This document shows, in pieces, positions 1-64,000 of a stretch of 64,000 bases of DNA. The notes under the pieces are model-generated. The model made no database searches. It had not been told where the DNA came from and saw only the letters and a program-made list of their open reading frames with translations. The translations under genes and the position numbers were made by a program. Where the stretch lies: positions 486,722 to 550,721 of the forward strand of contig JAHFJN010000001.1 of assembly GCA_023245865.1 (NCBI GenBank). The letters are read 5' to 3'. This stretch comes from Candidatus Peribacteria bacterium. Its GTDB lineage: Bacteria; Patescibacteriota; Gracilibacteria; Peribacterales; Peribacteraceae. Each line of letters starts with the position of its first letter. Position 1 is the stretch's first letter.

Positions 1-2
1 AA

Positions 3-122
3 GGATACGCAATGGAAGTAAGATACTTTAGTCCGGACAGGAAATTCTGCATCGGGATCATCAGATCCGGCGGCAGAGCACCGTACATCATCGATGGGGT
101 GGATGGTGACGAGGTATTTTAA
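3..122 (+). CDS. 3' end of an ORF open at the window edge (unknown product)
   Basis: Frame 3 is stop-free from nt 3 to TAA at 120-122 (...GVDGDEVF*). No family recognised. Confidence 0.3.
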   Translation, partial: GYAMEVRYFSPDRKFCIGIIRSGGRAPYIIDGVDGDEVF

Positions 123-159
123 ATGACATCATTCACGATGAGACTGTATTGTAGGAAAG

Positions 160-942
160 ATGATCGACAGTCACTGTCACTTGGCCGACGCAGCGTTCGA
201 TGCTGATCGCGAGGCGGTGGTTACGCGAGCGCACGAAGCAGGCATCGAAACAATGATCACCATTGCAGATAGCATTTCCGAAGCCGAGAAATGCGTGCAG
301 ATTGCAGAGAAATATGATCACATTTTTTGTTCAGTTGGAGTCCATCCCCACAATGCGAAAGATTGGCAGAAGGGCGATGCTGCGAAGCTCACCGCGATGA
401 CGAAGCGATCCAAAAAAGTCCGTGCCATCGGCGAGATCGGCCTCGATTACCACTACAATCATTCAGCGCAAGATGTACAGCGGGGGGTCTTTTTGGAACA
501 ACTCACCCTCTCCCGTGAGCTGGGGCTCCCCGCGGTCGTTCATTGCAGAGAATCGATCGATGATATCCGCACGATCGTCCAAGAAGTCGAACCCCTCCAG
601 ATGGTCCTGCACTGCTGCACGGAAAAGTGGGAGGACATCGAATGGCTCCTCGAGCTTGGACATCTGCTCAGTTTCACAGGAATCGCGACCTACCCCAACG
701 CCGAAGTCATCCGAAACGTAATCAAGCACTGTCCCCTCTCGAAGATGATGATCGAAACAGATGCCCCGTATTTAGCGCCCATTCCACATCGAGGAAAACG
801 CAATGAACCAGCCTTCATCGTCGAAGTCGCCAGACTGATCGCGAAGATCAAGAACACCTCGCTCGAGGAAGTCGAAGCACAGACGACGAAGAATGCAGTG
901 GTGTTTTTTGGATTGTCGAATGGTGCCCTCGACAGGAATTGA
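160..942 (+). CDS. tatD: TatD-family metal-dependent hydrolase/DNase
   Basis: 260-aa ORF with N-terminal DSHCHL motif and TatD-like sequence throughout. Confidence 0.9.
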   Translation: MIDSHCHLADAAFDADREAVVTRAHEAGIETMITIADSISEAEKCVQIAEKYDHIFCSVGVHPHNAKDWQKGDAAKLTAMTKRSKKVRAIGEIGLDYHYNHSAQDVQRGVFLEQLTLSRELGLPAVVHCRESIDDIRTIVQEVEPLQMVLHCCTEKWEDIEWLLELGHLLSFTGIATYPNAEVIRNVIKHCPLSKMMIETDAPYLAPIPHRGKRNEPAFIVEVARLIAKIKNTSLEEVEAQTTKNAVVFFGLSNGALDRN

Positions 943-995
943 ACCTGTATTCCCGGCTTCGGAGGCCAGTGGTCTATCCGTTAACCTACGAGGGC
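921..995 (-). tRNA. tRNA-Arg (anticodon CCG)
   Basis: Hand-folded cloverleaf: acceptor GCCCTCG/CGAGGGC, anticodon loop CUCCGAA, T-loop TTCAATT, encoded CCA. Overlaps the last 22 nt of tatD. Confidence 0.9.
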
Positions 996-1048
996 GCGTC
1001 TGCATCTTACGAATACCTGCCACAAATTACCATCGTTTTCCCCTACTC

Positions 1049-1834
1049 CTACCCAAGTTCATCTTCTTCTCCTGCAAAAGAATGAGGTGTATCGATAGGA
1101 AGAATATTCTCCACCTGCGCATCGTGCAGAACGGCAAGAACGTCTTCGTCTGCGTAGGATTTTGTTTTAAGAAGAATGCCAGCCCGGGAGCCGGGTACCG
1201 TGGAAAGCGTGTACGTTTCGCCACCATCTGTCTGAAGATACCACTCTCCATCTTCCCCCCGGCGTAACCTGCCCCTGACCTGATCTCCAACTTCATCCAA
1301 GTTGAGTGTGAAAAAATCTTTGTTGGGATTGACGGAACATTGTTCAATGTTTCCCCTCTGTTTTTCGACACTCGAGATATAATCGATAGTAACTTGCTCC
1401 AAATCCGCATATCGGACAACGATGCGCTCGAGGCCATACTGTCGCATAAGCGAGTGAGAAAGCGGTATATCAAAGGCGTTCAGGATAGAGAGAATCTTTG
1501 CTCCAAAAACATGCTCCTGCATCAGGCGCAACTTATACAGATTCTCTATGCGCTTTAATTTGTGATGCATGGATTGATGAAGACATTCCGCAAGGGAGCT
1601 TTGAAAAGCTCTGCTTGCTTCACTGACCCTCGTACGCAGGTCACGCGACCATTTCAAGTCCGGGGTGGTAGGAATGAACGCTCCTTCGGAAGCCCAGTAT
1701 TCGAAACTGTTGTCTGCCACAAGCACAGTATGCCACCTGCAAGCCGAATTATGGCTATGGACATTGTCCGAACAATAATGCAAAGATATATGTGCAGGCG
1801 TACTGCACCAAACGTAAACGTGCGTTCCTTCCAA
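1049..1834 (-). CDS. hypothetical protein
   Basis: 261-aa ORF with no recognisable family. Start uncertain: only 19 nt separate it from the divergent STAS gene. Confidence 0.5.
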   Translation of the reverse strand: MEGTHVYVWCSTPAHISLHYCSDNVHSHNSACRWHTVLVADNSFEYWASEGAFIPTTPDLKWSRDLRTRVSEASRAFQSSLAECLHQSMHHKLKRIENLYKLRLMQEHVFGAKILSILNAFDIPLSHSLMRQYGLERIVVRYADLEQVTIDYISSVEKQRGNIEQCSVNPNKDFFTLNLDEVGDQVRGRLRRGEDGEWYLQTDGGETYTLSTVPGSRAGILLKTKSYADEDVLAVLHDAQVENILPIDTPHSFAGEEDELG

Positions 1835-1853
1835 TCACCACAGGGGGCAAATC

Positions 1854-2207
1854 ATGCAACAGTCTGAGCTGAAGAGAATTCGTGTCGAACAAACTGGTAA
1901 TATCACGATCGTCACTTTTCTTGACGCGGCACTGCTCGATGAAAAACTCATTGATGGACTCGGAGAAGAACTCCAAAGCCTTGTCCACGATCGATGCAAA
2001 ATTATCTTGGACTTCAATGATGTGACGTATCTATCGTCTGCCACTCTCGGCAAATTGATCTCCTTGCACAAGAAGACAAGGAAAGTAAGCGGACATTTGC
2101 GTCTCTGCAATCTGGCATCGGACATCGTCGAGGTCTTCAGCCTAACCAGTCTCGACAAATTCTTCTCGCTCTCACCCAATAGATTCACTGCAATAGTGGG
2201 ACTCTGA
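1854..2207 (+). CDS. STAS-domain protein (anti-sigma-factor antagonist-like)
   Basis: 117 aa; ...ILDFNDVTYLSSATLGKLISL... resembles the SpoIIAA/STAS fold signature. Confidence 0.75.
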   Translation: MQQSELKRIRVEQTGNITIVTFLDAALLDEKLIDGLGEELQSLVHDRCKIILDFNDVTYLSSATLGKLISLHKKTRKVSGHLRLCNLASDIVEVFSLTSLDKFFSLSPNRFTAIVGL

Positions 2208-2297
2208 AGATCGGAAAATACGGAAAACCTCGTTTACGATCACCGCTCTGCACCCACGTGGTACAGGGCGGTAATATGAGAATGCTACACTTTCCCC

Positions 2298-2570
2298 ATG
2301 CCCCACTACGTCTACCTTGCACGCTGCAGTGATGGCTCACTCTACGCAGGCACATGCATCGACCCCGCAGCACGCGAGGCGAAGCATAATACGGGCAAGG
2401 GCGCCAAGTACACACGCGGGCGGGGGCCGGTACGAATCATCTACATCAGAAAATGTCGCAGTTTACGTGATGCACGAAAGAAGGAAATGAAAATAAAAAA
2501 AATGCAGAAGCAAGAAAAGGAATTACTGATTTTGAAATTTCATGGAGGGGGCCATCGCCACGGGGGGTGA
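2298..2570 (+). CDS. GIY-YIG nuclease-domain protein (UPF0213-like)
   Basis: N-terminus YVYLARCSDGSLYAGTC...AREAKHN matches the GIY-YIG motif. The last ~6 codons run into structured repeat copy A. Confidence 0.8.
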   Translation: MPHYVYLARCSDGSLYAGTCIDPAAREAKHNTGKGAKYTRGRGPVRIIYIRKCRSLRDARKKEMKIKKMQKQEKELLILKFHGGGHRHGG

Positions 2571-2716
2571 AGGGGAAGCCCTGTCCTGCTAACAAGCAAT
2601 GACGAAACGAACTGCGAAGCCCTGGAGCAGTTCGTGAGGAATCACAGGGCGGGTGGAGGAGGATTGGCGATGGTGGCTTTCTTTGGTCCTTTCTTGTGCG
2701 GTAGACAAGAAAGGAC
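2552..2716 (+). repeat. structured repeat copy A (candidate ncRNA)
   Basis: Helices P1 2552-2560/2665-2673, P2 2578-2584/2644-2650, P3 2608-2615/2627-2634, 3' hairpin 2686-2697/2705-2716. Homologous to 4091-4246. Confidence 0.7.
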
Positions 2717-2741
2717 AAGAAAATCTCTGTACACTACCTCC

Positions 2742-3953
2742 ATGAAAGTCGCTCTCGTTCATGAACTCCTCACAATGCGCGGAGGGGCGGAGAAGATGCT
2801 GAAGATCCTCAGTGAGATGTTCCCGGAGGCCCCGATCTACACGCTCCTCTACGATGAAGCGAAACTGGGCGATTGGTTTGCGCGTGAACGCGTTCGCCCA
2901 AGCGTTCTCCAGCCATCTCGCAGCTCGCAGCTCATAACTCGCAGCTTCGCATTCAATCATCATTTTTATCTGCGCAAATTCCCCCGCGCTGTGGAGGCAT
3001 GGCCCTTCGATGGTTCGTGGTTCGACTACGCTCACCATGACAAGCTCACCATGACACGCGAATCATTTGATCTGGTGATCAGCAGCAGCTCCGCATTCAC
3101 GCACGGGATTATTACCAATGGTCACCCCAAACACCTCTGCTACGTCCATTCCCCCGCCCGCTACCTCTGGGATCGGACGCACGACGTATTGAAACGAAGC
3201 AGCAAAGGATTGCTCGGTCCACTCAGGCGCGCGTACCTGGAGCGCACTTTCCACAAACTTCGGGTCTGGGACACCGAAGCCGCAGACCGCCCCGATATGC
3301 TCCTGGCAGCCTCCAAAGAAGTACAACGTAGGATCGAACTCTACTGGAGACGCGAGAGTGAGGTCGTGTATCCGCCGATTGAGGACTGCTGGAGCGAGCA
3401 GCGACCAGCGACAAGCGAAGAGCATTCTACCCGCTACCCGCTACCCGCTACCCGCTACTTCTTAGTTGTCTCCACCCTTGTCCCCTACAAACGCATCGAC
3501 CTCGCGATCGAGGCCTGCAATCAAATCCATGTACCTCTCCTCATCATCGGCGAGGGGCCGGATAGAAGGAGATTGGAAAAATTAGCCGGACCGACTGTCA
3601 CATTCCTCGGGTATCAATCAGAGGAAGAAGTGCGCTGTGCGTATGCAGGAGCAACCGCAACGCTGTTCCCAGGTGATGAAGACTTCGGATTGGTCCCGCT
3701 CGAGTCGATGGCATGCGGAACACCGGTGATTGCATTCAAGAGCGGAGGCGCGCTTGAGACCGTGATCGAAGGTCAGACCGGTACGTTTTTTGAGCACCAA
3801 ACCCCCGAAAATCTCGCAGAGAAAATACGGCAGTTTGATCACAAGAACTACTCAAGCGAAAAATGCAGAGAGCAGGCAAATAAATTCAGCAGATTGCAGT
3901 TCGAACAAAAAATATATTCAGCAGTTGAAAGGGTGATGAATCTGCCATCGTGA
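2742..3953 (+). CDS. GT4-family glycosyltransferase
   Basis: MKVALVHELL... start at the internal ATG of the 2634 ORF. C-terminal EDFGLVPLESMACGTPVIA (E-x7-E) motif. Confidence 0.9.
   Translation: MKVALVHELLTMRGGAEKMLKILSEMFPEAPIYTLLYDEAKLGDWFARERVRPSVLQPSRSSQLITRSFAFNHHFYLRKFPRAVEAWPFDGSWFDYAHHDKLTMTRESFDLVISSSSAFTHGIITNGHPKHLCYVHSPARYLWDRTHDVLKRSSKGLLGPLRRAYLERTFHKLRVWDTEAADRPDMLLAASKEVQRRIELYWRRESEVVYPPIEDCWSEQRPATSEEHSTRYPLPATRYFLVVSTLVPYKRIDLAIEACNQIHVPLLIIGEGPDRRRLEKLAGPTVTFLGYQSEEEVRCAYAGATATLFPGDEDFGLVPLESMACGTPVIAFKSGGALETVIEGQTGTFFEHQTPENLAEKIRQFDHKNYSSEKCREQANKFSRLQFEQKIYSAVERVMNLPS
3428..3458 (+). repeat. perfect heptanucleotide tandem repeat (TACCCGC x4 plus TAC) inside the GT CDS
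   Basis: Read directly from the sequence; translates as RYPLPATRY. Confidence 0.95.
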
Positions 3954-4090
3954 GTACAAAATTTGTGCTAGACAGTTTTCCACATTCGAGGTCCCGGTGT
4001 CTTGCGTCGCGCGCGGACAGAGGTATTCTGATTGTGGAGAGGAGACGCTAGGAAATGTAAACCAATATTGTCATTCATTATTTTGGAGGC

Positions 4091-4246
4091 CCGCCGCCAC
4101 GGGGGGTGATGGGGAAGCCCTGTGCGAAGCTTCATGACGAAACAGACGCCGAAGCCTTGGAGGCGTCTGTGAGGAATGACAGGGCGAGCAGAGGAGGATT
4201 GGCGGCGGAGAATTTTTGGTTCTTTTGTTTCGTCTGACAAAAGAAC
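4091..4246 (+). repeat. structured repeat copy B (candidate ncRNA)
   Basis: P1 4091-4099/4200-4208, P2 4117-4123/4179-4185, P3 4143-4150/4162-4169, 3' hairpin 4219-4228/4237-4246. Lies in the convergent gap between the GT gene and ruvB. Confidence 0.7.
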
Positions 4247-4249
4247 AAA

Positions 4250-5290
4250 CTAGAACATCCCCTGCTGCCCCTGCGGCAGCTCCTTCCCCAATTTCTCATA
4301 GGTCTTCTTCGTCGCCATCCTCCCCTTCGGAGTTCGCTGCAAATAGCCTTGCTGCATCAGGAACGGCTCGTAGACATTCTCAATGGTTTCTTCTTCTTCG
4401 GCAAGGATCGCAGCGAGAGTCGAGAGTCCCACCGGCCCACCGGAAAATCCATCAATAAGAGTAGAGAGCAATTTGCGATCGGTTGCATCGAGCCCTTCAC
4501 GATCGATATCGAGCGACGCGAGCGTCTGCTCCACACACGGAAGATCAATGGAAGAAATACTGCTCACATGTGCGAAATCACGGATCGAACGCATCAAGCG
4601 GTTTGCGATACGCGGAGTTGCGCGGCTGCTGGTGGCTATCCGATCGGCGGCCTCGGGCAGGAGCGTGACCCCGAGGATACGCGCGGAGCGACGGACAATC
4701 GACTGCATCTCGGGGATTTCATAAAACATCAGTTTGAATTGATGCATGAATCTATCGCGTAAGGGGGCGCTCACGCTCCCCGCCTTCGTCGTCGCACCCA
4801 CGAGCGTAAAGGGTTTCAGGTTGAGCCGCACCGAGCGTGCGGTCGGGCCTTTCCCAATCATGATATCGAGCACGAAATCTTCCATCGCGCCGTAGAGCAC
4901 CTCTTCGACGACGGGTCGCAGTCTGTGGATCTCATCGATAAAGAGGACATCACCAACCCCGAGATTGGTGAGCAGCGCCGCCAGATCGCCCGGCTTCTCG
5001 ATGGCGGGGCCTGATGTGACTCGCACTTGAGCCCGCATCTCTTCCGCAATGATATGGGCGAGGGTGGTTTTGCCAAGGCCGGGCGGTCCATGGAGGAGCG
5101 TGTGGCCAAGAGGCTCGGTGCGAGATCGCGCCGCCTGCATGTGGATGACGAGGTGTTCTTTTATTTTTCCCTGACCGATGTATTCTCTGAGCAACCTCGG
5201 TCTGAGAGTCTCCTCGAGTTCGTCCTGCCGCCCCTTTTCCTTCACAGGCTGAAGGACAGGACTCGCCCGTGAGGTTCGCGACAGAGACAC
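4250..5290 (-). CDS. ruvB: Holliday junction branch-migration helicase RuvB
   Basis: GPPGLGKTTLA Walker A, DEIHRL, RuvB C-terminal domain. Start set at GTG 5290. ATG 5374 abuts the divergent ATG (CATATG) in AT-rich non-coding-looking sequence. Confidence 0.9.
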   Translation of the reverse strand: MSLSRTSRASPVLQPVKEKGRQDELEETLRPRLLREYIGQGKIKEHLVIHMQAARSRTEPLGHTLLHGPPGLGKTTLAHIIAEEMRAQVRVTSGPAIEKPGDLAALLTNLGVGDVLFIDEIHRLRPVVEEVLYGAMEDFVLDIMIGKGPTARSVRLNLKPFTLVGATTKAGSVSAPLRDRFMHQFKLMFYEIPEMQSIVRRSARILGVTLLPEAADRIATSSRATPRIANRLMRSIRDFAHVSSISSIDLPCVEQTLASLDIDREGLDATDRKLLSTLIDGFSGGPVGLSTLAAILAEEEETIENVYEPFLMQQGYLQRTPKGRMATKKTYEKLGKELPQGQQGMF

Positions 5291-5334
5291 GAGTTTTAGT
5301 CTAGCAGAAGCCTTAGAATCCAAGAAATGAGATA

Positions 5335-5363
5335 TTGACTTTTTATACAAAATAGTATTAAAT
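5335..5363 (+). promoter_or_regulatory. sigma70-like promoter (TTGACT-17-TTAAAT) for the 5375 ORF
   Basis: Hexamers read by eye; the -10 ends 11 nt before the ATG. Confidence 0.4.
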
Positions 5364-5374
5364 ACTTCTACCAT

Positions 5375-5977
5375 ATGTCGACCCGTTTGAAAATCATCGT
5401 CACGCTCGTCCTGCTCCTGCTGCTTGGTGGGCTTGGCGCTGCGGATTACTTCCTCTCGGGTGACGAGTACGCAGCGAAGCTCATAGAAAATCCTGACGCA
5501 TCGAGCGCATCCTCTTCTGAGAGCTATATACCGACCGTGGGCACGCAGAAGCAAAGCGGACCGGATGTCCTGAATGTGATCACTGCAGCCGGATACACGA
5601 CGCAGAAAAGTGAGGAGCTCAGCTTCCTTGCGCAGATCGCCGGCAGCGGTGCCAGTGTTTCTTCGGCAATCATTCTCAAAAATGACGATCGGGCGGGGTC
5701 CGTCACGTGGACCGATTCGCGTAACGTCAAGAATCAATTTATTGCCCTGAAGGAAGCGCTGCTCGGAGCATTTTCATCCAGAGTGTCGGACTTGCGCGAT
5801 GAGACGAAAGTGGAAACCGACTCCCCGGTCCGCAATATCCTCAGCTTCTCTGACCCTGCTTTAAGCGAAGAACGCCTCGTCTTTGTGCGGGTCCGCGAGC
5901 GCCTGTACGAATTCCACCTCGCGAAGGGGAAGGAGGACATGATGATAGGATTGATTGAGGAAATCACCACCAAGTAG
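5375..5977 (+). CDS. hypothetical membrane-anchored protein
   Basis: 200 aa with an N-terminal hydrophobic helix IIVTLVLLLLLGGLGA. No family recognised. Confidence 0.6.
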   Translation: MSTRLKIIVTLVLLLLLGGLGAADYFLSGDEYAAKLIENPDASSASSSESYIPTVGTQKQSGPDVLNVITAAGYTTQKSEELSFLAQIAGSGASVSSAIILKNDDRAGSVTWTDSRNVKNQFIALKEALLGAFSSRVSDLRDETKVETDSPVRNILSFSDPALSEERLVFVRVRERLYEFHLAKGKEDMMIGLIEEITTK

Positions 5978-5979
5978 GC

Positions 5980-6008
5980 TTGCACCAAGCCTTTCGATTC
6001 CCTAAGCT
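5980..6008 (+). promoter_or_regulatory. promoter-like TTGCAC-17-TAAGCT upstream of rplK
   Basis: The -10 ends 9 nt before ATG 6018 and no SD is present. The -35 overlaps hairpin AGGCTTG/CAAGCCT (5976-5992). Confidence 0.4.
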
Positions 6009-6017
6009 GCCGCCACT

Positions 6018-6440
6018 ATGGCTAAGAAAGTAAAGAAAGTCATCAAAGTGCAGGCACGCGGCGGACAGGCGAACCCTGCCCCCCCACTCGGACCCGCCCT
6101 CGGGCAAGCCGGGGTCGATATCCAGAAATTCTGCACGGAGTTCAATGCCAAGACGAAGGATCGTCAAGGGCAGGTGGTGCCCGTCGTACTCACGGTCTAT
6201 GAAGATCGCAGTTTTTCGTTCATCACCAAGCAAGCCCCCGCATCTGCGTTGATCATGGAGAAAGCGAAGATCCAGAAAGGGAGTGGAGAACCGAACAAGA
6301 ACAAGGTGGGTACTATTACAAAAGCGCAGCTCAAAGAGATCGCACAGACGAAAATGCCCGATCTCAATACGACCGATCTCGAGTCTGCGATGCTGTCGCT
6401 CGCGGGCACGGCGCGGAGTATGGGAGTGACGGTGGAATGA
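6018..6440 (+). CDS. rplK: 50S ribosomal protein L11
   Basis: 140 aa; ...[29 protein letters not shown]... is a canonical L11 N-terminal domain. Confidence 0.97.
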
Positions 6441-6487
6441 TGCCTCGATACAAAAAACATGTCATGTTTTTCACTCGGCATGACACA
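6441..6487 (+). repeat. intergenic module L (segments A and D' plus hairpin) directly after the rplK stop
   Basis: CCTCGATACA (6443-6452) and CACTCGGCATGACA (6472-6485) recur at 7155-7164 and 7237-7250. Confidence 0.8.
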
Positions 6488-6533
6488 TGTTGTCAATTCG
6501 TTTTTCGTGCGCACGCAATCCATTGCTCATATC

Positions 6534-7139
6534 ATGCCTCCCATGATGCCGATGTCGCCGACCATGATGTTTCAATCCGTAGGATTGCTCGGAGGGTTAT
6601 TCCTCCCGTTGATCGTCCTACTGCTGTTCGCAATACTCGTCCTTCCGGGCGTTCTTCATGGCTCAGGGAAGCCTCGCGCCATCGGTAAGGCCGCGTACAA
6701 CTACCTCGCTGCTTCCCTCGGAATCGTACTCATGAGTGCCGGCGGTCTGCCTGCCGTCTACGCGGTCTTTGCGCGTCAGCCGTTGACGACCGGTTCCTAT
6801 ACGGGGCTGCTGCTTGTGTTTGCGGTCGGCGGTCTCACATTCCTCTGGCACGATGCGCGACTCGAGAAGAGTGATAGCGTCTCGAAGGCGATTCCCGCCT
6901 CCCTCTTCTTCTTTACGTGGAAGTTTATCGGGCTCTTGGTGTCGCTCTTTGCCGGACTCTCCTTTGTACTGCGGATCATCGCGCAGACAGACACCGGTGC
7001 CTCCGACTGGTGGGTGATCCATCTGATCATGCTGCTCTACGGACTGCTGCTTTCTTGGTTCACGATCAGCGAAGAGAAACAAGCCATAAAACCTGCCCCG
7101 CATGCAGTACCGATGAAGACGGCGAAGGCAAAAAGGTAA
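6534..7139 (+). CDS. polytopic membrane protein of unknown function, inserted between rplK and rplA
   Basis: Several long hydrophobic stretches. Start ambiguous among clustered Met codons (6459 to 6552). Confidence 0.6.
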   Translation: MPPMMPMSPTMMFQSVGLLGGLFLPLIVLLLFAILVLPGVLHGSGKPRAIGKAAYNYLAASLGIVLMSAGGLPAVYAVFARQPLTTGSYTGLLLVFAVGGLTFLWHDARLEKSDSVSKAIPASLFFFTWKFIGLLVSLFAGLSFVLRIIAQTDTGASDWWVIHLIMLLYGLLLSWFTISEEKQAIKPAPHAVPMKTAKAKR

Positions 7140-7154
7140 TATATAGGCTCGGTG

Positions 7155-7250
7155 CCTCGATACAACCAGCTCTTCCCGTGTCATACCGAGTGTTTTTTGC
7201 GCACAAAAAATGTATCGAGGTACGGGAAGTGCTGGTCACTCGGCATGACA
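7155..7250 (+). promoter_or_regulatory. structured leader-like module R upstream of rplA
   Basis: Segments A, B, C, D, hairpin, A', C', B', D' give mutually crossing pairings. U-run at 7193-7198. Confidence 0.5.
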
Positions 7251-7372
7251 CACTTTACAGAGCTCTTTTTCCATGGCACACTGCCGCCGCTTTGTGGGAG
7301 TCCGCCTGAGGCGGACGCCAGCACCCTTCGATGCCTTCGGCACTCAGGGTAAACCACATTCCCCCCTTGACC

Positions 7373-8050
7373 ATGGCTCACGGAAAAAAATATCGCAATG
7401 CGAGCAAACTCGTCGATGCGACAAAGAAATACCCCCTCGCGGAAGCAACGGAGCTTTTGACGAAGCTTAGTACCACAACCTTCGATGCAACTGCGGAGGC
7501 GCACATTCGCATCAACGCCGACACCACCCAAGCCGATCAGCTCGTGCGGACGACTGTGAACTTGCCGCATGGCACGGGAAAGACAGTGCGTGTCGCAGCC
7601 TTCGTGCCGGACGACATGATCGACGATGCGAAGAAGGCAGGTGCGGACATTGCGGGCAATGACGACCTCGTAAAAGCAATCGAGAGCGGCGACATAAAAT
7701 TCGATGTCGCGGTGGCGGTGCCGATGATGATGAAGAGCCTCGGAAAAATCGCGAAGACACTCGGGCAAAAGGGATTGATGCCAAACCCCAAAGCGGGAAC
7801 CGTGACGGAGAATATTGGGAAGACCATCGAAGCGCTCAAAAAAGGCCGTATCGAATGCAAGATGGATAAATTCGGCATCATCCATGTCCCGTTCGGAAAA
7901 ATCAGCTTCGGCAGCAAGAAGCTCCAGGAAAACATGGAGGCCCTCCTGCAAGCCCTCGAAGAAGCGCGTCCCGCAGGCATCAAGAACAGCTATATCCTCA
8001 CTATGAGCCTTGCCCCCACGATGGGGCCGGGGGTGAAGGTGGCGCTGTAG
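7373..8050 (+). CDS. rplA: 50S ribosomal protein L1
   Basis: MAHGKKYRNASKLVD... is a canonical L1. Start is the internal ATG of the 7331 ORF. Confidence 0.97.
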   Translation: MAHGKKYRNASKLVDATKKYPLAEATELLTKLSTTTFDATAEAHIRINADTTQADQLVRTTVNLPHGTGKTVRVAAFVPDDMIDDAKKAGADIAGNDDLVKAIESGDIKFDVAVAVPMMMKSLGKIAKTLGQKGLMPNPKAGTVTENIGKTIEALKKGRIECKMDKFGIIHVPFGKISFGSKKLQENMEALLQALEEARPAGIKNSYILTMSLAPTMGPGVKVAL

Positions 8051-8053
8051 TAG

Positions 8054-8081
8054 TGGACAAATAAGAAATATATGATATATT
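8054..8081 (+). promoter_or_regulatory. promoter TGGACA-16-(TGa)TATATT
   Basis: The -10 ends 6 nt before ATG 8088, which predicts a leaderless transcript. Confidence 0.45.
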
Positions 8082-8087
8082 GGTTGC

Positions 8088-8486
8088 ATGGATACGCTTC
8101 ACAATCGAGAAGGGGCACGGGAAATGTTCCTGGAACAGTACCATTGGGCATGGACAGTCAGCGGACATCCCTGCACCGCCGATATTATGGAAACATTCGT
8201 GGCTGCTTTGGGAAATGAATTTCCACCGAATCTATCAATGCATTCCCTGTGGATTTTTATGTTTGGACATCTGCAACGCAATGATGTTCCGTTGAATTGG
8301 TTTTCTGAGTACGACCCAAACAAGCGTCATGCCCTCGAAGGGTCCGGGCATCCAATGGATTTTGATGAAACATTAGAAGAGATAGGGAAGATGATCAATC
8401 AGGGGATGAGAGAAGCCATAGCATCAAAAAAATCTCCCGCAGAGGAAGGCGACGCAGCGCAAAAAACCGATGAGGAACCCACCTGA
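8088..8486 (+). CDS. hypothetical protein
   Basis: 132-aa ORF with an acidic C-terminus. No family recognised. Confidence 0.55.
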   Translation: MDTLHNREGAREMFLEQYHWAWTVSGHPCTADIMETFVAALGNEFPPNLSMHSLWIFMFGHLQRNDVPLNWFSEYDPNKRHALEGSGHPMDFDETLEEIGKMINQGMREAIASKKSPAEEGDAAQKTDEEPT

Positions 8487-8487
8487 C

Positions 8488-9465
8488 TCAAGAACACAAA
8501 ATCGCCTTCGCCTCCGCGAACTTTTCCACTCGCACGAGCTTCTGTCGCATGTCCGACGCCCCCTCGAAGCCTTTCACGTAGCTGCTTAAGTGCCTGCGCA
8601 TTTCGAGCATCCCGCGCTGCTCGCCCTTGATACGCACTGCGAGCTCGCAGTGCTCGAGAATGAACGGAATTTTTTGCGCGAATGTCATCTGAACATCCGG
8701 CTGCTGATCGCTCACCGCTAACCGCTCACCGCTTCGCTCGCGAAGAGCGTCGCACACTTTTCGCATTATCCACGGATTCCCAAACGTCCCCCGCCCCACC
8801 ATCACTCCATCGAGATTGCCGATTTTTTCGACTGCGTCTGCCGCAGAGGTGATGTCGCCATTGCCGATCACGGGAACGCCCACATTCTTTTTGAGTTCGT
8901 AGATCTGCGTCCAGTCCGCCTTCCCCGTGAATTTGTCGCAAAAGCGTCGACCGTGGATCGCAAATGCCGCCGCCCCGGCCTCCTCCAATTTTTTACAAAA
9001 CGGAATCAGCGTCGTGGCGCTGTCCCACCCGAGCCGTGTCTTCACACTGACGGGGATAGAAACGGATTTGACGGTGGCGGCAACAAGTTCGGCCGCGAGA
9101 TCGGGTTTTTGAATGAGCGCCGCACCGTGGCACGATGAAACGACCTTCGCCGCGGGGCAGCCCATGTTGATGTCGATGCCGTCCGCGCCAAGCTGCTCGA
9201 TGATTTTCGCCGCCTCCAGAAAATGCTCCGGCTTGTGACCAAACACCTGTACGATGAACGGACGCTCGATTGTCGGATCAAACGCGAGCATCTTCATCGT
9301 CTTTTTGCCGCCAAACGCGAGTGCGTCGGTACTCAGGAATTCGGTGTAGACGACCACCTCGGGTGCGATTCGTTTGATCAACTGACGATACGATGCATCG
9401 GTGACGCCTGCCATAGGAGCAAGCGCGACAATCGGACGAGCAGTGGTGAACCAAGAAAATGTCAT
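8488..9465 (-). CDS. tRNA-dihydrouridine synthase
   Basis: LAPMAGVTD motif and Dus TIM-barrel-like sequence. Confidence 0.92.
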   Translation of the reverse strand: MTFSWFTTARPIVALAPMAGVTDASYRQLIKRIAPEVVVYTEFLSTDALAFGGKKTMKMLAFDPTIERPFIVQVFGHKPEHFLEAAKIIEQLGADGIDINMGCPAAKVVSSCHGAALIQKPDLAAELVAATVKSVSIPVSVKTRLGWDSATTLIPFCKKLEEAGAAAFAIHGRRFCDKFTGKADWTQIYELKKNVGVPVIGNGDITSAADAVEKIGNLDGVMVGRGTFGNPWIMRKVCDALRERSGERLAVSDQQPDVQMTFAQKIPFILEHCELAVRIKGEQRGMLEMRRHLSSYVKGFEGASDMRQKLVRVEKFAEAKAILCS

Positions 9466-9537
9466 AAAAGGAGATCACAGAATAAAGTTCATTCACTGGC
9501 GAGTCAAAAAGTTATTCATCTCCCCTAGACTGCCGCC

Positions 9538-9840
9538 ATGCCGACGGGTCCTGACATGACCATTCTCAAACAAACAAGCAACTGTGATTTTGTCACGGGC
9601 AAGATCAATGCAGCCTGCATTCCGGAATTTATCGGACACCTTGTCGTTGTGGTGTTTCAGGCGGTCTCGGTATTTTTCCTCATCAATGTGATGTACGCTG
9701 GGTATCAACTTGCGATCTCTCACATGAGCGAGGGTGACAAAGGCGCGGGAAAAGAACGGATCCGGTGGTCGATCATCGGTCTGGTCGTCTGCGTCTGCAC
9801 CTTCCTCATTCTTGAGCTCGTGCTCAGTAAAATCCTCTGA
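9538..9840 (+). CDS. TrbC/VirB2-like T4SS pilin-type small membrane protein
   Basis: 100 aa. Two Cys (C..x11..CIP), then two hydrophobic helices separated by a charged loop, as in CPR T4SS_pilin proteins. No signal peptide. Confidence 0.55.
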   Translation: MPTGPDMTILKQTSNCDFVTGKINAACIPEFIGHLVVVVFQAVSVFFLINVMYAGYQLAISHMSEGDKGAGKERIRWSIIGLVVCVCTFLILELVLSKIL

Positions 9841-9844
9841 ATCT

Positions 9845-11116
9845 ATGACTCCCAAGAAATCCTCCGACGCGTTCACCTCGTTCCGTATTCTCGGAAAACG
9901 TGCGCAGGCATTGCTCGTGCGCGCAAGCCAAGAGTTCAAGCGCCGTGAACAGAAACTGTTGGAGCCCGCGGAAAACATGCGAGAAGAATCAGGGAAGGAA
10001 GAGCTCACCGTGCGCTTTGCACCCTTGAGTATCGTCCAGGCGGCGATGCTGCTCGTCGCGATCGCGCTCGGCGCGTGGATGATCCTGGTACTGCGGGACA
10101 AGATCATCTTGCTGCTCCTCAGCTTCTTCGTCGCGGGCATCATTGATCCCGGCGTGCGAATGCTCGAACGCATGGGTTTCCCGCGCGGGATTGGGATTTT
10201 ACTCCATTACTTCGTCGCGCTTTGCGTGGTGATGTTCTTAGTGATCTCACTGATTCCGATCATCGCAACCCAGCTCCAGCAGATCGCTCTGCTCATCAAC
10301 GCTCAGGTGAATCACTTCTTGCTCAACCCCCAGTTTTCCCTGCCGCTCGTGACTCCTGAGGTGAACCAGGAACTTTCCGACGTCGCAAAATCGACGCTGC
10401 AGAGCTTATCGATCAATAAGTTCACAGACGCCCTGCAACAAATGGGAACCAACATGTCGTCGCTGCGACAGTTTTCCCTGACGTTCGCAGGCATGGCAAC
10501 GCGGATCGCGGGCTCGGTGGTCGATTTCTTCATTCGCCTCGTCGTCGTGCTCGTCCTTGCGTTCTTCATACAGTTCGAGCGCGAACATCTGCGCGTGTGG
10601 TTCCGCAGTTTCTTCCGCTACCGGCAGCGGGTCTACATCGACAGCAAATTAGAGGCGATCCAGCAGAAGATCGGCCAGTGGGCGCGGGGACAGGTCTTGC
10701 TTGGCGTCAGTATCGGACTGCTCGTGTTCGTCGCCCTCGCGATTCTCCGGATCCCCTACGCCGCCACCCTCGCGGTCCTTGCGGGCTTCACGGAGTTCAT
10801 TCCTTACATTGGCCCTTTCATTGCAGCGGTTCCCGCGGTCCTGATTGCCGTCACGGAAGGTGGATTCCTGTGGGCCCTCATTGTCGCGGGTGTCTACTAC
10901 GTCGTACAGTGGTGCGAGAATAACTTGCTTGTGCCGCTGATCATGAAGCGTGCAGTCGGGCTCTCCCCCATTGCCATCATCTTCGCCATGCTCGTGGGCT
11001 TAAGCTTCCCCGATGTCATACACCCGATCTTGGGCCTCCTCATCGCAGTCCCCGTCACAACGATCATTGCGATCTTCCTGGATGATTGGCGCAAGGCACC
11101 GAGTGCATCGATATAA
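9845..11116 (+). CDS. AI-2E family transporter (PerM/UPF0118)
   Basis: Multi-TM protein with an AI-2E-like C-terminal half (...FTEFIPYIGPFIAAVPAVLIA...). Start at the internal ATG. Confidence 0.85.
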   Translation: MTPKKSSDAFTSFRILGKRAQALLVRASQEFKRREQKLLEPAENMREESGKEELTVRFAPLSIVQAAMLLVAIALGAWMILVLRDKIILLLLSFFVAGIIDPGVRMLERMGFPRGIGILLHYFVALCVVMFLVISLIPIIATQLQQIALLINAQVNHFLLNPQFSLPLVTPEVNQELSDVAKSTLQSLSINKFTDALQQMGTNMSSLRQFSLTFAGMATRIAGSVVDFFIRLVVVLVLAFFIQFEREHLRVWFRSFFRYRQRVYIDSKLEAIQQKIGQWARGQVLLGVSIGLLVFVALAILRIPYAATLAVLAGFTEFIPYIGPFIAAVPAVLIAVTEGGFLWALIVAGVYYVVQWCENNLLVPLIMKRAVGLSPIAIIFAMLVGLSFPDVIHPILGLLIAVPVTTIIAIFLDDWRKAPSASI

Positions 11117-11244
11117 GGTTTGGTTTGCTGTACATTTTGCAGAAATGTTCGACATTTTTGTGAATTACACCACGATTATTCATGGTGCACACTTCCTCTC
11201 AGGACCGTAACTATGGTACTGTGTAATGAACGCACCCCTCCTCT

Positions 11245-13863
11245 ATGCACCCCTTTGACCGCTTCACACCGAACGCGAAACTCGCTCTGCAAATTGCAGA
11301 GCAGGAGGCAAAGGCGATGCAGAGCAGCTACATCGGGACCGAGCATCTGCTGCTCGGCCTTCTCAGCATCCCAAAATCACTCGCATTCTCCATCTTCACC
11401 GGAGCCGGCGTCACGCTCGAAAACGTGCGGATTCTCCTCAAGGCAAGCAAAACCGCAAGTATTGAGGGCAAGCACGTGAAGCACGGCCTCTCGACCTTCC
11501 TCCACACCGTCATCGAGCAGGCGGTCGTGACCGCGCACAAGTTCCGGCATGCGAACGTCGGCACGGAGCACCTCCTGTATGCGCTCGTGTCCACGGGGAA
11601 GAATGCTGCGACACTGCTGCTGGAGAACATGCAGGTTGTGCCGGACGACTTGAAAATGCACATCGAGGAAATGTTCGGACAAATCTCGCAATTTCGTCAG
11701 CAAAATCGCAACGTCGAGCAGTCGCTCGAGGCGTTCTTTCACGGACTCCAGGGCGCGATCGCAGGGTTGCAGGGGGCGGGAGGGGCTCCGAGCGAACCTG
11801 AGGGTCTCAAGCGCAAGCGTGACGCAAACAGCAAAACACCCGCGCTCGATTACTTTACGGATGATCTCGTCGCGAAGGCAAAGACAGGCAAAATCGACCC
11901 GATCATCGGGCGCGACAAGGAAATCGAACGCATGATCCATATCCTCAACCGCAAGACCAAAAACAATCCCGTGCTCATCGGGGAGCCGGGCGTGGGCAAG
12001 ACCGCGATCGTCGAAGGCCTCGCGCAACGGATCTCCACGGGTCAGGTCCCAGACGCCCTCAAAAACAAGCGCGTGCTCATCTTGAACCTCGGCTCCATTG
12101 TCGCCGGCACGAAGTATCGCGGCGAGTTTGAGCAGCGATTTGAAGACATCATCAAAGAGGCCACGCAGAGCGACAAACAGATCATCCTCTTCATTGACGA
12201 AATCCACACGGTCGTGGGCGCCGGCTCCGCGGAAGGCTCGCTCGATGCGGCCAACATCCTGAAGCCCGCCCTCAGCCGAAGCACCATCCAAGTCATCGGC
12301 GCGACGACGCTCAACGAATACCGGACCATCGAGAAAGACCGCGCGCTCGAGCGCAGATTCCAGCCGATTCAAGTGGAGGAACCGACCCTCAAGGATACCG
12401 TGGAAATTCTCAAGGGCCTCAAGGCATCTTTCGAAAATTTCCATCACTTGAGCATCACCGACGATGCCCTGGAAGCGGCCGTTACCTTAAGTAATCGCTA
12501 CCTGACCGAACGCTTCCTGCCCGACAAGGCCATCGACGTTCTCGATGAAGCCTCCGCCGGCAAGAGCCTGCAGCACGCGCGCATCTCCCCGGAGCTCAAG
12601 TCCCTCGAGGACAAGTTGGAAATCCTCACCCTCAAGCAGCAGGAAGCCGTGAAGGAACAGAAATACCACGCCGCGCTCAAGCTCAAGCAGGAACAACAGG
12701 ATGTGAAGGAAAAGCGCGACCATATGCTCGCAAACAGCGACGGCGATCGCCGTTCCCCCGTACAGATCAACGGCGATGACATTGCCGCGGTCGTCGCGCG
12801 AATGACCGGCGTGCCCGTCATGAAGCTCCTCAAGCCCGAAGCCAAGCGCCTCGCGAACCTCGAGCACGTCCTGCGCCAGCACGTCATCGGCCAAGATGAC
12901 GCCATCCGCAAAGTTTCCCGCGCCATTCGCCGGAGCCGTGTCGGCATCGGCGACGTCAAACGCCCGATCGGTTCGTTCCTGTTCCTCGGCCCTACGGGTG
13001 TCGGCAAGACCGAGCTCGTCCGCACGCTCGCGCGCGAAGTGTTCCACCGCGAGGACGCACTGATCAAAATCGACATGTCCGAATTCATGGAACGTCACAA
13101 CGTTTCGCGTCTCATCGGCACCACGGCCGGCTACGTCGGCTACGAAGAGGGTGGACAGCTCACGGAGGCCGTGCGCCGCAAACCGTACTCGGTGGTCCTG
13201 TTTGATGAAGTGGAAAAAGCTCATCCGGAATTCTTCAACGTGCTCCTGCAAATTCTCGAGGATGGCGTTCTCACCGACGGCCAAGGTAAGCAAGTGGACT
13301 TCCGCAACACCATCATCGTCATGACAAGCAACGTCGGAGCCGAAAAACTCACGAAGCAGGCGGCGAAGATCGGATTCAAGCTTGAGGACGAGGCGAAGAA
13401 GGAGGAAACAGAGTACGAGGAAAAGCGGCAGGAAGTGATCAAGGAACTCAAAGAGCACCTCCGACCGGAGTTTTTGAACCGCATCGACCACATCATCGTC
13501 TTCAACGCCTTGAACCAAATTCACATTCGCAAGATCGTGAAGATGCACTTAGAAGAACTGGCCCTGCGCATGAAGGCGCAGGGCTACGCGATCGACGTCG
13601 ATCAGAAAGCGGTCAATCTGCTCGCCACCGTCGGATTCGACCCCGAGTATGGCGCTCGCCCCGTGCGGCGTGTCATCCAGGAACGCATCGAAGATGAAAT
13701 CGCCGAACACATGCTGAAAGGAATGTTCACTCCGGGCGACGTCATTCGCATCGTGCGCAAAGCGGGTGACAAGCTCGAGCTCCTCCATGGAGAAAAAGTC
13801 ACCGTAGAAGAGGCTCAAGGGCAACCGCAGCAGCAGGAAGCAGAGAGCGTGGAGGTGGCGTAA
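11245..13863 (+). CDS. clpC: ATP-dependent Clp protease ATP-binding subunit ClpC
   Basis: Clp_N repeats, two AAA+ modules ([16 protein letters not shown]), short middle domain, IGF loop (AAKIGFKLE). Confidence 0.93.
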
Positions 13864-13867
13864 AACA

Positions 13868-13894
13868 GCTTCGTTGGCTTCGTTAGCTTCGTTA
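13868..13894 (+). repeat. nonamer array GCTTCGTTR x3, 5 nt after the clpC stop
   Basis: Read directly; the same nonamer follows the gyrA stop (49368-49383, same sense relative to the gene). Confidence 0.9.
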
Positions 13895-13959
13895 GGGGTT
13901 TTGTGCTATAATAATGGGATTCACTTGTCGCTAGTCACTCACCGCTTTTCGCTCCAATT

Positions 13960-14535
13960 ATGGCCATCGAAGCAATCAAAATCCCGCAGAACGTCCAGAT
14001 CGAGGACCGCATTATCGGTCCCCTGACCCTCCGACAGATCCTGCTCGTGAGCCTCGGCAACGGTTTCAGTTACGCGCTCTTCACGAGTATCTCGAAAGCC
14101 TACGGACTCGTGTCCATCCCGATTCAGATCCTCGTGTGGGTCCCGGGAGTACTGTCGATCGCGTTTGCATTCGTGCGCATCAATGATCTCAGTATGTTGC
14201 GGCTATGCATGCTGATGCTCGAGCGGATGAATAAACCGACAGTGCGTATTTGGGGACCGCGTCGCGGCATTATCATCAATATCCGCACCTTCTCCACGCC
14301 CGAAAAACAAGGTCTCTCTGACAAAGGAACCGCTGAGGATCTTTCCAAGGAGAAACACTTCGATGAAATCAGCGCGCTGCTCGACCGACCGATGGAAGGA
14401 GAATCTGCAGCGGTGAAACCGGTCGACCCAGCGCGGATCCAAGTATCCAAGCAATCGGAAACATCGATTGATGGCGTACAGCCGAAAGTCGCCGTGTCTG
14501 TCTTTTCGTCCCCCGCTCCCACCACGCACGTATGA
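13960..14535 (+). CDS. PrgI-family (VirB3-like) membrane protein
   Basis: N-terminus ...IEDRIIGPLTLRQILLVSLG... followed by two TM helices resembles PrgI of Gram-positive T4SS. Confidence 0.6.
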   Translation: MAIEAIKIPQNVQIEDRIIGPLTLRQILLVSLGNGFSYALFTSISKAYGLVSIPIQILVWVPGVLSIAFAFVRINDLSMLRLCMLMLERMNKPTVRIWGPRRGIIINIRTFSTPEKQGLSDKGTAEDLSKEKHFDEISALLDRPMEGESAAVKPVDPARIQVSKQSETSIDGVQPKVAVSVFSSPAPTTHV

Positions 14536-15245
14536 CTCCCAAGATCACCGATTCCGTCCGGCGCCGCAAAAAAAACGAAAGCGCGACCACGCAGCGATTC
14601 CTCCCTGTCGCGGAAATCCGCAACAACACCATTCTGCTCAAAAACGGGGGCATTCGCGCCGTGATCCAGGTCGAGGCGCTCAACTTCAACCTCAAGAGCG
14701 AACTCGAGCAGCAGGCGATCATCAGCGGCTACGGATCGTTCGTAAATACATTGAGCTTTCCTCTGCAGATCATCATCCGCTCGAGCAAGACGAACGTCGA
14801 CGAATACATCGATCGCGTGAAAGCGATCGGCAATAAGCAGGAGAACGCACTCCTCAAGAATCAGACGCTCACGTACGCCGCCTTCCTGCAGAAGCTGATT
14901 GAGATGGCGGACATCATGCAGAAACGCTTCTACGTCGTTGTGCCGGTGGATCACTCCGTCCGTCACAAAACCGTCATCGAGCAGTTCTTCGATTGGATCC
15001 ACCCGGACGACGCTGCGAGCAAGGTATCGGCACGCAACCACGAATTCACACATGGCCACGTACAACTCAACGAGCGGGTGGAGCTGATTTCCTCAGGGCT
15101 CAGCAACATCGGACTGCACTGCAAGCGCCTCCCCACGCGCGATCTCATCGCGCTGATGTACCAGACCTACAACCCCAAAACGAGCCAGACGCAGAAGATG
15201 CCGGCAGATATGGAGCAGTTGCATATGGAGAAAACAGCGCTATAA
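14532..15245 (+). CDS. VirB4/TraE N-terminal-domain-like protein lacking an ATPase domain
   Basis: ATGA overlap with the PrgI-like gene. ...FLPVAEIRNNTILLKNGGIRAVIQVEALNFNLKSELEQQAII... resembles the VirB4 N-terminal region. No Walker motifs. Confidence 0.5.
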   Translation: MTPKITDSVRRRKKNESATTQRFLPVAEIRNNTILLKNGGIRAVIQVEALNFNLKSELEQQAIISGYGSFVNTLSFPLQIIIRSSKTNVDEYIDRVKAIGNKQENALLKNQTLTYAAFLQKLIEMADIMQKRFYVVVPVDHSVRHKTVIEQFFDWIHPDDAASKVSARNHEFTHGHVQLNERVELISSGLSNIGLHCKRLPTRDLIALMYQTYNPKTSQTQKMPADMEQLHMEKTAL

Positions 15246-15246
15246 T
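15219..15246 (+). promoter_or_regulatory. near-consensus promoter TTGCAT-16-TATAAT for rpsA
   Basis: Read by eye; overlaps the stop codon of the upstream gene. ~68-nt leader. Confidence 0.55.
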
Positions 15247-15314
15247 AGCCCCACAGGTTTGCTGCTCGTGCAAGAGCGACCCTGCTTACTTCTCCCCCTT
15301 GCACCCCCCTTTGT

Positions 15315-16679
15315 ATGTCTCCAAAGATCTCCCGTACGACCGGTTCTGCGCTCATGGAGAGTCTCATGAAGCAGTCCCCGCCGATCTTCCGACCGAAGCC
15401 CGGCGAACTTATTGAAGGGAGTGTCGTATTTCGTGGCAAGAATAAGTTGCTGATCGATATTCACGGTGTCGCGGTCGGGATCATTTCGGGTCGGGAACTG
15501 AGAGATTCGTTCAACACATTCAAAGATCTGAGCGTCGGCCACCTTGTCTCGGCCCTGGTTCTCGAGGAAGAGAATGACGAAGGACTCGTGGTCATGAGCC
15601 TGCGGATGGCGAGCCAGCGCAAAGCTTGGGACAAGTTTCACAAACTGATCGAGAACGAAACGACCATGAAATTCACCGCTCAGGAAGCCAACAAAGGAGG
15701 CCTCATCACGAACATTGACGGCATCCGCGCCTTCCTGCCGGTCTCGCAATTGGCTCCCGTCAACTATCCGCGCGTCAACAACGCCGACAGCACCGAGATC
15801 ATCTCGCGCCTGCAGAAATTCATCGGGCACACCTTCACGGTCAAGATCGTCACGATGGACCAGGAAGCGGGTAAGATCGTCGTCTCGGAGCGCGATGCCA
15901 TGAGCGAGGAACGCGCCAAGGCCCTCGAGGGCCTGAAGATCGGCGACTCGAAAGATGGGGTCGTCAGCGGCATCGTGAAGTTCGGCCTGTTCGTGACCTT
16001 CGAAGGACTCGAGGGCCTCGTCCACATTTCAGAGATCGCCTGGGGCCATGTGAAAAACCCCGCGGAGTTCGCGGAAATGGGCGACCAGGTGCGTGTGAAG
16101 GTGATCGGCGTCGACGGAGACAAGCTCAGCTTAAGCATCAAGCAATTGACGAAGGACCCGTGGGAGGAAGTGGCCGAGCGGTATCCTGTTGGCAAGAAAG
16201 TGACCGGCACGGTCGTGCGCTTCGCCGACTACGGTGCCTTCATGCGGCTGGAGAAAGACATCAACGGTCTCGTGCACTTGAGCGAAATCTCCCACACGAA
16301 GGTCACGGACCCGGCGGAAGCTCTCACGATCGGCCAGAAAGTCGACGCGCAGGTGATCAACATCGACGTCGATGAACGTCGGATCGGCCTCTCGATCAAA
16401 GCATTGAAACCGATCGACAAGGAAACGATGGAGCGACTCAAAAAGGAGCGAGAGGCGGAAAGCGAGGCCAAAGCTTCGAAGGAAGCCAACCCCACTTCGC
16501 TCAAAGAGCTTCGCGAGGCAAGTGAAGCTAATCAAGCTAACGAAGCTGGGTTCATCGCATCCAAGACCGGCAAGAAGTACTACGCCGCAGGCAGCGCCCA
16601 AGCAGAGAAAATTAAAGAAGAGAATCGCATACTGTTCAAGACAGAGAAAGAGGCGGAGGGGGCGGGCTACTCTGCGTAG
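15315..16679 (+). CDS. rpsA: 30S ribosomal protein S1 (four S1 domains plus C-terminal tail)
   Basis: Repeated S1 OB-fold motifs (...GxVxxIxxFGxFVxxxxxxGLVHISE...). Confidence 0.93.
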   Translation: MSPKISRTTGSALMESLMKQSPPIFRPKPGELIEGSVVFRGKNKLLIDIHGVAVGIISGRELRDSFNTFKDLSVGHLVSALVLEEENDEGLVVMSLRMASQRKAWDKFHKLIENETTMKFTAQEANKGGLITNIDGIRAFLPVSQLAPVNYPRVNNADSTEIISRLQKFIGHTFTVKIVTMDQEAGKIVVSERDAMSEERAKALEGLKIGDSKDGVVSGIVKFGLFVTFEGLEGLVHISEIAWGHVKNPAEFAEMGDQVRVKVIGVDGDKLSLSIKQLTKDPWEEVAERYPVGKKVTGTVVRFADYGAFMRLEKDINGLVHLSEISHTKVTDPAEALTIGQKVDAQVINIDVDERRIGLSIKALKPIDKETMERLKKEREAESEAKASKEANPTSLKELREASEANQANEAGFIASKTGKKYYAAGSAQAEKIKEENRILFKTEKEAEGAGYSA

Positions 16680-16693
16680 ATGAGGAAAACGGG

Positions 16694-16722
16694 TTGAATT
16701 TTGGGCTAAAAAGGGGGATAAT
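16694..16722 (+). promoter_or_regulatory. promoter TTGAAT-17-GATAAT
   Basis: The -10 ends 8 nt before ATG 16731. Confidence 0.4.
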
Positions 16723-16730
16723 AGCTATGA

Positions 16731-17243
16731 ATGGCCACTTCCTCACCAGAGAAGAATTCAAGTGCTCCGCAGAACTTGGAACACGGCACGCAGGTGCTTC
16801 AGCCTGCCAAGCTCGAGGGTGCCAGGATCGACACCGCCGCGCTCACGACCTTCCTGGAAGGAATCAACAGTCTCCGGGTGAGTGAGAGCGAGGCAGGAGG
16901 CCCGAGCGAACAGGGTGGAGCTTCAAGCGGCGGAACGGCCATCACCGCGCAAGGCGGCAGCACAGCTATTTCCGCACGTCAGCAGGCTATCGCGAATCTC
17001 CCCGCGCAGGCAATCATGCAGCGCCAACTGCAAAAACACATCCGGATGGAAGTGAAAAAGTTGCGCAGCCAGGCAAACGCGATCGCCCGCACATCGCGCC
17101 CCGGTGCCGCGTATCACCTCAACCAACTGTATGCCCGCATCCGCAGTCTCAATGCACTGCTCGCGGAACTCTTCGAATCCTCCGTCGAAGCCCTCAAGCG
17201 TCTTTTTATTCGAGTCTTCATCGATCGACAAACAATTCTATAA
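16731..17243 (+). CDS. hypothetical protein
   Basis: 170-aa ORF with a Ser/Gly/Ala-rich middle and a helical C-terminus. No family recognised. Confidence 0.55.
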   Translation: MATSSPEKNSSAPQNLEHGTQVLQPAKLEGARIDTAALTTFLEGINSLRVSESEAGGPSEQGGASSGGTAITAQGGSTAISARQQAIANLPAQAIMQRQLQKHIRMEVKKLRSQANAIARTSRPGAAYHLNQLYARIRSLNALLAELFESSVEALKRLFIRVFIDRQTIL

Positions 17244-17268
17244 ATGAACGTCAGTGTGTCATGGTGAT

Positions 17269-17532
17269 TTAAATATTTTTCTGCGTAAACTTCTTGTGGG
17301 AGTGCTTCTCCGTCTTTTCGCTGAAGTACTGGATCATCCACTCGAGCGCGCGGTCAGTCATACTGAGGGGTTTCATGATCACCATTTCGACCTCCTCGGT
17401 AATCACGTTGATTCTGCGCATGACCTTGCGAAGATCCACCACAATGAAAAGAACGTGATAGAGTACCACTATCAGCATCACCGCCACCGCAGTGTACAGT
17501 CCGTTCATGATGTCCATTGTTGACCACGTCAT
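17269..17532 (-). CDS. small membrane-anchored protein (DUF948-like architecture)
   Basis: Start at an internal ATG. One N-terminal TM helix followed by a charged helical region. Confidence 0.5.
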   Translation of the reverse strand: MTWSTMDIMNGLYTAVAVMLIVVLYHVLFIVVDLRKVMRRINVITEEVEMVIMKPLSMTDRALEWMIQYFSEKTEKHSHKKFTQKNI

Positions 17533-17565
17533 AGCGTGGATGCCACAGTACCTGCGACCCACCCT

Positions 17566-17844
17566 ATGCGCAAACTGATTTTGAAACTCATCGAGCTCTA
17601 TCAATGCACGCTCTCTCCCGACCACGGCCCGCTCAAGGCTCTCTATCCCTACGGCTTCTGTCGCCACTCCCCCACCTGTTCAGAGTACGCCAAGGAAGTG
17701 ATCGAGCGACATGGCATCGTTCTTGGAATTCTCCTCACCTGCAAACAACTGCTCTGCTGTAATCCGTGGTGCACGCCAACACGCATTCAGAGTATCCCGA
17801 ACGCGCGAAGCACCGCCTCCGCTTCTTCGGGACTCCTCACCTGA
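17566..17844 (+). CDS. yidD: membrane protein insertion efficiency factor YidD
   Basis: LIELYQCTLSP...CRHSPTCSEYAKEVIERHG motif. 3' end overlaps the convergent HD/HAD gene. Confidence 0.85.
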   Translation: MRKLILKLIELYQCTLSPDHGPLKALYPYGFCRHSPTCSEYAKEVIERHGIVLGILLTCKQLLCCNPWCTPTRIQSIPNARSTASASSGLLT

Positions 17845-19202
17845 GCTGCCTTCATCGATGCTTTTTTGGCCGCTTCCACGTACTGCATCTTGTCATCGAG
17901 AAATAGGCACTGCTGCGGGAACTTTCTCATACGGAGGCACGCAACCCGCCACGCAGCAAGTTCGCTCTGTCGCTGGAAGGTGCTGCCACTCTTCTTGGAA
18001 CACCGCAGATTAGGCGAGAGGAATACATCCTCAAATGCATCGTAGGCCCCCGACTGCCGGAGCGCATCGCGGTGCTGGGGAATGGTATCCGAAAGCGCGT
18101 AGAGACTGTAGCCCTTGGACTTTGCCTGCAGCAACAGTGATTGCATCGCGGGAATAATTTCCCCATCGAACGATCGTGTGAACATATCGCGCTGATCAGG
18201 CGTGACGGGACATTCGATACGCTCTCCAAATGACTTCCAGAAAGCATCCGTACTCTTCTCCCCCCTCTGCAACGCGGGTATCAATTCATCCCAATACCGC
18301 ACGAGAGTTTCTTCATCGAGGTGAAACGCATGACAAAAATCCCGGATGATCACAGGATCACTGTCCAAAATCAGAACGCCGCCGACGTCCCACACGAGCG
18401 TGTCGACCGGCAATTGTTTCTCGCGCTCTTCGATGGCACTCCGCACATCGGTGATGTCGACCTTGTACTCTCTCTGGAGCCACGCTGCGATGTCTTCATA
18501 GTGCTTCCCCCACTGCTTGACCACGTCGGTACTGAGGGTTTTTCTCGCCGCATTCTCGCTTGGCCAAGGTCCGGAAGCTGCGGCAGAAAAAGAGCCTCGT
18601 GATGCGTAGTGGTACTCCAAAGTTTCTTCCAACGATTGGATCGTGCTGTCATCCTTTCTCTTCCCGCAAATATCGGCAATGATGACGATCCGTTGTGCGG
18701 GGGTGAAGGCATCGATCGATGTGAATTCTTCGGGGTGAAGATACGAACGGTGCGGCTGCAATTGTTCGCGGATGGAACGCGGGATGGAGAGTTTTCTGAG
18801 CAGCACATCACCCAGACCGTCATTGCGAAAGTACCGGTGGGGATTCACGCCCTCGGGATGCGTCAGCAATCTTCCTGCATCATGCAAAAGCCCAAGTGTG
18901 CGAAATTCATGAGGATTGTAACCAAGTTTCTCTGCGATCCGTGCGGCGAATTCTCCGGTAAGCTGCAGGTGGCTGTGCGTTCGGTAGTTCTCGCCATCCG
19001 GAGGAAAAGCGGAGAGCAGGAAGTCCTCCACGCGCCGCGCATCCTCCGCAGTCACCTCGCGCTTTTCTGCAAGGAGTGGAACAGCGCCATACTCACGCGC
19101 GACGTTCACAGCTCGCTCGATCGTTGTAGCAACGCGAAGTCCCTCCTCTTCAAAGCGAACTCCCGGACGACTCGTTTCCGGCGTTGTGCGCCATTCTTTC
19201 AT
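17787..19202 (-). CDS. HD-domain / HAD-family hydrolase fusion protein
   Basis: N-terminal HD motif (LGLLHDAGR). C-terminal HAD motifs (VWDVGGVL..., ...LFLDDK...). Confidence 0.75.
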   Translation of the reverse strand: MKEWRTTPETSRPGVRFEEEGLRVATTIERAVNVAREYGAVPLLAEKREVTAEDARRVEDFLLSAFPPDGENYRTHSHLQLTGEFAARIAEKLGYNPHEFRTLGLLHDAGRLLTHPEGVNPHRYFRNDGLGDVLLRKLSIPRSIREQLQPHRSYLHPEEFTSIDAFTPAQRIVIIADICGKRKDDSTIQSLEETLEYHYASRGSFSAAASGPWPSENAARKTLSTDVVKQWGKHYEDIAAWLQREYKVDITDVRSAIEEREKQLPVDTLVWDVGGVLILDSDPVIIRDFCHAFHLDEETLVRYWDELIPALQRGEKSTDAFWKSFGERIECPVTPDQRDMFTRSFDGEIIPAMQSLLLQAKSKGYSLYALSDTIPQHRDALRQSGAYDAFEDVFLSPNLRCSKKSGSTFQRQSELAAWRVACLRMRKFPQQCLFLDDKMQYVEAAKKASMKAAQVRSPEEAEAVLRAFGIL

Positions 19203-19275
19203 AGAAATATTATATCCTTGAAAATATTTCTGTCAATGTTCTGCAACGCACTGTTGTCTCGGGTACACTCATTGT

Positions 19276-19623
19276 ATGTCCCCTATGCAGATCATCACGA
19301 AAACCATCGATCGCTCCACTTTGAAAAAACTCGCAGAGGAGCGTTTTGGAGACATGGTAAAAGCCGTTGTGGATATCGATCGTCATATCATGGCAATCGG
19401 GGGTGAACTGCATTCAGATGAGGAACAGATACTCTTGGAGCAGGGATCAAAACAAGAAAATTTGTGGGGTATCAATCTCTATCCGGATAGATCAGACGAA
19501 ATCTGGATAGAATTCGATTCCATGATCAATCTTCGACCTCACCAAGGCAATCGTTCGCGCAGTGTCGATGATGCTGCCACGCAAGCAGCCATTCGTGCTA
19601 CCGTCTCCTCTCTCGTTTCATGA
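19276..19623 (+). CDS. DUF5674-like protein
   Basis: ...MVKAVVDIDRHIMAIGGELHSDEE...NLWGINLYP...FDSMINLRPHQGNRSR... matches my recollection of DUF5674. Confidence 0.6.
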   Translation: MSPMQIITKTIDRSTLKKLAEERFGDMVKAVVDIDRHIMAIGGELHSDEEQILLEQGSKQENLWGINLYPDRSDEIWIEFDSMINLRPHQGNRSRSVDDAATQAAIRATVSSLVS

Positions 19624-19949
19624 ACCCCCCGATGCATCCAGAATTGGCTGCGGGTCGGTGGCACACCTTCCCATTGATGCTGCAACTCGCACACGTGGGC
19701 AGCGAAGTCTCGCGCGCTTGCAAAGCAAAAGACAACAACGACCATGAACGACTCTGGTTTGCGTTGGAACGGATGCTCGAACTCCTGGATTTGACCATCG
19801 GCGACCCAAAAAACAGATATCGCCTGCGCGAACTCTGTCGGGCGCGGGAAGTGCTCTGTGATTATCTGGTCGGTGGAAATACGTATCATTCAACAACTCC
19901 ATCACTCGATCGCTATTTTCTGCAATTTGCAATCGCGGCAAAACATTAA
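19620..19949 (+). CDS. hypothetical protein
   Basis: 109-aa ORF. ATGA start/stop overlap with the upstream gene. Confidence 0.55.
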   Translation: MNPPMHPELAAGRWHTFPLMLQLAHVGSEVSRACKAKDNNDHERLWFALERMLELLDLTIGDPKNRYRLRELCRAREVLCDYLVGGNTYHSTTPSLDRYFLQFAIAAKH

Positions 19950-19973
19950 AAAAGGGGTGCCGCTTTGGCACCC
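19948..19973 (-). terminator. rho-independent terminator for the 19997-20290 gene
   Basis: Stem GGGTGCC/GGCACCC (19955-19973), followed on the minus strand by a T-run (A-run 19948-19953 on plus). Confidence 0.6.
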
Positions 19974-19996
19974 ACGTCCGCTCATGCACCATCCGC

Positions 19997-20290
19997 TTAA
20001 TACGGCATCCACCACCGATTAAAGTGTACGCTGGCCACTCCTCCGACTGTGAAAACCAATCCACTCAGAAGCGCATGCCAGAAGGTCGGTACTGAGAGAG
20101 TTTCCAGTCCCCAGTACACCGATACACCGACGGTAATGGCAAAGAGGAAAGAAGCGATGCGCATTGATTTCAACGCAAAATACATCGACCATCCATAGCG
20201 ACCGCTGTGAAATTTACATACGAGCCAGCAGATCGCCGCGTTCACGCCCGTCATGACCCACAACAACCAAAATCCAGCTTCCATCGTCAT
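19997..20290 (-). CDS. small membrane protein (three predicted TM helices)
   Basis: Start at the internal ATG (MTMEAGFWLLWV...); hydrophobic throughout. Confidence 0.55.
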   Translation of the reverse strand: MTMEAGFWLLWVMTGVNAAICWLVCKFHSGRYGWSMYFALKSMRIASFLFAITVGVSVYWGLETLSVPTFWHALLSGLVFTVGGVASVHFNRWWMPY

Positions 20291-20388
20291 GGCATCACAT
20301 CCTTTCGAGAGATAGTGTAGTGAATGAGCAGGAGAGTGATCGTACTCCACCGTGAACCCATGTGTTATAGGTGCTATACCCCCTGCAT

Positions 20389-20579
20389 GTCGCCGATGCA
20401 GATTATCAAGATGTACATCGAACATCTCACATGGAGTGTATCAGTCCACCTGCTCGAAGTTCGCGAAAGAAGTGATCGAGCGACATGGCATCGTTCTTGG
20501 AATGCTCCTCACCTGCAAACGCCTGCTGTCGTGTAATCCCTGGGCGAAGCCGACAATTCCGATGCTTGACAATATATAA
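20389..20579 (+). pseudogene. chimeric relic: DUF5674-like 5' end joined to a yidD 3' half
   Basis: 20389-20425 resembles 19276-19312 (both encode MSPMQII). 20448-20555 is ~90% identical by eye to yidD 17669-17776. The two parts are in different frames. Confidence 0.7.
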
Positions 20580-20593
20580 TTAAAATGTAAAAT
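20566..20593 (+). promoter_or_regulatory. promoter TTGACA-16-TAAAAT
   Basis: Consensus -35. The -10 ends 6 nt before ATG 20600, predicting a leaderless transcript. Confidence 0.55.
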
Positions 20594-20599
20594 GCATTT

Positions 20600-20860
20600 A
20601 TGAACAAGAACGAACTCATCGATGCACTCTGCGCACCTGATACGGTTGGAGGTGACATGGTTCGGCAATCCCTCCAAACGTACTTGGCCGATATTCCTGA
20701 TGAAGACAACACAAAAAAATATCGCCATCGTTTCGAGTCTGCATTGGATAGCGTGTTTGGAAGCGCGCATGGTATCGCACTCTTGCCGGGGCAAGATATG
20801 GTCGTGGAGGACCTGTGGGAACAATACAGCGATCGCTTGTCAGAATTGCTTCGTGCATAG
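20600..20860 (+). CDS. hypothetical protein (86 aa)
   Basis: ORF directly downstream of a strong promoter. No family recognised. Confidence 0.55.
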   Translation: MNKNELIDALCAPDTVGGDMVRQSLQTYLADIPDEDNTKKYRHRFESALDSVFGSAHGIALLPGQDMVVEDLWEQYSDRLSELLRA

Positions 20861-20866
20861 AAAAAC

Positions 20867-21253
20867 ATGTCTCCTCGCTTCTTTCGATCATCGCGCACAA
20901 GTCTGAGCTACAAAACGCCAGAAGCAAAACAGAGTGATGTTGATTTTGTGCGCGCACTGCGAGCAGCCGGAGAACGCGAGGAGCGCATCCACTCTACGCT
21001 CGAACATCATAGTCACCTGTCTCAAGCCACCATATACGATTCGCTCATGGAACTGACGATTCGACCCGCTGATGCAGTTATCGCATTGAGGGTGGCTCTC
21101 ATTTTAAACAAACGCACAGTCGTACAAAGAGCAGCGAAAGTCATCGTAAACGCCGCGTATCTCTCTGATGCAATCAAAAAAGAAGCAGCCTCCCTTCTTC
21201 GGTCATCTGGTCAAAGCACCATCACTGCAAGACATGAGAAAAATAACCTGTGA
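20867..21253 (+). CDS. hypothetical protein (128 aa)
   Basis: ORF 6 nt after the previous stop. No family recognised. Confidence 0.5.
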   Translation: MSPRFFRSSRTSLSYKTPEAKQSDVDFVRALRAAGEREERIHSTLEHHSHLSQATIYDSLMELTIRPADAVIALRVALILNKRTVVQRAAKVIVNAAYLSDAIKKEAASLLRSSGQSTITARHEKNNL

Positions 21254-21309
21254 AGAACACGCGATCCCTATTTGACTATTACCAATTTAGTGTTCTATGA
21301 TTTTGTCGT

Positions 21310-22458
21310 ATGGTTAAAGAGCCTTCCACAAATCCCAATTACTTCGAGGGAGATGATATTTCTCCTACAGCACTCGCAAGACAAATGGCAAAAATCGCCG
21401 CTCGTACAACCTATGAACCGCCGCTGTATCGTGTGGATACTGCCACGTTCGTTTCCATGAATGACTGGAGTGAGTACGGGGATCTTTTACGGCAAGAATC
21501 GATCAAAGAGCTAATCGGAACCCTGATGAGAGGATCCGACATCCGGCACAGTTTTGCGCGCTCGACACAAGTTGCATTCGTCACCCAGAGAGATAAGAAG
21601 GGCTTAGCGGGGGTCGCGTTGATGAACTATGAAAATGAATATCATGATCTGGAGCATCACATCTTCCATTCGGAACCGACGGTGAACGTGCTTGCCTACG
21701 GCACCGTGCCAAAAACAGGTCAGATCAATTTTTCTGTTCTGTATCATCTCGCGGAGGTAATTATCAGTTATGCGTCGCATATTGCGGAGGTTCTGTACCC
21801 TCACCAAGCACGCTTTGAATCTTCCCCTTTCACGCCGGCTGTGTACCTCAAAGTATCAGAGAATGACGCACTACCGACAAGTCTCGCAGCGGACATCCAT
21901 ACATGCATATCCAATATTATCGGTCATCTGAGCAGGATCGAAGAAACTCTCCCCGTGCTGAAGGGAGGATTCGACGAAAGAATTATGGAGTTGGATGCGG
22001 CACTCTCACCCCTCAAGAGTCGACACGCAAACCATGCTCTGGGAACGCGGATGATCAAGAGCAATGCTCTTCTGAAGAAATTGAATCCCGACAGAATACG
22101 ATGGGGCGGGGATGATGACATCTACAGAGATATGCAACAAACTGCTATCGCTCTGCGCAGACTTCTACGGTCCCTGATGAAAGGAATGGATGATTCCTGC
22201 GCCCAATTGTATCCGGCGGCATCCAACCTTTCGCCACTCGTCACCACCGATGCCGAAACGAGCGATGGGGTCATCTCTCTTCAATTGGCACACAATCAAA
22301 ACATCCAGGGAATTGTTGAGTTTACGCCACAGAATCTACGGGATCCTGATCCCGTAATCAATTTCTCTCATCACAGGAAATCCCCCATTTCCGACCTCGC
22401 GGGAGCGCTGTTCACACGCGTGCTGGGGGGCAAGTGGTGGAGGGCGCAGATGCAGTAG
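21310..22458 (+). CDS. hypothetical protein (382 aa)
   Basis: Long ORF with no recognisable motifs. Confidence 0.6.
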   Translation: MVKEPSTNPNYFEGDDISPTALARQMAKIAARTTYEPPLYRVDTATFVSMNDWSEYGDLLRQESIKELIGTLMRGSDIRHSFARSTQVAFVTQRDKKGLAGVALMNYENEYHDLEHHIFHSEPTVNVLAYGTVPKTGQINFSVLYHLAEVIISYASHIAEVLYPHQARFESSPFTPAVYLKVSENDALPTSLAADIHTCISNIIGHLSRIEETLPVLKGGFDERIMELDAALSPLKSRHANHALGTRMIKSNALLKKLNPDRIRWGGDDDIYRDMQQTAIALRRLLRSLMKGMDDSCAQLYPAASNLSPLVTTDAETSDGVISLQLAHNQNIQGIVEFTPQNLRDPDPVINFSHHRKSPISDLAGALFTRVLGGKWWRAQMQ

Positions 22459-22501
22459 AAATCCTTGTTTTTCTTAAAGAGGACTTTACAATCAATCCCC
22501 C

Positions 22502-22723
22502 ATGGACGACAACACCCCGACAACAAAGGCAGACATCCGGAGAATTGAAGAGAGTATTCAAAAGCTGACCAAAATCGTACGTTCGATGGCCGAAGGTATG
22601 GAAAGACTGCACGAAGCAGATGATCAGATCCTCACAGTCCTCGTCAACGTCGATAAACGCCTCACAGGCAAAGTGGAAAATCACGAATCACGGATCGTGC
22701 GTCTGGAAAGTGTGGCAGCCTGA
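22502..22723 (+). CDS. small coiled-coil protein (73 aa)
   Basis: Heptad-like charged/hydrophobic pattern. No family recognised. Confidence 0.5.
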   Translation: MDDNTPTTKADIRRIEESIQKLTKIVRSMAEGMERLHEADDQILTVLVNVDKRLTGKVENHESRIVRLESVAA

Positions 22724-22856
22724 ATGGATTGTGGAACTCTATATTGAATGTTATACCAACCTTTTCCCCCATTACCAATAAAAGAGTCGAAATCCGGGAA
22801 TTTTGATTCAGGATTTTCCATAAATTATATTTTACACATAAATATATTTATGTCAA

Positions 22857-22876
22857 TGGAGCGGGTTACTGGAATC
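22857..22876. repeat. degenerate copy of the tRNA-Gly 3' end (possible att remnant)
   Basis: TGGAGCGGGTTACTGGAATC versus the tRNA's TGGAGCGGGTAGCGGGAATC (17/20 by hand), in the same orientation. Confidence 0.5.
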
Positions 22877-22912
22877 TATTGCAACCATGATGCTAAATCC
22901 TTCCAATCTTTT

Positions 22913-23368
22913 CTATCGCCCATATTCTGATGCGGGTCCTTCGCAACATACGCCTTCGTTCGTTACGAGAGCTTCCATTGCCCCTCTTCCACATATTTCA
23001 CGTAATTCCTTTACCTGCTCTAGTAACGAATCAGTTAGAAAATAATCTCTTACACAAAGGCACGTAACAGCGATTGACACTCTTCGTAGTTCATTTGTAA
23101 TGGCCTCTTTTAGTTTTTCGTTTTTAGCTAATTCAGGGTTAGCAATTTCCACTTCTAATTCTTGCTGTCTTTGCATTAAGGCCATTGCAGCATTGCGCGT
23201 TCCACGAAGTGCTCTTGTATGACTCCAGTGAGTTCTTTTATAGGACAAATGATCAACAACATTTGCGTCACCAACAGATTTACTTATTGGGAGCCCCAAA
23301 TCAGTTTTTGAATCATCACCCCTTGGAAGAAGTTCAAAAAAAGGCTTTTCATCAACACGGATACGCAT
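22913..23368 (-). CDS. hypothetical protein in an AT-rich islet
   Basis: ORF in a visibly AT-richer segment next to tRNA-Gly. Start at the internal ATG (MRIRVDEK...). Confidence 0.45.
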   Translation of the reverse strand: MRIRVDEKPFFELLPRGDDSKTDLGLPISKSVGDANVVDHLSYKRTHWSHTRALRGTRNAAMALMQRQQELEVEIANPELAKNEKLKEAITNELRRVSIAVTCLCVRDYFLTDSLLEQVKELREICGRGAMEALVTNEGVCCEGPASEYGR

Positions 23369-23474
23369 CTTAAAAATTAGGGAAGATATACAGTTTGTTA
23401 TTGTATATAATGCATGATACTTGTCAAGTACCCCAAAATAGTTTTTTACTTTATTTTTAATGCAGTTCAAATAT

Positions 23475-23548
23475 TGGAGCGGGTAGCGGGAATCGAACCC
23501 GCATCCTCAGCTTGGAAGGCTGATGTACTACCACTGTACGATACCCGC
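23475..23548 (-). tRNA. tRNA-Gly (anticodon UCC)
   Basis: Acceptor GCGGGTA/TACCCGC, anticodon loop CUUCCAA, T-loop TTCGATT, encoded CCA. Confidence 0.93.
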
Positions 23549-23646
23549 GTTGATAAAGAGCCAAGAACAATGAACACGAAAAAGGATACTCACAAGCGAC
23601 CAATCTGAGAAGAGGAACTAAGATAGAGCTCAGACCTTACAATCTT

Positions 23647-23898
23647 TTAACGATGAGGACAGCCGGCGAAGCAGCAAGGCCTGCGCATTCCACTTCTCAG
23701 CTTCGAGAGTGCCTTCTTTATGCGGATAGTCCGGGTCTCCACTTTTTTGCCCGAAGTCATCCAACAAATCCATTCATTACGCGCGAGGGGCGAAATATCT
23801 TCCCATACTTCCTGTGCCTCCGGCGTTGAAAGAAGTGCGCTTCGTACATCCGCGGGAACTGTGTGCACCGTCCCAGAGGAAATTCCTGTTTTCACCAT
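23647..23898 (-). CDS. YdeI/OmpD-associated family protein
   Basis: 83 aa; ...PLARNEWICWMTSGKKVETRTIRIKKALSKL... resembles the YdeI C-terminal domain. Confidence 0.65.
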   Translation of the reverse strand: MVKTGISSGTVHTVPADVRSALLSTPEAQEVWEDISPLARNEWICWMTSGKKVETRTIRIKKALSKLRSGMRRPCCFAGCPHR

Positions 23899-23919
23899 AC
23901 GTTCATTGTATCAAATCTC

Positions 23920-23956
23920 TTGCATGGCGTGAGTATGTACGCTATAGTGTACATAC
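23920..23956 (+). promoter_or_regulatory. TA promoter TTGCAT-17-TATAGT with overlapping operator palindrome
   Basis: Inverted repeat GTATGTAC (23933-23940) / GTACATAC (23949-23956) straddles the -10. ATG at 23958. Confidence 0.55.
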
Positions 23957-23957
23957 T

Positions 23958-24233
23958 ATGACCAAACAAGTCACCGCAACACAGGCACGAAAGGAATTTT
24001 TCATGCTCTTGGATCTGGCAAGTAAGCCGGGGCACCAGGTAACCATCACCCATGAAGGTCATCTGCCGGTGATTATGATGTCACAGGAAGATTTTGAAGG
24101 ATGGGTGGAAACACTGGAAATCATGAGTGACCCCCAATTGATGAAAGATTTGCGCAACTATGAAAAGCAGAAGAAGGCAGGAACCCTGAAAACCATTCCC
24201 TGGGAAAAAGTGAAGAAAAAATTACGATTATAA
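23958..24233 (+). CDS. Phd/YefM-family antitoxin
   Basis: MTKQVTATQARKEFFMLLDLA...VTITHEGHLPVIMMSQEDFEGWVETLEI is typical YefM. Confidence 0.85.
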   Translation: MTKQVTATQARKEFFMLLDLASKPGHQVTITHEGHLPVIMMSQEDFEGWVETLEIMSDPQLMKDLRNYEKQKKAGTLKTIPWEKVKKKLRL

Positions 24234-24236
24234 TCT

Positions 24237-24494
24237 ATGTTCTCATTGCGAATACTGGCAAAGGCTCAAAAGCAACTTGAGCGACTGCGGGACAGTGATC
24301 GAAAACGAATTGGCATGGCGATCAATGAATTGCTCATTGATCCATTCGCCGGGAAAAAATTAAAAGGTGAATGGAAAGATTTCTGGTCGCTGCGTGTCTG
24401 GCCATTCCGCATTATCTATGAAATCGACAAAAACATCGTCACCGTCACTATTGTGAATGTCGGCCAACGCAAAGATGTGTACAAAAAGTCATAG
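24237..24494 (+). CDS. RelE/ParE-family toxin
   Basis: 85 aa immediately after the antitoxin. ...WSLRVWPFRIIYEIDKNIVTVTIVNVGQRKDVY is RelE-like. Confidence 0.85.
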   Translation: MFSLRILAKAQKQLERLRDSDRKRIGMAINELLIDPFAGKKLKGEWKDFWSLRVWPFRIIYEIDKNIVTVTIVNVGQRKDVYKKS

Positions 24495-25940
24495 CGCCCC
24501 GAGATCCAACTCTTCATTCACGCTTACAGCTTTCACGAATTCCTGATCGTGACTGACGAGGATCAGTCCCCCTTCGTACTTGTTGAGTGCCTCGGCGATC
24601 ACCGGAATGTGGCGGAAGTTGATGTGATTGGTCGGCTCATCGAGGATGAGGAGCGTGGGTTTTTGGAGCAGGAACCGCGCGAAACACAGCAGTCCTTTTT
24701 GCCCTTCGGAAAGTGCGATCGCTTTGGTCTGCACCTTGTCGCCGGGCAGCAGAAAGCGCGCCGCGGTCGCATAGATCATCTGATCATTTGGTTTTTCCAT
24801 CGCGTCCTCCAGAATTTGGTAGACGGTTTTCTCCATCGGCAATCCTGAAAAATCCTGACGGTAGTAGCCAACGGTGACCCCTTTGGTGATCACCGCGCCT
24901 TTCTCTTTGCCGTTTGCCAGAGCCTCGAGGAGCGAACTTTTGCCGATGCCATTGGGGCCTGTGATGAGCACGCGGTGTCTGCGGCGCACGGTCACCGACA
25001 CATTCTTCTTTACGGGCTTGTGATCTTTCATCACAGTCACCGAGGTGATCTGTACGAGGGGCTTTGGGAAAAGCTCGGCATCGATCGTGAACGGCGGAAT
25101 CGTTTTGTCTTCGCGGCGCACGTCCACTTTATTTTCCTCGGCTTCCGCCACCGCATCGCGCATTTTACTCGCGAGTTTTCGCATTTTTCCGCCTTTGTGG
25201 GAAAAGAAGTTGATCTTCTCCTTGCGGTCCAGAATGTCCTTTTCCATCCGAACGTTCTGGCGCTGCTCGCGTTCGATCTGCGCCTCGATCTCGGCGACGA
25301 CATCGACGTAATCCCCCACGTACTGCTGCACGGTATGTGTATGGGAATCCAGATGCAGCACTCCCTGCGTAAAGCTATTGAGGAAGGCGGCATCATGGGA
25401 GATCACGATGCACGTATGCTCGTACATCACGAGAAACCCTGTGAGATGATCGATCCCCGCAGCGTCGAGGTTATTCGTCGGTTCATCGAGCAGCAGTATA
25501 TCTGGCTCTTGGATAATGGCGTATGCAAGAAGCAGCCGCGCTTTCTGTCCGCCTGAGAATGCATTGATTTTTTTCTCCAGTGGCGCTTTCAGATGCACGA
25601 CATCGAGCACTCTTTTGATGTGTCGCTCCAGATCGTACTGCTTGTCCTTGAACGCTCCTGCGAAGAATTCCAGAACGGTTTTTGAGAGATCCTCGTGTGC
25701 AACCACTTGCCTGGCAATGCCGATGGTCGCGCCTTTTTTGATGTGGATCTCACCCTCCTGAGGCTTGAGAGAGCGCATGATCAATTGAAAGATCGTGCTC
25801 TTCCCCGCGCCGTTTTGCCCCATGATCGTTAGCTTCGCGTTCTCACGCACGGAAAAATTCGCACCTGCGAGAATGGGTTTTCGATGATCGTAATGAAACG
25901 ACACGTCTGCAAACCGTAGGAGGACATCGCCGTGGTCCAT
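24489..25940 (-). CDS. ABC-F family ATPase (two ABC cassettes, no TMD)
   Basis: GQNGAGKST and GPNGIGKSS Walker A motifs, FSGGQ/LSEGQ signatures, charged inter-domain linker. Confidence 0.9.
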   Translation of the reverse strand: MDHGDVLLRFADVSFHYDHRKPILAGANFSVRENAKLTIMGQNGAGKSTIFQLIMRSLKPQEGEIHIKKGATIGIARQVVAHEDLSKTVLEFFAGAFKDKQYDLERHIKRVLDVVHLKAPLEKKINAFSGGQKARLLLAYAIIQEPDILLLDEPTNNLDAAGIDHLTGFLVMYEHTCIVISHDAAFLNSFTQGVLHLDSHTHTVQQYVGDYVDVVAEIEAQIEREQRQNVRMEKDILDRKEKINFFSHKGGKMRKLASKMRDAVAEAEENKVDVRREDKTIPPFTIDAELFPKPLVQITSVTVMKDHKPVKKNVSVTVRRRHRVLITGPNGIGKSSLLEALANGKEKGAVITKGVTVGYYRQDFSGLPMEKTVYQILEDAMEKPNDQMIYATAARFLLPGDKVQTKAIALSEGQKGLLCFARFLLQKPTLLILDEPTNHINFRHIPVIAEALNKYEGGLILVSHDQEFVKAVSVNEELDLGAL

Positions 25941-25941
25941 A

Positions 25942-26355
25942 TTATTTCTCTTCGGGAAAGAACTTCTTCTCCACCTCATTGACCACGAATGTAAGGTGCG
26001 ACACGCGTTCACGAATGTCGTGCAGGATGTGACGCACGCGGGCAGGGTGTTCTCTTTTGAGCTGATTGACGCACTCCGTGCAGATGGTCTTGAGAAGATA
26101 CCGTGCAGTCATCCACGTACTCGATGCGATCGTAATGATGGAAGCGAGGACATCGACTTCCGGAGGGAGTTGATCAGCTGCCAGCGCAAGCGTGAGACCA
26201 CCGATCACCGTAGTCATCGACAATAACACCTGTATGGATCGTTCTTCGGGTCTCTGATAATCAATAACAGTCCCAATCGCGTTGTGATGAGCAGAGGTAC
26301 GTTTTATGCGCGCAAACACTCGCTCCTCTCGCCGCTGCTGCTCAGAAATTTCCAT
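25942..26355 (-). CDS. hypothetical two-TM membrane protein
   Basis: Abuts the ABC-F start. Start at the internal ATG (MEISEQQ...). Confidence 0.5.
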   Translation of the reverse strand: MEISEQQRREERVFARIKRTSAHHNAIGTVIDYQRPEERSIQVLLSMTTVIGGLTLALAADQLPPEVDVLASIITIASSTWMTARYLLKTICTECVNQLKREHPARVRHILHDIRERVSHLTFVVNEVEKKFFPEEK

Positions 26356-26552
26356 GGACGAGGAATCTAGCACGGCGAAGATGGATCGGATAGGTGCTCC
26401 TACACAAAACAAAGCGGCAAAATGTCTCCAATCGCTATTCCTATACCTTTTAAATGATATTAAGAAATACTATTGCATTAAAGTCAATAGGTGGTACACT
26501 CTCCCTCCTGGCCCATTTGAGGCCATGCTTTCATCCCTTCCCCCTTACCCGT

Positions 26553-27191
26553 ATGAACATCTTCCAAAAGCACACGCAGGCAGGGTTGCTTGCAGGTCTC
26601 ACGGCGCTGTTTGGCGTCACGGTCGCCTTCACCTCGGCCTACGAGGGCGAAGTCGTCCAAAGTTCCAATATCTTATCGCAGTTCATCTTGAACAACGCGA
26701 ACGATGTCACCGATATGGCGAATCCGTTCGCCGGTGCATGGTTCGATATGCGAAGCCTCTACAGCCATCCGTGCTATGAGATCGTCGGTATCGAAACACA
26801 GATGTGCCATGATCGATTCGGCATCGACCGCGAGCTTAAGAGTTACGTCATGAGCGGTGAGCTGACGCAGTTCTTGCAAGCCCACAATCTGTTTGATCGC
26901 GAAAAGACGATCGTCCTGCCGCAGCCTGTACAAAACACGGAGACGATCAACCAAAATGTTCAGACAGACTTTACCCGCTACCTCGGACCGACTGTCCGCG
27001 AGAAGAACGAAGAGCAGATCCGTGCGGAGGAAGCGGCACGTTATAATGCCATCCGCGCCGACCGCAGCCACATGCTCTGGGAAATCTGCAGCGACAAGTC
27101 CGACAACCAAGCGGAAATCTCCGCCTGCTACCAGAGAAACATCCGTCTCGTTCGCCGCATGAATGTCGTGATCGAGGGGAATGTGAACTGA
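26553..27191 (+). CDS. secreted/membrane-anchored hypothetical protein
   Basis: The internal ATG gives MNIFQKHTQAGLLAGLTALFGVTVAFTSA, a signal-like N-terminus. Confidence 0.6.
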   Translation: MNIFQKHTQAGLLAGLTALFGVTVAFTSAYEGEVVQSSNILSQFILNNANDVTDMANPFAGAWFDMRSLYSHPCYEIVGIETQMCHDRFGIDRELKSYVMSGELTQFLQAHNLFDREKTIVLPQPVQNTETINQNVQTDFTRYLGPTVREKNEEQIRAEEAARYNAIRADRSHMLWEICSDKSDNQAEISACYQRNIRLVRRMNVVIEGNVN

Positions 27192-27456
27192 AAGACTTCG
27201 AGAAAACTATGAAATGAACGACCCCGCCCCCGTGCCGAGCACTGGTGCGGGGTTTTTCTTGAAATCACTTTTTCCCATGCTAAAGTGTGGCCCCTATGAA
27301 ACCCCCACAGAGCACGAGCACCTTCGCCAACCTCTTCAAGAACCCGCTGCAGCCGCCCGCGGCGCGGCCTGCCAGTCAGGAACCGGCCGAGACCGTAGTC
27401 CCGTCTATCGAGGAAACACAGAAGCAACCACCATTGATGACGGAGATGCCGGTGTT

Positions 27457-27500
27457 GAAAGTAAGGGAAGTACGGAAAGTAACGAAGGTACAGAAGGTGA
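27457..27500 (+). repeat. 9-nt phased array GTAMGGRAR (5 units)
   Basis: GTAAGGGAA GTACGGAAA GTAACGAAG GTACAGAAG GTGA. Shares the 19-mer GAAAGTAAGGGAAGTACGG with 30144-30162. Confidence 0.9.
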
Positions 27501-27606
27501 TGAAGAAGAAAGAGAAGAATAAGAGGAACGAGAGGAAAAAGAAAAAGCCACGGGGCAAGAAAAAAAGGTGATGCGGAAGAAGAGGCGCTAGGATATTCTT
27601 CAACAG

Positions 27607-28647
27607 ATGCAGGATATCAAAAAAGCCCACTTGCACTGGAGCTGTGATGCAGACCCCGGCATCACGCGCGAGCCCAGCGGCAAACATTGGCGATACCGCG
27701 ACACAAAAGGACGCGTCATTCGTGATGCAAAAACGATCGAACGGATCAACCACATCGGCATTCCCCCCGCATGGAAGAACGTATGGATCTGCCCTTCCCC
27801 AAGCGGCCACATGCAAGCGACAGGCAAAGATGCCAAAGGTCGCACGCAATACCGCTATCACGCTCGCTGGCGGGAAGTGCGCGATGCGACAAAATTTCAT
27901 AAGCTCGAGCTATTTGCGAAACACCTTCCCATCATTCGCAAGCACGTCACCGCGCATCTGCACCTCCCCCACCTCAGCCACGAAAAAATGATCGCGACCG
28001 TGGTGCGGCTGCTCGACATCACACACATGCGCATCGGCAATGAAATGTATGAACACGAGAATCATAGCTACGGCCTCACGACACTGCTCGATCGTCACGT
28101 CCATGTGCACGGAGCAGAGGTCCGATTTCAATTTCGCGGGAAGAGCGGACAGGACCAAGATGTAACACTGCGAGATCGCACACTCGCACGCATCATCCTC
28201 GCGTGTGAGGAATTACCCGGTCACTTTCTGTTCCAGTACATCGATCACAAAGGTGCCTTGCATCCCGTCACCTCCGACCATGTGAACGAATATTTGCACG
28301 CAATCACACGTGAGCCATTGAGTGCCAAGGATTTTCGCACGTGGGGAGCAACGGTGCAGGCTGCATTGAGCTTGCTCCATCTTGGAGAAACAGACAATGA
28401 ACGGGAGCGTGCGTCTCGCATCACCCGTGCCGTTTCGGAAGCAGCACAGGCTCTGGGCAATCGACCCGCGACCTGCAGAAAGTACTACATCGACCCGCGC
28501 ATTTTGCATGCATACAATAAATCAAGACTTTGTCCATCTCTGGAACGTTATCTACATCGATCAAAAAACACGGGAGATACCCTCCACCCCCTCGAGAAAG
28601 GCGTACTCAATGTTATTACACACCAGACCTATTCGATGGACAACTAG
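27607..28647 (+). CDS. DNA topoisomerase IB (poxvirus-like bacterial type)
   Basis: ...GIPPAWKNVWICPSPSGHMQATGKDAKGRTQYRYH..., KDFRTWGAT, and C-terminal CRKYYIDP (catalytic Tyr region). Confidence 0.88.
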   Translation: MQDIKKAHLHWSCDADPGITREPSGKHWRYRDTKGRVIRDAKTIERINHIGIPPAWKNVWICPSPSGHMQATGKDAKGRTQYRYHARWREVRDATKFHKLELFAKHLPIIRKHVTAHLHLPHLSHEKMIATVVRLLDITHMRIGNEMYEHENHSYGLTTLLDRHVHVHGAEVRFQFRGKSGQDQDVTLRDRTLARIILACEELPGHFLFQYIDHKGALHPVTSDHVNEYLHAITREPLSAKDFRTWGATVQAALSLLHLGETDNERERASRITRAVSEAAQALGNRPATCRKYYIDPRILHAYNKSRLCPSLERYLHRSKNTGDTLHPLEKGVLNVITHQTYSMDN

Positions 28648-28684
28648 GCAGAGACCAGGGCACGCCGTACGCTCGGTGCCCCCT

Positions 28685-29383
28685 ATGAAAAAGCGCACCT
28701 TTCGCCACCGCGTTGAACGGACGAGGAACAAGCACTCCCGCGCGGTCTGTAAAGGCGAGACCATTGTGATTCGTTTGGCGCGAAACTTAAGCCGCACAGA
28801 GGAGCGCGAACATATTCAGAGTTTGCTTCGGCGGATGACCCACCTGGTCCTCGAGGAGCATCAGAAAATTGCAATCGATCCGTTTCGACATCTCCTGAAT
28901 GGAGGCCACACGCACACGGTGTTGCTCGGCAGCGGACGCACGATCAATTTCTCTCTTCGAGCCGGCGCACGCACGAAGGCTCTCAAAACTCGGCAAGGAT
29001 GGCAGATTGATGTGAGCCCGCACATTCGACGCGCGGCGTTGCATCGTTTCCTCTGGTCACTTGTCGCAAAGTCGGAGCGTACACGTATCACCGTACTCGT
29101 GCATCAAATCAATCATGAGACACTGCGCGTACCGATACGCGAGGTGAAGGTTCGCTTTGCAACCACACAGTGGGGCAGCTGTTCGCCGCAAGGTGTCATC
29201 ATGCTCAATACCGCTCTGCTGCTGCTCCCGCCCTCGCTGCTGCATTACGTCATCATCCACGAGCTTGCGCACCGCAACATCGCAAACCACTCCGCACGCT
29301 ACTGGGAGCACGTAGAATCGGTGCTGCCCACCTACAAGAGAGCCTACCGACAATTGCAGGGATATCGATTGCCGCAACTGTAG
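28685..29383 (+). CDS. YgjP-like (DUF45/M48-type) metal-dependent hydrolase
   Basis: HELAH zinc motif near the C-terminus. Start at the internal ATG after the topIB stop. Confidence 0.8.
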   Translation: MKKRTFRHRVERTRNKHSRAVCKGETIVIRLARNLSRTEEREHIQSLLRRMTHLVLEEHQKIAIDPFRHLLNGGHTHTVLLGSGRTINFSLRAGARTKALKTRQGWQIDVSPHIRRAALHRFLWSLVAKSERTRITVLVHQINHETLRVPIREVKVRFATTQWGSCSPQGVIMLNTALLLLPPSLLHYVIIHELAHRNIANHSARYWEHVESVLPTYKRAYRQLQGYRLPQL

Positions 29384-29551
29384 TGCATCCTTTATACTTC
29401 ATACATGTGCAGTATGTTTTTTGATGGTGGCGATGAAGACAAGAAGAATCCCAAGCCCGACGAGGGAGGATCTGCGGCGGGTGATTACGAATCCTCGCAC
29501 GCGGATGCGGATATTGCGGTGCCAGGCGATGCGCCAGTAGGCAATATGGAA

Positions 29552-30127
29552 TTAGGCGGATAACGAGAAGTCCGCTTCACGACAGAGTAGTCCGAAGAGG
29601 AAAATGGGAAGCCCGACGACTCCCGTCCAATCCCCTTCTATTTTTTTGATCAAGAGTTGCCCCGGCCCGTCGATTTGAAACCCGCCGGAGCGCTCCCGCC
29701 AGAGGTCTGTCCCGATCCACCACGCAATGTCTGCGTCTGTGAGGGTGCGGAAATGCACGCGGGTGGAATCGAGACCTTCATGCTTTTTCCCATGTGAATC
29801 AATCAGACAAAGCGCGCTTCGCACCGTGCACACGTCGGCGCTCTGAAGCCGCAGCATCCGTGCTGCATCCTCTGCGTCAACCGGTTTTTCGAGAAGCGTC
29901 CCATCCCGCAAAGCAACGAGGGTATCTGCACCGAGCACAGAGCGACGCGGAAACCGACGCGACACATCCTGTGCTTTTAAGTGCGCAAGTTGCTGCGCGC
30001 GCTCTGCCGGTGACAGCGTTGGGTGATTCGGCTCATCGACCGCACTCACGATCACTTCAAACCGCACACCAAGACCTTCGAGCAACTTCGCCCGTTGCGG
30101 ACTGCGGGAGGCGAGGATCAACGGCAT
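29552..30127 (-). CDS. maf: Maf-like nucleoside triphosphate pyrophosphatase
   Basis: MPLILASRSPQRAKLLEGLG... is a canonical Maf N-terminus. Confidence 0.9.
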   Translation of the reverse strand: MPLILASRSPQRAKLLEGLGVRFEVIVSAVDEPNHPTLSPAERAQQLAHLKAQDVSRRFPRRSVLGADTLVALRDGTLLEKPVDAEDAARMLRLQSADVCTVRSALCLIDSHGKKHEGLDSTRVHFRTLTDADIAWWIGTDLWRERSGGFQIDGPGQLLIKKIEGDWTGVVGLPIFLFGLLCREADFSLSA

Positions 30128-30129
30128 AT

Positions 30130-30200
30130 GTAAGGAATGTATGGAAAGTAAGGGAAGTACGGGAGGTACCTTCATGACCTACTATACCTCCCTTACCTTC
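30130..30200. repeat. GTAMGGRAR array with inverted partner, immediately upstream of maf
   Basis: The GGAAAGTAAGGGAAGTACGGGAGGTACC arm is answered by TATACCTCCCTTACCTTC. Confidence 0.85.
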
Positions 30201-30206
30201 AATACA

Positions 30207-30788
30207 TCATCTGACCGGCCGCGCCCCCTTCTTCGCATCGATCAATTCATCGAGGGTGAACTGCCCATCCCTCTTCGGCCCTTGCGTGGCTTTCACACGC
30301 GCATGCACGACCGACGTGATCGCTGCGGGGACATCGGGCATCAGGCTGAGACAAAGCGCCTTGAACCCGGGGAGGATCTCCTCCATCGAATCCGGACAGG
30401 CGTGCGCACGCTGGTAACGACGAAGCAGTCCGGCTTGGGTGTCATCGAGATTGCTCAGTTTCAGTGCTACATTCGTCGCGGGGGCAGCCTCGTGTTCGGA
30501 AGGCAACCCTTTCAAAAACCGCTGAATGCCGACGGGATCGTTCACATCGGGACACACGACATCCTCCCCATCCTTCTGACGCTTGGAACAGAGCGCAATC
30601 GCATCTTCGTAATCGCGACGAGTGTTGCGGAACGTATCTTTATTCTCCTTCACCTGTTCGCGCAGATTCGTGACGCTTGCATCGAGCAAAACCTTCCCCT
30701 CCGTATCGACAACGAGAGGAAACGCGGCAACGAGCGCGAGCAGTCCAGCGAGAACGTAGTGGGATTTTTGTTGTGTGTTCATACACAC
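30207..30788 (-). CDS. secreted hypothetical protein
   Basis: Signal-like N-terminus HYVLAGLLALVAAFPLVV. No family recognised. Confidence 0.6.
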   Translation of the reverse strand: MCMNTQQKSHYVLAGLLALVAAFPLVVDTEGKVLLDASVTNLREQVKENKDTFRNTRRDYEDAIALCSKRQKDGEDVVCPDVNDPVGIQRFLKGLPSEHEAAPATNVALKLSNLDDTQAGLLRRYQRAHACPDSMEEILPGFKALCLSLMPDVPAAITSVVHARVKATQGPKRDGQFTLDELIDAKKGARPVR

Positions 30789-30808
30789 ATTGTACCATTT
30801 TTTGCCTC

Positions 30809-31777
30809 TTAACGCAATCCTACCGCTTTTTCGACCTTTTCCATCGTTTGACGGGCGATTTTGGATGCTTTCGCTGCACCCTCACGCAGCACCGCTTCCG
30901 CTTCTGCGGGATCCTTCTCAAGTTTTATGCGCTTCAGACGCATCGGCGCAAAATGATCCATACATGTTGCGAGCAGCTTCTTTTTTGCATCGCCGTACGA
31001 AAGCCCTTTGCGATACTCAACTGCGAGTGCCTTCTGCTCAGATAAAGAGAGGAAGAGTGTGTGGATCTGATACACGGTGCAGGTATCCGGATCTTTGGGA
31101 TCGTTCGCACCCTTGGAATCCGTCGTGATCCCCATGATGGCCTTCTTGATGGCCGCTTCAGATCCAAAGAGAGGAATGATATTGCCGTAGCTCTTGCTCA
31201 TTTTCTGTCCGTCGGTCCCGGGGACCACCGCTGCATTCTCGATGATCTGCTCTTCGGGAACGCTAAACGTTTCACCGTAATGATGGTTAAACTTGATCGC
31301 TATGTCGCGCGCGATCTCGACGTGCTGTTTTTGATCTTTCCCGACTGGCACGATGTTTGTATCGTAGAGCAGAATGTCCGCCGCCATGAGGACGGGGTAC
31401 GTAAAAAGCCCTGCAGAAGCGGAAATCCCCTTCCCCACCTTATCCTTATAGCTGACCGCACGCTCGAGGAGCCCCATCGGCGTGAGCGTTGCGAGGATCC
31501 ACATGAGCTCCGTATGTTCGGGCACGTCCGATTGATAAAAGATAATCGCTTTGCTCGGATCAAACCCGCATGCGAGGTAATCGAGAATGATGTCATGACG
31601 AAGCCTCCTCAGTTCGGCCGGATCCTGAACGGTCGTGAGCGCATGGAGATCTGCGATGAAGAAAATGTTCTCATCGACTTTAGGATCGCCCACCCACGCG
31701 AGGTTCGGTTTGATCGACCCGAAGTAATTGCCGAGGTGTAACTGCCCCGAGGGCTGGATTCCTGATAAGACGCGCAT
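30809..31777 (-). CDS. trpS: tryptophan--tRNA ligase
   Basis: MRVLSGIQPSGQLHLGNYFG (HIGH-type) and KMSKS motifs. Confidence 0.95.
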   Translation of the reverse strand: MRVLSGIQPSGQLHLGNYFGSIKPNLAWVGDPKVDENIFFIADLHALTTVQDPAELRRLRHDIILDYLACGFDPSKAIIFYQSDVPEHTELMWILATLTPMGLLERAVSYKDKVGKGISASAGLFTYPVLMAADILLYDTNIVPVGKDQKQHVEIARDIAIKFNHHYGETFSVPEEQIIENAAVVPGTDGQKMSKSYGNIIPLFGSEAAIKKAIMGITTDSKGANDPKDPDTCTVYQIHTLFLSLSEQKALAVEYRKGLSYGDAKKKLLATCMDHFAPMRLKRIKLEKDPAEAEAVLREGAAKASKIARQTMEKVEKAVGLR

Positions 31778-31795
31778 GGTGGGAGTATATCGTAT

Positions 31796-31867
31796 GGAAG
31801 GTAAAGGAAGTAAGGGAGGTATGGGAGGTCCCACTTTCGTTACATTCATTACTTCCCTTACTTTCCG
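31796..31867. repeat. GTAMGGRAR array with inverted partner, upstream of trpS
   Basis: GGAAGGTAAAGGAAGTAAGGGAGGTATGGGAGG, plus TACTTCCCTTACTTTCC (31850-31866), which is the reverse complement of the 30143-30159 17-mer. Confidence 0.85.
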
Positions 31868-32529
31868 GACTTTTCGCGCAGCTCGCGCAGCGCTTTCTCA
31901 AACGACGGCGGCAGCCCTGCCTCGATATGGACCTTCTCCCCCGTGAGGGGGTGTGGGAAATCGAGAGAGAACGCATGCAGGAAGAAGCGGTGATAGTGAA
32001 AGTGCTTCGTGAACGCACGATCGAGTTTTTCATTGCCGTAGACCGGATCGAGCAGGAGCGGATGGCCGATGAACTTGAGGTGTTGGCGGATCTGATGTTT
32101 GCGACCGGTCTCGATCTGCACTTCGGTGTAGCTGGCCGTCGGGAATGCCTCGATCACCTTGTAATGCGACACCGCATCCACAAGCGTGTTATGCGTGCGT
32201 GCGGGTAATTTTCGCTCAATCGTCCCTTCCTTCAGCGCAATCCGACCCGCCGCGAGCGCGCGGTAGCGCTTGATCCACCCACGAAATTCGCTGGCGCGAA
32301 TCCTGCGCACCGCCTCGGCGGTACGCGCAAAGACGATGACACCGGACGTCCCGAAGTCGAGCCGGTGCACGACACGTAGCTCCGGGTGATTTTTTTTGAG
32401 GAAATCAAACAGCGGCGTCTTGCCATGTCCTCCGGCTGCAACCACGAGTTCCCCATCGAGTTTGTTCACAACGAACAAATGTTGATCTTGGTAGAGGATG
32501 CGGTCGGCGCGGATGTCTTTCATAGACAT
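31858..32529 (-). CDS. RluA-family pseudouridine synthase
   Basis: HRLDFGTSGVIVFA catalytic Asp motif. Confidence 0.88.
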   Translation of the reverse strand: MSMKDIRADRILYQDQHLFVVNKLDGELVVAAGGHGKTPLFDFLKKNHPELRVVHRLDFGTSGVIVFARTAEAVRRIRASEFRGWIKRYRALAAGRIALKEGTIERKLPARTHNTLVDAVSHYKVIEAFPTASYTEVQIETGRKHQIRQHLKFIGHPLLLDPVYGNEKLDRAFTKHFHYHRFFLHAFSLDFPHPLTGEKVHIEAGLPPSFEKALRELREKSGK

Positions 32530-32636
32530 AGCATAGCGGAAGTTCGATGATTCCTCCTCTCCCTAAGAGTCGGAACTCAGGAGAGGGGTACGACGTATTG
32601 CTTCGATCAGACATCCCTCTTACAATTTTACTCTCC

Positions 32637-32713
32637 GGACGATTAGCTCAGCTGGTTAGAGCGTTCGATTCACATTCGAAAGGTCCCCGGTTCGAATCCG
32701 GGATCGTCCACCA
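32637..32713 (+). tRNA. tRNA-Val (anticodon CAC)
   Basis: Acceptor GGACGAT/ATCGTCC, anticodon loop UUCACAU, T-loop TTCGAAT, encoded CCA. Confidence 0.93.
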
Positions 32714-32813
32714 TCCCTTGACAGAGCGGCAAAACAGCATTGATGGCACGCGGTAAGAGGGGTAGGACAGGAAAGGTGCAGATCATTCACATCTTCGACG
32801 AAGGAGAACGACG

Positions 32814-33287
32814 ATGGACATCACCTGTATTCGAGTGAAGATTTTTGAGGAGAGAGATCGGGAAGAACGACTGCGCGCATTCGTCTCTGTGACATTCGAT
32901 CATGTGTTCGTTGTCAGAGACATCAAAGTCCTTGAAGGATCGATGGGGCAATTCGTCGCAATGCCAAGTCGAAAACTCACGGACAAATGTCCACAGTGCG
33001 GCGGGAAGAATCATCTGCGGGCGGATCACTGCAATCAATGCGGCACTGAACTGGCAGATGACCGTGCTGTCAAAGACGCCAATGGCCGCGCGAAGTTGTA
33101 CGCCGACGTTGCTCATCCGATCAATCCAAGGTTTCGTGAACATCTGACCGAAAGGATTCTCACAGCATACGAGAAGGAATTGGATCTTTCCAAGCTGCCT
33201 GGCTACGTATGCACCTACGACATCTACGACAACGCACGTTCGAGCGTCGAAGCACGGCAAGAAGAATTCGGCGCGGGAATCCTGTAA
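32814..33287 (+). CDS. spoVG: SpoVG-family protein with an inserted zinc ribbon
   Basis: SpoVG core (...FVSVTFDHVFVVRDIKVLEG..GQFVAMPSRK...VAHPIN...) interrupted by CPQCG-x11-CNQCG. AAGGAG SD 7 nt upstream. Confidence 0.85.
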   Translation: MDITCIRVKIFEERDREERLRAFVSVTFDHVFVVRDIKVLEGSMGQFVAMPSRKLTDKCPQCGGKNHLRADHCNQCGTELADDRAVKDANGRAKLYADVAHPINPRFREHLTERILTAYEKELDLSKLPGYVCTYDIYDNARSSVEARQEEFGAGIL

Positions 33288-33318
33288 CACCATTGCGTCA
33301 TATCCATCTGCACCACCA

Positions 33319-33349
33319 CCCCGGCTTCCATCGCGAAGCCGGGGGATTT
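33319..33349 (+). terminator. hairpin downstream of spoVG (weak T-tract)
   Basis: 10-bp stem CCCCGGCTTC/GAAGCCGGGG followed by GATTTCG. Confidence 0.4.
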
Positions 33350-33366
33350 CGAAAATTGCAATTTCT

Positions 33367-33405
33367 CTCATCAGACAGTATACTAGTAAACTGACTCATG
33401 CGAGG
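33367..33405. repeat. imperfect palindromic repeat, copy 1
   Basis: CTCATCAGACAGTATACTAGTAAACTGACTCATGCGAGG, centred on CTAG. Confidence 0.8.
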
Positions 33406-33555
33406 AAGATAGACAATTACTTTTCTTCGACCAGCAAGAGAGACCTGTACTCCGACATCGATTCGCTCAACCATGCTTCAACGAAGGCGCGATGAAGTGC
33501 TCCTGCAGATCGGAGAGCTCCTTCTTCGTCAGCCTACGATGATCCACCTTTCCGC

Positions 33556-33592
33556 CCATCAGTCAGCATAATAGTAAACTGGCTCATGAGGG
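33556..33592. repeat. imperfect palindromic repeat, copy 2
   Basis: CCCATCAGTCAGCATAATAGTAAACTGGCTCATGAGG; ~32/38 identity to copy 1 by hand. Confidence 0.8.
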
Positions 33593-33661
33593 ACAAGTGG
33601 AAAAACATCGCCGGTTCTGCCGGAGGTTGACTATAAAGTTGAAGGTGTTATATTTTTAAAT

Positions 33662-34267
33662 ATGATTGAAGGGACTCAGTTGACATTTCTACGCGACTCT
33701 TCGCCTACCTACGACGATGGAGGATACTATTTCGACACGAGGGGAAAACGGAAAGGAACATCGTTCAATGCTGAACAATACCGAAGTCTTTCGCCGATGC
33801 TGCTGGTATTAGAAAGCCAGATAACGAGCCTCATTCCTCGAGCGTGCGGCTGTGAACATGAATACACGATTGCACGAACATTTCCGACGCAGCAAGAGTT
33901 TTTGAGCTCGAGCTACAATGATGTACTCGCCTGTTTGTGCCCGGAAGGCATACGAGGGGAAAATCCCAATTGTGCACATCGTGCCAGTGACCTCAATCCA
34001 GAACCGTTTGGCCCTGAACTCCATGAGCTTGCCCAGCATCGCGTCATCGATCCTAGGTCGTGGTACCGTTGGTATAAAAAGATGATTGAAAATATCAATG
34101 ACATCGACATAGCCATCAGTGATAGTTCCCGGGAGCGCTTGAAGAGCATGCAATTGGACGCCGAAAAACGCAGATGGATGCAGGAAGAGAACATCCGGGA
34201 ACTGCTCCGCATGCAGAATGTCTTGAGGAAAGGCATACAGTCTCTCCTCACGTTCATCGCGTCGTAA
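33662..34267 (+). CDS. hypothetical Cys-containing protein
   Basis: 201-aa ORF. No family recognised. Confidence 0.55.
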   Translation: MIEGTQLTFLRDSSPTYDDGGYYFDTRGKRKGTSFNAEQYRSLSPMLLVLESQITSLIPRACGCEHEYTIARTFPTQQEFLSSSYNDVLACLCPEGIRGENPNCAHRASDLNPEPFGPELHELAQHRVIDPRSWYRWYKKMIENINDIDIAISDSSRERLKSMQLDAEKRRWMQEENIRELLRMQNVLRKGIQSLLTFIAS

Positions 34268-34270
34268 GTC

Positions 34271-34849
34271 TCACCCTCGGAACTCCGCATCATTCATCAG
34301 TCTGCTCTCCTCGGGCAAAATTTGATGTTGATATTTACTCCCTAATTTCAGATTGTACGGCGTCTCGGCAGGGCTGCTCATTTGCTCAAACGCCAGCTGG
34401 CAGACGCGCATTCCCGGGTAGAGTGCCACCGGCATCCGGTTGAGGTTACTGATTTCGAGTGTGATAGTGCCGCTGAAACCGGGGTCCACAAATCCCGCCG
34501 TCGAGTGGACGATGATCCCGAGCCGCCCGAGGGAGCTACGCCCCTCCACCCGCACGACAAGATCATCCGGGACCGTGAGCGTTTCCATCGTGACGCCGAG
34601 CACGAATTCTCCCGGCTGTACGATGAACGATTCGCCCTCAGGGATCGTAATCATCCGCATGCGGCCCTGAAAAGTCTCGGGGTTCTTGGGGTCCAGAATC
34701 GCGAATTTACTGTGTTCGTAGAGCTTGAAGGTATTCCCGAGTCGCAGATCCATGCTGCTCGCGTGAATGTGAAACGGCATCACCCCGCCATCGATCTTCA
34801 CCCTGCCCGTGTCAATCGCCTTCTTGATATCCCTATCCGATAAGATCAT
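34271..34849 (-). CDS. dcd: dCTP deaminase
   Basis: MILSDRDIKKAI... and a dUTPase-fold core (...GFVDPGFSGTITLEI...). Confidence 0.93.
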   Translation of the reverse strand: MILSDRDIKKAIDTGRVKIDGGVMPFHIHASSMDLRLGNTFKLYEHSKFAILDPKNPETFQGRMRMITIPEGESFIVQPGEFVLGVTMETLTVPDDLVVRVEGRSSLGRLGIIVHSTAGFVDPGFSGTITLEISNLNRMPVALYPGMRVCQLAFEQMSSPAETPYNLKLGSKYQHQILPEESRLMNDAEFRG

Positions 34850-34889
34850 GCAGTGAGTATAGGGAGAAAATACTTGAAGTGGAAGGACG

Positions 34890-36635
34890 ATGCGATCAGA
34901 ATCACTCGCAAACCTTATGCCTTCGCTTACAGAACCCGTTCGGCAATCTTCAGCACACGATCTTCGCCGCGCCCACGACGAAGAGTACGCGGAAGCATCC
35001 GCAGAGTCGCAGCGTACGATCGATCATGCTATCACAGAATGTCGTTCGCTCTATCGCCATCGCCTCATCAACACGCGCACACGGCAAGAGTATGATAAAA
35101 TGTGGGAGGGGTTGCGAGCACAGGGTGAGTTGGAAAAGATGCAGGAAAACGTTCATTTTCTCTACGAAGCCGTCGCTGAGGCAATCGATTATGAAGCGGA
35201 TTTCAAACGTGAAATGAAAAAAGCTCACAAAAACAAATGGATCGGCGATGAGAGCAATGACCGTTGGATGGCGCGTTTTAACGATGAGAATGTACTGGAA
35301 TGGGATCGCAAGACATGGCTCAAGAATAACTTCCACGTGTACGTGGCAGGCTGGGAACGTGTCGGCAAAAAACAGAGTGACATCGAAAAATTTGCGAAGC
35401 ACCTGGGTGTGAACGCGAAACAAGTTCCGGAATTGAAGAATGTACTGACAAAATCAGAATTTCTCTCCTTTGAATTCCCCGAACGCGATCGTATGGCAAC
35501 CACAGCATGGAACGCTTTGCTTCAAAAAGAGGAAAATTTCAATAGAGCTCGTGCGATCTTCACCGACGCGACGCAAGGGCCGGACAAATGTCTGGATCCG
35601 AAGAATGTCGACCATTGGCTGAAAATGGCGATGAAGAAGTCATCTCCAGAGGCGTATGCGCAAAAGCTGATCGCGAGCTGGAAGAGTCTGCGTCGACGAT
35701 TCGATGCCGTGAATAAACAGATGGACAAGGAAGGAATCTCCGAGCACTTCGAGCGCCTTTCCCCCGAAAACTTCTGGTCAATGCCGATCAAGCATCGTGA
35801 GCATTATTTGAAGGAAGCGGCAATGCATCTACTCCACCAGAAAGAGAATAAGGAGAAAGGAAAAGTGAACGAAACGAAAACAGAATTACCGACACTTAAA
35901 ACCCGGATCGAGTCAGGATTACGGATGCAGGACTGGGACAAGGCGAAGCAGGGCTTGGCTGAAGCGAGAAAGATCGCCCCCCAAGACCGCGAGCTCGATC
36001 ACATGGAACGCTTCCTCAACCGATACGCCGATCCGCACGTGCGCGAACAAAAGAACAAAACCCCTTCACTGAAAGAAACCTTGGAAGCACGCGACCGACT
36101 GCGACATTTCGTGCGATTCGAAGCGGGGACAAGCGTGCAGCACAGTTACGCTGCGGTGATGGCAATGGGATACAGGCAAACCAAGCGATTTTTGCAATTG
36201 ATGTACAACCGCGTCTGGGTGCATGAACGCGGCTACTCCAATCAGTTGCTTGATATGCAGGAAGGATCGAGCAAAGGGAACAAACAAAAGACCGAAGAGC
36301 GAATCGAGAACGGCCATGAGTGGTACTTCGAACATAACATCATCGAGGGCAATACCGCCCAGAAGGAAGCGATTCGCGACGAATGTAAAAAACCCCAAGT
36401 CCTCCACATGGGACGCGACGGACAGCAAGCGGTCATCGATAAAGTGCGCGCGAACTGCGACAACGAACAATTCGGCTACTGGACAACACTCGTTCCGAAA
36501 GAGCTCTCGTATGCCAAGCACAGCGAGATCGTGAAAAACTTCCACTATCAAATCAAGTGCGATATGAAACTCCTCGAGCAAGCGGGAATGGCCTTCACGC
36601 TTACTGATGAGGTCCCATTGACCCATGCGGCCTGA
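34890..36635 (+). CDS. large hypothetical protein (581 aa)
   Basis: Long charged/helical ORF with GGAAGGA 3 nt upstream. No family recognised. Confidence 0.65.
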   Translation: MRSESLANLMPSLTEPVRQSSAHDLRRAHDEEYAEASAESQRTIDHAITECRSLYRHRLINTRTRQEYDKMWEGLRAQGELEKMQENVHFLYEAVAEAIDYEADFKREMKKAHKNKWIGDESNDRWMARFNDENVLEWDRKTWLKNNFHVYVAGWERVGKKQSDIEKFAKHLGVNAKQVPELKNVLTKSEFLSFEFPERDRMATTAWNALLQKEENFNRARAIFTDATQGPDKCLDPKNVDHWLKMAMKKSSPEAYAQKLIASWKSLRRRFDAVNKQMDKEGISEHFERLSPENFWSMPIKHREHYLKEAAMHLLHQKENKEKGKVNETKTELPTLKTRIESGLRMQDWDKAKQGLAEARKIAPQDRELDHMERFLNRYADPHVREQKNKTPSLKETLEARDRLRHFVRFEAGTSVQHSYAAVMAMGYRQTKRFLQLMYNRVWVHERGYSNQLLDMQEGSSKGNKQKTEERIENGHEWYFEHNIIEGNTAQKEAIRDECKKPQVLHMGRDGQQAVIDKVRANCDNEQFGYWTTLVPKELSYAKHSEIVKNFHYQIKCDMKLLEQAGMAFTLTDEVPLTHAA

Positions 36636-36658
36636 AATCCGCTATACTCCGCCGCACC

Positions 36659-37234
36659 ATGCGCATCACTCCCCTCCTCACACTCTCTGCACTCCTCCTC
36701 ACCGCCTGCGGTACGACCACAGGTGCTCTGCAGAAAGACAATTTGAAAAACCCCCTCTACGCCGCACAGTACTACGCCGACCTCACGGAACGGATGGTGA
36801 ACCTGGAACTCCAAAAGGACCCCGTGACGAAAGACGCACGGAAGAAGGCGATCATCGATCAAACCCGCAAGAACGGCGTAGCCAATGAACAACGCGCCGC
36901 CAGTGTGAAAGCACAGGGTCAAGAGGGAACATTCGTCAGTGACAGCGGGCTTGTGCGTGGAGAGGTGTTGCTCCTCAAACACACTCTCTTCTTCGGCGTG
37001 GATTTTGCAGCGGTGCCCGGGCCGGAGCTGCACGTATTTGTGAGCACGGTACTCGATCCGCGTGACGTGCGTTTCCCCGACAGCACCGCAGTGGATCTTG
37101 GTCCGCTCCCCGATGTGTTTGGGGCACAGAGTATGAGTATTGCCGAAACCGCAGATCTCTCAAAAATGCGCTCCGCGGTTCTGCACGATGTGAAGCTCGG
37201 GCAGATGTATGGGTTTGCGCAATTGAGCAAATAA
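36659..37234 (+). CDS. lipoprotein with DM13-like C-terminal domain
   Basis: Lipobox LLTAC. ...FGVDFAAVPGPELHVFVS... resembles DM13. Confidence 0.6.
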   Translation: MRITPLLTLSALLLTACGTTTGALQKDNLKNPLYAAQYYADLTERMVNLELQKDPVTKDARKKAIIDQTRKNGVANEQRAASVKAQGQEGTFVSDSGLVRGEVLLLKHTLFFGVDFAAVPGPELHVFVSTVLDPRDVRFPDSTAVDLGPLPDVFGAQSMSIAETADLSKMRSAVLHDVKLGQMYGFAQLSK

Positions 37235-37831
37235 TCATAGCATTTTTCCCGCCTTCCCAGCCGCCTCCTCGATCAATTTCCCGATCGCATCCACGCTATT
37301 CTCAACTTTCGTGCCGTTCACGAAGAAGGTCGGCGTGCTATTCACACCCAGTTTTTCCCCTGCCGCTTCCTCAGCCATGATCATAATGCGTTTGATGTGC
37401 GATGCCCTGCAACGATCAAACAGAGGCAAATCGAGATGAAGCGAAGTCCCCCACGCATCGAGCTCTGCCGTATTCAACTTCGCCTGTTCGGTGTAGGCCA
37501 GGTCCAGAAACTCCCAGAATTTCCCCTGGTCGGCCGCACATTCACTGGCCTCCGCAGCGGCGAGCGCATACTCGTGAATGCGAATCAGCGGGAATTGCTT
37601 GAACTCAAAACGAATCTGCGCACCGTACTTCTGGAGCAGCGGTGTCACCACCTTGTTATAGGCACCCTTGCATGCGGGACACTGCAAGTCGCCGTATTCG
37701 ACGACACTGACGATAGCATTCGCGTTGCTCTTGGGGCTCACGCCCTTCGAGGAATCGGGCGATAAACCGGTCGTATCAACACCGCAGGCAACGAGGGCAA
37801 GGAGGGCAGTGGTGAGCAGAAAACGCTTCAT
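37235..37831 (-). CDS. DsbA-family thiol:disulfide oxidoreductase lipoprotein
   Basis: Lipobox LVAC. CPAC active site within a thioredoxin-fold context. Confidence 0.85.
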   Translation of the reverse strand: MKRFLLTTALLALVACGVDTTGLSPDSSKGVSPKSNANAIVSVVEYGDLQCPACKGAYNKVVTPLLQKYGAQIRFEFKQFPLIRIHEYALAAAEASECAADQGKFWEFLDLAYTEQAKLNTAELDAWGTSLHLDLPLFDRCRASHIKRIMIMAEEAAGEKLGVNSTPTFFVNGTKVENSVDAIGKLIEEAAGKAGKML

Positions 37832-37832
37832 A

Positions 37833-37860
37833 GGTAAGGAAGGTACGGAAAGTAAGGTAC
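37833..37860. repeat. GTAMGGRAR array in the dsbA/dnaX divergent intergenic region
   Basis: GGTAAGGAA GGTACGGAA AGTAAGGTAC. Confidence 0.85.
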
Positions 37861-37891
37861 TCCTCTTGCGCCTCTGCTACAATCACCTCCC

Positions 37892-39358
37892 ATGTCCCTC
37901 TATCGCACCTACCGCCCAAAAGCCTTCGCCGATGTCGCGGGACAAGATCACATTGTGAGCACCCTTGAGCAGGCGGTGAAGCAGGACAAGCTCAGCCACG
38001 CCTACCTCTTCTCGGGAACGCGCGGCACGGGCAAAACCTCCATCGCACGAATCCTGAGCAAGCACCTGCTCACGCACGGGATCGGCGATGAACTCTTGCG
38101 ACAGCATATCCTCGCCTCGATCGACGAAGGCAGCCTCGTGGACCTGATCGAGATCGATGCCGCGAGCAACACGGGTGTCGATAACATCCGGGAGCTGATT
38201 GAAAAAATACAATTCTCTCCCGTAGTCGGCGGCGCGAAGGTCTACATCATCGACGAAGTGCACATGCTCAGCAAAGGGGCCTTCAATGCACTCTTAAAAA
38301 CCCTCGAGGAACCCCCCGCCTACGCGTACTTCATCCTCGCAACGACCGAACTCCATAAGATCCCCGCCACCATCCAATCGCGCTGCCAGCGCTTTCTCTT
38401 CCGTCCGATTCGCGAGGAGGATTTGATCGCACGGCTCCAGTACATCGCGGACGCGGAACATATCACGGTCGAGCGCACGGCTCTGCGCGCCATCGCTCAC
38501 TCGGTGCAGGGCAGCATGCGCGATGCTATTTCACTCCTTGATCAACTGCGCTCGCTCCCCAATATCACCATCACAGCAGTCCATGAGCGCGTGGGCGAGA
38601 CCGGGCACGAGTACGTCGAACAGATGCTCGCGGCAATCGACGCGCAGGATGCCGGCCTGATCATGGAACTCGTACGAAAACTCGAGGAAGCGGCCGCCCC
38701 GCTCGAGCAATTCACACGATTGCTCCTCGCAGCAGCGCGCGATCGTTTGCATCAGCGGATAGAGGCAAAGCAAGATACGAAAGTCTCACTGGAGCTCCTC
38801 GACGCTTTGTTGACGACAATCAAAGATCTGCGCATCGCCCCCGTCCCGGGACTCGTCCTGGAATCGCAGCTGCTTTCGATCATCACACCAACGGGAGCAA
38901 TCACGAAAGTGGCAGTCGCGCCGGCTACTGTTGACGTCATGGTTCGTCCCTCGACTACGCTCGGGATGACACAAACTATTCAGGATCCTGTGAAAAACTC
39001 AGAGACTCCCCTTAAATCCGCAGAAATCCTCGCTCCCGACCTCACTCTCAGTACACTCACGGAAGTCTGGCCGCAGATTGTCGAAGGGGCACAGCCCGCA
39101 TCCGTAAAAATGTCTCTCAAAAACGGACAGCTCCATGCACTCGAGGACACGAGCGTCGTCCTGCGTTTCACCTCCCTCTTTCATCGCGACAAAGCGGGCT
39201 CCACGGAAGGGTTGCGGTCCATTGAAGACGCACTCGAGCGGATCTTCAAGCGCAGACTCAAGATCAAATGTGTTCTGGATAGCGAAGTCCACGCAGCGGC
39301 ACCTATGGGGTCGGAAGCGTCGGTGAACCTCGCGGAAGCAGCGGCGGAAATTTTCTAA
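37892..39358 (+). CDS. dnaX: DNA polymerase III subunit gamma/tau
   Basis: GTRGTGKTS Walker A, IIDEVHML, clamp-loader domains. TACAAT -10 ends 8 nt before the ATG. Confidence 0.93.
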   Translation: MSLYRTYRPKAFADVAGQDHIVSTLEQAVKQDKLSHAYLFSGTRGTGKTSIARILSKHLLTHGIGDELLRQHILASIDEGSLVDLIEIDAASNTGVDNIRELIEKIQFSPVVGGAKVYIIDEVHMLSKGAFNALLKTLEEPPAYAYFILATTELHKIPATIQSRCQRFLFRPIREEDLIARLQYIADAEHITVERTALRAIAHSVQGSMRDAISLLDQLRSLPNITITAVHERVGETGHEYVEQMLAAIDAQDAGLIMELVRKLEEAAAPLEQFTRLLLAAARDRLHQRIEAKQDTKVSLELLDALLTTIKDLRIAPVPGLVLESQLLSIITPTGAITKVAVAPATVDVMVRPSTTLGMTQTIQDPVKNSETPLKSAEILAPDLTLSTLTEVWPQIVEGAQPASVKMSLKNGQLHALEDTSVVLRFTSLFHRDKAGSTEGLRSIEDALERIFKRRLKIKCVLDSEVHAAAPMGSEASVNLAEAAAEIF

Positions 39359-39395
39359 AATGTTACTGGTTGCTGGTTACTCGTTTCTCGTCACT

Positions 39396-39983
39396 ATGGA
39401 TCTTCGCAATCAGAAAGAGCATCTGCGACGGGCAATTAAAGAGCGCGCCACTCGTCTCACTCCTGAGCAACGCCGTGCCGAGAGTCGCAGCATCGCGCGG
39501 CGGATCCAAGAAAATCTCCCGGAAGGCACCCTCACTATGTGCGCGTACTATCCGATGCCGACGGAGGCGGACCTGCGAGAACTGATCAAAGAATTAATCG
39601 AAAACGGGCATCGCCTCTATCTTCCAAAATTTACAAAAAACCATTTCGAATTTCGTGGCATTGCATCCATCGGAGATCTCATTGCAGGAAAATTCGGACT
39701 GCAGGAGCCATCTGGAAGTGCCCCCCTGCTCGATCTGAAGCATGTCAATGTCGCCCTGATTCCCGGTGTCGCATTTGACCGCCTCGGCAACCGCCTCGGC
39801 CGCGGGAACGGAGGATTCGATCGGTGGATCCGTGATCTGAAAAAAGTGAATCCCGGGGCCCTCGTCTGGGGAATCGCATTGGAACATCAATTGGCAAATG
39901 ACATTCCAACCGAACCGCACGATCAGCGCGTGGATGCAATCGTGACGACACGAGAGATTATTACTTCACCGCTTCCACACTAA
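39396..39983 (+). CDS. 5-formyltetrahydrofolate cyclo-ligase
   Basis: ...GVAFDRLGNRLGRGNGGFDR... motif. Start at the internal ATG, after a heptamer-phased tract. Confidence 0.85.
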   Translation: MDLRNQKEHLRRAIKERATRLTPEQRRAESRSIARRIQENLPEGTLTMCAYYPMPTEADLRELIKELIENGHRLYLPKFTKNHFEFRGIASIGDLIAGKFGLQEPSGSAPLLDLKHVNVALIPGVAFDRLGNRLGRGNGGFDRWIRDLKKVNPGALVWGIALEHQLANDIPTEPHDQRVDAIVTTREIITSPLPH

Positions 39984-40644
39984 GCGCCATCTTGCCAAGC
40001 TGCTCCATATTCATCGCAACTTCGAGTGAAGGTGCAACAACGGCATTGATCACGATCACATCCACATCCTCATAGAGTTTCTTGGCGTTCACGTCCGGCG
40101 GCGCGATCACGGCGTGCGGATGCTCGGCGACAAATTTCTGCACGCGGTCGTTGGCGAGTTTCTCGGTTGCGGGGAACTTCACGAGCTTGGTCATGATGAC
40201 CGCCTTGTCCGCCTTCAGCACGAGTAACACGCTCTCCGGATACGACGTGCCCCCCACGGGCCTGCCGATACCGATGACATAGACCGTCACGAGTCCACTC
40301 CCATTCTTCGTTACTCTGCACTGCATCGGCTTCTGCCGATCAACGGGCAAATACGCACCGGAACTCATCAGCGCCGCGCACGACTTGGAAGCTGTGATCG
40401 CATTTTTCACGGCCGTCGAGAGGTAAAAACCGCTGGCGGTCTTCGGCACCTGATCATACGTAATGAGCGTAGAGAGTGTTCCCTTGAGCGGGGTTGCGCT
40501 GTAGCGCGAATGCACGGGGTACATCATACGGATCCCCAGAGTGTCGGCCGTCACCATCTTCCACTCCACACGATCTTGGAAAAAATAGAACCAACCTGCA
40601 ATGAGCGCCACGAGCAAAATTCCGATGCCGAGAAATGTTTTCAT
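39961..40644 (-). CDS. membrane-anchored hypothetical protein
   Basis: MKTFLGIGILLVALIAGWFYF is an N-terminal TM helix. No family recognised. Confidence 0.6.
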   Translation of the reverse strand: MKTFLGIGILLVALIAGWFYFFQDRVEWKMVTADTLGIRMMYPVHSRYSATPLKGTLSTLITYDQVPKTASGFYLSTAVKNAITASKSCAALMSSGAYLPVDRQKPMQCRVTKNGSGLVTVYVIGIGRPVGGTSYPESVLLVLKADKAVIMTKLVKFPATEKLANDRVQKFVAEHPHAVIAPPDVNAKKLYEDVDVIVINAVVAPSLEVAMNMEQLGKMALSVEAVK

Positions 40645-40661
40645 GGGCCCCACTCTACTCT

Positions 40662-41936
40662 ATGCTGCAAGTCATGCCAAGCTACGACGCACTGCAGGCA
40701 ACGGACCCGCTCATCTACGCAGCACTCAAAGGCGAGATGCGGCGCCAAGCGGAGGGCGTGGAGCTGATCGCCTCGGAGAATTACATCTCCCCCGCCGTGC
40801 TTGAAACGATGGGAACGGTCTTCAACAATAAATATGCGGAGGGCTATCCCGGGCACCGCTACTACGGCGGGCAGGAGTTCACGGACATCGTGGAACAATT
40901 GGCGATTGATCGAGCAAAAAAGTTATTCAACTGTGAACATGCGAATGTCCAACCGCACGCGGGCTGTCCCGCCAACGCCTGCATGTATTTTGCACTGCTC
41001 GAACCGGGCGACACCGTCATGGGGATGGATCTGAGCCACGGCGGCCACCTCAGCCACGGCCACCCCGTCACCTACCTCACCAAAATCTTCAAATTTGTGC
41101 GCTACAAAATGAAAGACATCGAGACGGGTGAAATCGACTACGATGAAATGCGAAGAGTCGCCCTCGAACATAAACCCAAGATCATCCTCGCCGGATTTTC
41201 CGCGTACCCGCGCGAACTCCATTACGCGAAGATGAAAGAAATCGCGCAGGAAGTTGGTGCCTACACGGTCGCCGACATGGCACACATCGCAGGACTGATC
41301 GCGGGCGGGGCACTCAGAAACCCGTTCGACGACGGATTCGATGTGATTACGACGACGACCCATAAGACACTGCGCGGGCCTCGCGGGGGTATGATCCTCT
41401 GCCGCGAAGCCACACTTGGCAAAAAGATCGACAAAGCAGTCTTTCCAGGGTTTCAGGGTGGCCCGATCATGCAGATGATCGCCGCGAAGGCGGTGGCCTT
41501 TGGTGAAGCGTTGAAACCGGAATTTAAGGTCTACGCTGCACAGATCATCAAAAACAGCAAGCACCTCGCACAGTTTTTCATGGACCGCGGCGCGAAACTC
41601 ATCACGAACGGCACCGACAATCACCTCATGCTCATCGACTGCGTGAAATCCTTTGGCATCGGCGGCGCGGAAGTGGAAACAACCCTCGACCGCATCGGCA
41701 TCACGCTCAATAAAAACATGATCCCCGATGATACGCGAAAACCGATGGACCCCTCTGGCGTACGCCTCGGGACCCCCGCGATCACCACCCGCGGCATGAA
41801 AGAATCGGAGATGGAGCAACTGGGGACCTTCATCCTCTCGGCAATCGAGAAGCGCTCTGACAGCGCCGCGCTCGAGAAATTGCATGGAGAAGTAAAGAAT
41901 TTTTGTCTTCGTTATCCTGTGCCTGGAATTGAATAA
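40662..41936 (+). CDS. glyA: serine hydroxymethyltransferase
   Basis: LIASENY and TTTHKTLRGPRGG (PLP-lysine) motifs. Start is one of two nearby ATGs (40662 or 40674). Confidence 0.95.
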   Translation: MLQVMPSYDALQATDPLIYAALKGEMRRQAEGVELIASENYISPAVLETMGTVFNNKYAEGYPGHRYYGGQEFTDIVEQLAIDRAKKLFNCEHANVQPHAGCPANACMYFALLEPGDTVMGMDLSHGGHLSHGHPVTYLTKIFKFVRYKMKDIETGEIDYDEMRRVALEHKPKIILAGFSAYPRELHYAKMKEIAQEVGAYTVADMAHIAGLIAGGALRNPFDDGFDVITTTTHKTLRGPRGGMILCREATLGKKIDKAVFPGFQGGPIMQMIAAKAVAFGEALKPEFKVYAAQIIKNSKHLAQFFMDRGAKLITNGTDNHLMLIDCVKSFGIGGAEVETTLDRIGITLNKNMIPDDTRKPMDPSGVRLGTPAITTRGMKESEMEQLGTFILSAIEKRSDSAALEKLHGEVKNFCLRYPVPGIE

Positions 41937-42205
41937 AAATTGTATACAATAATAAGAAATATGTTTTATAGAAGGGAAAATGTCGTATGTAACTTTTTGA
42001 ATACAATTTGTATCCAAACAATGATCTCCACTTACCTCTATATCAGTTCCTTGCGAAGGGGGTGCTGCCTGCGTACGATGATATGAAACCCAAAGAAACA
42101 CACACCTGTTCCTTACGCGACTTACGCTCGTTCCCCCCGGCCAACATTTGTCACCACATTTGAACCATCTGGGTATGCGGAACGTGATCCGTGTCGCTCA
42201 AATAA

Positions 42206-42231
42206 GACTCCCCTCGGGGAGTCTTTTTGTT
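42206..42231 (+). terminator. rho-independent terminator ~270 nt downstream of glyA
   Basis: GACTCCCC/GGGGAGTC stem followed by TTTTTGTT. Confidence 0.6.
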
Positions 42232-42295
42232 GAGCGCTGCAGCGCGAAACCCCTCCGTAGCCTTGCGCGGAGGAGGGTGATATGATTTGCCCATC

Positions 42296-42682
42296 ATGAA
42301 GAGAATCCGACAAAGTTTTTTGCATGCATGGCACGGGCTGCTCCATGCACTCGAACGCGAGAGGAATCTGCGAACATTTGCCATCGTCGATGCGCTCGTT
42401 CTTTTCCTTGGGGCATATCTGCACCTTCTCATATGGGAGTGGCTCGCAGTGATTATTGCGGGAGGAATCTTCCTCTGCACGGAACTGCTCAATACCGCAC
42501 TCGAACGAACAGTCGATGTCATCGATGAAAACAGAAAAATTGCAGGGGGCGCGGGGTTTCACGCAGGCCTCAAGCAAGCGAAAGATGTAGGGGCGTCGGC
42601 CTCGTTGATCGCGCTCATTCTCAATATCGTAGTCATTGTGATGGTGCTATGGCCGTACGTGGGCATCTTCGTGAAGAAATGA
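42296..42682 (+). CDS. dgkA: diacylglycerol/undecaprenol kinase (DgkA family)
   Basis: ...ELLNTALERTVD... motif and three TM helices. Confidence 0.85.
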   Translation: MKRIRQSFLHAWHGLLHALERERNLRTFAIVDALVLFLGAYLHLLIWEWLAVIIAGGIFLCTELLNTALERTVDVIDENRKIAGGAGFHAGLKQAKDVGASASLIALILNIVVIVMVLWPYVGIFVKK

Positions 42683-42706
42683 TCCCTGCGCCGGGGGTGG
42701 ATCATT

Positions 42707-42961
42707 TCACGTGAGCTTTTTCCTTTTCCTCTTCGCGTCATCGAACTGTCGGAGAAAAAACTCTTCTTGCTGGTTGCAGGCGACATCGTACGATACATAC
42801 AAGGGTGGCCCCGTTTGGGGCAAGGGCGGCAAGTTGCAAAGCGCATGGAACCCGAGCAGCATGGTGTGAAAAAAGAGCTTCACACCGCCCATCAGGGAAT
42901 CCCGTAGAAGGAATTCCATGCAGAGTGCAATGGCGACGAGCAGGTAGGACATGGTCCTCAC
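42707..42961 (-). CDS. possible small membrane protein
   Basis: 84-aa ORF in the gap between dgkA and the T4CP-like gene. Weak evidence only. Confidence 0.3.
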   Translation of the reverse strand: MRTMSYLLVAIALCMEFLLRDSLMGGVKLFFHTMLLGFHALCNLPPLPQTGPPLYVSYDVACNQQEEFFLRQFDDAKRKRKKLT

Positions 42962-43027
42962 CTCCTTTCAAGGATCAATGTGGCGCAGAGATCCGCGCTA
43001 CTGTACAAGGAAAAAAAATATGCGCAA

Positions 43028-43055
43028 GTAGGGGCAAGGCATGCCTTGCCCCTAC
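43028..43055. repeat. 28-bp perfect palindrome GTAGGGGCAAGGCATGCCTTGCCCCTAC (copy 1)
   Basis: Overlaps the stop codon of the 908-aa gene and is flanked by A/T runs on both sides. May act as a terminator. Confidence 0.95.
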
Positions 43056-45778
43056 ATTTTTTTCTCCTTCTTTGCCTTCGCCTCGAGCATTCCTTTGCTG
43101 GGCGGAGGCACGCCGCCCGTCGCAATCAATCTCTTCTCAAGGTCTGCCATCTGCATCTTCTCCGGATCACTCAGGGGCTCCCCGAGAAATTCCTTTTTGC
43201 GCAGCGCATTGAACTCATTCATCCACATTTCGCGGTCTCTCCACGCACGGTATTCGTCCAATTTCATCCCCTTTGCCTTCGCTTTTTTTCTCTCCTCTTC
43301 CTCTTTTTCTTTGTTCTTCTCGGCCTTCTTTGCAACCACCTTCGCCTCCCCCGCCGATGCAGCCCACCGATGGATTTTTTCTTCCACAACGCTTCGTTTC
43401 TGAGCGTAACGTTCGCGGCTTAGGGTACGCAGAATCTCCACCCGCTTGTCATCCTGTTCGTACTTCGGTGGAGCCAGCGTTGCAACCGAGAACGGCTTGC
43501 TCGGCACACCATCGATCATGAGGCGCATGTACGCGTGGTACTTCGGGAGACTCAGAATGTCTTTCGCGCTCACCATTTCCTCAAATTGCAGACTGAGCTC
43601 TTCGGCATCGTCACTGCCCACTTGGAAACTGACCATCGATCCCACGTTGCCAAAGACCGCATCGCGCAAGCTGGTATCGTTGCCCGCGATCAAGAGCTGT
43701 CCGACATACTGGTGCGCAACGGTGAGGGCCAAACGATACTTGCGCGCTTCACTGAGAATCGTTGCAAACGATTTGGTTGCGAAGTTCTGGAATTCGTCGA
43801 CGTAGAGGTAGAAATCTTTGCGATCTTTTTCCGGAATATCGGCCCTGCTCATGGCATCGATCTGAAATTTCGTGACGAGCATCGAGCCGAGGAACGCGGA
43901 GGTGTCTTCGCCGAGTTTTCCTTTGCTGAGGTTCACGAGGACAATCTTGCCCGTGTCCATCGCATGGCGCACGTCAAGAGTGCTTCGCACCTGACCGATG
44001 ATGTTACGAATCAGCGGCGTCGTGAGCAATTGTCCGATCTTGTTCTGGATCGCCGCGACAGCCTCGGTGCGGTACTTGTCGCTCCAGCCGGCATATTCCG
44101 TCTCCCAGAAACTCTTCACAACCGGATCCGTGATGTTTGCGACCATTTTTGCGCAGTACGCGCTGTCACCAAACATCCGCAGAATCCCAAGCATGGACGA
44201 ACCTTCGTTTTCGAGCAGAGCCAAAAGGGTATTGCGGAGAATGTGCTCCATGCGTCCGCTGAAGGCTTCCGGCCAGAGCTTGGTAAACACGCTCATGAGC
44301 CCTGAGCAAATCAGCGAGCGCTGATCGGGATCCTTGCTTTCGAGCATGTTGAAAGAGACAGGGTAATCGCGGTCCGCAGGGTCAAAAAGAATCACGTCGT
44401 TGCTGCGACTCCTTGGAATGAACTGCAAAATGGATTCGATCAAATCTCCGTGCGGATCGATGACGGCAATCCCCTTGCCGCTATGGATGTCGGAATAAAT
44501 CATGTTTTCGAGGATGGTGGTTTTTCCCATGCCCGTTTTTCCGATCACGTACATGTGGCGACGGCGGTCATCGGGGCGGATGCCGAACTGCTGGCGATGG
44601 CCGTGGAACAGTGATTCACCGAGGATCGTCAGATTCTCCTTCGTATCAGCCTGCCCTGAGCTTGTGGAATGGGTCACATCTGGAATCGGCAAATTCACCG
44701 GCGGCTCGAGCTTTTTGGCCGTCACCCAATCCATGTTGGAAGTTTTCACGAGAATGTTCGGAATATGCCAGAGGGTCGCCACCTCTTCGGCGGAGAGCAC
44801 GTAGGGGCTCCGTGTGAAGTGCTGAGGAATGGCGGAGCCAACGACGGGATCAGTCATATGAAAGCCGTTACTTTGGGGCAGTGTGAATTGACGGAAGCTC
44901 CCTGCGATCTCGCGGACTTTCGCGAGCGCTTCGCTCTGGTACTTCGCCGGTGTGATCACGCTCACGCGAACGGTCGTGAGGAAGAGGAGTCTGTTCACCT
45001 TATCCACCGCACCGCTGAGCTTGTCCTCGCGCTCGTGGCTGCGCATGCTGACCTTGCTTGGGTCATCGGCGTGTGAATCCTCTGTCCCCTCTCCCGTGAA
45101 GAGCGATATATTCATCTTCGGCTGGAGCCCCGAAAACCATACCCTCCACCCACCGAGCAACATATCGATGGGAAAGAAGAGAAATCTGCGCCACCCGCGT
45201 GCTAAGTGCACCGCGGCAAACAGCCGTGCGTACGCGTCCCAGTGCTTGGAGATGCCCTTCTCGAGGAACGGCAAAAATTTGAGCGCACGCTTGCGGAAAC
45301 GCGGCGCCATCGGATGCAACAAAATCTGCACGTGCCCCCGCATGGCGGGATAGGGATAACGCACGAGCGTCGAGGTAACGCCCGCGATCGTGTCGATGTT
45401 TTGCCGGGTCATCAAGTCGGTGAACTGCGGATAGCGTTTGATGGGGAAAACTTCCGGTTCGTGGAGCGTCAGCTCCGCGGACACAACGATTTCACCATCC
45501 TTCGGCTCAAATAAATCCGGTGACTCCATGTCAATTTCTGCATCGGGGAATTGTCCGTAGAGTTGACTCTCAATAAGAGGCGCCGCTTCAGCATTGGAGC
45601 GCGTGAAGAGTCCGATTTTCCCCTCCGCAAGGCCGATTTCCAGACTCAGCATGTCACGCTTGCCGTGGAGGCTATGGAGAGCCGAGAGTGCGGTCTCGGT
45701 CATTAAGGGCCCGCGCGACGCACTGACCTCATCGGGGTCAGGCAGGCTCGGCCGAATGCGGAGGAGAACAGCACTCAT
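43052..45778 (-). CDS. VirD4/TraD (type IV coupling protein)-like P-loop NTPase
   Basis: HMYVIGKTGMGKTT Walker A followed by AVIDPHGD, then YVDEFQNF Walker B and ...ARKYRLALTVAHQYVGQL... (TraG-D_C-like). ~390-aa N-terminal domain of unknown type and a Lys/Glu-rich tail. Confidence 0.65.
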   Translation of the reverse strand: MSAVLLRIRPSLPDPDEVSASRGPLMTETALSALHSLHGKRDMLSLEIGLAEGKIGLFTRSNAEAAPLIESQLYGQFPDAEIDMESPDLFEPKDGEIVVSAELTLHEPEVFPIKRYPQFTDLMTRQNIDTIAGVTSTLVRYPYPAMRGHVQILLHPMAPRFRKRALKFLPFLEKGISKHWDAYARLFAAVHLARGWRRFLFFPIDMLLGGWRVWFSGLQPKMNISLFTGEGTEDSHADDPSKVSMRSHEREDKLSGAVDKVNRLLFLTTVRVSVITPAKYQSEALAKVREIAGSFRQFTLPQSNGFHMTDPVVGSAIPQHFTRSPYVLSAEEVATLWHIPNILVKTSNMDWVTAKKLEPPVNLPIPDVTHSTSSGQADTKENLTILGESLFHGHRQQFGIRPDDRRRHMYVIGKTGMGKTTILENMIYSDIHSGKGIAVIDPHGDLIESILQFIPRSRSNDVILFDPADRDYPVSFNMLESKDPDQRSLICSGLMSVFTKLWPEAFSGRMEHILRNTLLALLENEGSSMLGILRMFGDSAYCAKMVANITDPVVKSFWETEYAGWSDKYRTEAVAAIQNKIGQLLTTPLIRNIIGQVRSTLDVRHAMDTGKIVLVNLSKGKLGEDTSAFLGSMLVTKFQIDAMSRADIPEKDRKDFYLYVDEFQNFATKSFATILSEARKYRLALTVAHQYVGQLLIAGNDTSLRDAVFGNVGSMVSFQVGSDDAEELSLQFEEMVSAKDILSLPKYHAYMRLMIDGVPSKPFSVATLAPPKYEQDDKRVEILRTLSRERYAQKRSVVEEKIHRWAASAGEAKVVAKKAEKNKEKEEEERKKAKAKGMKLDEYRAWRDREMWMNEFNALRKKEFLGEPLSDPEKMQMADLEKRLIATGGVPPPSKGMLEAKAKKEKKM

Positions 45779-46485
45779 GTACTTCGCAGGAGATCAGCAA
45801 CCAATTCGAGCGCCACCGTGTCATACGCGTAGTCCATCCGCATCGGCCCGATGATGCCAATCGCCCCGGTTTCCCCGCGCAGTTGATAGCGGGTCACGAT
45901 CAAGCTGCAACTCTGGATTTCGGGGAGCACATGCTCGTTACCGATGTAGCAGCGCACATCATCGGTGAGCTCAATGTGTTCGAGGAGATCGCCGATCTTA
46001 TGCTCGAGAACTTCCACAATCCCGCTCGCGAGCAGCGGATGAGTCTGGAACTCCGGCTGGCGGAGCGTATTTGCGAGGCCAAGGTAGTACACGCGGTCCT
46101 TGTGCGGCACGGTCGCAAACGCAACGTTCGTGACCATCTGCGAGAGCAAGCTGACCGCCTCATACACGCGCTCCTGGTCCTTGCGGCGAAAATACAGATC
46201 TTTCAGTGTCTCAAATTTCTGCCGGACTCGCTGCTCCTGCAATGATGGCTCCATGAACTCTTTCACGTACATCTGATACCCTTTCGCAGTCGGAATCCGC
46301 CCCGCCGAAACGTGCGGCTGCTCGAGGAAGCCTTCCTCGCCAAGATAGCGCATTTCATTGCGAATGGTGGCACAGCTCACGCAGAAACTCCCGGCCTCCA
46401 GAATATGATGGGAGCCGATGGGTGTTGCTGTTTGGATGAATTGGTCAATGATCGCAGCCAGCAGCTTCGCCTGACGAGTATTCAT
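45775..46485 (-). CDS. hrcA: heat-inducible transcription repressor HrcA (short form)
   Basis: ...PIGSHHILE...CATIRNEMRYLGEEGFLEQPHVSAGRIPTAKGY... Start at ATG 46485, downstream of CIRCE. Stop overlaps the next start (ATGA). Confidence 0.85.
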   Translation of the reverse strand: MNTRQAKLLAAIIDQFIQTATPIGSHHILEAGSFCVSCATIRNEMRYLGEEGFLEQPHVSAGRIPTAKGYQMYVKEFMEPSLQEQRVRQKFETLKDLYFRRKDQERVYEAVSLLSQMVTNVAFATVPHKDRVYYLGLANTLRQPEFQTHPLLASGIVEVLEHKIGDLLEHIELTDDVRCYIGNEHVLPEIQSCSLIVTRYQLRGETGAIGIIGPMRMDYAYDTVALELVADLLRST

Positions 46486-46496
46486 GGTTCTCAGTA

Positions 46497-46521
46497 TAGC
46501 ACTCATCGCTGGTGAGTGCTA
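46497..46521. promoter_or_regulatory. CIRCE operator (TAGCACTC-N9-GAGTGCTA)
   Basis: Matches 8+8 of the 9+9 consensus TTAGCACTC-N9-GAGTGCTAA. Lies 12 nt upstream of the hrcA ATG. Confidence 0.85.
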
Positions 46522-46529
46522 CGCCGCGA

Positions 46530-47396
46530 TCAATCCAAATTAAGCATTCGGAGCGATCGAAACGACCTTTTGGATGGTACCGGCTGCTGCTTTCTCCCCT
46601 GCTTCAACGGGAGCATCCATGCCTCCGGATCGATCATGCCGAATGTCTTCTGACGTACGTGTGCGAGGAGCGTGAGGATCGATTCATTCCATATCTCTTC
46701 TTTTTGCATCACTTCCCGCGTCGGCTGCGTGATGCGTACCAGATCGGTCAGGAACCGTTCCCAGCCCTCTTTTTGACCACTGAGCATCGTGCGACGTTGG
46801 AATTGATACGCAATCTCCAGTGGCGTATGGACAATACACGGCTGCATCGCGGGTGCCAGGCGACAGCGCAAAGCCTCTGCAATCTGCAGTGCCCGTGACT
46901 GATGATAGTCATGCGTCACCGCCTCCACACGAGGACTGACGGGAATGTGACTGCGCAGATCGAATACTTTTCGCAGTTCCTCGTACGTACGGCGCGAATG
47001 AGAATCGACAATGGGAGCAAGCAAACGTTTGCGGACCGGTTCCGGCACGATGCCCTGAAAAATTGTCAGATTCGTTTCCGCTCCGGTGCGAGGCTTAAGT
47101 CCCCAGTCCCACTGGCACCCCTCGACAAACATCAACTGCGCGCCCTCACCCTCGGGGAGCTGCAAGCCCTGCATACTCGCAGCAACGACACGCCCGATAT
47201 TCTCCACGAGCGGCCGATTGTTCGTGCGAGCATCTTCCAGGAGATCGAGATACTGCTGCTGCGTGGGAACGGTCCCGGTATAGGGATCCATACCCGTCAT
47301 CAACCTTTCATTCCTGCGACGCACCTCCTGCGCATCGTTCCCGGTCGGCGCGGGGGCGTCTCCTTTGAAAAGCGGTGTGAGGGCAATGGTACGCAT
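46530..47396 (-). CDS. hypothetical protein (288 aa)
   Basis: Long ORF. No family recognised. Confidence 0.6.
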   Translation of the reverse strand: MRTIALTPLFKGDAPAPTGNDAQEVRRRNERLMTGMDPYTGTVPTQQQYLDLLEDARTNNRPLVENIGRVVAASMQGLQLPEGEGAQLMFVEGCQWDWGLKPRTGAETNLTIFQGIVPEPVRKRLLAPIVDSHSRRTYEELRKVFDLRSHIPVSPRVEAVTHDYHQSRALQIAEALRCRLAPAMQPCIVHTPLEIAYQFQRRTMLSGQKEGWERFLTDLVRITQPTREVMQKEEIWNESILTLLAHVRQKTFGMIDPEAWMLPLKQGRKQQPVPSKRSFRSLRMLNLD

Positions 47397-47429
47397 GGCA
47401 GCAACGATAAGATTGAAACAATAACGAAA

Positions 47430-48149
47430 TTATTGTTCAGAATAGTTCACCTTCGCAGGAGGTTGAGCATACAGATGTTTATAGTGATTGCCACTGAGCA
47501 ATTCATACAGGAATTCACACCGCCGCACGGCCCCAAGAGCCAGATGATGCATATTTGCAAGACGATTCCATCGATGAAACTGCCTCTCTGAGCTGATGTG
47601 TGGATAGCAAGGATGCGGCTCGAACACAGACATAACCGGATAAGCTGCTATATCAATCGAGGACAGCAGGCCAATCTTCTCGAGAGCCTTACGAAGGGTT
47701 GCGATCACGCGCAACATATGAAATTGTTCTGCAACAATATTCGTTCTTGGAAATTGCCCATCCTGTAGGAGAGCCACCGTATTACGCGCATTTTCAATAG
47801 TGTTGTACGACGGATCTAGTTTGTAACGATCGTAAAATTCCGCATCACAATCGGTGAGAACACGCTCTGAAACCGAAGCAGGGAAATGATCCGCAATATA
47901 GTGCTTCATACGCTGCGCCTCTTGAAGACTGCCGTGAATCCCATCACCTCGCTTCCCTTTTTCACCGCAATTACCTCCCGCAATGAAGAGCAATGCGTCA
48001 TGGTTGATCTGTACAAGCTGTGCTGCACGGTGCGCATTGCCTCTGCTTAAATCATTAACCGTGACTTTATCCTGTGCAGATCCGTCTCCCACAGTATACG
48101 TGAGGCTACCGAAATCCTGCAATTTGCCGTAAAGACTGCGCTTTCCCAT
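47430..48149 (-). CDS. DUF218/YdcF-like protein
   Basis: ...LLFIAGGN...SYNTIENARNT...VAEQFHMLRV... parallels DUF218 motifs. Confidence 0.65.
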   Translation of the reverse strand: MGKRSLYGKLQDFGSLTYTVGDGSAQDKVTVNDLSRGNAHRAAQLVQINHDALLFIAGGNCGEKGKRGDGIHGSLQEAQRMKHYIADHFPASVSERVLTDCDAEFYDRYKLDPSYNTIENARNTVALLQDGQFPRTNIVAEQFHMLRVIATLRKALEKIGLLSSIDIAAYPVMSVFEPHPCYPHISSERQFHRWNRLANMHHLALGAVRRCEFLYELLSGNHYKHLYAQPPAKVNYSEQ

Positions 48150-48187
48150 ATAAATACCATAAAACTTTAAATTGATTTTGTCAATAT

Positions 48188-48418
48188 TTACACCGCCTTC
48201 TCCTTCTTCGCCGCAGTGGCCGCAGCGCGCTTCTTGAAACGATCCACGCGGCCGCCGCGCAGGTCCTTCTGTTGTTTACCGGTGTAGATGGGGTGGCAAT
48301 TGCGACAGGTTTCGACCGTGAGAACCTTCATGGTGCTTGGGATCAAATACACCGCCCCGCAGGTACTGCAGGTCGTTTTGGCGTCCTTGTGCATTTCGGG
48401 GTGGATGGCAGTCTTCAT
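48188..48418 (-). CDS. rpmE: 50S ribosomal protein L31
   Basis: MKTAIHPE...CSTCG...CRNCHPIYTGKQ is canonical L31 (Zn-binding form). Confidence 0.95.
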   Translation of the reverse strand: MKTAIHPEMHKDAKTTCSTCGAVYLIPSTMKVLTVETCRNCHPIYTGKQQKDLRGGRVDRFKKRAAATAAKKEKAV

Positions 48419-48627
48419 GGTTGCAGTATTCTATACAAAAAACGGGCTGTTGCAAGCTCAGAAATCACTGTATGTATTTTCTTCATTTCTTTGATGACCT
48501 CCTCTATGGGGACTCGTTTTGTCTTTCCACCATCCGTAAAATCCACCACCGTTTTCCAGCCCTTTTCGGGAACTACAATGTAATCAGGTAATGTTTCAGT
48601 GGATATTTTCTTCTTCATAGAACGCAT
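48415..48627 (-). CDS. possible small protein upstream of rpmE
   Basis: ORF whose stop overlaps the rpmE start; AT-rich. No family recognised. Confidence 0.35.
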   Translation of the reverse strand: MRSMKKKISTETLPDYIVVPEKGWKTVVDFTDGGKTKRVPIEEVIKEMKKIHTVISELATARFLYRILQP

Positions 48628-48686
48628 TGGAAATGCATCTAGGTGTACATATACAATCATTTGAGTAACCTGCAAATATATTCTCT

Positions 48687-48715
48687 TGAATTATCCCTAA
48701 ACATTCTATATAATT
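48687..48715 (+). promoter_or_regulatory. promoter TTGAAT-17-TATAAT for the 48741 TA operon
   Basis: Hexamers read by eye. Confidence 0.55.
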
Positions 48716-48740
48716 CCTATAGCTTTCCAATATTTACGCT

Positions 48741-48971
48741 ATGCAGACCTCCATTGCCGTAGACCGATTGACGAGGGACCGCGCGGCAAAGCGTGCAAAG
48801 GCTGAGCGCTTGCCATTGGCCGCGGTCGTACGGCTCCTTTTAAATGATTATGCCGACGGCCATCTGAGTATCGTCGTACGCACCTTCGCCGAACCTATCG
48901 ATGTCGATGCACGCACTCAGAAGAAAATGGATACAGTAACGGCACAATGGCGTGCTACGATGAAAGCATGA
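48741..48971 (+). CDS. putative antitoxin (RHH/DinJ-like)
   Basis: 76 aa; N-terminal beta-strand/helix pattern (TSIAVDRLTRDRAAKRAKAERL). ATGA overlap with the downstream gene. Confidence 0.6.
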   Translation: MQTSIAVDRLTRDRAAKRAKAERLPLAAVVRLLLNDYADGHLSIVVRTFAEPIDVDARTQKKMDTVTAQWRATMKA

Positions 48972-49342
48972 TTGTCGTCATCGCAGAAAGTATTCGGAAA
49001 AAAGAATTCAAGCACGGAGAAATCCCTCCCGCAGACCTAGAAACTATTTTGAGCAGTTATGGCGAAGGCATTTTCGTCCCGATTAAGGGGGAATCATTGC
49101 CAAAAGCATCGCGGCTCGTGAAGTTGTATGCGACGACCGTCCAGGGAGCGAGACGCATTGTTTTCCTTGTCGAGGTTGAAAGCGGCACGGGATTCTTCTT
49201 GTTTTATAGAGGAAAAAACGATCCCATTGGGAAAAACATCAGCATCAAGAATCCAGTGTTTAAGAAGCGTTTACTGACGTATCTCGATCTCCTCAGCGCG
49301 GACATCGCTTCCGGACGACGCACAGTGTATGAAACAAAGTAA
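48968..49342 (+). CDS. putative RelE/ParE-superfamily toxin
   Basis: 124 aa; ...RIVFLVEVESGTGFFLFYRGKNDPIGKNIS... resembles addiction-module toxins. Confidence 0.55.
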   Translation: MIVVIAESIRKKEFKHGEIPPADLETILSSYGEGIFVPIKGESLPKASRLVKLYATTVQGARRIVFLVEVESGTGFFLFYRGKNDPIGKNISIKNPVFKKRLLTYLDLLSADIASGRRTVYETK

Positions 49343-49367
49343 GCTTCGGTTGTAAAGGAAGCTACAA

Positions 49368-49383
49368 GCTAACGAAGCTAACG
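49368..49383 (-). repeat. nonamer array (CGTTAGC TTCGTTAGC in gene sense) abutting the gyrA stop
   Basis: Read directly; the same motif occurs at 13868-13894. Confidence 0.9.
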
Positions 49384-52017
49384 TCACACTTCCTTCACTG
49401 CCTTCCTCTTGCTCCTTTTCGCCGCTTTTTCGATCACCTCGGCTTCTTCGAAGAGTTCTTCCGCCTCCCCCGCCCTTTCCTCTTCCGCTGCTGCCGCGAG
49501 CGCTTCCTCGGCTTCTTTGTCGAACATCACCACGCTCATGGTCGCCACTTTATCGGGCGGATCCAAACGCATCACAATCACACCCTGGGTTGCACGACCG
49601 CGGGACGGGATATCGGTGAGACCCATGCGAATCGTCTGGCCTTGCTTGCTGATGCAGAGCAGATCCCCTTCCGCACCTTCCTCGAGCACGACTGCCCCGA
49701 TGATGTCTCCGGTCTTCGCAGTGAGTTGCGCAGCCTTCACTCCCGATCCTCCACGACCCTGGAACCGGTATTCGGTGACGGGACTCATTTTCCCAAGCCC
49801 ATTCTCCATGACAACCATCAATTTGCTCTTGCTGGCATCGCGAATCACGCCCGCCTCGACCACGCGGTCTTTGTCAGCGAGGCGAATGCCGTAGACGCCC
49901 GCGGCGCTGCGACCCATCGGGCGGACGTCGTCCTCCTTGAAGCGGATTGCTTTCCCTTTCTGGCTGACGATGAGGATTTCATTCTTGCCATCGGTCGTGA
50001 CCACCCATTGCAGATTCTCACCCTCAGGCAGTTTCTGCGCGATGAGACCGCTGCGGCGGATATTTTGGAATTCCCCCACTTCCGTGCGTTTCACAGTGCC
50101 CTGGTCTGTGACCATGAAGAGGTACTTCGCTTGGCTGAGGTCCGCCTTGAGGATGGCAGTGAGACGCTCCTCGGGTTTGAGTTGAAGCAAATTCACGATC
50201 GCCTGACCGCGCGCCACTCTGCCGGCCTGCGGCAATTCGTACGCGGGCAATTGGAAAAGTCTGCCGGTATTCGTGAAAAAAAGCAGATCGTCGTGGTTCA
50301 TGACGTGGAGGATCGAAAGCACTTCATCGTCCTCTCGCACATCGGCACCCTTCACCCCTTTGCCACCACGATGTTGCGCGCGGAATTGCAAGGGGCTGAG
50401 GCGCTTCACGTAACCGCTGCGGGTTAAGGTCACAATCATCGGTGCATTCGGGATCGTGTCTTTCGCACTGAATTCCCCCGCGGCACTCGTCACGACAGCC
50501 GTTCTACGATCGTCACCGTAGGTTTGCTTGATGGCCGCAAGTTCGTCGCTGAAAACCTTGTCGATTTTCTTCTTGCTCCCGAGGATCTCATCGCACTCCT
50601 TGATGAATGCCTTCGTCACTTTCAATTCGTCCTCGATTTTCCTCCGTTCGAGACCCGCGAGTCTGCGCAGCTGCATCTCCAAGATGGCATTGGATTGAAT
50701 CTCCGACAGCTTGAACTTTTTCATGAGACTGTCCCGCGCCTCCTCCTGCGTTTCGCTCTGTTTGATGGTCTTGATGATGGCGTCGATGTTATCAAGCGCG
50801 ATCGTGAGTCCCTCGAGGATGTGTGCCCGCTCTTTCGCGCGGTCACGTTCGAACGTGACACGCCGCGTGATCACCGTTCTTCGGTGATCGATGAAAATCT
50901 GGAGCAGTTCCTGCAAGTTCATAAGGCGCGGCTGCAGCCCATCCGCAAGCGCGATCATGTTGTACCCGAAACTGGTCTGCAGATCGGTGTGTTTGTAGAG
51001 CTGGTTCAAAATCTTCTGCGGATACGCGTCCTTTTTCATTTCGACGATGATGCGAATACCGTCGCGATCGGATTCATCGCGAATATCACTGATGCCGACG
51101 ATCACTTTGTCATTCACGAGTTGCGCCATCTTCTGAATGAGCAGAGATTTATTCACCTGATACGGAATCTCACTGATGCGGATGTGAAATCTCCCCGATG
51201 TCATCTCCTCGATCTCTGCCTTGCCGCGCATCATCACGCTCCCGCGACCGGTGAGGTACGCCTGCTTGATCGCCTCTTTGTCGTAGATGATGCCGCCCGT
51301 CGGAAAATCCGGCCCCTGCACGAACTTAAGCAGATCCTCGACCGTGGCATCGGGATTCTCGAGTAAGTGATGAATGGCATTGATGAGTTCGTGGAGATTA
51401 TGCGGCGGAATGTTTGTCGCCATACCGACCGCGATACCGACCGTGCCATTGAGGAGCAGGTTCGGAATCTTGCTCGGGAGCACCGCGGGTTCCTTGCGGC
51501 TGGCATCGTAGTTCGGCACGAACTCGACCGTATTTTTATCAATATCACTGAGGATATCGTCCGTAATCTTCTCCATGCGCGACTCCGTGTAGCGCATCGC
51601 AGCGGCACCGTCTCCGTCGATCGATCCGAAGTTTCCCTGGCCGTCGACCAATGGATAGCGCATCGAAAATTCCTGAGCCATACGTACGAGCGCCTCATAG
51701 ATGGAGGAATCGCCATGCGGGTGATACTTACCCATCACATCACCGACGATGAGGGCGGACTTCCTGTATTTGGCGGCGGAGCGCAGCCCCAGCTGATGCA
51801 TGCCATACAAAATGCGCCGATGCACCGGCTTGAGGCCGTCCCGCGCATCGGGGAGTGCCCGCGCGACGATCACGCTCATCGCATACGAAAGATAACTCTC
51901 TTCCATTTCACTCACAATCGGCCGGGGCGCGATCCGCCCGATGTTACTTAAGCCCTCGCCGCTGCCGCTCTGCAGAGGTTGTTGATCGGGCGACAGTGCG
52001 TCTCCTTTCGCGGCCAT
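49384..52017 (-). CDS. gyrA: DNA gyrase subunit A
   Basis: AAMRYTE active-site Tyr motif, GyrA-box beta-pinwheel repeats, acidic tail. Confidence 0.97.
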
Positions 52018-52100
52018 AGAAAAAAAGAGGGGTCAGAGGGGATGATAGCAAAGTTACGCTACAATACAATCATGCCGAGTATCATCTCTACACCCATCGC

Positions 52101-52127
52101 CCTTCGACTGTGCTCAGGGTGACACAG
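52101..52127 (+). repeat. dispersed element copy (CCTTCGACTGTGCTCAGGGTGACACAG)
   Basis: 20/21 identical to 60584-60604. Related copies at 3003-3058, 38941-38974, 52821-52900. Confidence 0.85.
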
Positions 52128-52144
52128 AAATTACTACGCGTTGT

Positions 52145-52816
52145 ATGTTATCCATCATTTCTACACCAATCGGCAATTTAGGTGATATCACCCTGCGGGC
52201 GATCGAGACGCTCAAAAAATGTGATGCGGTGGTGTGCGAGGACACGAGGGTAACGGGAGGGCTCTTGCATCAATTGGCGCTCGCGAAAAAAGAATTGATC
52301 AGCTTCCATGGCTACAGTGACGAAGGGAAACTACGGATGATTTTGCAGCGCCTCGAGCGAGGCGATCACATCGCCCTCGTGAGTGATGCGGGAACGCCCG
52401 GGATTTCGGATCCCGGATTTGCGCTTGTAAGCCGCACAGCGGAAGCAGGTATCCAGATCGAGGTCCTCCCCGGGCCCACGGCTTTTCTCGCGGCACTCTC
52501 GGCCTCGGGGCTCCCGATCAATCATTTTCTGTACCTCGGATTTCTGCCGTTAAAAAAAGGACGGAAGTCTCTCATCGCGACATTCAAAGATACACCTCAC
52601 ACGATCGTCTTTTATGAATCCGTGCATCGGATCGAGCGCACTTTGATGGAATTGGCAGAGGCATTGCAGACCCAACCTGAGCGAAATGTGGTGATCGCCC
52701 GCGAGCTTACGAAGATGCATGAAGAGACGGTGCGAACAACCGTCGCAGAATTACCTGCGGTCGCAAAATCGGTGATGAAGAAGGGGGAGTTTGTGGTTGT
52801 GGTGGGGCCGCTATAA
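52145..52816 (+). CDS. rsmI: 16S rRNA (cytidine1402-2'-O)-methyltransferase RsmI
   Basis: MLSIISTPIGNLGDITLRAIETLK... is a tetrapyrrole-methylase-fold RsmI signature. Confidence 0.92.
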   Translation: MLSIISTPIGNLGDITLRAIETLKKCDAVVCEDTRVTGGLLHQLALAKKELISFHGYSDEGKLRMILQRLERGDHIALVSDAGTPGISDPGFALVSRTAEAGIQIEVLPGPTAFLAALSASGLPINHFLYLGFLPLKKGRKSLIATFKDTPHTIVFYESVHRIERTLMELAEALQTQPERNVVIARELTKMHEETVRTTVAELPAVAKSVMKKGEFVVVVGPL

Positions 52817-52833
52817 AAGTGTCATCCTGAGCG

Positions 52834-52897
52834 TGTCATCCCGAGCGGAGACGAGGGACGACACAGTGTGTATGGTTCGTCTCCGCTCACCATGACA
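52834..52897 (+). promoter_or_regulatory. long inverted repeat enclosing the queA start codon
   Basis: 12-bp stem 52843-52854/52877-52888 plus TGTCAT/ATGACA (52834-52839/52892-52897). The queA ATG is 52892-52894. Confidence 0.6.
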
Positions 52898-53971
52898 CAG
52901 AATTTCGCTTCCCTCCTCCGGCAATACGATTACACCCTTCCGCCCGATCTCATTGCGAAGGAACCTGCGCAACCCAGAGACAGCGCGCGGCTGCTTGTGT
53001 ACGACCGCAACAAAGATGCAATCCGGTTCGACACATTCGCAAACATCACCAATGATCTCCCAAAAAATGCGGTCCTTGTCCTCAATGAAACCAAGGTGAT
53101 CCCGGCACGGATGCGGTTACAAAAAGAAACGGGGGGAATGATCGGGGCGTTGTACGTCGAAACCTGTAGGGGCAAGGCATGCCTTGCCCCTACGCCGACA
53201 ATACGTGTGCTCGCCGACGGCACGTTCAAATCAGGGGACCGACTCGGATGGACCGATAATTATTTCTTCACGGTCATTGCCCGCGAGGAAAAAGAGGCGG
53301 TACTGCAACCGTCGTTTCCGAGTGATCAGTTGATGACGCTCCTCGAAAAGTTTGGCGAGACACCGCTCCCGCCGTACATGAAAGACTCCCCGTTGTCCGA
53401 GCCAGCTCGTCGCGAGGAATATCAGACCATCTTTGCGCGCGAACAGGGGTCCGTCGCCGCACCAACGGCGGGCCTGCACTTCACGAAAGAATTGATCAAA
53501 AAAATTGAACAACATGGATGCACTATCGAGAAGATCACGCTCCATGTGAACCTCGGAACGTTTGCGCCGCTCACCGAAGAAAATATCCGCGAAAGGCGCC
53601 TCCACAGGGAACATTTTTCGATCGCACCCGACGTTGCCTCGCGCTTGAACGATGCAAAAAAACACGGTCGACCGATAGTCGCGGTTGGGACGACCGTGGT
53701 GCGGGGGTTGGAATCCGCATGTGCTGTAGGGGCAAGGCATGCCTTGCCCCTACTCGAAAAATTATCCGGCACCACCGACATTTTCATCACCGAGCACGAT
53801 CATCTCCACTTCGTCGACCACCTCATCACCAATTTTCACGTCCCGCGAAGCAGCCTCCTCATGCTCGTTGCCGCTTTTACCGGCAGAGAAAAACTGCTCG
53901 AGCTGTATCAAAAAGCAATCGGAGAACGCATGCGATTTTTCAGCTTCGGAGATGGGATGTTGATTCTCTAA
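52892..53971 (+). CDS. queA: S-adenosylmethionine:tRNA ribosyltransferase-isomerase
   Basis: ...IAKEPAQPRDSARLLV..., ...VAAPTAGLHFT..., ...VAVGTTVVRGLES..., ...ITNFHVPRSSLLMLV... motifs. Confidence 0.93.
   Translation: MTQNFASLLRQYDYTLPPDLIAKEPAQPRDSARLLVYDRNKDAIRFDTFANITNDLPKNAVLVLNETKVIPARMRLQKETGGMIGALYVETCRGKACLAPTPTIRVLADGTFKSGDRLGWTDNYFFTVIAREEKEAVLQPSFPSDQLMTLLEKFGETPLPPYMKDSPLSEPARREEYQTIFAREQGSVAAPTAGLHFTKELIKKIEQHGCTIEKITLHVNLGTFAPLTEENIRERRLHREHFSIAPDVASRLNDAKKHGRPIVAVGTTVVRGLESACAVGARHALPLLEKLSGTTDIFITEHDHLHFVDHLITNFHVPRSSLLMLVAAFTGREKLLELYQKAIGERMRFFSFGDGMLIL
53166..53193. repeat. 28-bp perfect palindrome (copy 2), inside queA
   Basis: Identical to 43028-43055; translated as CRGKACLAPT. 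Confidence 0.95.
53726..53753. repeat. 28-bp perfect palindrome (copy 3), inside queA
   Basis: Identical sequence in a different codon phase; translated as VGARHALPL. Confidence 0.95.
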
Positions 53972-53990
53972 TTTTTGCTATACTCCCCGC

Positions 53991-54572
53991 ATGATCGCTC
54001 ACCTTCGCGGCATCATCAGCAAAGGGCCTGTAGGTGAGATGACGATTGATGTCAGCGGTGTAGGGTATAAGGTGCAGGTTCCAACGGCAGTATGGGATGA
54101 AGTCGCAGAAAACACGCCGACGCTGGTGCACATTTTCACGTACGTCCGTGAGGACCGGTTAGATTTATACGGATTTTTGGACGCACACACCAAAACCCTC
54201 TTCGAAACCTTGATCGGGCTTTCCGGCATCGGGCCGAAACTCGGTCTCGAACTCTGCAGTGCGCCTCGCGCGCTCCTGCTGCAGGCCGTGAACGACAACG
54301 ACGCAAGCCTGCTCAGCCAAATCAAAGGCATCGGCAAGAAAACCGCGGAGAAGCTCTTGCTGGAACTGAAAAGTTTGATGGAAAAACATCCGCATATTTT
54401 TGTCACCGCGGGATCCACGGAGACACTGCGTGCCGAGTACGATCAAGATGTCATCGCCGCGCTCACGCAACTCGGCTTCTCGGTGCAAGAGGTGCATCGC
54501 ATCCTTCCGACGCTCCCGAAAGAACTCGTCACGACCGAGGAGCGCGTCACCGCCGCCCTACGAAGTTTATAG
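53991..54572 (+). CDS. ruvA: Holliday junction DNA helicase RuvA
   Basis: MIAHLRGII... OB domain, HhH motifs (GIGPKLG, GIGKKTAEKL), C-terminal domain III. Confidence 0.93.
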   Translation: MIAHLRGIISKGPVGEMTIDVSGVGYKVQVPTAVWDEVAENTPTLVHIFTYVREDRLDLYGFLDAHTKTLFETLIGLSGIGPKLGLELCSAPRALLLQAVNDNDASLLSQIKGIGKKTAEKLLLELKSLMEKHPHIFVTAGSTETLRAEYDQDVIAALTQLGFSVQEVHRILPTLPKELVTTEERVTAALRSL

Positions 54573-54573
54573 A

Positions 54574-55857
54574 ATGTTAACCCTCGACATCACCACCGCG
54601 CTCGCAAAAATGATCACCCCCTCGCACGGCATCCCCGATGCGGAGATGTTGGCGATCCGCACCTCCATGCGACGGCTCGTGACACAGTGGAGGGAAGAGT
54701 GCGAACGAGGAGAGCACGCGTGGGTTCAGGATCCCTACAATGACGCCATCATCAAGCAGGTGAAGGAGACGGCGAAGCGCATTCGCAGTGAGGGTATTCA
54801 GACCGTTCTCTGGATAGGGATCGGCGGATCGGCCTTAGGCCCGAAAGTGATCCAAGAAGTCTTTGAAACGCCGGACACGATCGAGTTCATTGTGGTCGAT
54901 ACGATCGACCCGAGCGTGCTTGCCTTGTATCTCGACATCATCGACTGGAAACATGCCTGCATCGTCGTCGCGAGTAAGTCCGGCGAAACCCTCGAGACTG
55001 TGAGCACGTTCTTCCTCTTCTGGGAAAAGCTCACGCATGTTCTTGGCAAACAAGCAGCCAGCCGCGTGATTGCGATTACGGATCCCGCGGAAGGATTTTT
55101 GCGCGATTTCTGCGCCGAGCAACTCATCGATATGCTGCCGCTCCCGAAAGAAGTCGGAGGACGCTACTCGATTTTTACACCGATCGGACTTCTCCCCTTG
55201 GCACTGCTCGAAGGGGATGTGAGTAAATTTATTCTCGGCGCGATGGATATGGAGACAGCTTCAAAACAGGAACGCCTCGACGAGAACCCCGCCGCTATGC
55301 TTGCAAGCGTGCAGTATCTGCTCGAGAGCAAGCGCGGGTACGTGATTCGCGTGATCATGCCGTACATCCAACGTCTCGTATCCCTTGCACGCTGGAACCA
55401 GCAATTGATCGCCGAGAGCCTCGGCAAGAATGAAGTCCATAACCCGTTCCCCTTGGCTTCCATCGGAACCCAAGATCAGCATTCCCTCCTCCAACAGTGG
55501 ACCCAAGGCCCCCGCAAATCCTGGCATCTGTTCATTCACGAAACCGAAAAACAGCGCGTGTTCGTGCCCGCAGAAGTGCCGGACGGTTGGACCCATATCG
55601 CCGGAAAGAGCTTCGGACAACTGCTCGACGCCAGCCTCGCCGGAACGAGCCAAGGGCTTACAGCAGCCAAAAGACCATACGTAAGCGTGAGCGTCACCCG
55701 CCTCGACGAGTATCACTTGGGGCAACTCTTTTTCTGTTTCATGGCAGAGGTGGTCCTGCTCGGAAAGCTCTACCGCATCGATCCGTACGGACAACCGGGC
55801 GTAGAAAAGAGCAAGAAATTCACGAAGGAGATTTTGACGCGGGGGAGGGGGGAATAA
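54574..55857 (+). CDS. pgi: glucose-6-phosphate isomerase (short type)
   Basis: ...WIGIGGSALGP..., ...VASKSGETLET... SIS-domain motifs. Start at the internal ATG right after the ruvA stop. Confidence 0.88.
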   Translation: MLTLDITTALAKMITPSHGIPDAEMLAIRTSMRRLVTQWREECERGEHAWVQDPYNDAIIKQVKETAKRIRSEGIQTVLWIGIGGSALGPKVIQEVFETPDTIEFIVVDTIDPSVLALYLDIIDWKHACIVVASKSGETLETVSTFFLFWEKLTHVLGKQAASRVIAITDPAEGFLRDFCAEQLIDMLPLPKEVGGRYSIFTPIGLLPLALLEGDVSKFILGAMDMETASKQERLDENPAAMLASVQYLLESKRGYVIRVIMPYIQRLVSLARWNQQLIAESLGKNEVHNPFPLASIGTQDQHSLLQQWTQGPRKSWHLFIHETEKQRVFVPAEVPDGWTHIAGKSFGQLLDASLAGTSQGLTAAKRPYVSVSVTRLDEYHLGQLFFCFMAEVVLLGKLYRIDPYGQPGVEKSKKFTKEILTRGRGE

Positions 55858-55928
55858 TGGAGAATGGAAAATTGAGAATGGAAAAAGAACAAACAAAGTC
55901 GTATACTTTCATCACTTTCCATCCATCA

Positions 55929-56252
55929 ATGAGTAATGCCGTCACCGACGCCACCTTCGATGCCGATGTCCTCAAGTCCCCTCTCCCAGTCCTTGTGGAT
56001 TTCTGGGCGCCGTGGTGCGGGCCGTGCAAAGCGATGCTGCCGATCGTCGAGGAGCTCGAGAAAGAGTACGAGGGAAAAGTAAAAATCGTGAAGATGAACG
56101 TCGACGAACACACGGTCGTCCCGGGGAACTACAACATCATGAGCATCCCCACGTTCATCATCTTCAAGGGCGGCAAAGTCCTGAACCAATTCGTTGGCGG
56201 ACGGAGCAAGAGCGATATGAAACGTGAGCTCGATGCCGCAATCGCCGCCTGA
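55929..56252 (+). CDS. trxA: thioredoxin
   Basis: VDFWAPWCGPCK active site. ~107 aa from the internal ATG. Confidence 0.93.
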   Translation: MSNAVTDATFDADVLKSPLPVLVDFWAPWCGPCKAMLPIVEELEKEYEGKVKIVKMNVDEHTVVPGNYNIMSIPTFIIFKGGKVLNQFVGGRSKSDMKRELDAAIAA

Positions 56253-56259
56253 CATTCGC

Positions 56260-56511
56260 ATGGTCTTTACGCTCAGCATCATCGGCATGATCGGAGCAAT
56301 CGCGATGCTGAAATATCGCCAGCAAGTGGGAGACATGATGGGAGAAGCGGGGTGGATGAGTGCCTTTGGGGGTGTGTATAATTTCGTCGTCATCCTCGCG
56401 ATCTTCATCTTGTTTTGGAGCATCACGAGTTTAACTGGAACGCAGGACGTGCTCTTCCGTCCGTTTTTGTATCTGTTCCCGGGAGGTGCACGGATGGGGG
56501 TGGGGCAATAG
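56260..56511 (+). CDS. small membrane protein
   Basis: Two hydrophobic helices. Start at the internal ATG (MVFTLSIIGMIGA...). Confidence 0.5.
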   Translation: MVFTLSIIGMIGAIAMLKYRQQVGDMMGEAGWMSAFGGVYNFVVILAIFILFWSITSLTGTQDVLFRPFLYLFPGGARMGVGQ

Positions 56512-56520
56512 AGTTTGTTG

Positions 56521-57579
56521 CTACGTTTTCACGTACCTCGTCCCGCGACCTTGTCCAATGCGCCTGATCTTCTTAAGGACGATAAGCCGATTCAATGCTT
56601 GTCGAACGGTCACCTCGACAATACCCGTGGCTTTGGCAATATCGCCGCGCGATGCTTCATCAACGTGAGAGAGATATTGCCACACCTCATACTGCTTGGG
56701 AGAAAGAATGTCCTCGACTTTCTCTTCTTCAAGGTATGAGAGAGCCTTACTGGCTTGTTCTTTGATGACAGAAAGAAAGAAATTGAGCCACGGATCAATG
56801 GTATCGTGGTCTGTTCTGAATGTCTCCTGCGACTTGCGCAGTGCTATGTAGTATTCGTCCTTGCGATGCTCGATGATTTGTTCATGGGAAACGTACTGCA
56901 CGAAAATGTAACCAGATCGCAGGAGTAAGAGGTTCGTGAGGACGCGTGACAATCGCCCGTTTCCATCTTCAAAGGGATGGATTTTGAGAAACTCGACAAT
57001 GAAGTTCGCAATGACAAGCAGCTGATGGAAGCGGCTTTTCTCCAGAGCTTCTCTCGTCCATTCCACCAGTTCCTGCATTTCCTTTGCGGCGAGGTATGCG
57101 GGTGTCGTCTCGAAGAGAACTTTTACAACCTGTCCATCTGCTCCGAGAACACCTACGGTGTTCTCTTTCTTTTTATACACACCACGATGTGTGCCGTCCT
57201 TCGTGGAATATTTGAGGAGTTGGTTGTGAAGCGAGATGATGACGCTCTCGCGTAGCGCAAGAGTCTCAAAGCTATCGAATACATTCTGAAGCGTTTGAAG
57301 ATAGCCTTGTACTTCTTGCGAGTCCCGATCAGCAAATTTTGACACTGCTAGACCGCGCATGACTTTCTCTACTTCCTCATCGGTGAGTTTTGCACCTTCA
57401 ATACGAGTCGAGGCACCGGCGGATGTGATGAGCGTCGATTTCTTGAGATTGGTGACGGCCTGGGGCGTCATCCGCAAACCTGATTTGAATTCCCCTCGGA
57501 TGCCATCGATCTCGGCGAGGAGAGCAACGATGTGTGGCTCAGGAGTCTTCACCCGTTGATCGAACTTTTGAGCAACCAT
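56521..57579 (-). CDS. Fic-family protein with C-terminal winged-helix domain
   Basis: HPFEDGNGRLSR Fic motif. Confidence 0.9.
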   Translation of the reverse strand: MVAQKFDQRVKTPEPHIVALLAEIDGIRGEFKSGLRMTPQAVTNLKKSTLITSAGASTRIEGAKLTDEEVEKVMRGLAVSKFADRDSQEVQGYLQTLQNVFDSFETLALRESVIISLHNQLLKYSTKDGTHRGVYKKKENTVGVLGADGQVVKVLFETTPAYLAAKEMQELVEWTREALEKSRFHQLLVIANFIVEFLKIHPFEDGNGRLSRVLTNLLLLRSGYIFVQYVSHEQIIEHRKDEYYIALRKSQETFRTDHDTIDPWLNFFLSVIKEQASKALSYLEEEKVEDILSPKQYEVWQYLSHVDEASRGDIAKATGIVEVTVRQALNRLIVLKKIRRIGQGRGTRYVKT

Positions 57580-57733
57580 AGGGATATAGAAGATATATCC
57601 GATAATACTCGATTATATCAGAAGATCAATGAAATGTTTCTGGCCGCCCGAGACGCGGCATGAGAGCATTGAGCGAGTGCTGATGAAAGACTATGCTCAG
57701 TCCACGATCTTTCCATCATCACAATTCTTTCGT

Positions 57734-57809
<76 letters not shown>

Positions 57810-57846
57810 TGACAACTATGCACACTTTGATCTAGTTTGATCAGAA

Positions 57847-57869
57847 AGCGCCACTTGGCGCTTTTTTGT
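57847..57869 (+). terminator. rho-independent terminator after tRNA-Ala
   Basis: AGCGCC/GGCGCT stem followed by TTTTTTGTT. Confidence 0.7.
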
Positions 57870-58067
57870 TGCACTTTGAACAGACTGCACAACTTTGCGC
57901 GACTTTGCATACTCATCGGTTTAAGTCCCTCTAGCTCGACCATTCTTTGTTGGGAACAAGTCTACTAACATCATTTGCTTTCATGCTTCAGGCGAAGCAT
58001 GAATGTCCTGAAACTTGCAAATCAAACACAAGTGATTAAACTTGCAGTTAATTCCTCGTTTTGCTCT

Positions 58068-58343
58068 ATGGCCAAATCTACAACGAAAAAAGTTTTGAAG
58101 GCATTGCTCTATATAGCAATAGGATTGGGTGAGGTTTTTGTTATTTTTATGCTGTTGTCTTTAATAGGTAATTTCCTTGGTCGTCCTCTGGGGTTCGGTT
58201 CTGTCGCCTTAGTTGATCCAACTGATCCGACCCATCAGACCTTTGCGAAAGGGATCTTTGAACATCCATTACTTCCATCGCTGATTTTCGGGGCGATTAC
58301 TTATTTTGTTGTTAAGTTCTTCAGAAAAAACAAAAACGCATAA
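58068..58343 (+). CDS. small membrane protein
   Basis: MAKSTTKKVLKALLYIAIGLGEVFVIFMLLSLIG... has two or three TM helices. Alternative upstream starts at 57975 and 57999. Confidence 0.5.
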   Translation: MAKSTTKKVLKALLYIAIGLGEVFVIFMLLSLIGNFLGRPLGFGSVALVDPTDPTHQTFAKGIFEHPLLPSLIFGAITYFVVKFFRKNKNA

Positions 58344-58447
58344 CGCGAAATCGTTTCAATTCTATTCTGCTCGACCATTCTTTCTCTCGAACCAGTCCAG
58401 TCCACCTGGTTTCTTTAGTATCTCAGTCGATCAAGTGTTCACGCACT

Positions 58448-58609
58448 ATGCCCCCAGACTTCAGAGACAAGTTACCTGAGAAATGGAGAAACTACGATTT
58501 TACCAATGCGATTGGGTTAATGTTGCTGATGAAAGAAATTCAGGATCAGGAACCACTGGATGATCCTAGTGTTCTGAAGATCGATGACGATGGGACGAGA
58601 CTATATTAG
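58448..58609 (+). CDS. possible small acidic protein (53 aa)
   Basis: ATG...TAG ORF found by hand; below the ORF-track length cut-off. Confidence 0.3.
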   Translation: MPPDFRDKLPEKWRNYDFTNAIGLMLLMKEIQDQEPLDDPSVLKIDDDGTRLY

Positions 58610-58616
58610 GGACCTC

Positions 58617-59312
58617 TTACTCCTGGAGATATTTACATAGTTCAATAGCTAAGTTTGTTAACCGACATTGATGGGCAAGTCTTACGCCAGACCTGTCACT
58701 GTGGTCCCTATCACCTATGAGTTTCTTTTTGACAAGATCATCTTCATAAAAGTCCACAATCCCAGCCGATACTAAGTTCTGCGATGCGCCAGCAATGTAG
58801 TCTGGCCATTGATCAGCCCCTCGGCTGCTCTTTTCTACTTCTTCGCGCGTGCGAGTTTTGAAGAGCCGATACGCTGTACCGAGAATAATCAGTTCCTCTG
58901 CATTCAACGTCCTACAAATGCGGAGCAACTGCTGCGGCCGTGGATTTGCCCACTCGGACGAAGGAGATGCTGCCGCCTTCAGAAAAATCTTTTTCATCGC
59001 CTCCGTCCTCTTCTGGTCGGGCTTATCCTTATCCAGTGAATCGAACATTTCCACACGGCACTCTGCAGCTTGTTCGGTTTCTGCGTACTCCGGCTTGATT
59101 TTTCCTTCCTGAACCATTCTCTGCCATTCTCCAGCAACAGCACGAAACCCTCCTTCCTTTTGTTGGTTTTGAATTATTCTGGATACAGTCTTAACCAAGT
59201 CATCTTTTCCTGATGTCAGTAGAGTTGTGAGGCCTGGGACCAGACTGTTCATCGTAAAATCCTTAGCCCGTTGAGTTAGCTTTCCGGCCTTCGGTATCTT
59301 TACTTTAGACAC
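58617..59312 (-). CDS. hypothetical protein, downstream partner of the DUF4145 gene
   Basis: 231-aa ORF, 30 nt downstream of the preceding gene on the same strand. No family recognised. Confidence 0.6.
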   Translation of the reverse strand: MSKVKIPKAGKLTQRAKDFTMNSLVPGLTTLLTSGKDDLVKTVSRIIQNQQKEGGFRAVAGEWQRMVQEGKIKPEYAETEQAAECRVEMFDSLDKDKPDQKRTEAMKKIFLKAAASPSSEWANPRPQQLLRICRTLNAEELIILGTAYRLFKTRTREEVEKSSRGADQWPDYIAGASQNLVSAGIVDFYEDDLVKKKLIGDRDHSDRSGVRLAHQCRLTNLAIELCKYLQE

Positions 59313-59342
59313 TGCTGCATCTTAGCATTTTTTGATCTTTTT

Positions 59343-59933
59343 TCACGCGCTCTCTCGTTGAGTCTTTAGGTGTTCTGCATTCTGTGGCACTTCATAAAAC
59401 TCATGAATCAAGAGTCTTAGAAATGACAATATCTTCTCTGCACTCTCCTTCGTGGCATTTTGCAACTGCTCGTCATCAGGATGAGCACTGAGATTCCCGT
59501 ATTCTCGAATTTCCTCTGCCACCGGATGAAATGCCTTCCGCAATATGTTTTTCTTTATCGCCCAGTCAATGGCATCAACAAGGTTACGCTTCGTGCATCC
59601 CTGCTCCTTAAGACATCTTTGTAAAACCCTGCGACTCATCATCATCGATGCCTTGTACGAGCCAGCATCGAGACATGTTCCCGCTTCATGAAATTCATCT
59701 CGAATTGGTTGTGAAATATTAATGGCAGAATCAATTTCATAATGGCCGTTTGGGAACATTCTTACAAAGACTCCTGTCCTGCCATCGTGAACACGCAGCA
59801 TCAATTTACGACATTCTTGATTGTTGCATCTGAGAATCTTCCAATTTTCGAGAAATGAAGAACCGTTCCATTCAGGATTTGTCATCACATGGGCTGTGCC
59901 GCAGTTTGGACATTTATCAACAACCTCTGACAT
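59343..59933 (-). CDS. Zn-ribbon / DUF4145-domain protein
   Basis: N-terminal CPNCG...CNNQEC ribbon. C-terminal ...GSYKASMMMSRRVLQ...IREYGNLSAHPDD... resembles DUF4145. Confidence 0.65.
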   Translation of the reverse strand: MSEVVDKCPNCGTAHVMTNPEWNGSSFLENWKILRCNNQECRKLMLRVHDGRTGVFVRMFPNGHYEIDSAINISQPIRDEFHEAGTCLDAGSYKASMMMSRRVLQRCLKEQGCTKRNLVDAIDWAIKKNILRKAFHPVAEEIREYGNLSAHPDDEQLQNATKESAEKILSFLRLLIHEFYEVPQNAEHLKTQRESA

Positions 59934-59991
59934 GTTTTGAGTTTACCAGACAGGCTTTCCTCAGCCCAACTTTTGGAATATAGTCGAGGTT

Positions 59992-60372
59992 ATGGAACAA
60001 AAGCCTAAAAAGAAGAATCAATGGTTTGGCAAAATTGAGAGCAGAGAAGATGCCCTCAAAGTTATCAAAGATAGTTCGAATGGTTTCTACGTTATTGCGG
60101 CCATTCAGGCTGGTATTGGTGTGTTTCTTGCTCCTTCAATGATACTGGATGGAGTAATCTATGCTGTTCTAGGCTTCCTATTAAGAAAATTTAACAGCCG
60201 TGTTGTAGCAGTTCTCCTACTACTCTTTAGTGCCTTATCTGTATTTGCAACAGCAAGTAATCAGTTTGGTCGAGGTGGCACAGGAGGTAGCAATATAGTT
60301 CTTGCTGTGATTATCCTTTGGGCTGCCGTTCGTGCTGTACAAGCCACATTCAAACTGCCCAAGTTGAAATAG
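59992..60372 (+). CDS. small membrane protein (126 aa)
   Basis: Three hydrophobic helices after a basic N-terminus. Confidence 0.55.
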   Translation: MEQKPKKKNQWFGKIESREDALKVIKDSSNGFYVIAAIQAGIGVFLAPSMILDGVIYAVLGFLLRKFNSRVVAVLLLLFSALSVFATASNQFGRGGTGGSNIVLAVIILWAAVRAVQATFKLPKLK

Positions 60373-60744
60373 GGAAAAGTTCCAAATCGTTCCCCACAGC
60401 TCATTGACGGCATACATGTTTTCATAGTGTAAGAGCACATTCCATCGCCTGTGGGTTCTTAAGAATAGATCTGACAAAATCCAGTGAATTCCTCAGTGCC
60501 AAGAGCATTTCTGATAGAGTAAGTGCATCCACTTTCAGACGTCTGTCGAGTTCCAAATCGTTCCCTACAGCTCCACCATTCGTCCTTCGACTGTGCTCAG
60601 GATGACATTATTTGCTCGCTCATGGTAGCCAACCGTCAGCCGTCGCCTCAGGGCTATGGCCGACAAGTAGTCAGGAAATCGTACGTGAAAGGTCCGCCTC
60701 CGCTCGCTATCGCGAGGCTACGGTGGACAACCTCCTGCGGAGGT

Positions 60745-60819
60745 TGGAGGTGCCGGTGGGAATCGCACCCACGCATGGGGGTTTTGCAGACCCCTGCCTT
60801 TCTACTTGGCTACGGCACC
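60745..60819 (-). tRNA. tRNA-Cys (anticodon GCA), unusual T-loop
   Basis: Acceptor GGTGCCG/CGGCACC, anticodon loop CUGCAAA, encoded CCA. The T-loop reads TGCGATT (G where U55 is expected). Confidence 0.8.
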
Positions 60820-60828
60820 AACGCCGTA

Positions 60829-61026
60829 TCACTTACCCAGAATATCCTTCTCTTTTTTCAGAGTCACCCCTTTCTGCATGGTAAGCGCAAAGGGGATGCC
60901 CTTGAACTTGATGATTTCCATGAGATACAAGTGGATCGCCCCGCTCAGATCCATCCCGATTTTTTTCAGGATCCTCTGAGCGGATTTCTTGGTCTTCGGA
61001 TCGACGCGGACTTGGATGGTGGACAT
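60829..61026 (-). CDS. RelB/DinJ-family antitoxin (no adjacent toxin)
   Basis: MSTIQVRVDPKTKKSAQRILKKIGMDLSGAIHLYLMEI... is typical DinJ. Confidence 0.8.
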   Translation of the reverse strand: MSTIQVRVDPKTKKSAQRILKKIGMDLSGAIHLYLMEIIKFKGIPFALTMQKGVTLKKEKDILGK

Positions 61027-61125
61027 GGTTTCATGGTAGCAATGCGGTATGACATTGTCAATACATTGTACTACCAACTACTCACTACTCACTTGTCACG
61101 GCGAAGTCTCATCGACGTAGCCGGA

Positions 61126-61686
61126 TCACTGCTTTGCCGCCTGCAGCGTTGCATTTTTGACGATCAGTTGGACCTGCGCGGTGACGGCGTCGTCAACGGT
61201 GACCGGCGTGGCACCCGTGTAACTGTACCCTGCCGAACCCGAAACGATACTGACCTGCGTGAAGCGGGTTTTGGGTTGATCGGCTTGCGGTTGAGCGGTG
61301 AAGGTGTGCATCGTGACCTTCTGGCCGTCGACCGTGATCTGCTCGGTATTCACTTTGGCATACCCCGGCATCGCCTGCACCGACTGCATCGAGGCATTGC
61401 TGTATTCCTCCGCGGTCATCTGCTTGGTGAGCGGTTCGCGGGTCACGGTGACAGTCGCAAACTGACCCGAGACGGGAGCATCCGCTTGGAACGCAACGAG
61501 CACTTCCGGCGGCACACCGCGCGCGTCGAGCTGTCCGCGATCAACGACGTGCCACCCCGCGGGAATACAGGTGCCGACCGTGCCATCGAAGTACACGTTC
61601 GCGCACGCGACGGTGGTCGAGGTCGTACTGCTGCCACAGGCGGCAAGGAGGAACGTAAGGGTGGCGAGGGAGAGGAGGCGGTTCAT
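61126..61686 (-). CDS. lipoprotein of unknown function
   Basis: Lipobox LLAAC after a signal peptide. Confidence 0.7.
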   Translation of the reverse strand: MNRLLSLATLTFLLAACGSSTTSTTVACANVYFDGTVGTCIPAGWHVVDRGQLDARGVPPEVLVAFQADAPVSGQFATVTVTREPLTKQMTAEEYSNASMQSVQAMPGYAKVNTEQITVDGQKVTMHTFTAQPQADQPKTRFTQVSIVSGSAGYSYTGATPVTVDDAVTAQVQLIVKNATLQAAKQ

Positions 61687-61864
61687 CGAGGATGATGATA
61701 GCAGCCCACCGGTCTATGGTCGAGCGCGCCCATTCCTGGGCGCAGCCACGACACCCTGCGGCCAAGCCAACATCCCTGCGGCCAAGAATGGCCGCTCTGG
61801 GTAAATGAAAATCAGGAAATATATAGACATTTTCAAAAATTACATCCTGATATACCTCTCTCCA

Positions 61865-61893
61865 TTGAGCAAAGGTCCGTTTTTTGGTACAAT
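61865..61893 (+). promoter_or_regulatory. extended -10 promoter TTGAGC-17-(TGg)TACAAT
   Basis: The -10 ends 10 nt before ATG 61904. Confidence 0.5.
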
Positions 61894-61903
61894 AATGAGA
61901 TTT

Positions 61904-64000
61904 ATGCGTCGCTTCCTCCTCCAAACTCTGATCACGGCTCTCGGCATCAGCATGCCGGTCGTTGTCTTCGCGGTCAGTCAACTCACCGTGGAAGATTCCG
62001 TCGCGGGACTCGGGCTCTCGGTTCAGGTGAGCGCACTCCCCCCTTCCGCGCACGCCACACTGGCTCTCAGGAACCCTGCAGGGTCTAAAACGGAGATCCC
62101 CGTGACTGCGGACACGAAGGGGGATGTCACCGTGCAGGTACCGGGAACAAAAACGCAGCAAGCCGGCAGCTACGTCTTCACCGTGGAAGAGGACGCAACA
62201 GTTGTTGCAGGACCGGTGACGGCGACGGTGCTTCCGGAATCGCTGGATACGAACATGTCGATGATCCAGAGCTGGTCGCCGCGGATTCGGGCTGACGGCC
62301 GCGACAGCGCCGAAATCACCGCCACACTCCTCGACAAATTCGGAAATCCCTTACCCGGGAGACCGGTCACGCTCGTGAGCAGCCGCACGGACGACCGCAT
62401 CACCGCCCTCACGCCCCAAACAGACGGCAAAGGAATCGAGCATTTTACACTCACAACGCGCACTCCCGGACTCATTGTGCTTCGCGCGATCGATCTCTTG
62501 AGTGGCAAGACGGTGCAAGCGACGGCAGAGATCGAAGCGGGGACTTTGCCGGCGCTCGGCGGGGACGACACGCAGTCCGATACGCGCACATCAACCGAGA
62601 GCTATGCACGCTTCTTCGCGTCGGTCGATGCACTCAACCCGATCATCGACAGCTTCGAAGTGACGACGAGCGATACGCTCCCGATCGGTCAAGAAGCACC
62701 GAAGGTCATCATCCGCGCGATCGATAAGGCGGGGAATACCGTTCAGGGGTACCTCGGCACCGTGGAGTTTCGTTCGACCGACCCGCAGGCGACACTGCCG
62801 AATTTCGGCAGCTATGCGTTCAAAGATCGCGACCAAGGCCAGAAACAATTCCCGCTCGTGCTCAAGTTCCAGACCCCCGGCGAGCAGACGCTGCTCGTGC
62901 AGGACAAAAACGACCACAGCATCACGGGGCAGAAGAAGATCCAAGTCGGAGGCGGCTCTGCGCATGGCGCGGCGGGTATTCAGATCACCAACTACAAAGA
63001 CGGCGATTACGTAAGCACCCTGACGATTACGATCGAGGGCACGGGCCCCAAGTACGCGAATCTCCTCGTCATGGGCGGCGCGCAGGATGCCACCGGCTCC
63101 ACCGATCAAGACGGCAAGTTCTCAATCCCGGTCACGCTCGCGGCCACTCAGCACGAATTTACCATCAGAGTCCGCGACGACGCCGGGCGCAATGACAGCG
63201 GTCCGCTGCATCTCGTTCTCGATCAAGTGCCACCGACCATCGGCACGGTCACGTTTTCGCCCGAGCACCCGGAAGCGAATCAAAAAGTACTGATCGCCGT
63301 GCAAAGTGAATCGAAACTTGGCCAAGTCACGCTCAAACTCCCGACCACCGGCGGTACGTCCGTGCAATCGATCACGCTCGCGGAGAATCCGACTGCGTCG
63401 GGCTCGTATCAAGCGTTCTTCACGGCCCCCGTTGCGGGCGCGTACCAACCGTCGATCAGCGCCATGGACAAAGCGGGCAACGTCACCGAAGTGCGAACGA
63501 CCTTTGCGGTCGGAGCGCAGGGACTCCCCACCGTGCAGAATGTCCGCGCGCAGGCCTCTGTGAATGCGGTCACGCTCGAGTGGGATCCCCTCACCGTGGA
63601 AGCCCTCGACGGGTACCGCATCTACGTGGGCGAGACCGCGCAGAATTTCCTCTACACCCTCGACACCGGGCGCGTCACGACGAAGGCGACCGTGCGCGGA
63701 CTCACACCGGGCAAGACGTACTTCTTCGCGGTGACCGCGCTCAGTAAAAACCTCGAGAGCAAGGAGAAGAGCAAACCCGTGCAGAGCAAAGTGCTGGGAC
63801 TCACACTCGATGTGAAGCCCGGTGAGGGCAGCCTGCACGTGACGTGGTCGAGCTTGTCGACGGATCTGCCCTTGAGCACGTTTATCCTCGAGTACGGCGT
63901 CGAGCCGGACAGCTACACCGAAACACGCATGCTCAACGGAGAACTGCGCGATGTCACCGTACGCGATCTGCTGAACGGCGTCACGTACTACTTGCGCCTG
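61904..64000 (+). CDS. large secreted surface protein with Big_1-like and fibronectin type III repeats (3' truncated by the window)
   Basis: Frame stop-free by hand from ATG 61904 (alternative 61896) to nt 64000, and absent from the ORF track. Signal-like N-terminus, invasin-like Ig segment (...ADGRDSAEITATLLDKFGNPLPGRPVTL...), FN3-like segments (...LEWDPL...GYRIYVG...GLTPGKTYFFAVTA...). Confidence 0.8.
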   Translation, partial: MRRFLLQTLITALGISMPVVVFAVSQLTVEDSVAGLGLSVQVSALPPSAHATLALRNPAGSKTEIPVTADTKGDVTVQVPGTKTQQAGSYVFTVEEDATVVAGPVTATVLPESLDTNMSMIQSWSPRIRADGRDSAEITATLLDKFGNPLPGRPVTLVSSRTDDRITALTPQTDGKGIEHFTLTTRTPGLIVLRAIDLLSGKTVQATAEIEAGTLPALGGDDTQSDTRTSTESYARFFASVDALNPIIDSFEVTTSDTLPIGQEAPKVIIRAIDKAGNTVQGYLGTVEFRSTDPQATLPNFGSYAFKDRDQGQKQFPLVLKFQTPGEQTLLVQDKNDHSITGQKKIQVGGGSAHGAAGIQITNYKDGDYVSTLTITIEGTGPKYANLLVMGGAQDATGSTDQDGKFSIPVTLAATQHEFTIRVRDDAGRNDSGPLHLVLDQVPPTIGTVTFSPEHPEANQKVLIAVQSESKLGQVTLKLPTTGGTSVQSITLAENPTASGSYQAFFTAPVAGAYQPSISAMDKAGNVTEVRTTFAVGAQGLPTVQNVRAQASVNAVTLEWDPLTVEALDGYRIYVGETAQNFLYTLDTGRVTTKATVRGLTPGKTYFFAVTALSKNLESKEKSKPVQSKVLGLTLDVKPGEGSLHVTWSSLSTDLPLSTFILEYGVEPDSYTETRMLNGELRDVTVRDLLNGVTYYLRL

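Follow-up and report, generated by a model that had tools for sequence, protein, structure and literature searches.

An apparently low-copy structured element, most likely acting as RNA, at variable insertion sites in Peribacteria

Two similar stretches of DNA flank a family-4 glycosyltransferase (GT) gene in a contig of Candidatus Peribacteria. The window analysed here is the whole 64-kb stretch that contains them. An earlier note on this DNA described the pair as a structured element with compensatory changes in its stems, and took the GT gene to be a cassette between direct repeats. The locus thus raises the questions of whether the fold is selected, whether RNA or single-stranded DNA (ssDNA) is its working form, and whether the gene or the repeats move. 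The answer favoured here, at a probability of roughly 0.55, is a low-copy, insertion-polymorphic structured RNA element, hitherto undescribed and confined to Peribacteria as far as seen.

Copies A and B and their fold

The two copies are homologous and lie on the plus strand in the same orientation (2552-2716 and 4091-4246), as originally reported, and the 64-kb window holds no third. A covariance model was built from both, following a proposal in the earlier note. It scores 153 bits for copy A and 147.4 bits for copy B and recovers nothing further in the window. Searches of the window with the conserved blocks return the same two copies and none besides, and a model of eight sequences gives 131.9 and 124.7 bits for A and B, respectively. 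The coordinates first given for an element of about 165 nt were right, but the inserted unit is longer. Alignment to the empty sites of a sister genome (L007) puts it at roughly 2531-2733 (A) and 4060-4249 (B), a span that takes in an AT-rich leader and its G-run. In copy A this leader lies inside the last codons of the GIY-YIG nuclease gene, and its 5' limit is approximate. The gene positions described earlier were accurate. The GIY-YIG gene ends within copy A, its UGA stop (2568-2570) falling inside the invariant GGUGAAGG block; the GT start at 2742 is 25 nt past the copy A hairpin; and copy B occupies the convergent gap before ruvB, its 3' hairpin ending 3 nt short of the RuvB stop codon at 4250. 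Identity between A and B is 54% in the leader and 61% in the tail, compared with 87-93% for the spacers shared by the window and L007. Copies A and B therefore predate the species split.

Table 1. Features of the two copies, neighbouring genes in the window, and members at other loci.
Feature	Positions	Strand	Remarks
GIY-YIG nuclease gene (small)	2298-2570	+	Pfam PF01541, gene call; not part of element
Copy A leader	2531-2551	+	AT-rich, ends in G-run GGAGGGGG (2544-2551); from L007 empty-site alignment
Copy A core, 123 nt	2552-2674	+	covariance-model matches
Copy A P1	2552-2560/2665-2673	+	
Copy A J1/2	2561-2577	+	CGGGGGGUGAAGGGGAA
Copy A P2	2578-2584/2644-2650	+	
Copy A P2a hairpin	2587-2598	+	
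Copy A J2a/3	2599-2607	+	
Copy A P3	2608-2615/2627-2634	+	loop L3 2616-2626, GAAGCCCUGGA
Copy A J3/2	2635-2643	+	
Copy A J2/1	2651-2664	+	GGGUGGAGGAGGAU
Copy A U-tract	2678-2684	+	UUUCUUU; mirrors 5' arm of 3' hairpin
Copy A 3' hairpin	2686-2716	+	pyrimidine arm GUCCUUUCUUGU, loop GCGGUAG, purine arm ACAAGAAAGGAC
Copy A 3' hairpin arms	2686-2697/2705-2716	+	12 of 12 pairs Watson-Crick
GT, family 4, 403 aa	2742-3953	+	Pfam; not part of element
Copy B leader	4060-4090	+	AT-rich, ends in GGAGGC; 5' limit from L007 empty site
Copy B core, 119 nt	4091-4209	+	covariance-model matches
Copy B P1	4091-4099/4200-4208	+	
Copy B J1/2	4100-4116	+	
Copy B P2	4117-4123/4179-4185	+	
Copy B P2a	4124-4130	+	weak
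Copy B J2a/3	4134-4142	+	
Copy B P3	4143-4150/4162-4169	+	loop L3 4151-4161
Copy B J3/2	4170-4178	+	
Copy B J2/1	4186-4199	+	
Copy B U-tract	4213-4217	+	UUUUU
Copy B 3' hairpin	4219-4246	+	GUUCUUUUGU / loop UUCGUCUG / ACAAAAGAAC
Copy B 3' hairpin arms	4219-4228/4237-4246	+	
ruvB	4250-5374	-	convergent with GT and copy B; not part of element
L026/L060 member		same strand	upstream of MFS transporter and PMT_2 glycosyltransferase
L091 member		same strand	between WecG and DsbA-like gene
L144/L069 member		antisense	between NUDIX and RecF
L059 member		convergent or antisense	next to TrmB
L031 member		probably convergent or antisense	M16 neighbour

The core architecture is compact. Helix P1 encloses a large internal loop rich in purines, and helix P2 bears a three-way junction with P2a and P3. 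P1, P3 and the 3' hairpin had been drawn correctly, and the differences between A and B in these helices are all compensatory, with two double compensations in P1 and four in P3 around its 11-nt loop. In total, 12 of 48 paired columns differ between the copies, every one of them compensatorily, and differences affect just 7 of the 61 unpaired columns outside P2a. Folding of either copy beats each of 200 shuffles (z -3.4 for A and -3.6 for B). The sequence blocks described as invariant are indeed shared, but not all of them are single-stranded: GCCCUGU/ACAGGGC forms P2, which is invariant between A and B and covaries in homologues, and UGGCG supplies the 3' side of P1. P2a, a small variable hairpin absent from the first fold, has unrelated sequences in five lineages.

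Selection on the fold, proposed from the two copies, is corroborated by at least six further distinct homologues in which pairing and covariation hold. The structural alignment comprises eight sequences (the window copies plus six) from about five lineages. Pairing holds in 97.2% of its pair cells, and both sides change in 18 of 24 pairs. The covariation score is 0.70, versus 0.21 in shuffles (0 of 500), and when the register is moved by 1-3 columns, the paired cells fall to 30-45%. About 45 unpaired, purine-rich nucleotides are conserved in the core. A tandem G.A-type motif, read from the member sequences, extends P3, and a G-run with an AT-rich stretch lies directly 5' of P1 in all homologues. 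Core length varies from 112 to 133 nt by non-multiples of 3. Read on the plus strand, the helices contain four G.U as opposed to one C.A. This excess, the purine-rich junctions and the lack of a conserved open reading frame (ORF) make plus-strand RNA the most likely functional form, strand and RNA ends both being deduced from sequence.

Homologues and insertion sites

The additional members, at least six of them distinct, came from a metagenome scan. Their hosts, wherever named, are Candidatus Peribacteria or Peribacteraceae, among them Ca. Peribacter riflensis (genome size in PMC4736985). Over about 0.96 Mb, members score at least 72.8 bits and everything else at most 30.7, a margin of more than 40 bits. 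Their loci range from 44 to 62% GC, and they occupy six to seven differing gene contexts in both orientations (Table 1). Density is low: the 64 kb of the window hold two copies, and about 216 kb of Peribacteria loci from elsewhere, chosen independently of the motif, hold none. At such a density, random insertion does not explain the position of A and B just 1.5 kb apart.

Searches of wider collections returned no further members. In GTDB species genomes, a three-block pattern derived from A and B, too specific to the window's own subfamily, gave four matches, which is the chance expectation, and all fail the covariance model. Two patterns run on viral contigs gave nine chance matches and then none; blastn of phage and plasmid collections found no match, and a P3-domain pattern had none in metagenomes. 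Two weak candidates were set aside. L129 lies in a coding-like region, and its 30.7 bits simply reflect the choice of that locus by the pattern; L082 is a hairpin of 47 nt and at best a doubtful member.

Filled and empty sites can be compared at three positions: two in the window, each against the single sister genome L007, and one between NUDIX and RecF genes. L007 (RuvB 97% identical in amino acids and about 88% in nucleotides) has the order STAS-GIY-YIG-GT-RuvB and lacks both copies, and no significant element remnants are found in its spacers. At the third site, L144/L069 carry 224 nt, including an antisense element, from the NUDIX stop to the RecF start. The same gap measures 2 nt in L141 (RecF 78%) and 9 nt in L143 (66%). 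Loci related to L026 (2-hydroxyacid dehydrogenase 84%, 77%, 76% and 67% identical) contain no element; their downstream genes differ, hence they provide no clean empty sites. Target-site duplications are not visible at the three junction pairs, where the spacers have diverged. Nor are there terminal inverted repeats beyond P1, and this helix lies inside the inserted unit and shows covariation among members. The unrelated sites, together with absence from the sister sites, indicate an insertion-type element rather than a cassette border.

The cassette proposal itself finds no support at this locus. The GT gene stands between GIY-YIG and RuvB, with neither repeat present, in L007 and also in L008, which is more distantly related. 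GT segments that align to L007 are 87-91% similar (blastn), and the flanking genes 84-88%. Because the gene is syntenic without the repeats and has diverged like its flanks, it is resident; it is the repeats that come and go.

In size, absence of a gene of its own, gene-boundary sites, use of both orientations, conservation among species of a clade, putative folding of the transcript and insertion polymorphism, the element resembles ERIC/IRU, Rickettsia palindromic elements, Correia/NEMIS and MITE-like units, which are geneless intergenic sequences of 100-200 bp, present or absent at orthologous sites and structured once transcribed into RNA. ERIC-type repeats are essentially long imperfect palindromes or pairs of terminal inverted repeats, and usually number tens to hundreds of copies. 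The Peribacteria element, in contrast, is low-copy in the loci covered, and its multi-helix core includes a three-way junction, some 45 conserved unpaired nucleotides and covarying stems. Of the features that define a MITE it shows the insertion polymorphism, but neither terminal inverted repeats nor a target duplication.

The 3' module

Every member is closed by a U-tract (7 of 7) followed by a pyrimidine/purine hairpin. The hairpins are 100% Watson-Crick paired although their sequences differ. In copy A, six positions in a row of the U-tract are Hoogsteen-compatible, and the run sits flush on a lower stem of 4 bp. Across the seven members, the parallel Hoogsteen-compatible runs are 6, 4, 8, 7, 5, 7 and 3 positions long, each flush above a lower stem of 4-6 bp. 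Summed, they amount to 40, versus 20.2 +/- 3.1 in shuffles (0 of 5000). Only two members, L069 and L059, tell a mirror repeat from a direct one, and in both the U-tract mirrors the 5' arm. This geometry would fit a U.A-U/C+.G-C triple helix. Two competing folds are available. In one, the U-tract and the purine arm form antiparallel Watson-Crick/G.U pairs in runs of 6-9; in the other, available in four lineages, the U-tract pairs with an A-rich trailer.

On the triplex reading, the order of a U-rich strand, a short turn, a U-rich Watson-Crick strand and an A-rich purine strand with one G would match that of the MALAT1/MEN-beta ENE, whose A-rich tract is genomically encoded, and of the PAN ENE. 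A third-strand C opposite a G-C pair and a third strand parallel to the purine strand would be further likenesses. In ENE/MALAT1, a double U-rich internal loop clamps the tail; U-rich loop/stem triplexes also occur in telomerase RNA and in the SAM-II and preQ1-II pseudoknots. Unlike ENE and pseudoknot triplexes, the putative bacterial (CPR, candidate phyla radiation) version would be a simple fold-back on one hairpin with three to eight possible triples. A literature search for bacterial ENE-like triplexes found nothing relevant.

Possible nature and role of the element

No RNA class in Rfam accounts for the element. The first reading had recognized no riboswitch or ribozyme class and called for a comparison with Rfam, and Rfam 15 agrees with it. 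At the gathering threshold the window yields five tRNAs only. Region 2400-4400 at E<=10 yields noise of at most 19 bits, versus cut-offs of 39-90, and seven homologue loci searched at E<=1 have no match at the element. Literature searches for Peregrinibacteria/Patescibacteria RNA motifs and for the conserved 13-16-mer returned nothing relevant. The covariation-supported fold, conserved junctions and restricted clade are reminiscent of orphan non-coding RNA motifs (Rfam 'Gene; sRNA'). Most of these retain gene context or synteny, whereas this element keeps no gene context and matches no Rfam 15 family.

An insertion-type structured RNA is the reading preferred here, and its parts can be outlined as follows. 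(i) The element would be a discrete insertion unit of about 180-220 bp that enters intergenic sites in either orientation. (ii) A and B would be separately diverged members that landed either side of the resident GT gene. (iii) Tertiary folding of the core may create a binding site for a protein or another partner on which persistence or spread depends. (iv) The 3' module may fold back into a hairpin capped by a U.A-U/C+.G-C triplex. (v) Such a cap could shield the 3' end of the element RNA or of an upstream mRNA fragment. (vi) In the window, the copies would be co-transcribed with GIY-YIG-GT, as an intercistronic (A) and a 3'-terminal (B) structure. In a bolder and rather unlikely form of this model, the element would be a small mobile CPR RNA with a 3' end capped by a genomically encoded triplex. 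Its catalytic or protein-recruiting core would be what the element requires in order to spread, perhaps by way of an RNA intermediate, and a two-tier G-quadruplex is conceivable in the G-rich internal loop.

Several other readings account for part of these observations. It is possible, though unlikely, that the members are a fixed trans-acting sRNA gene with one or few copies, a promoter in the AT-rich leader and a hairpin 3' end, whose positions reflect relocation, duplication and loss. Low copy number, either orientation relative to neighbours, strong long-term conservation of structure across hosts with loci of 44 to 62% GC, and -10-like AT-rich hexamers a few nucleotides 5' of the G-run in most members are all in keeping with such a gene. 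The precise presence and absence at gene gaps of 2-9 nt and at two window sites is unlike ordinary sRNA relocation, however, and a consensus promoter/terminator scan gave nothing convincing. Since the copy A hairpin ends 25 nt from the GT start, it would be no efficient terminator unless GT is silent. Cis-regulation of GT and other envelope genes, by a riboswitch, an attenuator or an mRNA-stability element, seems improbable. Copy A lies in the GT 5' untranslated region, the L026/L060 and L091 members precede same-strand genes, the purine junctions could offer the pyrimidine tail an alternative pairing partner, and the size, multi-helix junction and invariant purine-rich junction nucleotides are aptamer-like. 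Yet same-strand upstream placement occurs in three of seven contexts, before unrelated genes (GT4; MFS and PMT_2; DsbA-like), and three to four are convergent or antisense (RuvB, NUDIX/RecF, TrmB and probably M16). The signs of an expression platform are mixed: the members keep the hairpin, yet it lacks a U-tail on its 3' side, and the distance to a start codon ranges from 8 to more than 50 nt with no fixed spacing. The inconsistent contexts and orientations argue against a riboswitch, and orthologous GT genes manage without the element.

A new class of self-cleaving or otherwise catalytic RNA that processes host transcripts has slighter odds still, and as a putative core function it would be compatible with the insertion-type RNA favoured here. 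The compact core, its many invariant junction nucleotides and the G.A-type motif on P3 suit a ribozyme, as does the link to an insertion-type element, an association found for many small ribozymes. Against this, no Rfam ribozyme family matches even at E = 10, and hand-threading onto hammerhead and HDV-like topologies failed. Very improbable is a DNA-level role, in which folded ssDNA sites like attC or the ends of HUH-transposase elements border an exchangeable GT cassette. Integron attC cassettes likewise feature direct repeats around one gene, stems better conserved in structure than in sequence and some fixed unpaired bases, and the insertion polymorphism also speaks for this reading. But the GT gene is resident and as diverged as its flanks. 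Single copies elsewhere bracket no gene, and neither different genes between A and B nor gene-element arrays beside an integrase were seen. No integrase or transposase is among the genes called up to 10 kb from the element in the window and at L144, and in the window no reverse transcriptase. The partner genes of transposon-encoded guide RNAs (omega RNA, IS110 bridge RNA) and of retron msr/msd, namely TnpB/IscB, an IS110 recombinase or a reverse transcriptase, are likewise missing from the genes called within +/-10 kb at both loci and from those beside the other members. The complex fold, with its three-way junction, conserved unpaired purines and strand-specific U-tract, differs from attC and from IS200/IS605 ends. 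By eye, no RYYYAAC/GTTRRRY pair is seen at the ends of the unit, and the surplus of G.U over C.A pairs also opposes ssDNA. A small protein-coding gene or gene fragment can practically be dismissed. A 42-codon ORF runs through copy B (4107/4110 to about 4237), and copy A shares its frame with GIY-YIG and GT, the frames of these two genes being divided by a single UGA (2568-2570). No frame is open throughout the members, however; core lengths do not differ by multiples of 3, and stem substitutions are compensatory and non-synonymous, which effectively refutes a small ORF. Read-through of the in-frame UGA at 2568, as with a SECIS element, was considered and dropped, as other members give it no support.

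To our knowledge, almost nothing has been established about the non-coding RNA of CPR bacteria, whose tiny genomes leave scant room for non-functional DNA. A fold that is retained across Peribacteria, yet gained and lost site by site, would point to a new functional RNA or a new mode of small-RNA propagation. Should the 3' module prove to be a triple helix, an RNA mechanism of eukaryotes and viruses would extend to bacteria, and the triplex cap would be the first bacterial counterpart of MALAT1/ENE-type 3'-end protection.

A covariation-supported fold

The element combines an AT-rich leader, a core of helices P1, P2, P2a and P3, and a 3' module. The same-strand repeat claimed in the earlier note was recovered at both positions by direct reading of 2300–4500 and by a repeat finder, and gene calls confirmed the neighbours it had named, GIY-YIG, GT and the convergent ruvB. 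Conserved-block searches of the whole 64-kb window matched copies A and B only, as did a two-sequence covariance model built from them.

Positions of the element copies and of neighbouring features in the window
Feature	Position	Strand	Evidence
TatD-family ORF	160–942	+	
tRNA gene	924–995	-	
GIY-YIG protein, 90 aa	2298–2570	+	gene call, Pfam
Copy A	~2549–2723	+	direct reading, repeat finder
Family-4 glycosyltransferase (GT)	2742–3953	+	gene call, Pfam
Tandem repeats in GT	2917–2951, 3006–3056, 3393–3418, 3427–3458		
Copy B	~4088–4249	+	direct reading, repeat finder
ruvB, convergent	4250–5374	-	gene call, Pfam
ruvB, long open frame	4250–5737	-	

On either strand, none of 200 shuffles folds as well as the copy it was made from. 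Helices P1 and P3 and the 3' hairpin had been predicted correctly, but the set lacked helix P2 (GCCCUGU/ACAGGGC), missed because A and B do not differ there, and the small variable hairpin P2a. Between the two copies 12 of 48 paired columns differ, every one by a compensatory double change, and 7 of 61 unpaired columns outside P2a. In a model-fitted alignment of eight sequences, which leans towards the model though the margin is large, standard pairs fill 97.2% of pair cells, both sides change in 18 of 24 pairs, and the covariation score is 0.70, versus 0.21 ± 0.035 in shuffles (0 of 500 reach it); sliding the 3' partners by 1–3 columns lowers pairing to 30–45%. In five lineages P2a forms a hairpin, each time with an unrelated sequence. 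The invariant parts of the core are its junctions, J1/2 ((C)ACG-GGGGGUGAAGGGGAA), J3/2 (GAGGA) and J2/1 (GAGGAGG), with loop L3 (GAANCCUUGNA). A C-G/G.A/A.G motif, recognized by eye, extends P3; it is closed by a covarying pair, A-U in the window but G-C in other members. The fold thus comprises four helices plus a 3' hairpin, and the core may be a tertiary fold for a putative partner.

The element has no coding potential: no reading frame is open across all members, and core lengths (112–133 nt) differ by non-multiples of three. On the + strand G.U pairs outnumber C.A pairs four to one; with the purine-rich junctions, this weakly favours RNA of that strand, as which the element would act. A search of Rfam 15, suggested in the earlier note, returned five tRNAs only across the window at gathering thresholds, only noise in 2400–4400 at E ≤ 10, and, for seven homologue loci, no match overlapping the element. 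The element lies outside every Rfam family, and the proposal of a selected fold of unknown class is supported and extended by the eight-sequence covariation. Phage, plasmid and viral-contig collections held no relative, and the literature nothing relevant.

Homologues and insertion sites

A strict three-block pattern gave chance matches only in the GTDB genome collection, and a P3-domain pattern no match in metagenomes. The outer-junction pattern GGGGTGANGGGGAA...GAGGAGGA matched at least 120 metagenome loci. Among the matches listed, the covariance model approach advocated earlier picked out members L069, L059, L060, L026/L070, L031 and L091; in the window it found A and B alone. Rebuilt from eight distinct sequences, the model scores members at 72.8–131.9 bits and all else (~0.96 Mb) at 30.7 bits or less. 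Every named host of these members belongs to Peribacteria: Candidatus Peribacteraceae (L069), Ca. Peribacteria RIFOXYC2_FULL_55_14 (L026/L060), Ca. Peribacteria (L031) and Ca. Peribacter riflensis (L091). RuvB relatives place the organism of the window in this group too. The family is new and, on these hosts, clade-restricted. At a further fetched locus, L082, a 47-nt hairpin (555–601, minus strand; 22–23 bits) has a P1-like stem and a loop resembling J1/2 plus J2/1 (GGGGUGAGGGGGAAGAGGAC...); it may derive from the element in minimal form, or the search pattern may have selected it by chance.

Beyond A and B, neither the sequence profile nor the covariance model detected a copy in the rest of the window, or in ~216 kb of Peribacteria DNA fetched for other reasons. 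Copy number is therefore low, and chance would not be expected to place two copies within 1.5 kb of each other. A gene-less gap of ~1.45 kb downstream of a 2-hydroxyacid dehydrogenase in a Peribacteria relative (L146/L147, 6961–8409) also contains none.

The element is an insertion unit. The sister species L007 (RuvB 97% identical in amino acids; the locus ~84–91% in nucleotides over aligned blocks) has the same gene order, STAS-GIY-YIG-GT-RuvB, without either copy. Site B spans ~190 nt (4060–4249) in the window versus 15 nt in L007, and at site A the end of GIY-YIG overlaps the GT start in L007; neither empty site holds a significant remnant. In an independent case, L069/L144, a 224-nt spacer with the element in antisense lies between the NUDIX stop and the RecF start; the gap without it is 2 nt in L141 (RecF 78%) and 9 nt in L143 (RecF 66%), and this tight junction in two relatives makes insertion the parsimonious interpretation. 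No integrase, transposase or reverse transcriptase was called within 10 kb of the window locus or L144, and the junctions, compared with L007 and with the relatives of L144, show no target duplication or terminal inverted repeats beyond P1.

These comparisons do not bear out the idea that GT is a cassette between direct repeats. GT is syntenic in repeat-less L007, where its alignable segments (87–91% identity) are on par with the flanking genes, and the more distant L008–L011 (RuvB 76%) keep the order GIY-YIG, GT, RuvB with extra genes between and no element. The pair did not arise by recent local duplication: A and B are 54% identical in the leader and 61% in the tail, versus 87–93% between window and L007 in non-coding spacers, so their divergence long predates the species split. 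Two separate insertions from diverged sources would be the simplest account; that both lie at this gene could reflect local targeting or selection on the GIY-YIG-GT transcript. A riboswitch or leader, as the upstream, same-strand position in three cases (GT4; MFS + PMT_2; a DsbA-like gene after WecG) might suggest, is argued against by mixed orientations, convergent or antisense in three to four (RuvB, NUDIX/RecF, TrmB, M16 peptidase), and by six contexts without a common gene family. Glycosyltransferases occur in three, a post hoc observation that may reflect envelope-locus plasticity rather than function.

Neighbouring genes

GIY-YIG, copy A and GT share one reading frame (2298–3953), interrupted solely by a UGA (2568–2570) within the element's invariant GGUGAAGG block. 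Other members lend no support to read-through or recoding there, and the arrangement is probably coincidence. GT carries perfect heptamer repeats (CTCGCAG x4.9, AGCGACC x3.7, CTACCCG x4.6) and a 14-nt unit x1.9, located in the two parts of the gene that lack an alignment to the L007 GT (377 versus 403 aa in the window); slippage at the heptamers could cause frame switching, and so phase variation of a surface-glycan enzyme. Ahead of its called start the ruvB frame stays open for another 121 codons (495 versus 374 aa); in the long form the first Pfam match begins at residue 178, which makes translation of the extension unlikely. The final 19 nt of the TatD-family ORF are shared with the tRNA gene on the opposite strand. 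Small T4SS_pilin (PF18895) clusters lie nearby (2674–4264 and 16797–17099 in L001, the second at window ~9538–9840), and related loci L143 (18175–18582) and L152 carry 23S_rRNA_IVP genes; such genes are typical for CPR, and neither kind is visibly linked to the element.

The 3' module and a possible triplex

After P1, all members have a short linker, a U-tract, 1–3 nt and a hairpin that pairs a pyrimidine 5' arm with a purine 3' arm, its stem fully Watson-Crick in seven of seven despite differing sequences. The U-tract fits the purine arm in a parallel, Hoogsteen-compatible register (U on A, C on G), in runs of 6, 4, 8, 7, 5, 7 and 3 positions that each begin just above a lower stem of 4–6 bp. 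The runs sum to 40; with the 12 nt upstream shuffled, the sum is 20.2 ± 3.1 (0 of 5000 shuffles reach 40). In L069 (tract UUUUCUUU, 5' arm UUUCUUUU) and L059 (UUUUCUU, UUCUUUU) the tract is a mirror image of the 5' arm and not a copy, the very arrangement that a fold-back triplex needs and that pairing into a different Watson-Crick hairpin would give no reason to expect. Antiparallel Watson-Crick/G.U pairing of the tract, with runs of 6–9, is a possible alternative, and the tract can also pair with an A-rich trailer in four lineages. The module may form a nuclease-resistant, possibly triplex-capped end.

The 25 nt between hairpin A and the GT start suggest co-transcription with the neighbours; copy A would be an intercistronic, and copy B a 3'-terminal, structure of the GIY-YIG-GT message. 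The closest analogues in behaviour are ERIC, RPE and Correia-type interspersed elements, from which the Peribacteria element differs in architecture and copy number. The element is real: a structured RNA of CPR bacteria that had not been catalogued before, unusual in how it evolves and open to a test of the triple-helix hypothesis.

Follow-up and report, generated by a model that had tools for sequence, protein, structure and literature searches.

In Peribacteria, a group of ultra-small groundwater bacteria, the repressor gene hrcA and the gene of a large ATPase related to type IV coupling proteins (T4CPs) appear to form a lineage-specific bicistronic operon that is autoregulated by HrcA via the CIRCE operator, a reading to which we assign a probability of roughly 0.7. 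The window, i.e. the whole stretch of DNA that was analysed, comprises 64,000 nt of Candidatus Peribacteria bacterium (GCA_023245865.1, contig JAHFJN010000001.1, 486,722-550,721, forward strand). On its minus strand, CIRCE is followed by hrcA, the 908-aa ATPase gene and a terminator-like hairpin, in this order:

46497..46521, minus strand: CIRCE operator, TAGCACTC-ACCAGCGAT-GAGTGCTA (two arms with an N9 spacer), read from the sequence and present as a conserved block in relatives
46493..46501, minus strand: putative extended -10 element, TGC-TATACT, fused to the right CIRCE arm, read from the sequence
45775..46485, minus strand: hrcA, short form of 236 aa with a winged-helix N-domain and a C-terminal HrcA domain (Pfam, TIGR00331, PDB 1STZ)
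45775..45778, minus strand: hrcA/ATPase junction ATGA, shared by the hrcA stop (TGA) and the ATPase start (ATG), read from the sequence
43052-45778, minus strand: ATPase ORF, 908 aa, read from the sequence
44729..45778, minus strand: N-terminal domain of the ATPase, DUF8128, ~aa 1-350, no transmembrane segment (PF26449 in homologues; AF2 model)
43454..44641, minus strand: T4CP-type NTPase domain with an all-alpha insertion, ~aa 380-775 (Pfam, sequence and Foldseek matches)
44519-44542, minus strand: Walker A, GKTGMGKT (motif read)
43781-43810, minus strand: Walker B, YLYVDEFQNF (motif read)
43055..43453, minus strand: Lys/Glu-rich helical C-terminal tail, ~aa 776-908 (AF2: long helices 795-907)
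43010..43055, minus strand: intrinsic-terminator-like hairpin that overlaps the ATPase stop codon and is followed by a U8 run, the predicted operon end (RNA fold)
11245-13863, plus strand: clpC-type Clp/Hsp100 AAA+ gene (window annotation)

Boundaries of the proposed operon and conservation of the junction

Re-reading of the sequence showed the ATGA overlap at 45775-45778 and the 908-aa ORF behind it, both described in the original prediction, to be correct. The only strong terminator of the operon follows the ATPase gene: the hairpin has a 12-bp stem and a dG of -32.9 kcal/mol (z = -4.5), and 0/200 shuffles fold as well. Inside hrcA, a promoter scan of the sequence found no sigma-70-like promoter.

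The CIRCE-hrcA-ATPase arrangement was found in seven Peribacteria genome loci. In addition, an unrelated scan of metagenomes for TATAMT-fused CIRCE sites yielded 25 contigs on which hrcA is followed by the ATPase gene and eight more contigs with a Peribacteria-type hrcA that were ended by the contig edge (~33 in total). The original prediction had considered that the adjacency might be unique to this genome; it is conserved across Peribacteria, and its recurrence points to a lineage-wide feature rather than a single-genome accident. The hrcA-ATPase junction measures between -4 and +36 nt in 25/32 related loci, and the remaining 7/32 have palindrome-rich spacers of 89-250 nt that could hold terminators or promoters. 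Over its full length, the ATPase is 62-76% identical among relatives, a degree of conservation between those of GyrA and DnaX and more in keeping with a core gene than with a mobile element, and the genes around it are housekeeping genes (gyrA, rpmE, glyA, dnaX).

Adjacency can also arise passively, and we regard this as an unlikely alternative. Under such a scenario, a rearrangement in the ancestor of Peribacteria would have cost hrcA its partners grpE-dnaK and placed it before a housekeeping ATPase gene to which it bears no relation; the overlap would reflect compaction, most expression of the ATPase would stem from internal promoters or read-through, and control by HrcA would be functionally meaningless. 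Compact genomes often have unrelated genes overlapping by 4 nt, so two neighbours do not necessarily act together. The placement beside hrcA is also limited to a single clade, whose ATPases are at least 59% identical; in other Peregrinibacteria, Gracilibacteria and other CPR, the ATPase homologue follows different genes, i.e. rplI-ruvX, an LCP-domain gene or a Sigma70_r4/HARE-HTH gene. The long spacers of the 7/32 loci point in the same direction, as does the DUF218-like gene upstream of the operon, whose stop codon precedes CIRCE by 9 nt and is not followed by a terminator, so that read-through is possible. However, the arrangement and its tight junction have survived divergence down to 61-63% protein identity, whereas the neighbouring genes otherwise vary—two DUF218-like genes of the window, for instance, are absent in the relative L002—and an internal promoter was not detected. 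Moreover, a gene placed at a 4-nt overlap behind a CIRCE-controlled gene, with no terminator between the two, would be co-regulated whatever the origin of the arrangement. If the adjacency were synteny only, the locus would merit a modest annotation note.

The ATPase, its family and type IV secretion

Judged by sequence and by structural model, the ATPase is a member of the VirD4/TrwB (T4CP) superfamily. This agrees with the original prediction, which had proposed a translocase of the T4CP/FtsK-HerA superfamily from the motifs GKTGMGKTT, AVIDPHGD and DEFQNF, all of which are present. Its T4CP-like assignment is borne out by a Pfam match to TrwB_AAD_bind above cutoff (PF10412; 2.9e-8, 33.5 bits, cutoff 20.5, aa 402-720), whereas the TraG-D_C-like segment that it also described stays below cutoff (0.002, 18.5 bits, cutoff 22). 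Sequence matches include TrwB (2.2e-5) and DotL, and Foldseek searches with the ATPase model returned TrwB (~1e-9, target TM-score 0.51-0.54) as well as DotL, Cag-beta and HerA.

The N-terminal ~390 aa, previously held to be unassignable, can be attributed to DUF8128, with both PF26449 and PF10412 precomputed for homologues of the ATPase. When this domain alone (AF2 model, pLDDT 82) was used for structure searches, the only significant PDB matches were to the N-terminal half of TrwK/VirB4 (E 1e-4 to 3.5e-3), a weak resemblance with a TM of 0.33-0.40. TrwK/VirB4 was likewise the top full-length Foldseek match (E 2e-10, 872 aligned columns, TM 0.34-0.40, rmsd 8-12 A); VirB4 family models in Pfam and NCBIfam gave nothing beyond 18 bits for the ATPase. 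The C-terminal tail is conserved among Peribacteria homologues and has no Pfam match. No membrane anchor was found in the protein, the 19-residue Kyte-Doolittle mean peaking at 1.09 over the whole sequence and at 0.62 in the first 90 aa, and because hrcA abuts the ATPase start codon, an upstream N-terminal extension is impossible.

With T4CPs such as TrwB of R388, TraD, VirD4, DotL and Cag-beta, the ATPase shares the RecA-like nucleotide-binding domain, Walker A/B and the all-alpha insertion, and with TraD in particular a C-terminal extension. Unlike these proteins, it has no N-terminal transmembrane helices, carries an extra N-domain of 350-390 aa, is not linked to relaxase or T4SS genes and reaches at most 51 bits against curated T4CP equivalog models with cutoffs of 250-650 bits (TIGR03743, 51 vs 366; TIGR03754, 35 vs 648; NF045973, 32 vs 250). 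Its two-part build, a ~400-aa N-domain followed by a C-terminal ATPase, resembles that of VirB4/TrwK, but the TM-scores are low and, by sequence, T4CPs are the nearer relatives of the ATPase domain. Most likely, the protein is an NTP-powered motor that translocates or remodels either DNA or unfolded protein.

The wider family comprises 22,999 representative clusters from many CPR phyla, and DUF8128 and the TrwB-like ATPase occur across these phyla in both fused and split (adjacent-gene) forms. Most members carry a hydrophobic anchor at the N-terminus of the DUF8128 module; the hrcA-linked subfamily has none. A Sigma70_r4/HARE-HTH gene lies upstream in 40/78 family loci, making it a typical rather than universal partner, and is absent from the window and from hrcA-type loci. 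Given their shared properties—a spread over Patescibacteria phyla and a location that is rarely beside virB4—the family most likely corresponds to the orphan T4CP (VirD4-type) homologues described recently (Microb Genom 2025, PMC12102498). Of 5,713 T4CP homologues in Patescibacteria, just 148 are near virB4, T4CP genes often being encoded far from it, and the authors raised the possibility of exaptation (PMC12102498). Compared with these orphans, the hrcA-linked Peribacteria subfamily has lost both the N-terminal anchor and the upstream Sigma70_r4/HARE-HTH partner. A link between the orphan homologues and HrcA/CIRCE was not found in the searchable literature.

The original prediction had gone further and suggested a stress-induced T4SS-like or DNA-uptake machine, in which the ATPase would be a working coupling protein or VirB4-like energiser of a Patescibacteria T4SS and HrcA would render secretion or DNA transfer stress-inducible. 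A T4CP-family motor with a VirB4-like N-domain would suit this role, and the same genome encodes small T4SS-like proteins (a VirB2-like pilin, PrgI/VirB3-like and TraC/TrsD-like) 28 kb from the ATPase, the genes of which are conserved in Peribacteria. Distance would be no obstacle where T4CP genes are often remote from virB4 (PMC12102498), and CIRCE control of a secretion-system effector has a precedent in Chlamydiota (PMC12038028). Yet the ATPase lacks the membrane anchor of canonical T4CPs and of most family members and falls far below the cutoff of every curated T4CP equivalog model. Over 10 kb to its left and right there is no virB4, relaxase or other T4SS gene, and neither virB4 nor a relaxase was seen in the annotated parts of the window (about 1-23 kb and 33-64 kb). 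Furthermore, the T4SS-like genes 28 kb away have their own predicted promoter and no CIRCE, with prgI and the traC-like gene placed after the clpC terminator, and the scarcity of virB4 neighbours among Patescibacteria homologues, together with the exaptation already raised (PMC12102498), speaks against a secretory role. With no anchor and no T4SS genes within 10 kb, the proposed machine was an overstatement, and we consider it improbable.

The operator, the short HrcA and its regulon

The near-consensus CIRCE at 46497-46521 is confirmed: it deviates from the 27-nt consensus at two positions, both of them outermost bases, with 0.01 matches expected by chance, and no second CIRCE-like site exists in the 64 kb window even at five mismatches allowed. 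The gap to hrcA, given earlier as 12 nt, is 11 nt, with the hrcA start at ATG 46485. An alternative start at ATG 46506, called by the ORF finder, was rejected, as it falls within CIRCE and homologues do not have it. Across the seven Peribacteria genome loci, whose encoded proteins are 61-76% identical, the operator/-10 block is the only conserved intergenic sequence, and CACTC...GA.TGCTA is the sole conserved stretch in otherwise unalignable upstream regions. The hrcA ATG lies 7 nt past the extended -10 element, and the same design recurs in 7/7 loci, with TGCTATAAT/TATACT/TACACT/TAAAAT followed by 6-9 nt and the start codon. By its sequence, the element is a putative promoter, and the 7-nt distance predicts an hrcA mRNA that is leaderless or nearly so. 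That the inverted repeat belongs to the upstream gene as a terminator or stem-loop, or is a palindrome arisen by chance, is highly improbable: although it lies 9 nt past the stop of the DUF218-like gene, what is conserved in its arms is the CIRCE consensus sequence and not just the pairing, its 9-nt spacer is constant in length and variable in sequence, there is no T-run, its distance to the hrcA start is fixed even where the upstream gene differs, and chance would hardly supply such a match within one window.

HrcA matches Pfam PF01628 (7e-24, 85 bits, cutoff 22), and PDB 1STZ aligns with its residues 1-120, i.e. the N-domain (1.8e-17). Alignment with HrcAs of 328-342 aa revealed that ~100 central residues are missing, which is why the protein scores just below the cutoff of TIGR00331 (175 vs 197 bits). 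This short form is conserved in Peribacteria at 235-238 aa, and, given the missing residues and the score under the TIGR00331 cutoff, the regulation of HrcA by GroEL may differ.

In the HrcA/CIRCE class I regulon, the controlled operons are hrcA-grpE-dnaK-dnaJ and groESL in Bacillus subtilis and hrcA-grpE-dnaK in Chlamydia. Peribacteria share with this regulon the winged-helix repressor, a TTAGCACTC-N9-GAGTGCTAA operator overlapping its own promoter, a predicted autoregulation that results from hrcA being the first gene of the operon and, in sister genomes, a proteostasis gene, clpC, with CIRCE. They differ in that HrcA is ~100 aa shorter, the mRNA appears leaderless and the downstream cistron encodes a T4CP-like ATPase, not grpE-dnaK. 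The original prediction had found no chaperone gene in the operon or window. The operon indeed contains no chaperone or proteostasis gene and the window no GroEL, GroES or DnaK gene, but clpC is present at 11245-13863. The claim of that prediction that the ATPase stands "instead of chaperone genes" is not supported either: clpC has its own CIRCE in 5/5 related Peribacteria, suggesting that HrcA still governs proteostasis genes and that the ATPase joined the regulon without displacing them. The genome of the window itself has a degenerate CIRCE at clpC, which indicates that the regulon is evolutionarily labile.

The CIRCE-controlled T3SS effector Wcw_0502/CTL0271 of Chlamydiota offers a parallel, being a secretion-related, non-chaperone gene that HrcA/CIRCE controls in a bacterium which depends on a host and has a reduced genome (PMC12038028). 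In contrast, the Peribacteria case, read from sequence, concerns a motor ATPase within the hrcA operon itself.

A candidate stress-inducible motor

If hrcA and the ATPase gene do form an HrcA-autoregulated operon, its regulation may proceed as follows. CIRCE would span the promoter, with its right arm fused to the extended -10 box, and transcription would probably start at or beside the hrcA ATG, so that the mRNA would be leaderless. In the unstressed cell, the short HrcA would sit on CIRCE and block RNA polymerase, presumably kept active by GroEL as in characterised systems. Titration of the chaperonin by misfolded proteins would then lift repression, leading to co-transcription of hrcA and the ATPase gene; the ATGA overlap would couple translation of the ATPase to that of hrcA, and the hairpin past the ATPase stop would end transcription. 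The product would be a soluble, anchor-less member of a Patescibacteria-wide family whose proteins combine DUF8128, a module like the VirB4 N-domain, with a hexameric NTPase module of VirD4/TrwB type. Judging from the placement of its gene behind CIRCE and hrcA, this motor is probably switched on by protein-damaging stress, and the prediction is that the ATPase is co-expressed with the proteotoxic-stress response.

The locus also illustrates how a minimal genome may rewire a highly conserved stress circuit, with a shortened HrcA, a seemingly leaderless promoter-operator fusion and, at least at the loci seen, CIRCE before clpC in place of the textbook operons. Patescibacteria (CPR) possess thousands of VirD4-like ATPase genes without an assigned role or a link to T4SS genes, and the conserved place behind hrcA/CIRCE provides the first regulatory context for one subfamily of these orphan T4CPs. 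It is tempting, if speculative and on present evidence doubtful, to propose that an anchor-less VirD4/VirB4-like translocase was recruited into the class I heat-shock regulon as a T4SS-independent, stress-inducible motor that might remove or transport damaged proteins or, during stress, work on DNA. If true, HrcA would control a heat-shock protein of a new type, and the thousands of orphan T4CP homologues in Patescibacteria would gain a first hint of their function.

Operator, probable promoter and boundaries of the hrcA operon

Our analysis gives good support to a conserved operon, autoregulated by HrcA through CIRCE, in which the second cistron encodes an ATPase resembling the VirD4/TrwB-type coupling proteins (T4CPs) of type IV secretion systems (T4SSs). 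The unit and the genes directly upstream of it are:

46497-46521, minus strand: CIRCE operator
45775-46485, minus strand: hrcA, 236 aa
43052-45778, minus strand: T4CP-like ATPase, 908 aa
46530-47396, minus strand: DUF218-like gene, member of a tandem pair between rpmE and hrcA
47430-48149, minus strand: DUF218-like gene, other member of the pair

Direct reading of the minus strand from 46521 to 46497 gives TAGCACTC-ACCAGCGAT-GAGTGCTA, which is the sole CIRCE in the 64 kb when a 27-nt consensus is searched with up to 3 mismatches. Both of its 2 mismatches to the consensus concern the outermost bases, the chance expectation is 0.01, and no further site emerges in the 64-kb window even with 5 mismatches allowed. 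A stretch of 11 nt (TACTGAGAACC) separates the operator from the hrcA ATG at 46485; the original prediction of a CIRCE just upstream of a short hrcA thus stands, save for the distance, which it had given as 12 nt.

The -10 box directly abuts the right CIRCE arm (GAGTGC-TATACT in the window), the corresponding sequences of relatives are TGCTATAAT, TACACT or TAAAAT, and in the window as well as in relatives the element is a TGn extended -10. In all seven genome loci (7/7), the hrcA start codon follows 6-9 nt past this hexamer, a distance into which a Shine-Dalgarno sequence cannot fit. On the simplest reading, the hrcA mRNA would therefore be leaderless or near-leaderless and its promoter covered by CIRCE. 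The same, presumably leaderless, design is seen at clpP in the lineage comprising the retrieved loci L090 (1638-2252), L199 (1670-2284) and L145, where a CIRCE fused to TATACT lies upstream and the ATG follows 7 nt past the -10 box. The DUF218-like gene upstream of hrcA ends 9 nt before CIRCE and lacks a terminator, meaning that read-through into the hrcA operon is possible unless stopped by bound HrcA.

The hrcA ORF matches Pfam HrcA at 7e-24 and reaches 175 bits on TIGR00331, slightly under the 197-bit cutoff. An alternative ORF of 243 aa proposed by the ORF finder starts at an ATG within CIRCE; since homologous HrcAs have no ATG in the repeat and begin with MN(T/E)RQ, the start is placed at 46485. 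The protein comprises a winged-helix N-domain (1STZ aligned over residues 1-120) and a C-terminal HrcA domain, and alignment with the 328-342-aa HrcAs encoded beside grpE-dnaK reveals that ~100 central residues are missing. This short form is kept in Peribacteria, and a 235-aa HrcA encoded beside grpE in another lineage (L140) illustrates that shortness is not proof of lost HrcA function.

At the junction, the TGA of hrcA overlaps the ATG of the 908-aa ORF, confirming the ATGA overlap described previously, and no sigma-70-like promoter was found inside hrcA. At the other end, a GC-rich 12-bp hairpin across the ATPase stop codon, followed by U8 (dG -32.9 kcal/mol, z -4.5), probably marks the end of the transcription unit. 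The surrounding gene order (gyrA, rpmE, two DUF218-like genes, hrcA, ATPase, dgkA, glyA, dnaX) is that of a chromosomal housekeeping neighbourhood, without signs of mobile elements, and an Rfam scan of the window returned five tRNAs and no other RNA element.

Conservation in Peribacteria

The closest proteins to those of the window are annotated as Candidatus Peribacteria or Peregrinibacteria (CPR/Patescibacteria), and exact copies are also found on metagenome contigs of up to ~1.07 Mb. In the complete Peribacteria genome CP082927.1, the order gyrA-rpmE-hrcA-ATPase...glyA is retained with an ATPase 76% identical, and the two DUF218-like genes are absent from the corresponding position. The region upstream of CIRCE is thus variable, while the CIRCE-hrcA-ATPase unit stays.

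Whether hrcA and the ATPase travel together in related genomes was addressed by two scans, and both show that the pair is kept within Peribacteria. A scan of a genome collection (one genome per species) with the ATPase family alignment as query yielded 80 loci from many CPR phyla. In all Peribacteria loci with an ATPase at least 59% identical and enough upstream sequence (L007-L010, L017), hrcA lies immediately upstream, which is never the case in the remaining loci. In all hrcA-linked loci, a CIRCE-like repeat lies upstream of hrcA, with its end 9-11 nt from the start codon, and an alignment of seven upstream regions is conserved only in a CACTC-N9-GA.TGCTA.A.T block and the start codon. An independent metagenome scan for GCACTC-N9-GAGTGCTATAMT identified at least 120 contigs. 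Among the matches listed, hrcA (59-73% identical) is followed by the ATPase in at least 25 contigs, and at least 8 further contigs contain a Peribacteria-type hrcA ending at the contig edge. The other matches listed are classical CIRCE targets (groESL, hrcA-grpE-dnaK, rpoH-like, dnaJ, hsp20, clpP and htpG), and those examined belong to other lineages, e.g. L198, which is PVC-like in appearance. Across 371 kb of Peribacteria loci, no second CIRCE, GroEL or DnaK was found.

Between Peribacteria genomes, the full-length ATPase is 62-76% identical, as compared to 68-89% for GyrA and 51-60% for DnaX, so it behaves as a core gene. Stop-to-start spacing between hrcA and the ATPase gene lies within -4 to +36 nt for 25 loci out of 32; the other seven have palindrome-rich spacers of 89-250 nt. 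The inserts in these spacers (L007, 3560-3700; L124, L169, L115, L147, L175 and L156) are long imperfect palindromes, for instance TGACAACTGACAATGTACAATGGACAACG...CGTTGTCAGTTGTCCATTGTCCATTGTAC, and may represent REP- or MITE-like elements or attenuators.

The ATPase and its family across CPR

All ATPase motifs named in the original prediction were found again. The motor domain (~aa 380-775) matches Pfam TrwB_AAD_bind above cutoff as well as DUF87/HerA, resembles TrwB and DotL by sequence, and has a predicted fold (pLDDT 78) that matches TrwB, DotL, Cag-beta and HerA. Matches to curated T4CP equivalog models are confined to the P-loop surroundings and lie far under their cutoffs. The N-terminal 350-390 aa, previously left unassigned, correspond to Pfam DUF8128 in precomputed annotations. 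When this domain is modelled alone (pLDDT 82), nothing in the PDB matches it significantly apart from the N-terminal half of TrwK/VirB4 (E between 1e-4 and 3.5e-3, TM-scores 0.33-0.40), a weak resemblance, and TrwK/VirB4 is likewise the top structural match of the full-length model. Sequence and models together suggest a weakly VirB4-like architecture combined with a T4CP-like motor sequence. A comparison of DUF8128 with the window's TraC/TrsD-like protein by hhalign detected no homology (probability 0.3), profile against sequence being a weak test. A helical structure is predicted for the Lys/Glu-rich tail, which is kept within Peribacteria; no transmembrane segment was found in the 908-aa protein.

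Homologues are also encoded by phages: aa 400-820 strongly match (E 2.6e-62) the C-terminal half of phrog_5156, an 824-position PHROG phage protein family, which points to phage proteins of comparable length with homology to the ATPase domain in their C-terminal half.

At E 1e-3 or better, the ATPase family comprises 22,999 clusters at 50% identity, ranging over Peregrinibacteria, Gracilibacteria, Saccharibacteria and many Parcubacteria and Microgenomates groups. It is very likely what a 2025 survey counted when it reported 5,713 VirD4-type T4CP homologues in 2,918 Patescibacteria genomes, 148 of them near virB4 (PMC12102498).

Outside the hrcA-linked clade, the DUF8128 part (~450 aa) and the ATPase (~570 aa) are usually separate proteins, or else fused, and a hydrophobic anchor usually stands at the start of the DUF8128 part. 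A gene for a ~360-aa protein with Sigma70_r4 and HARE-HTH domains lies ahead of the DUF8128/ATPase genes, often after secD-secF, in 40 of 78 CPR loci (within L018-L086, e.g. L023 3621-8082 and L075 about 4800-8616). To our knowledge, this conserved association between the ATPase and a DNA-binding protein has not been described. An HMM search found no such partner gene in the window or the Peribacteria loci; in the Peribacteria subfamily, anchor and partner have both been lost.

Other genomic contexts of the family include rplI-ruvX and yebC-ruvC-ruvA-ruvB, the names ruvC and ruvB resting on translated ORFs and clustering with annotated genes. Locus L020, a CPR genome mislabelled Gammaproteobacteria, is the only one of ~80 with DnaK-region genes upstream: at about 400-5600, a DnaK gene identified by search lies directly upstream, on the same strand, of the Sigma70_r4/HARE-HTH, DUF8128 and ATPase genes, flanked by ORFs called GrpE-like and DnaJ-like by size alone. 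Heat-shock genes and the ATPase family are here found side by side a second time, independently, albeit in a single case, and with 1 of ~80 loci a general DnaK linkage can be rejected.

clpC, T4SS-like genes and the cargo of the HrcA regulon

At a distance of 28 kb from the ATPase, the window contains a string of genes whose order is kept in Peribacteria and which has no virB4 adjacent to it:

9538-9840, plus strand: VirB2-like pilin gene (PF18895)
within the string, plus strand: AI-2E-family permease gene
11245-13863, plus strand: ClpC-type AAA+ gene (clpC) with Clp_N repeats, two AAA modules and an IGF loop
13960-14535, plus strand: PrgI/VirB3-like gene (prgI)
14532-15245, plus strand: TraC/TrsD-like gene

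The presence of clpC contradicts the earlier statement that no chaperone gene occurs elsewhere in the window. Moreover, all five related Peribacteria (5/5) have a CIRCE, with 2-3 mismatches, upstream of clpC:

L209, 6554-6580
L210, 6627-6653
L211, 2559-2585
L213, 785-811
L214, 2693-2719

A proteostasis gene is thus still under HrcA control in the Peribacteria lineage. Upstream of the window's own clpC, no CIRCE is found at up to 5 mismatches; a weak CACCA-N10-TGGTG repeat at 11165-11191, whose arms have apparently changed symmetrically, appears to be its degenerate remnant.

The idea that both CIRCE operons are T4SS-related was rejected, as clpC and prgI are set apart by a distinct extended -10 promoter of the TGnTAnAAT type, seen in the window and in each of four relatives examined (4/4), and by a terminator hairpin, seen in three of these relatives, and prgI retains this promoter, with no CIRCE, where it sits apart from clpC. 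Both prgI and the traC-like gene lie outside the clpC unit.

Stress induction of the hrcA-ATPase operon would be expected by analogy with established HrcA/CIRCE knowledge. The original prediction went further and proposed the stress-induced deployment of a T4SS-like or DNA-uptake machine, which is possible, albeit with weak support: the motor does belong to the right superfamily and the genome does have T4SS-like genes, but the ATPase lacks an anchor and is unlinked to those genes, which are themselves not under CIRCE. An exapted role outside the T4SS, as a translocase induced by stress, is just as possible, and passive synteny in a compact genome is a real alternative. In Chlamydiota, CIRCE control of secretion-related genes other than chaperones sets a precedent (PMC12038028). 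Our literature search returned no paper connecting HrcA or CIRCE with CPR, Peribacteria, DUF8128 or the ATPase family, and chaperones are not mentioned in the Peribacteria genome paper.

What the window presents is an HrcA regulon whose conserved cargo is unusual. The Peribacteria are an uncultured lineage, and the CIRCE-hrcA link offers a regulatory entry point, amenable to testing, to an abundant CPR protein family.
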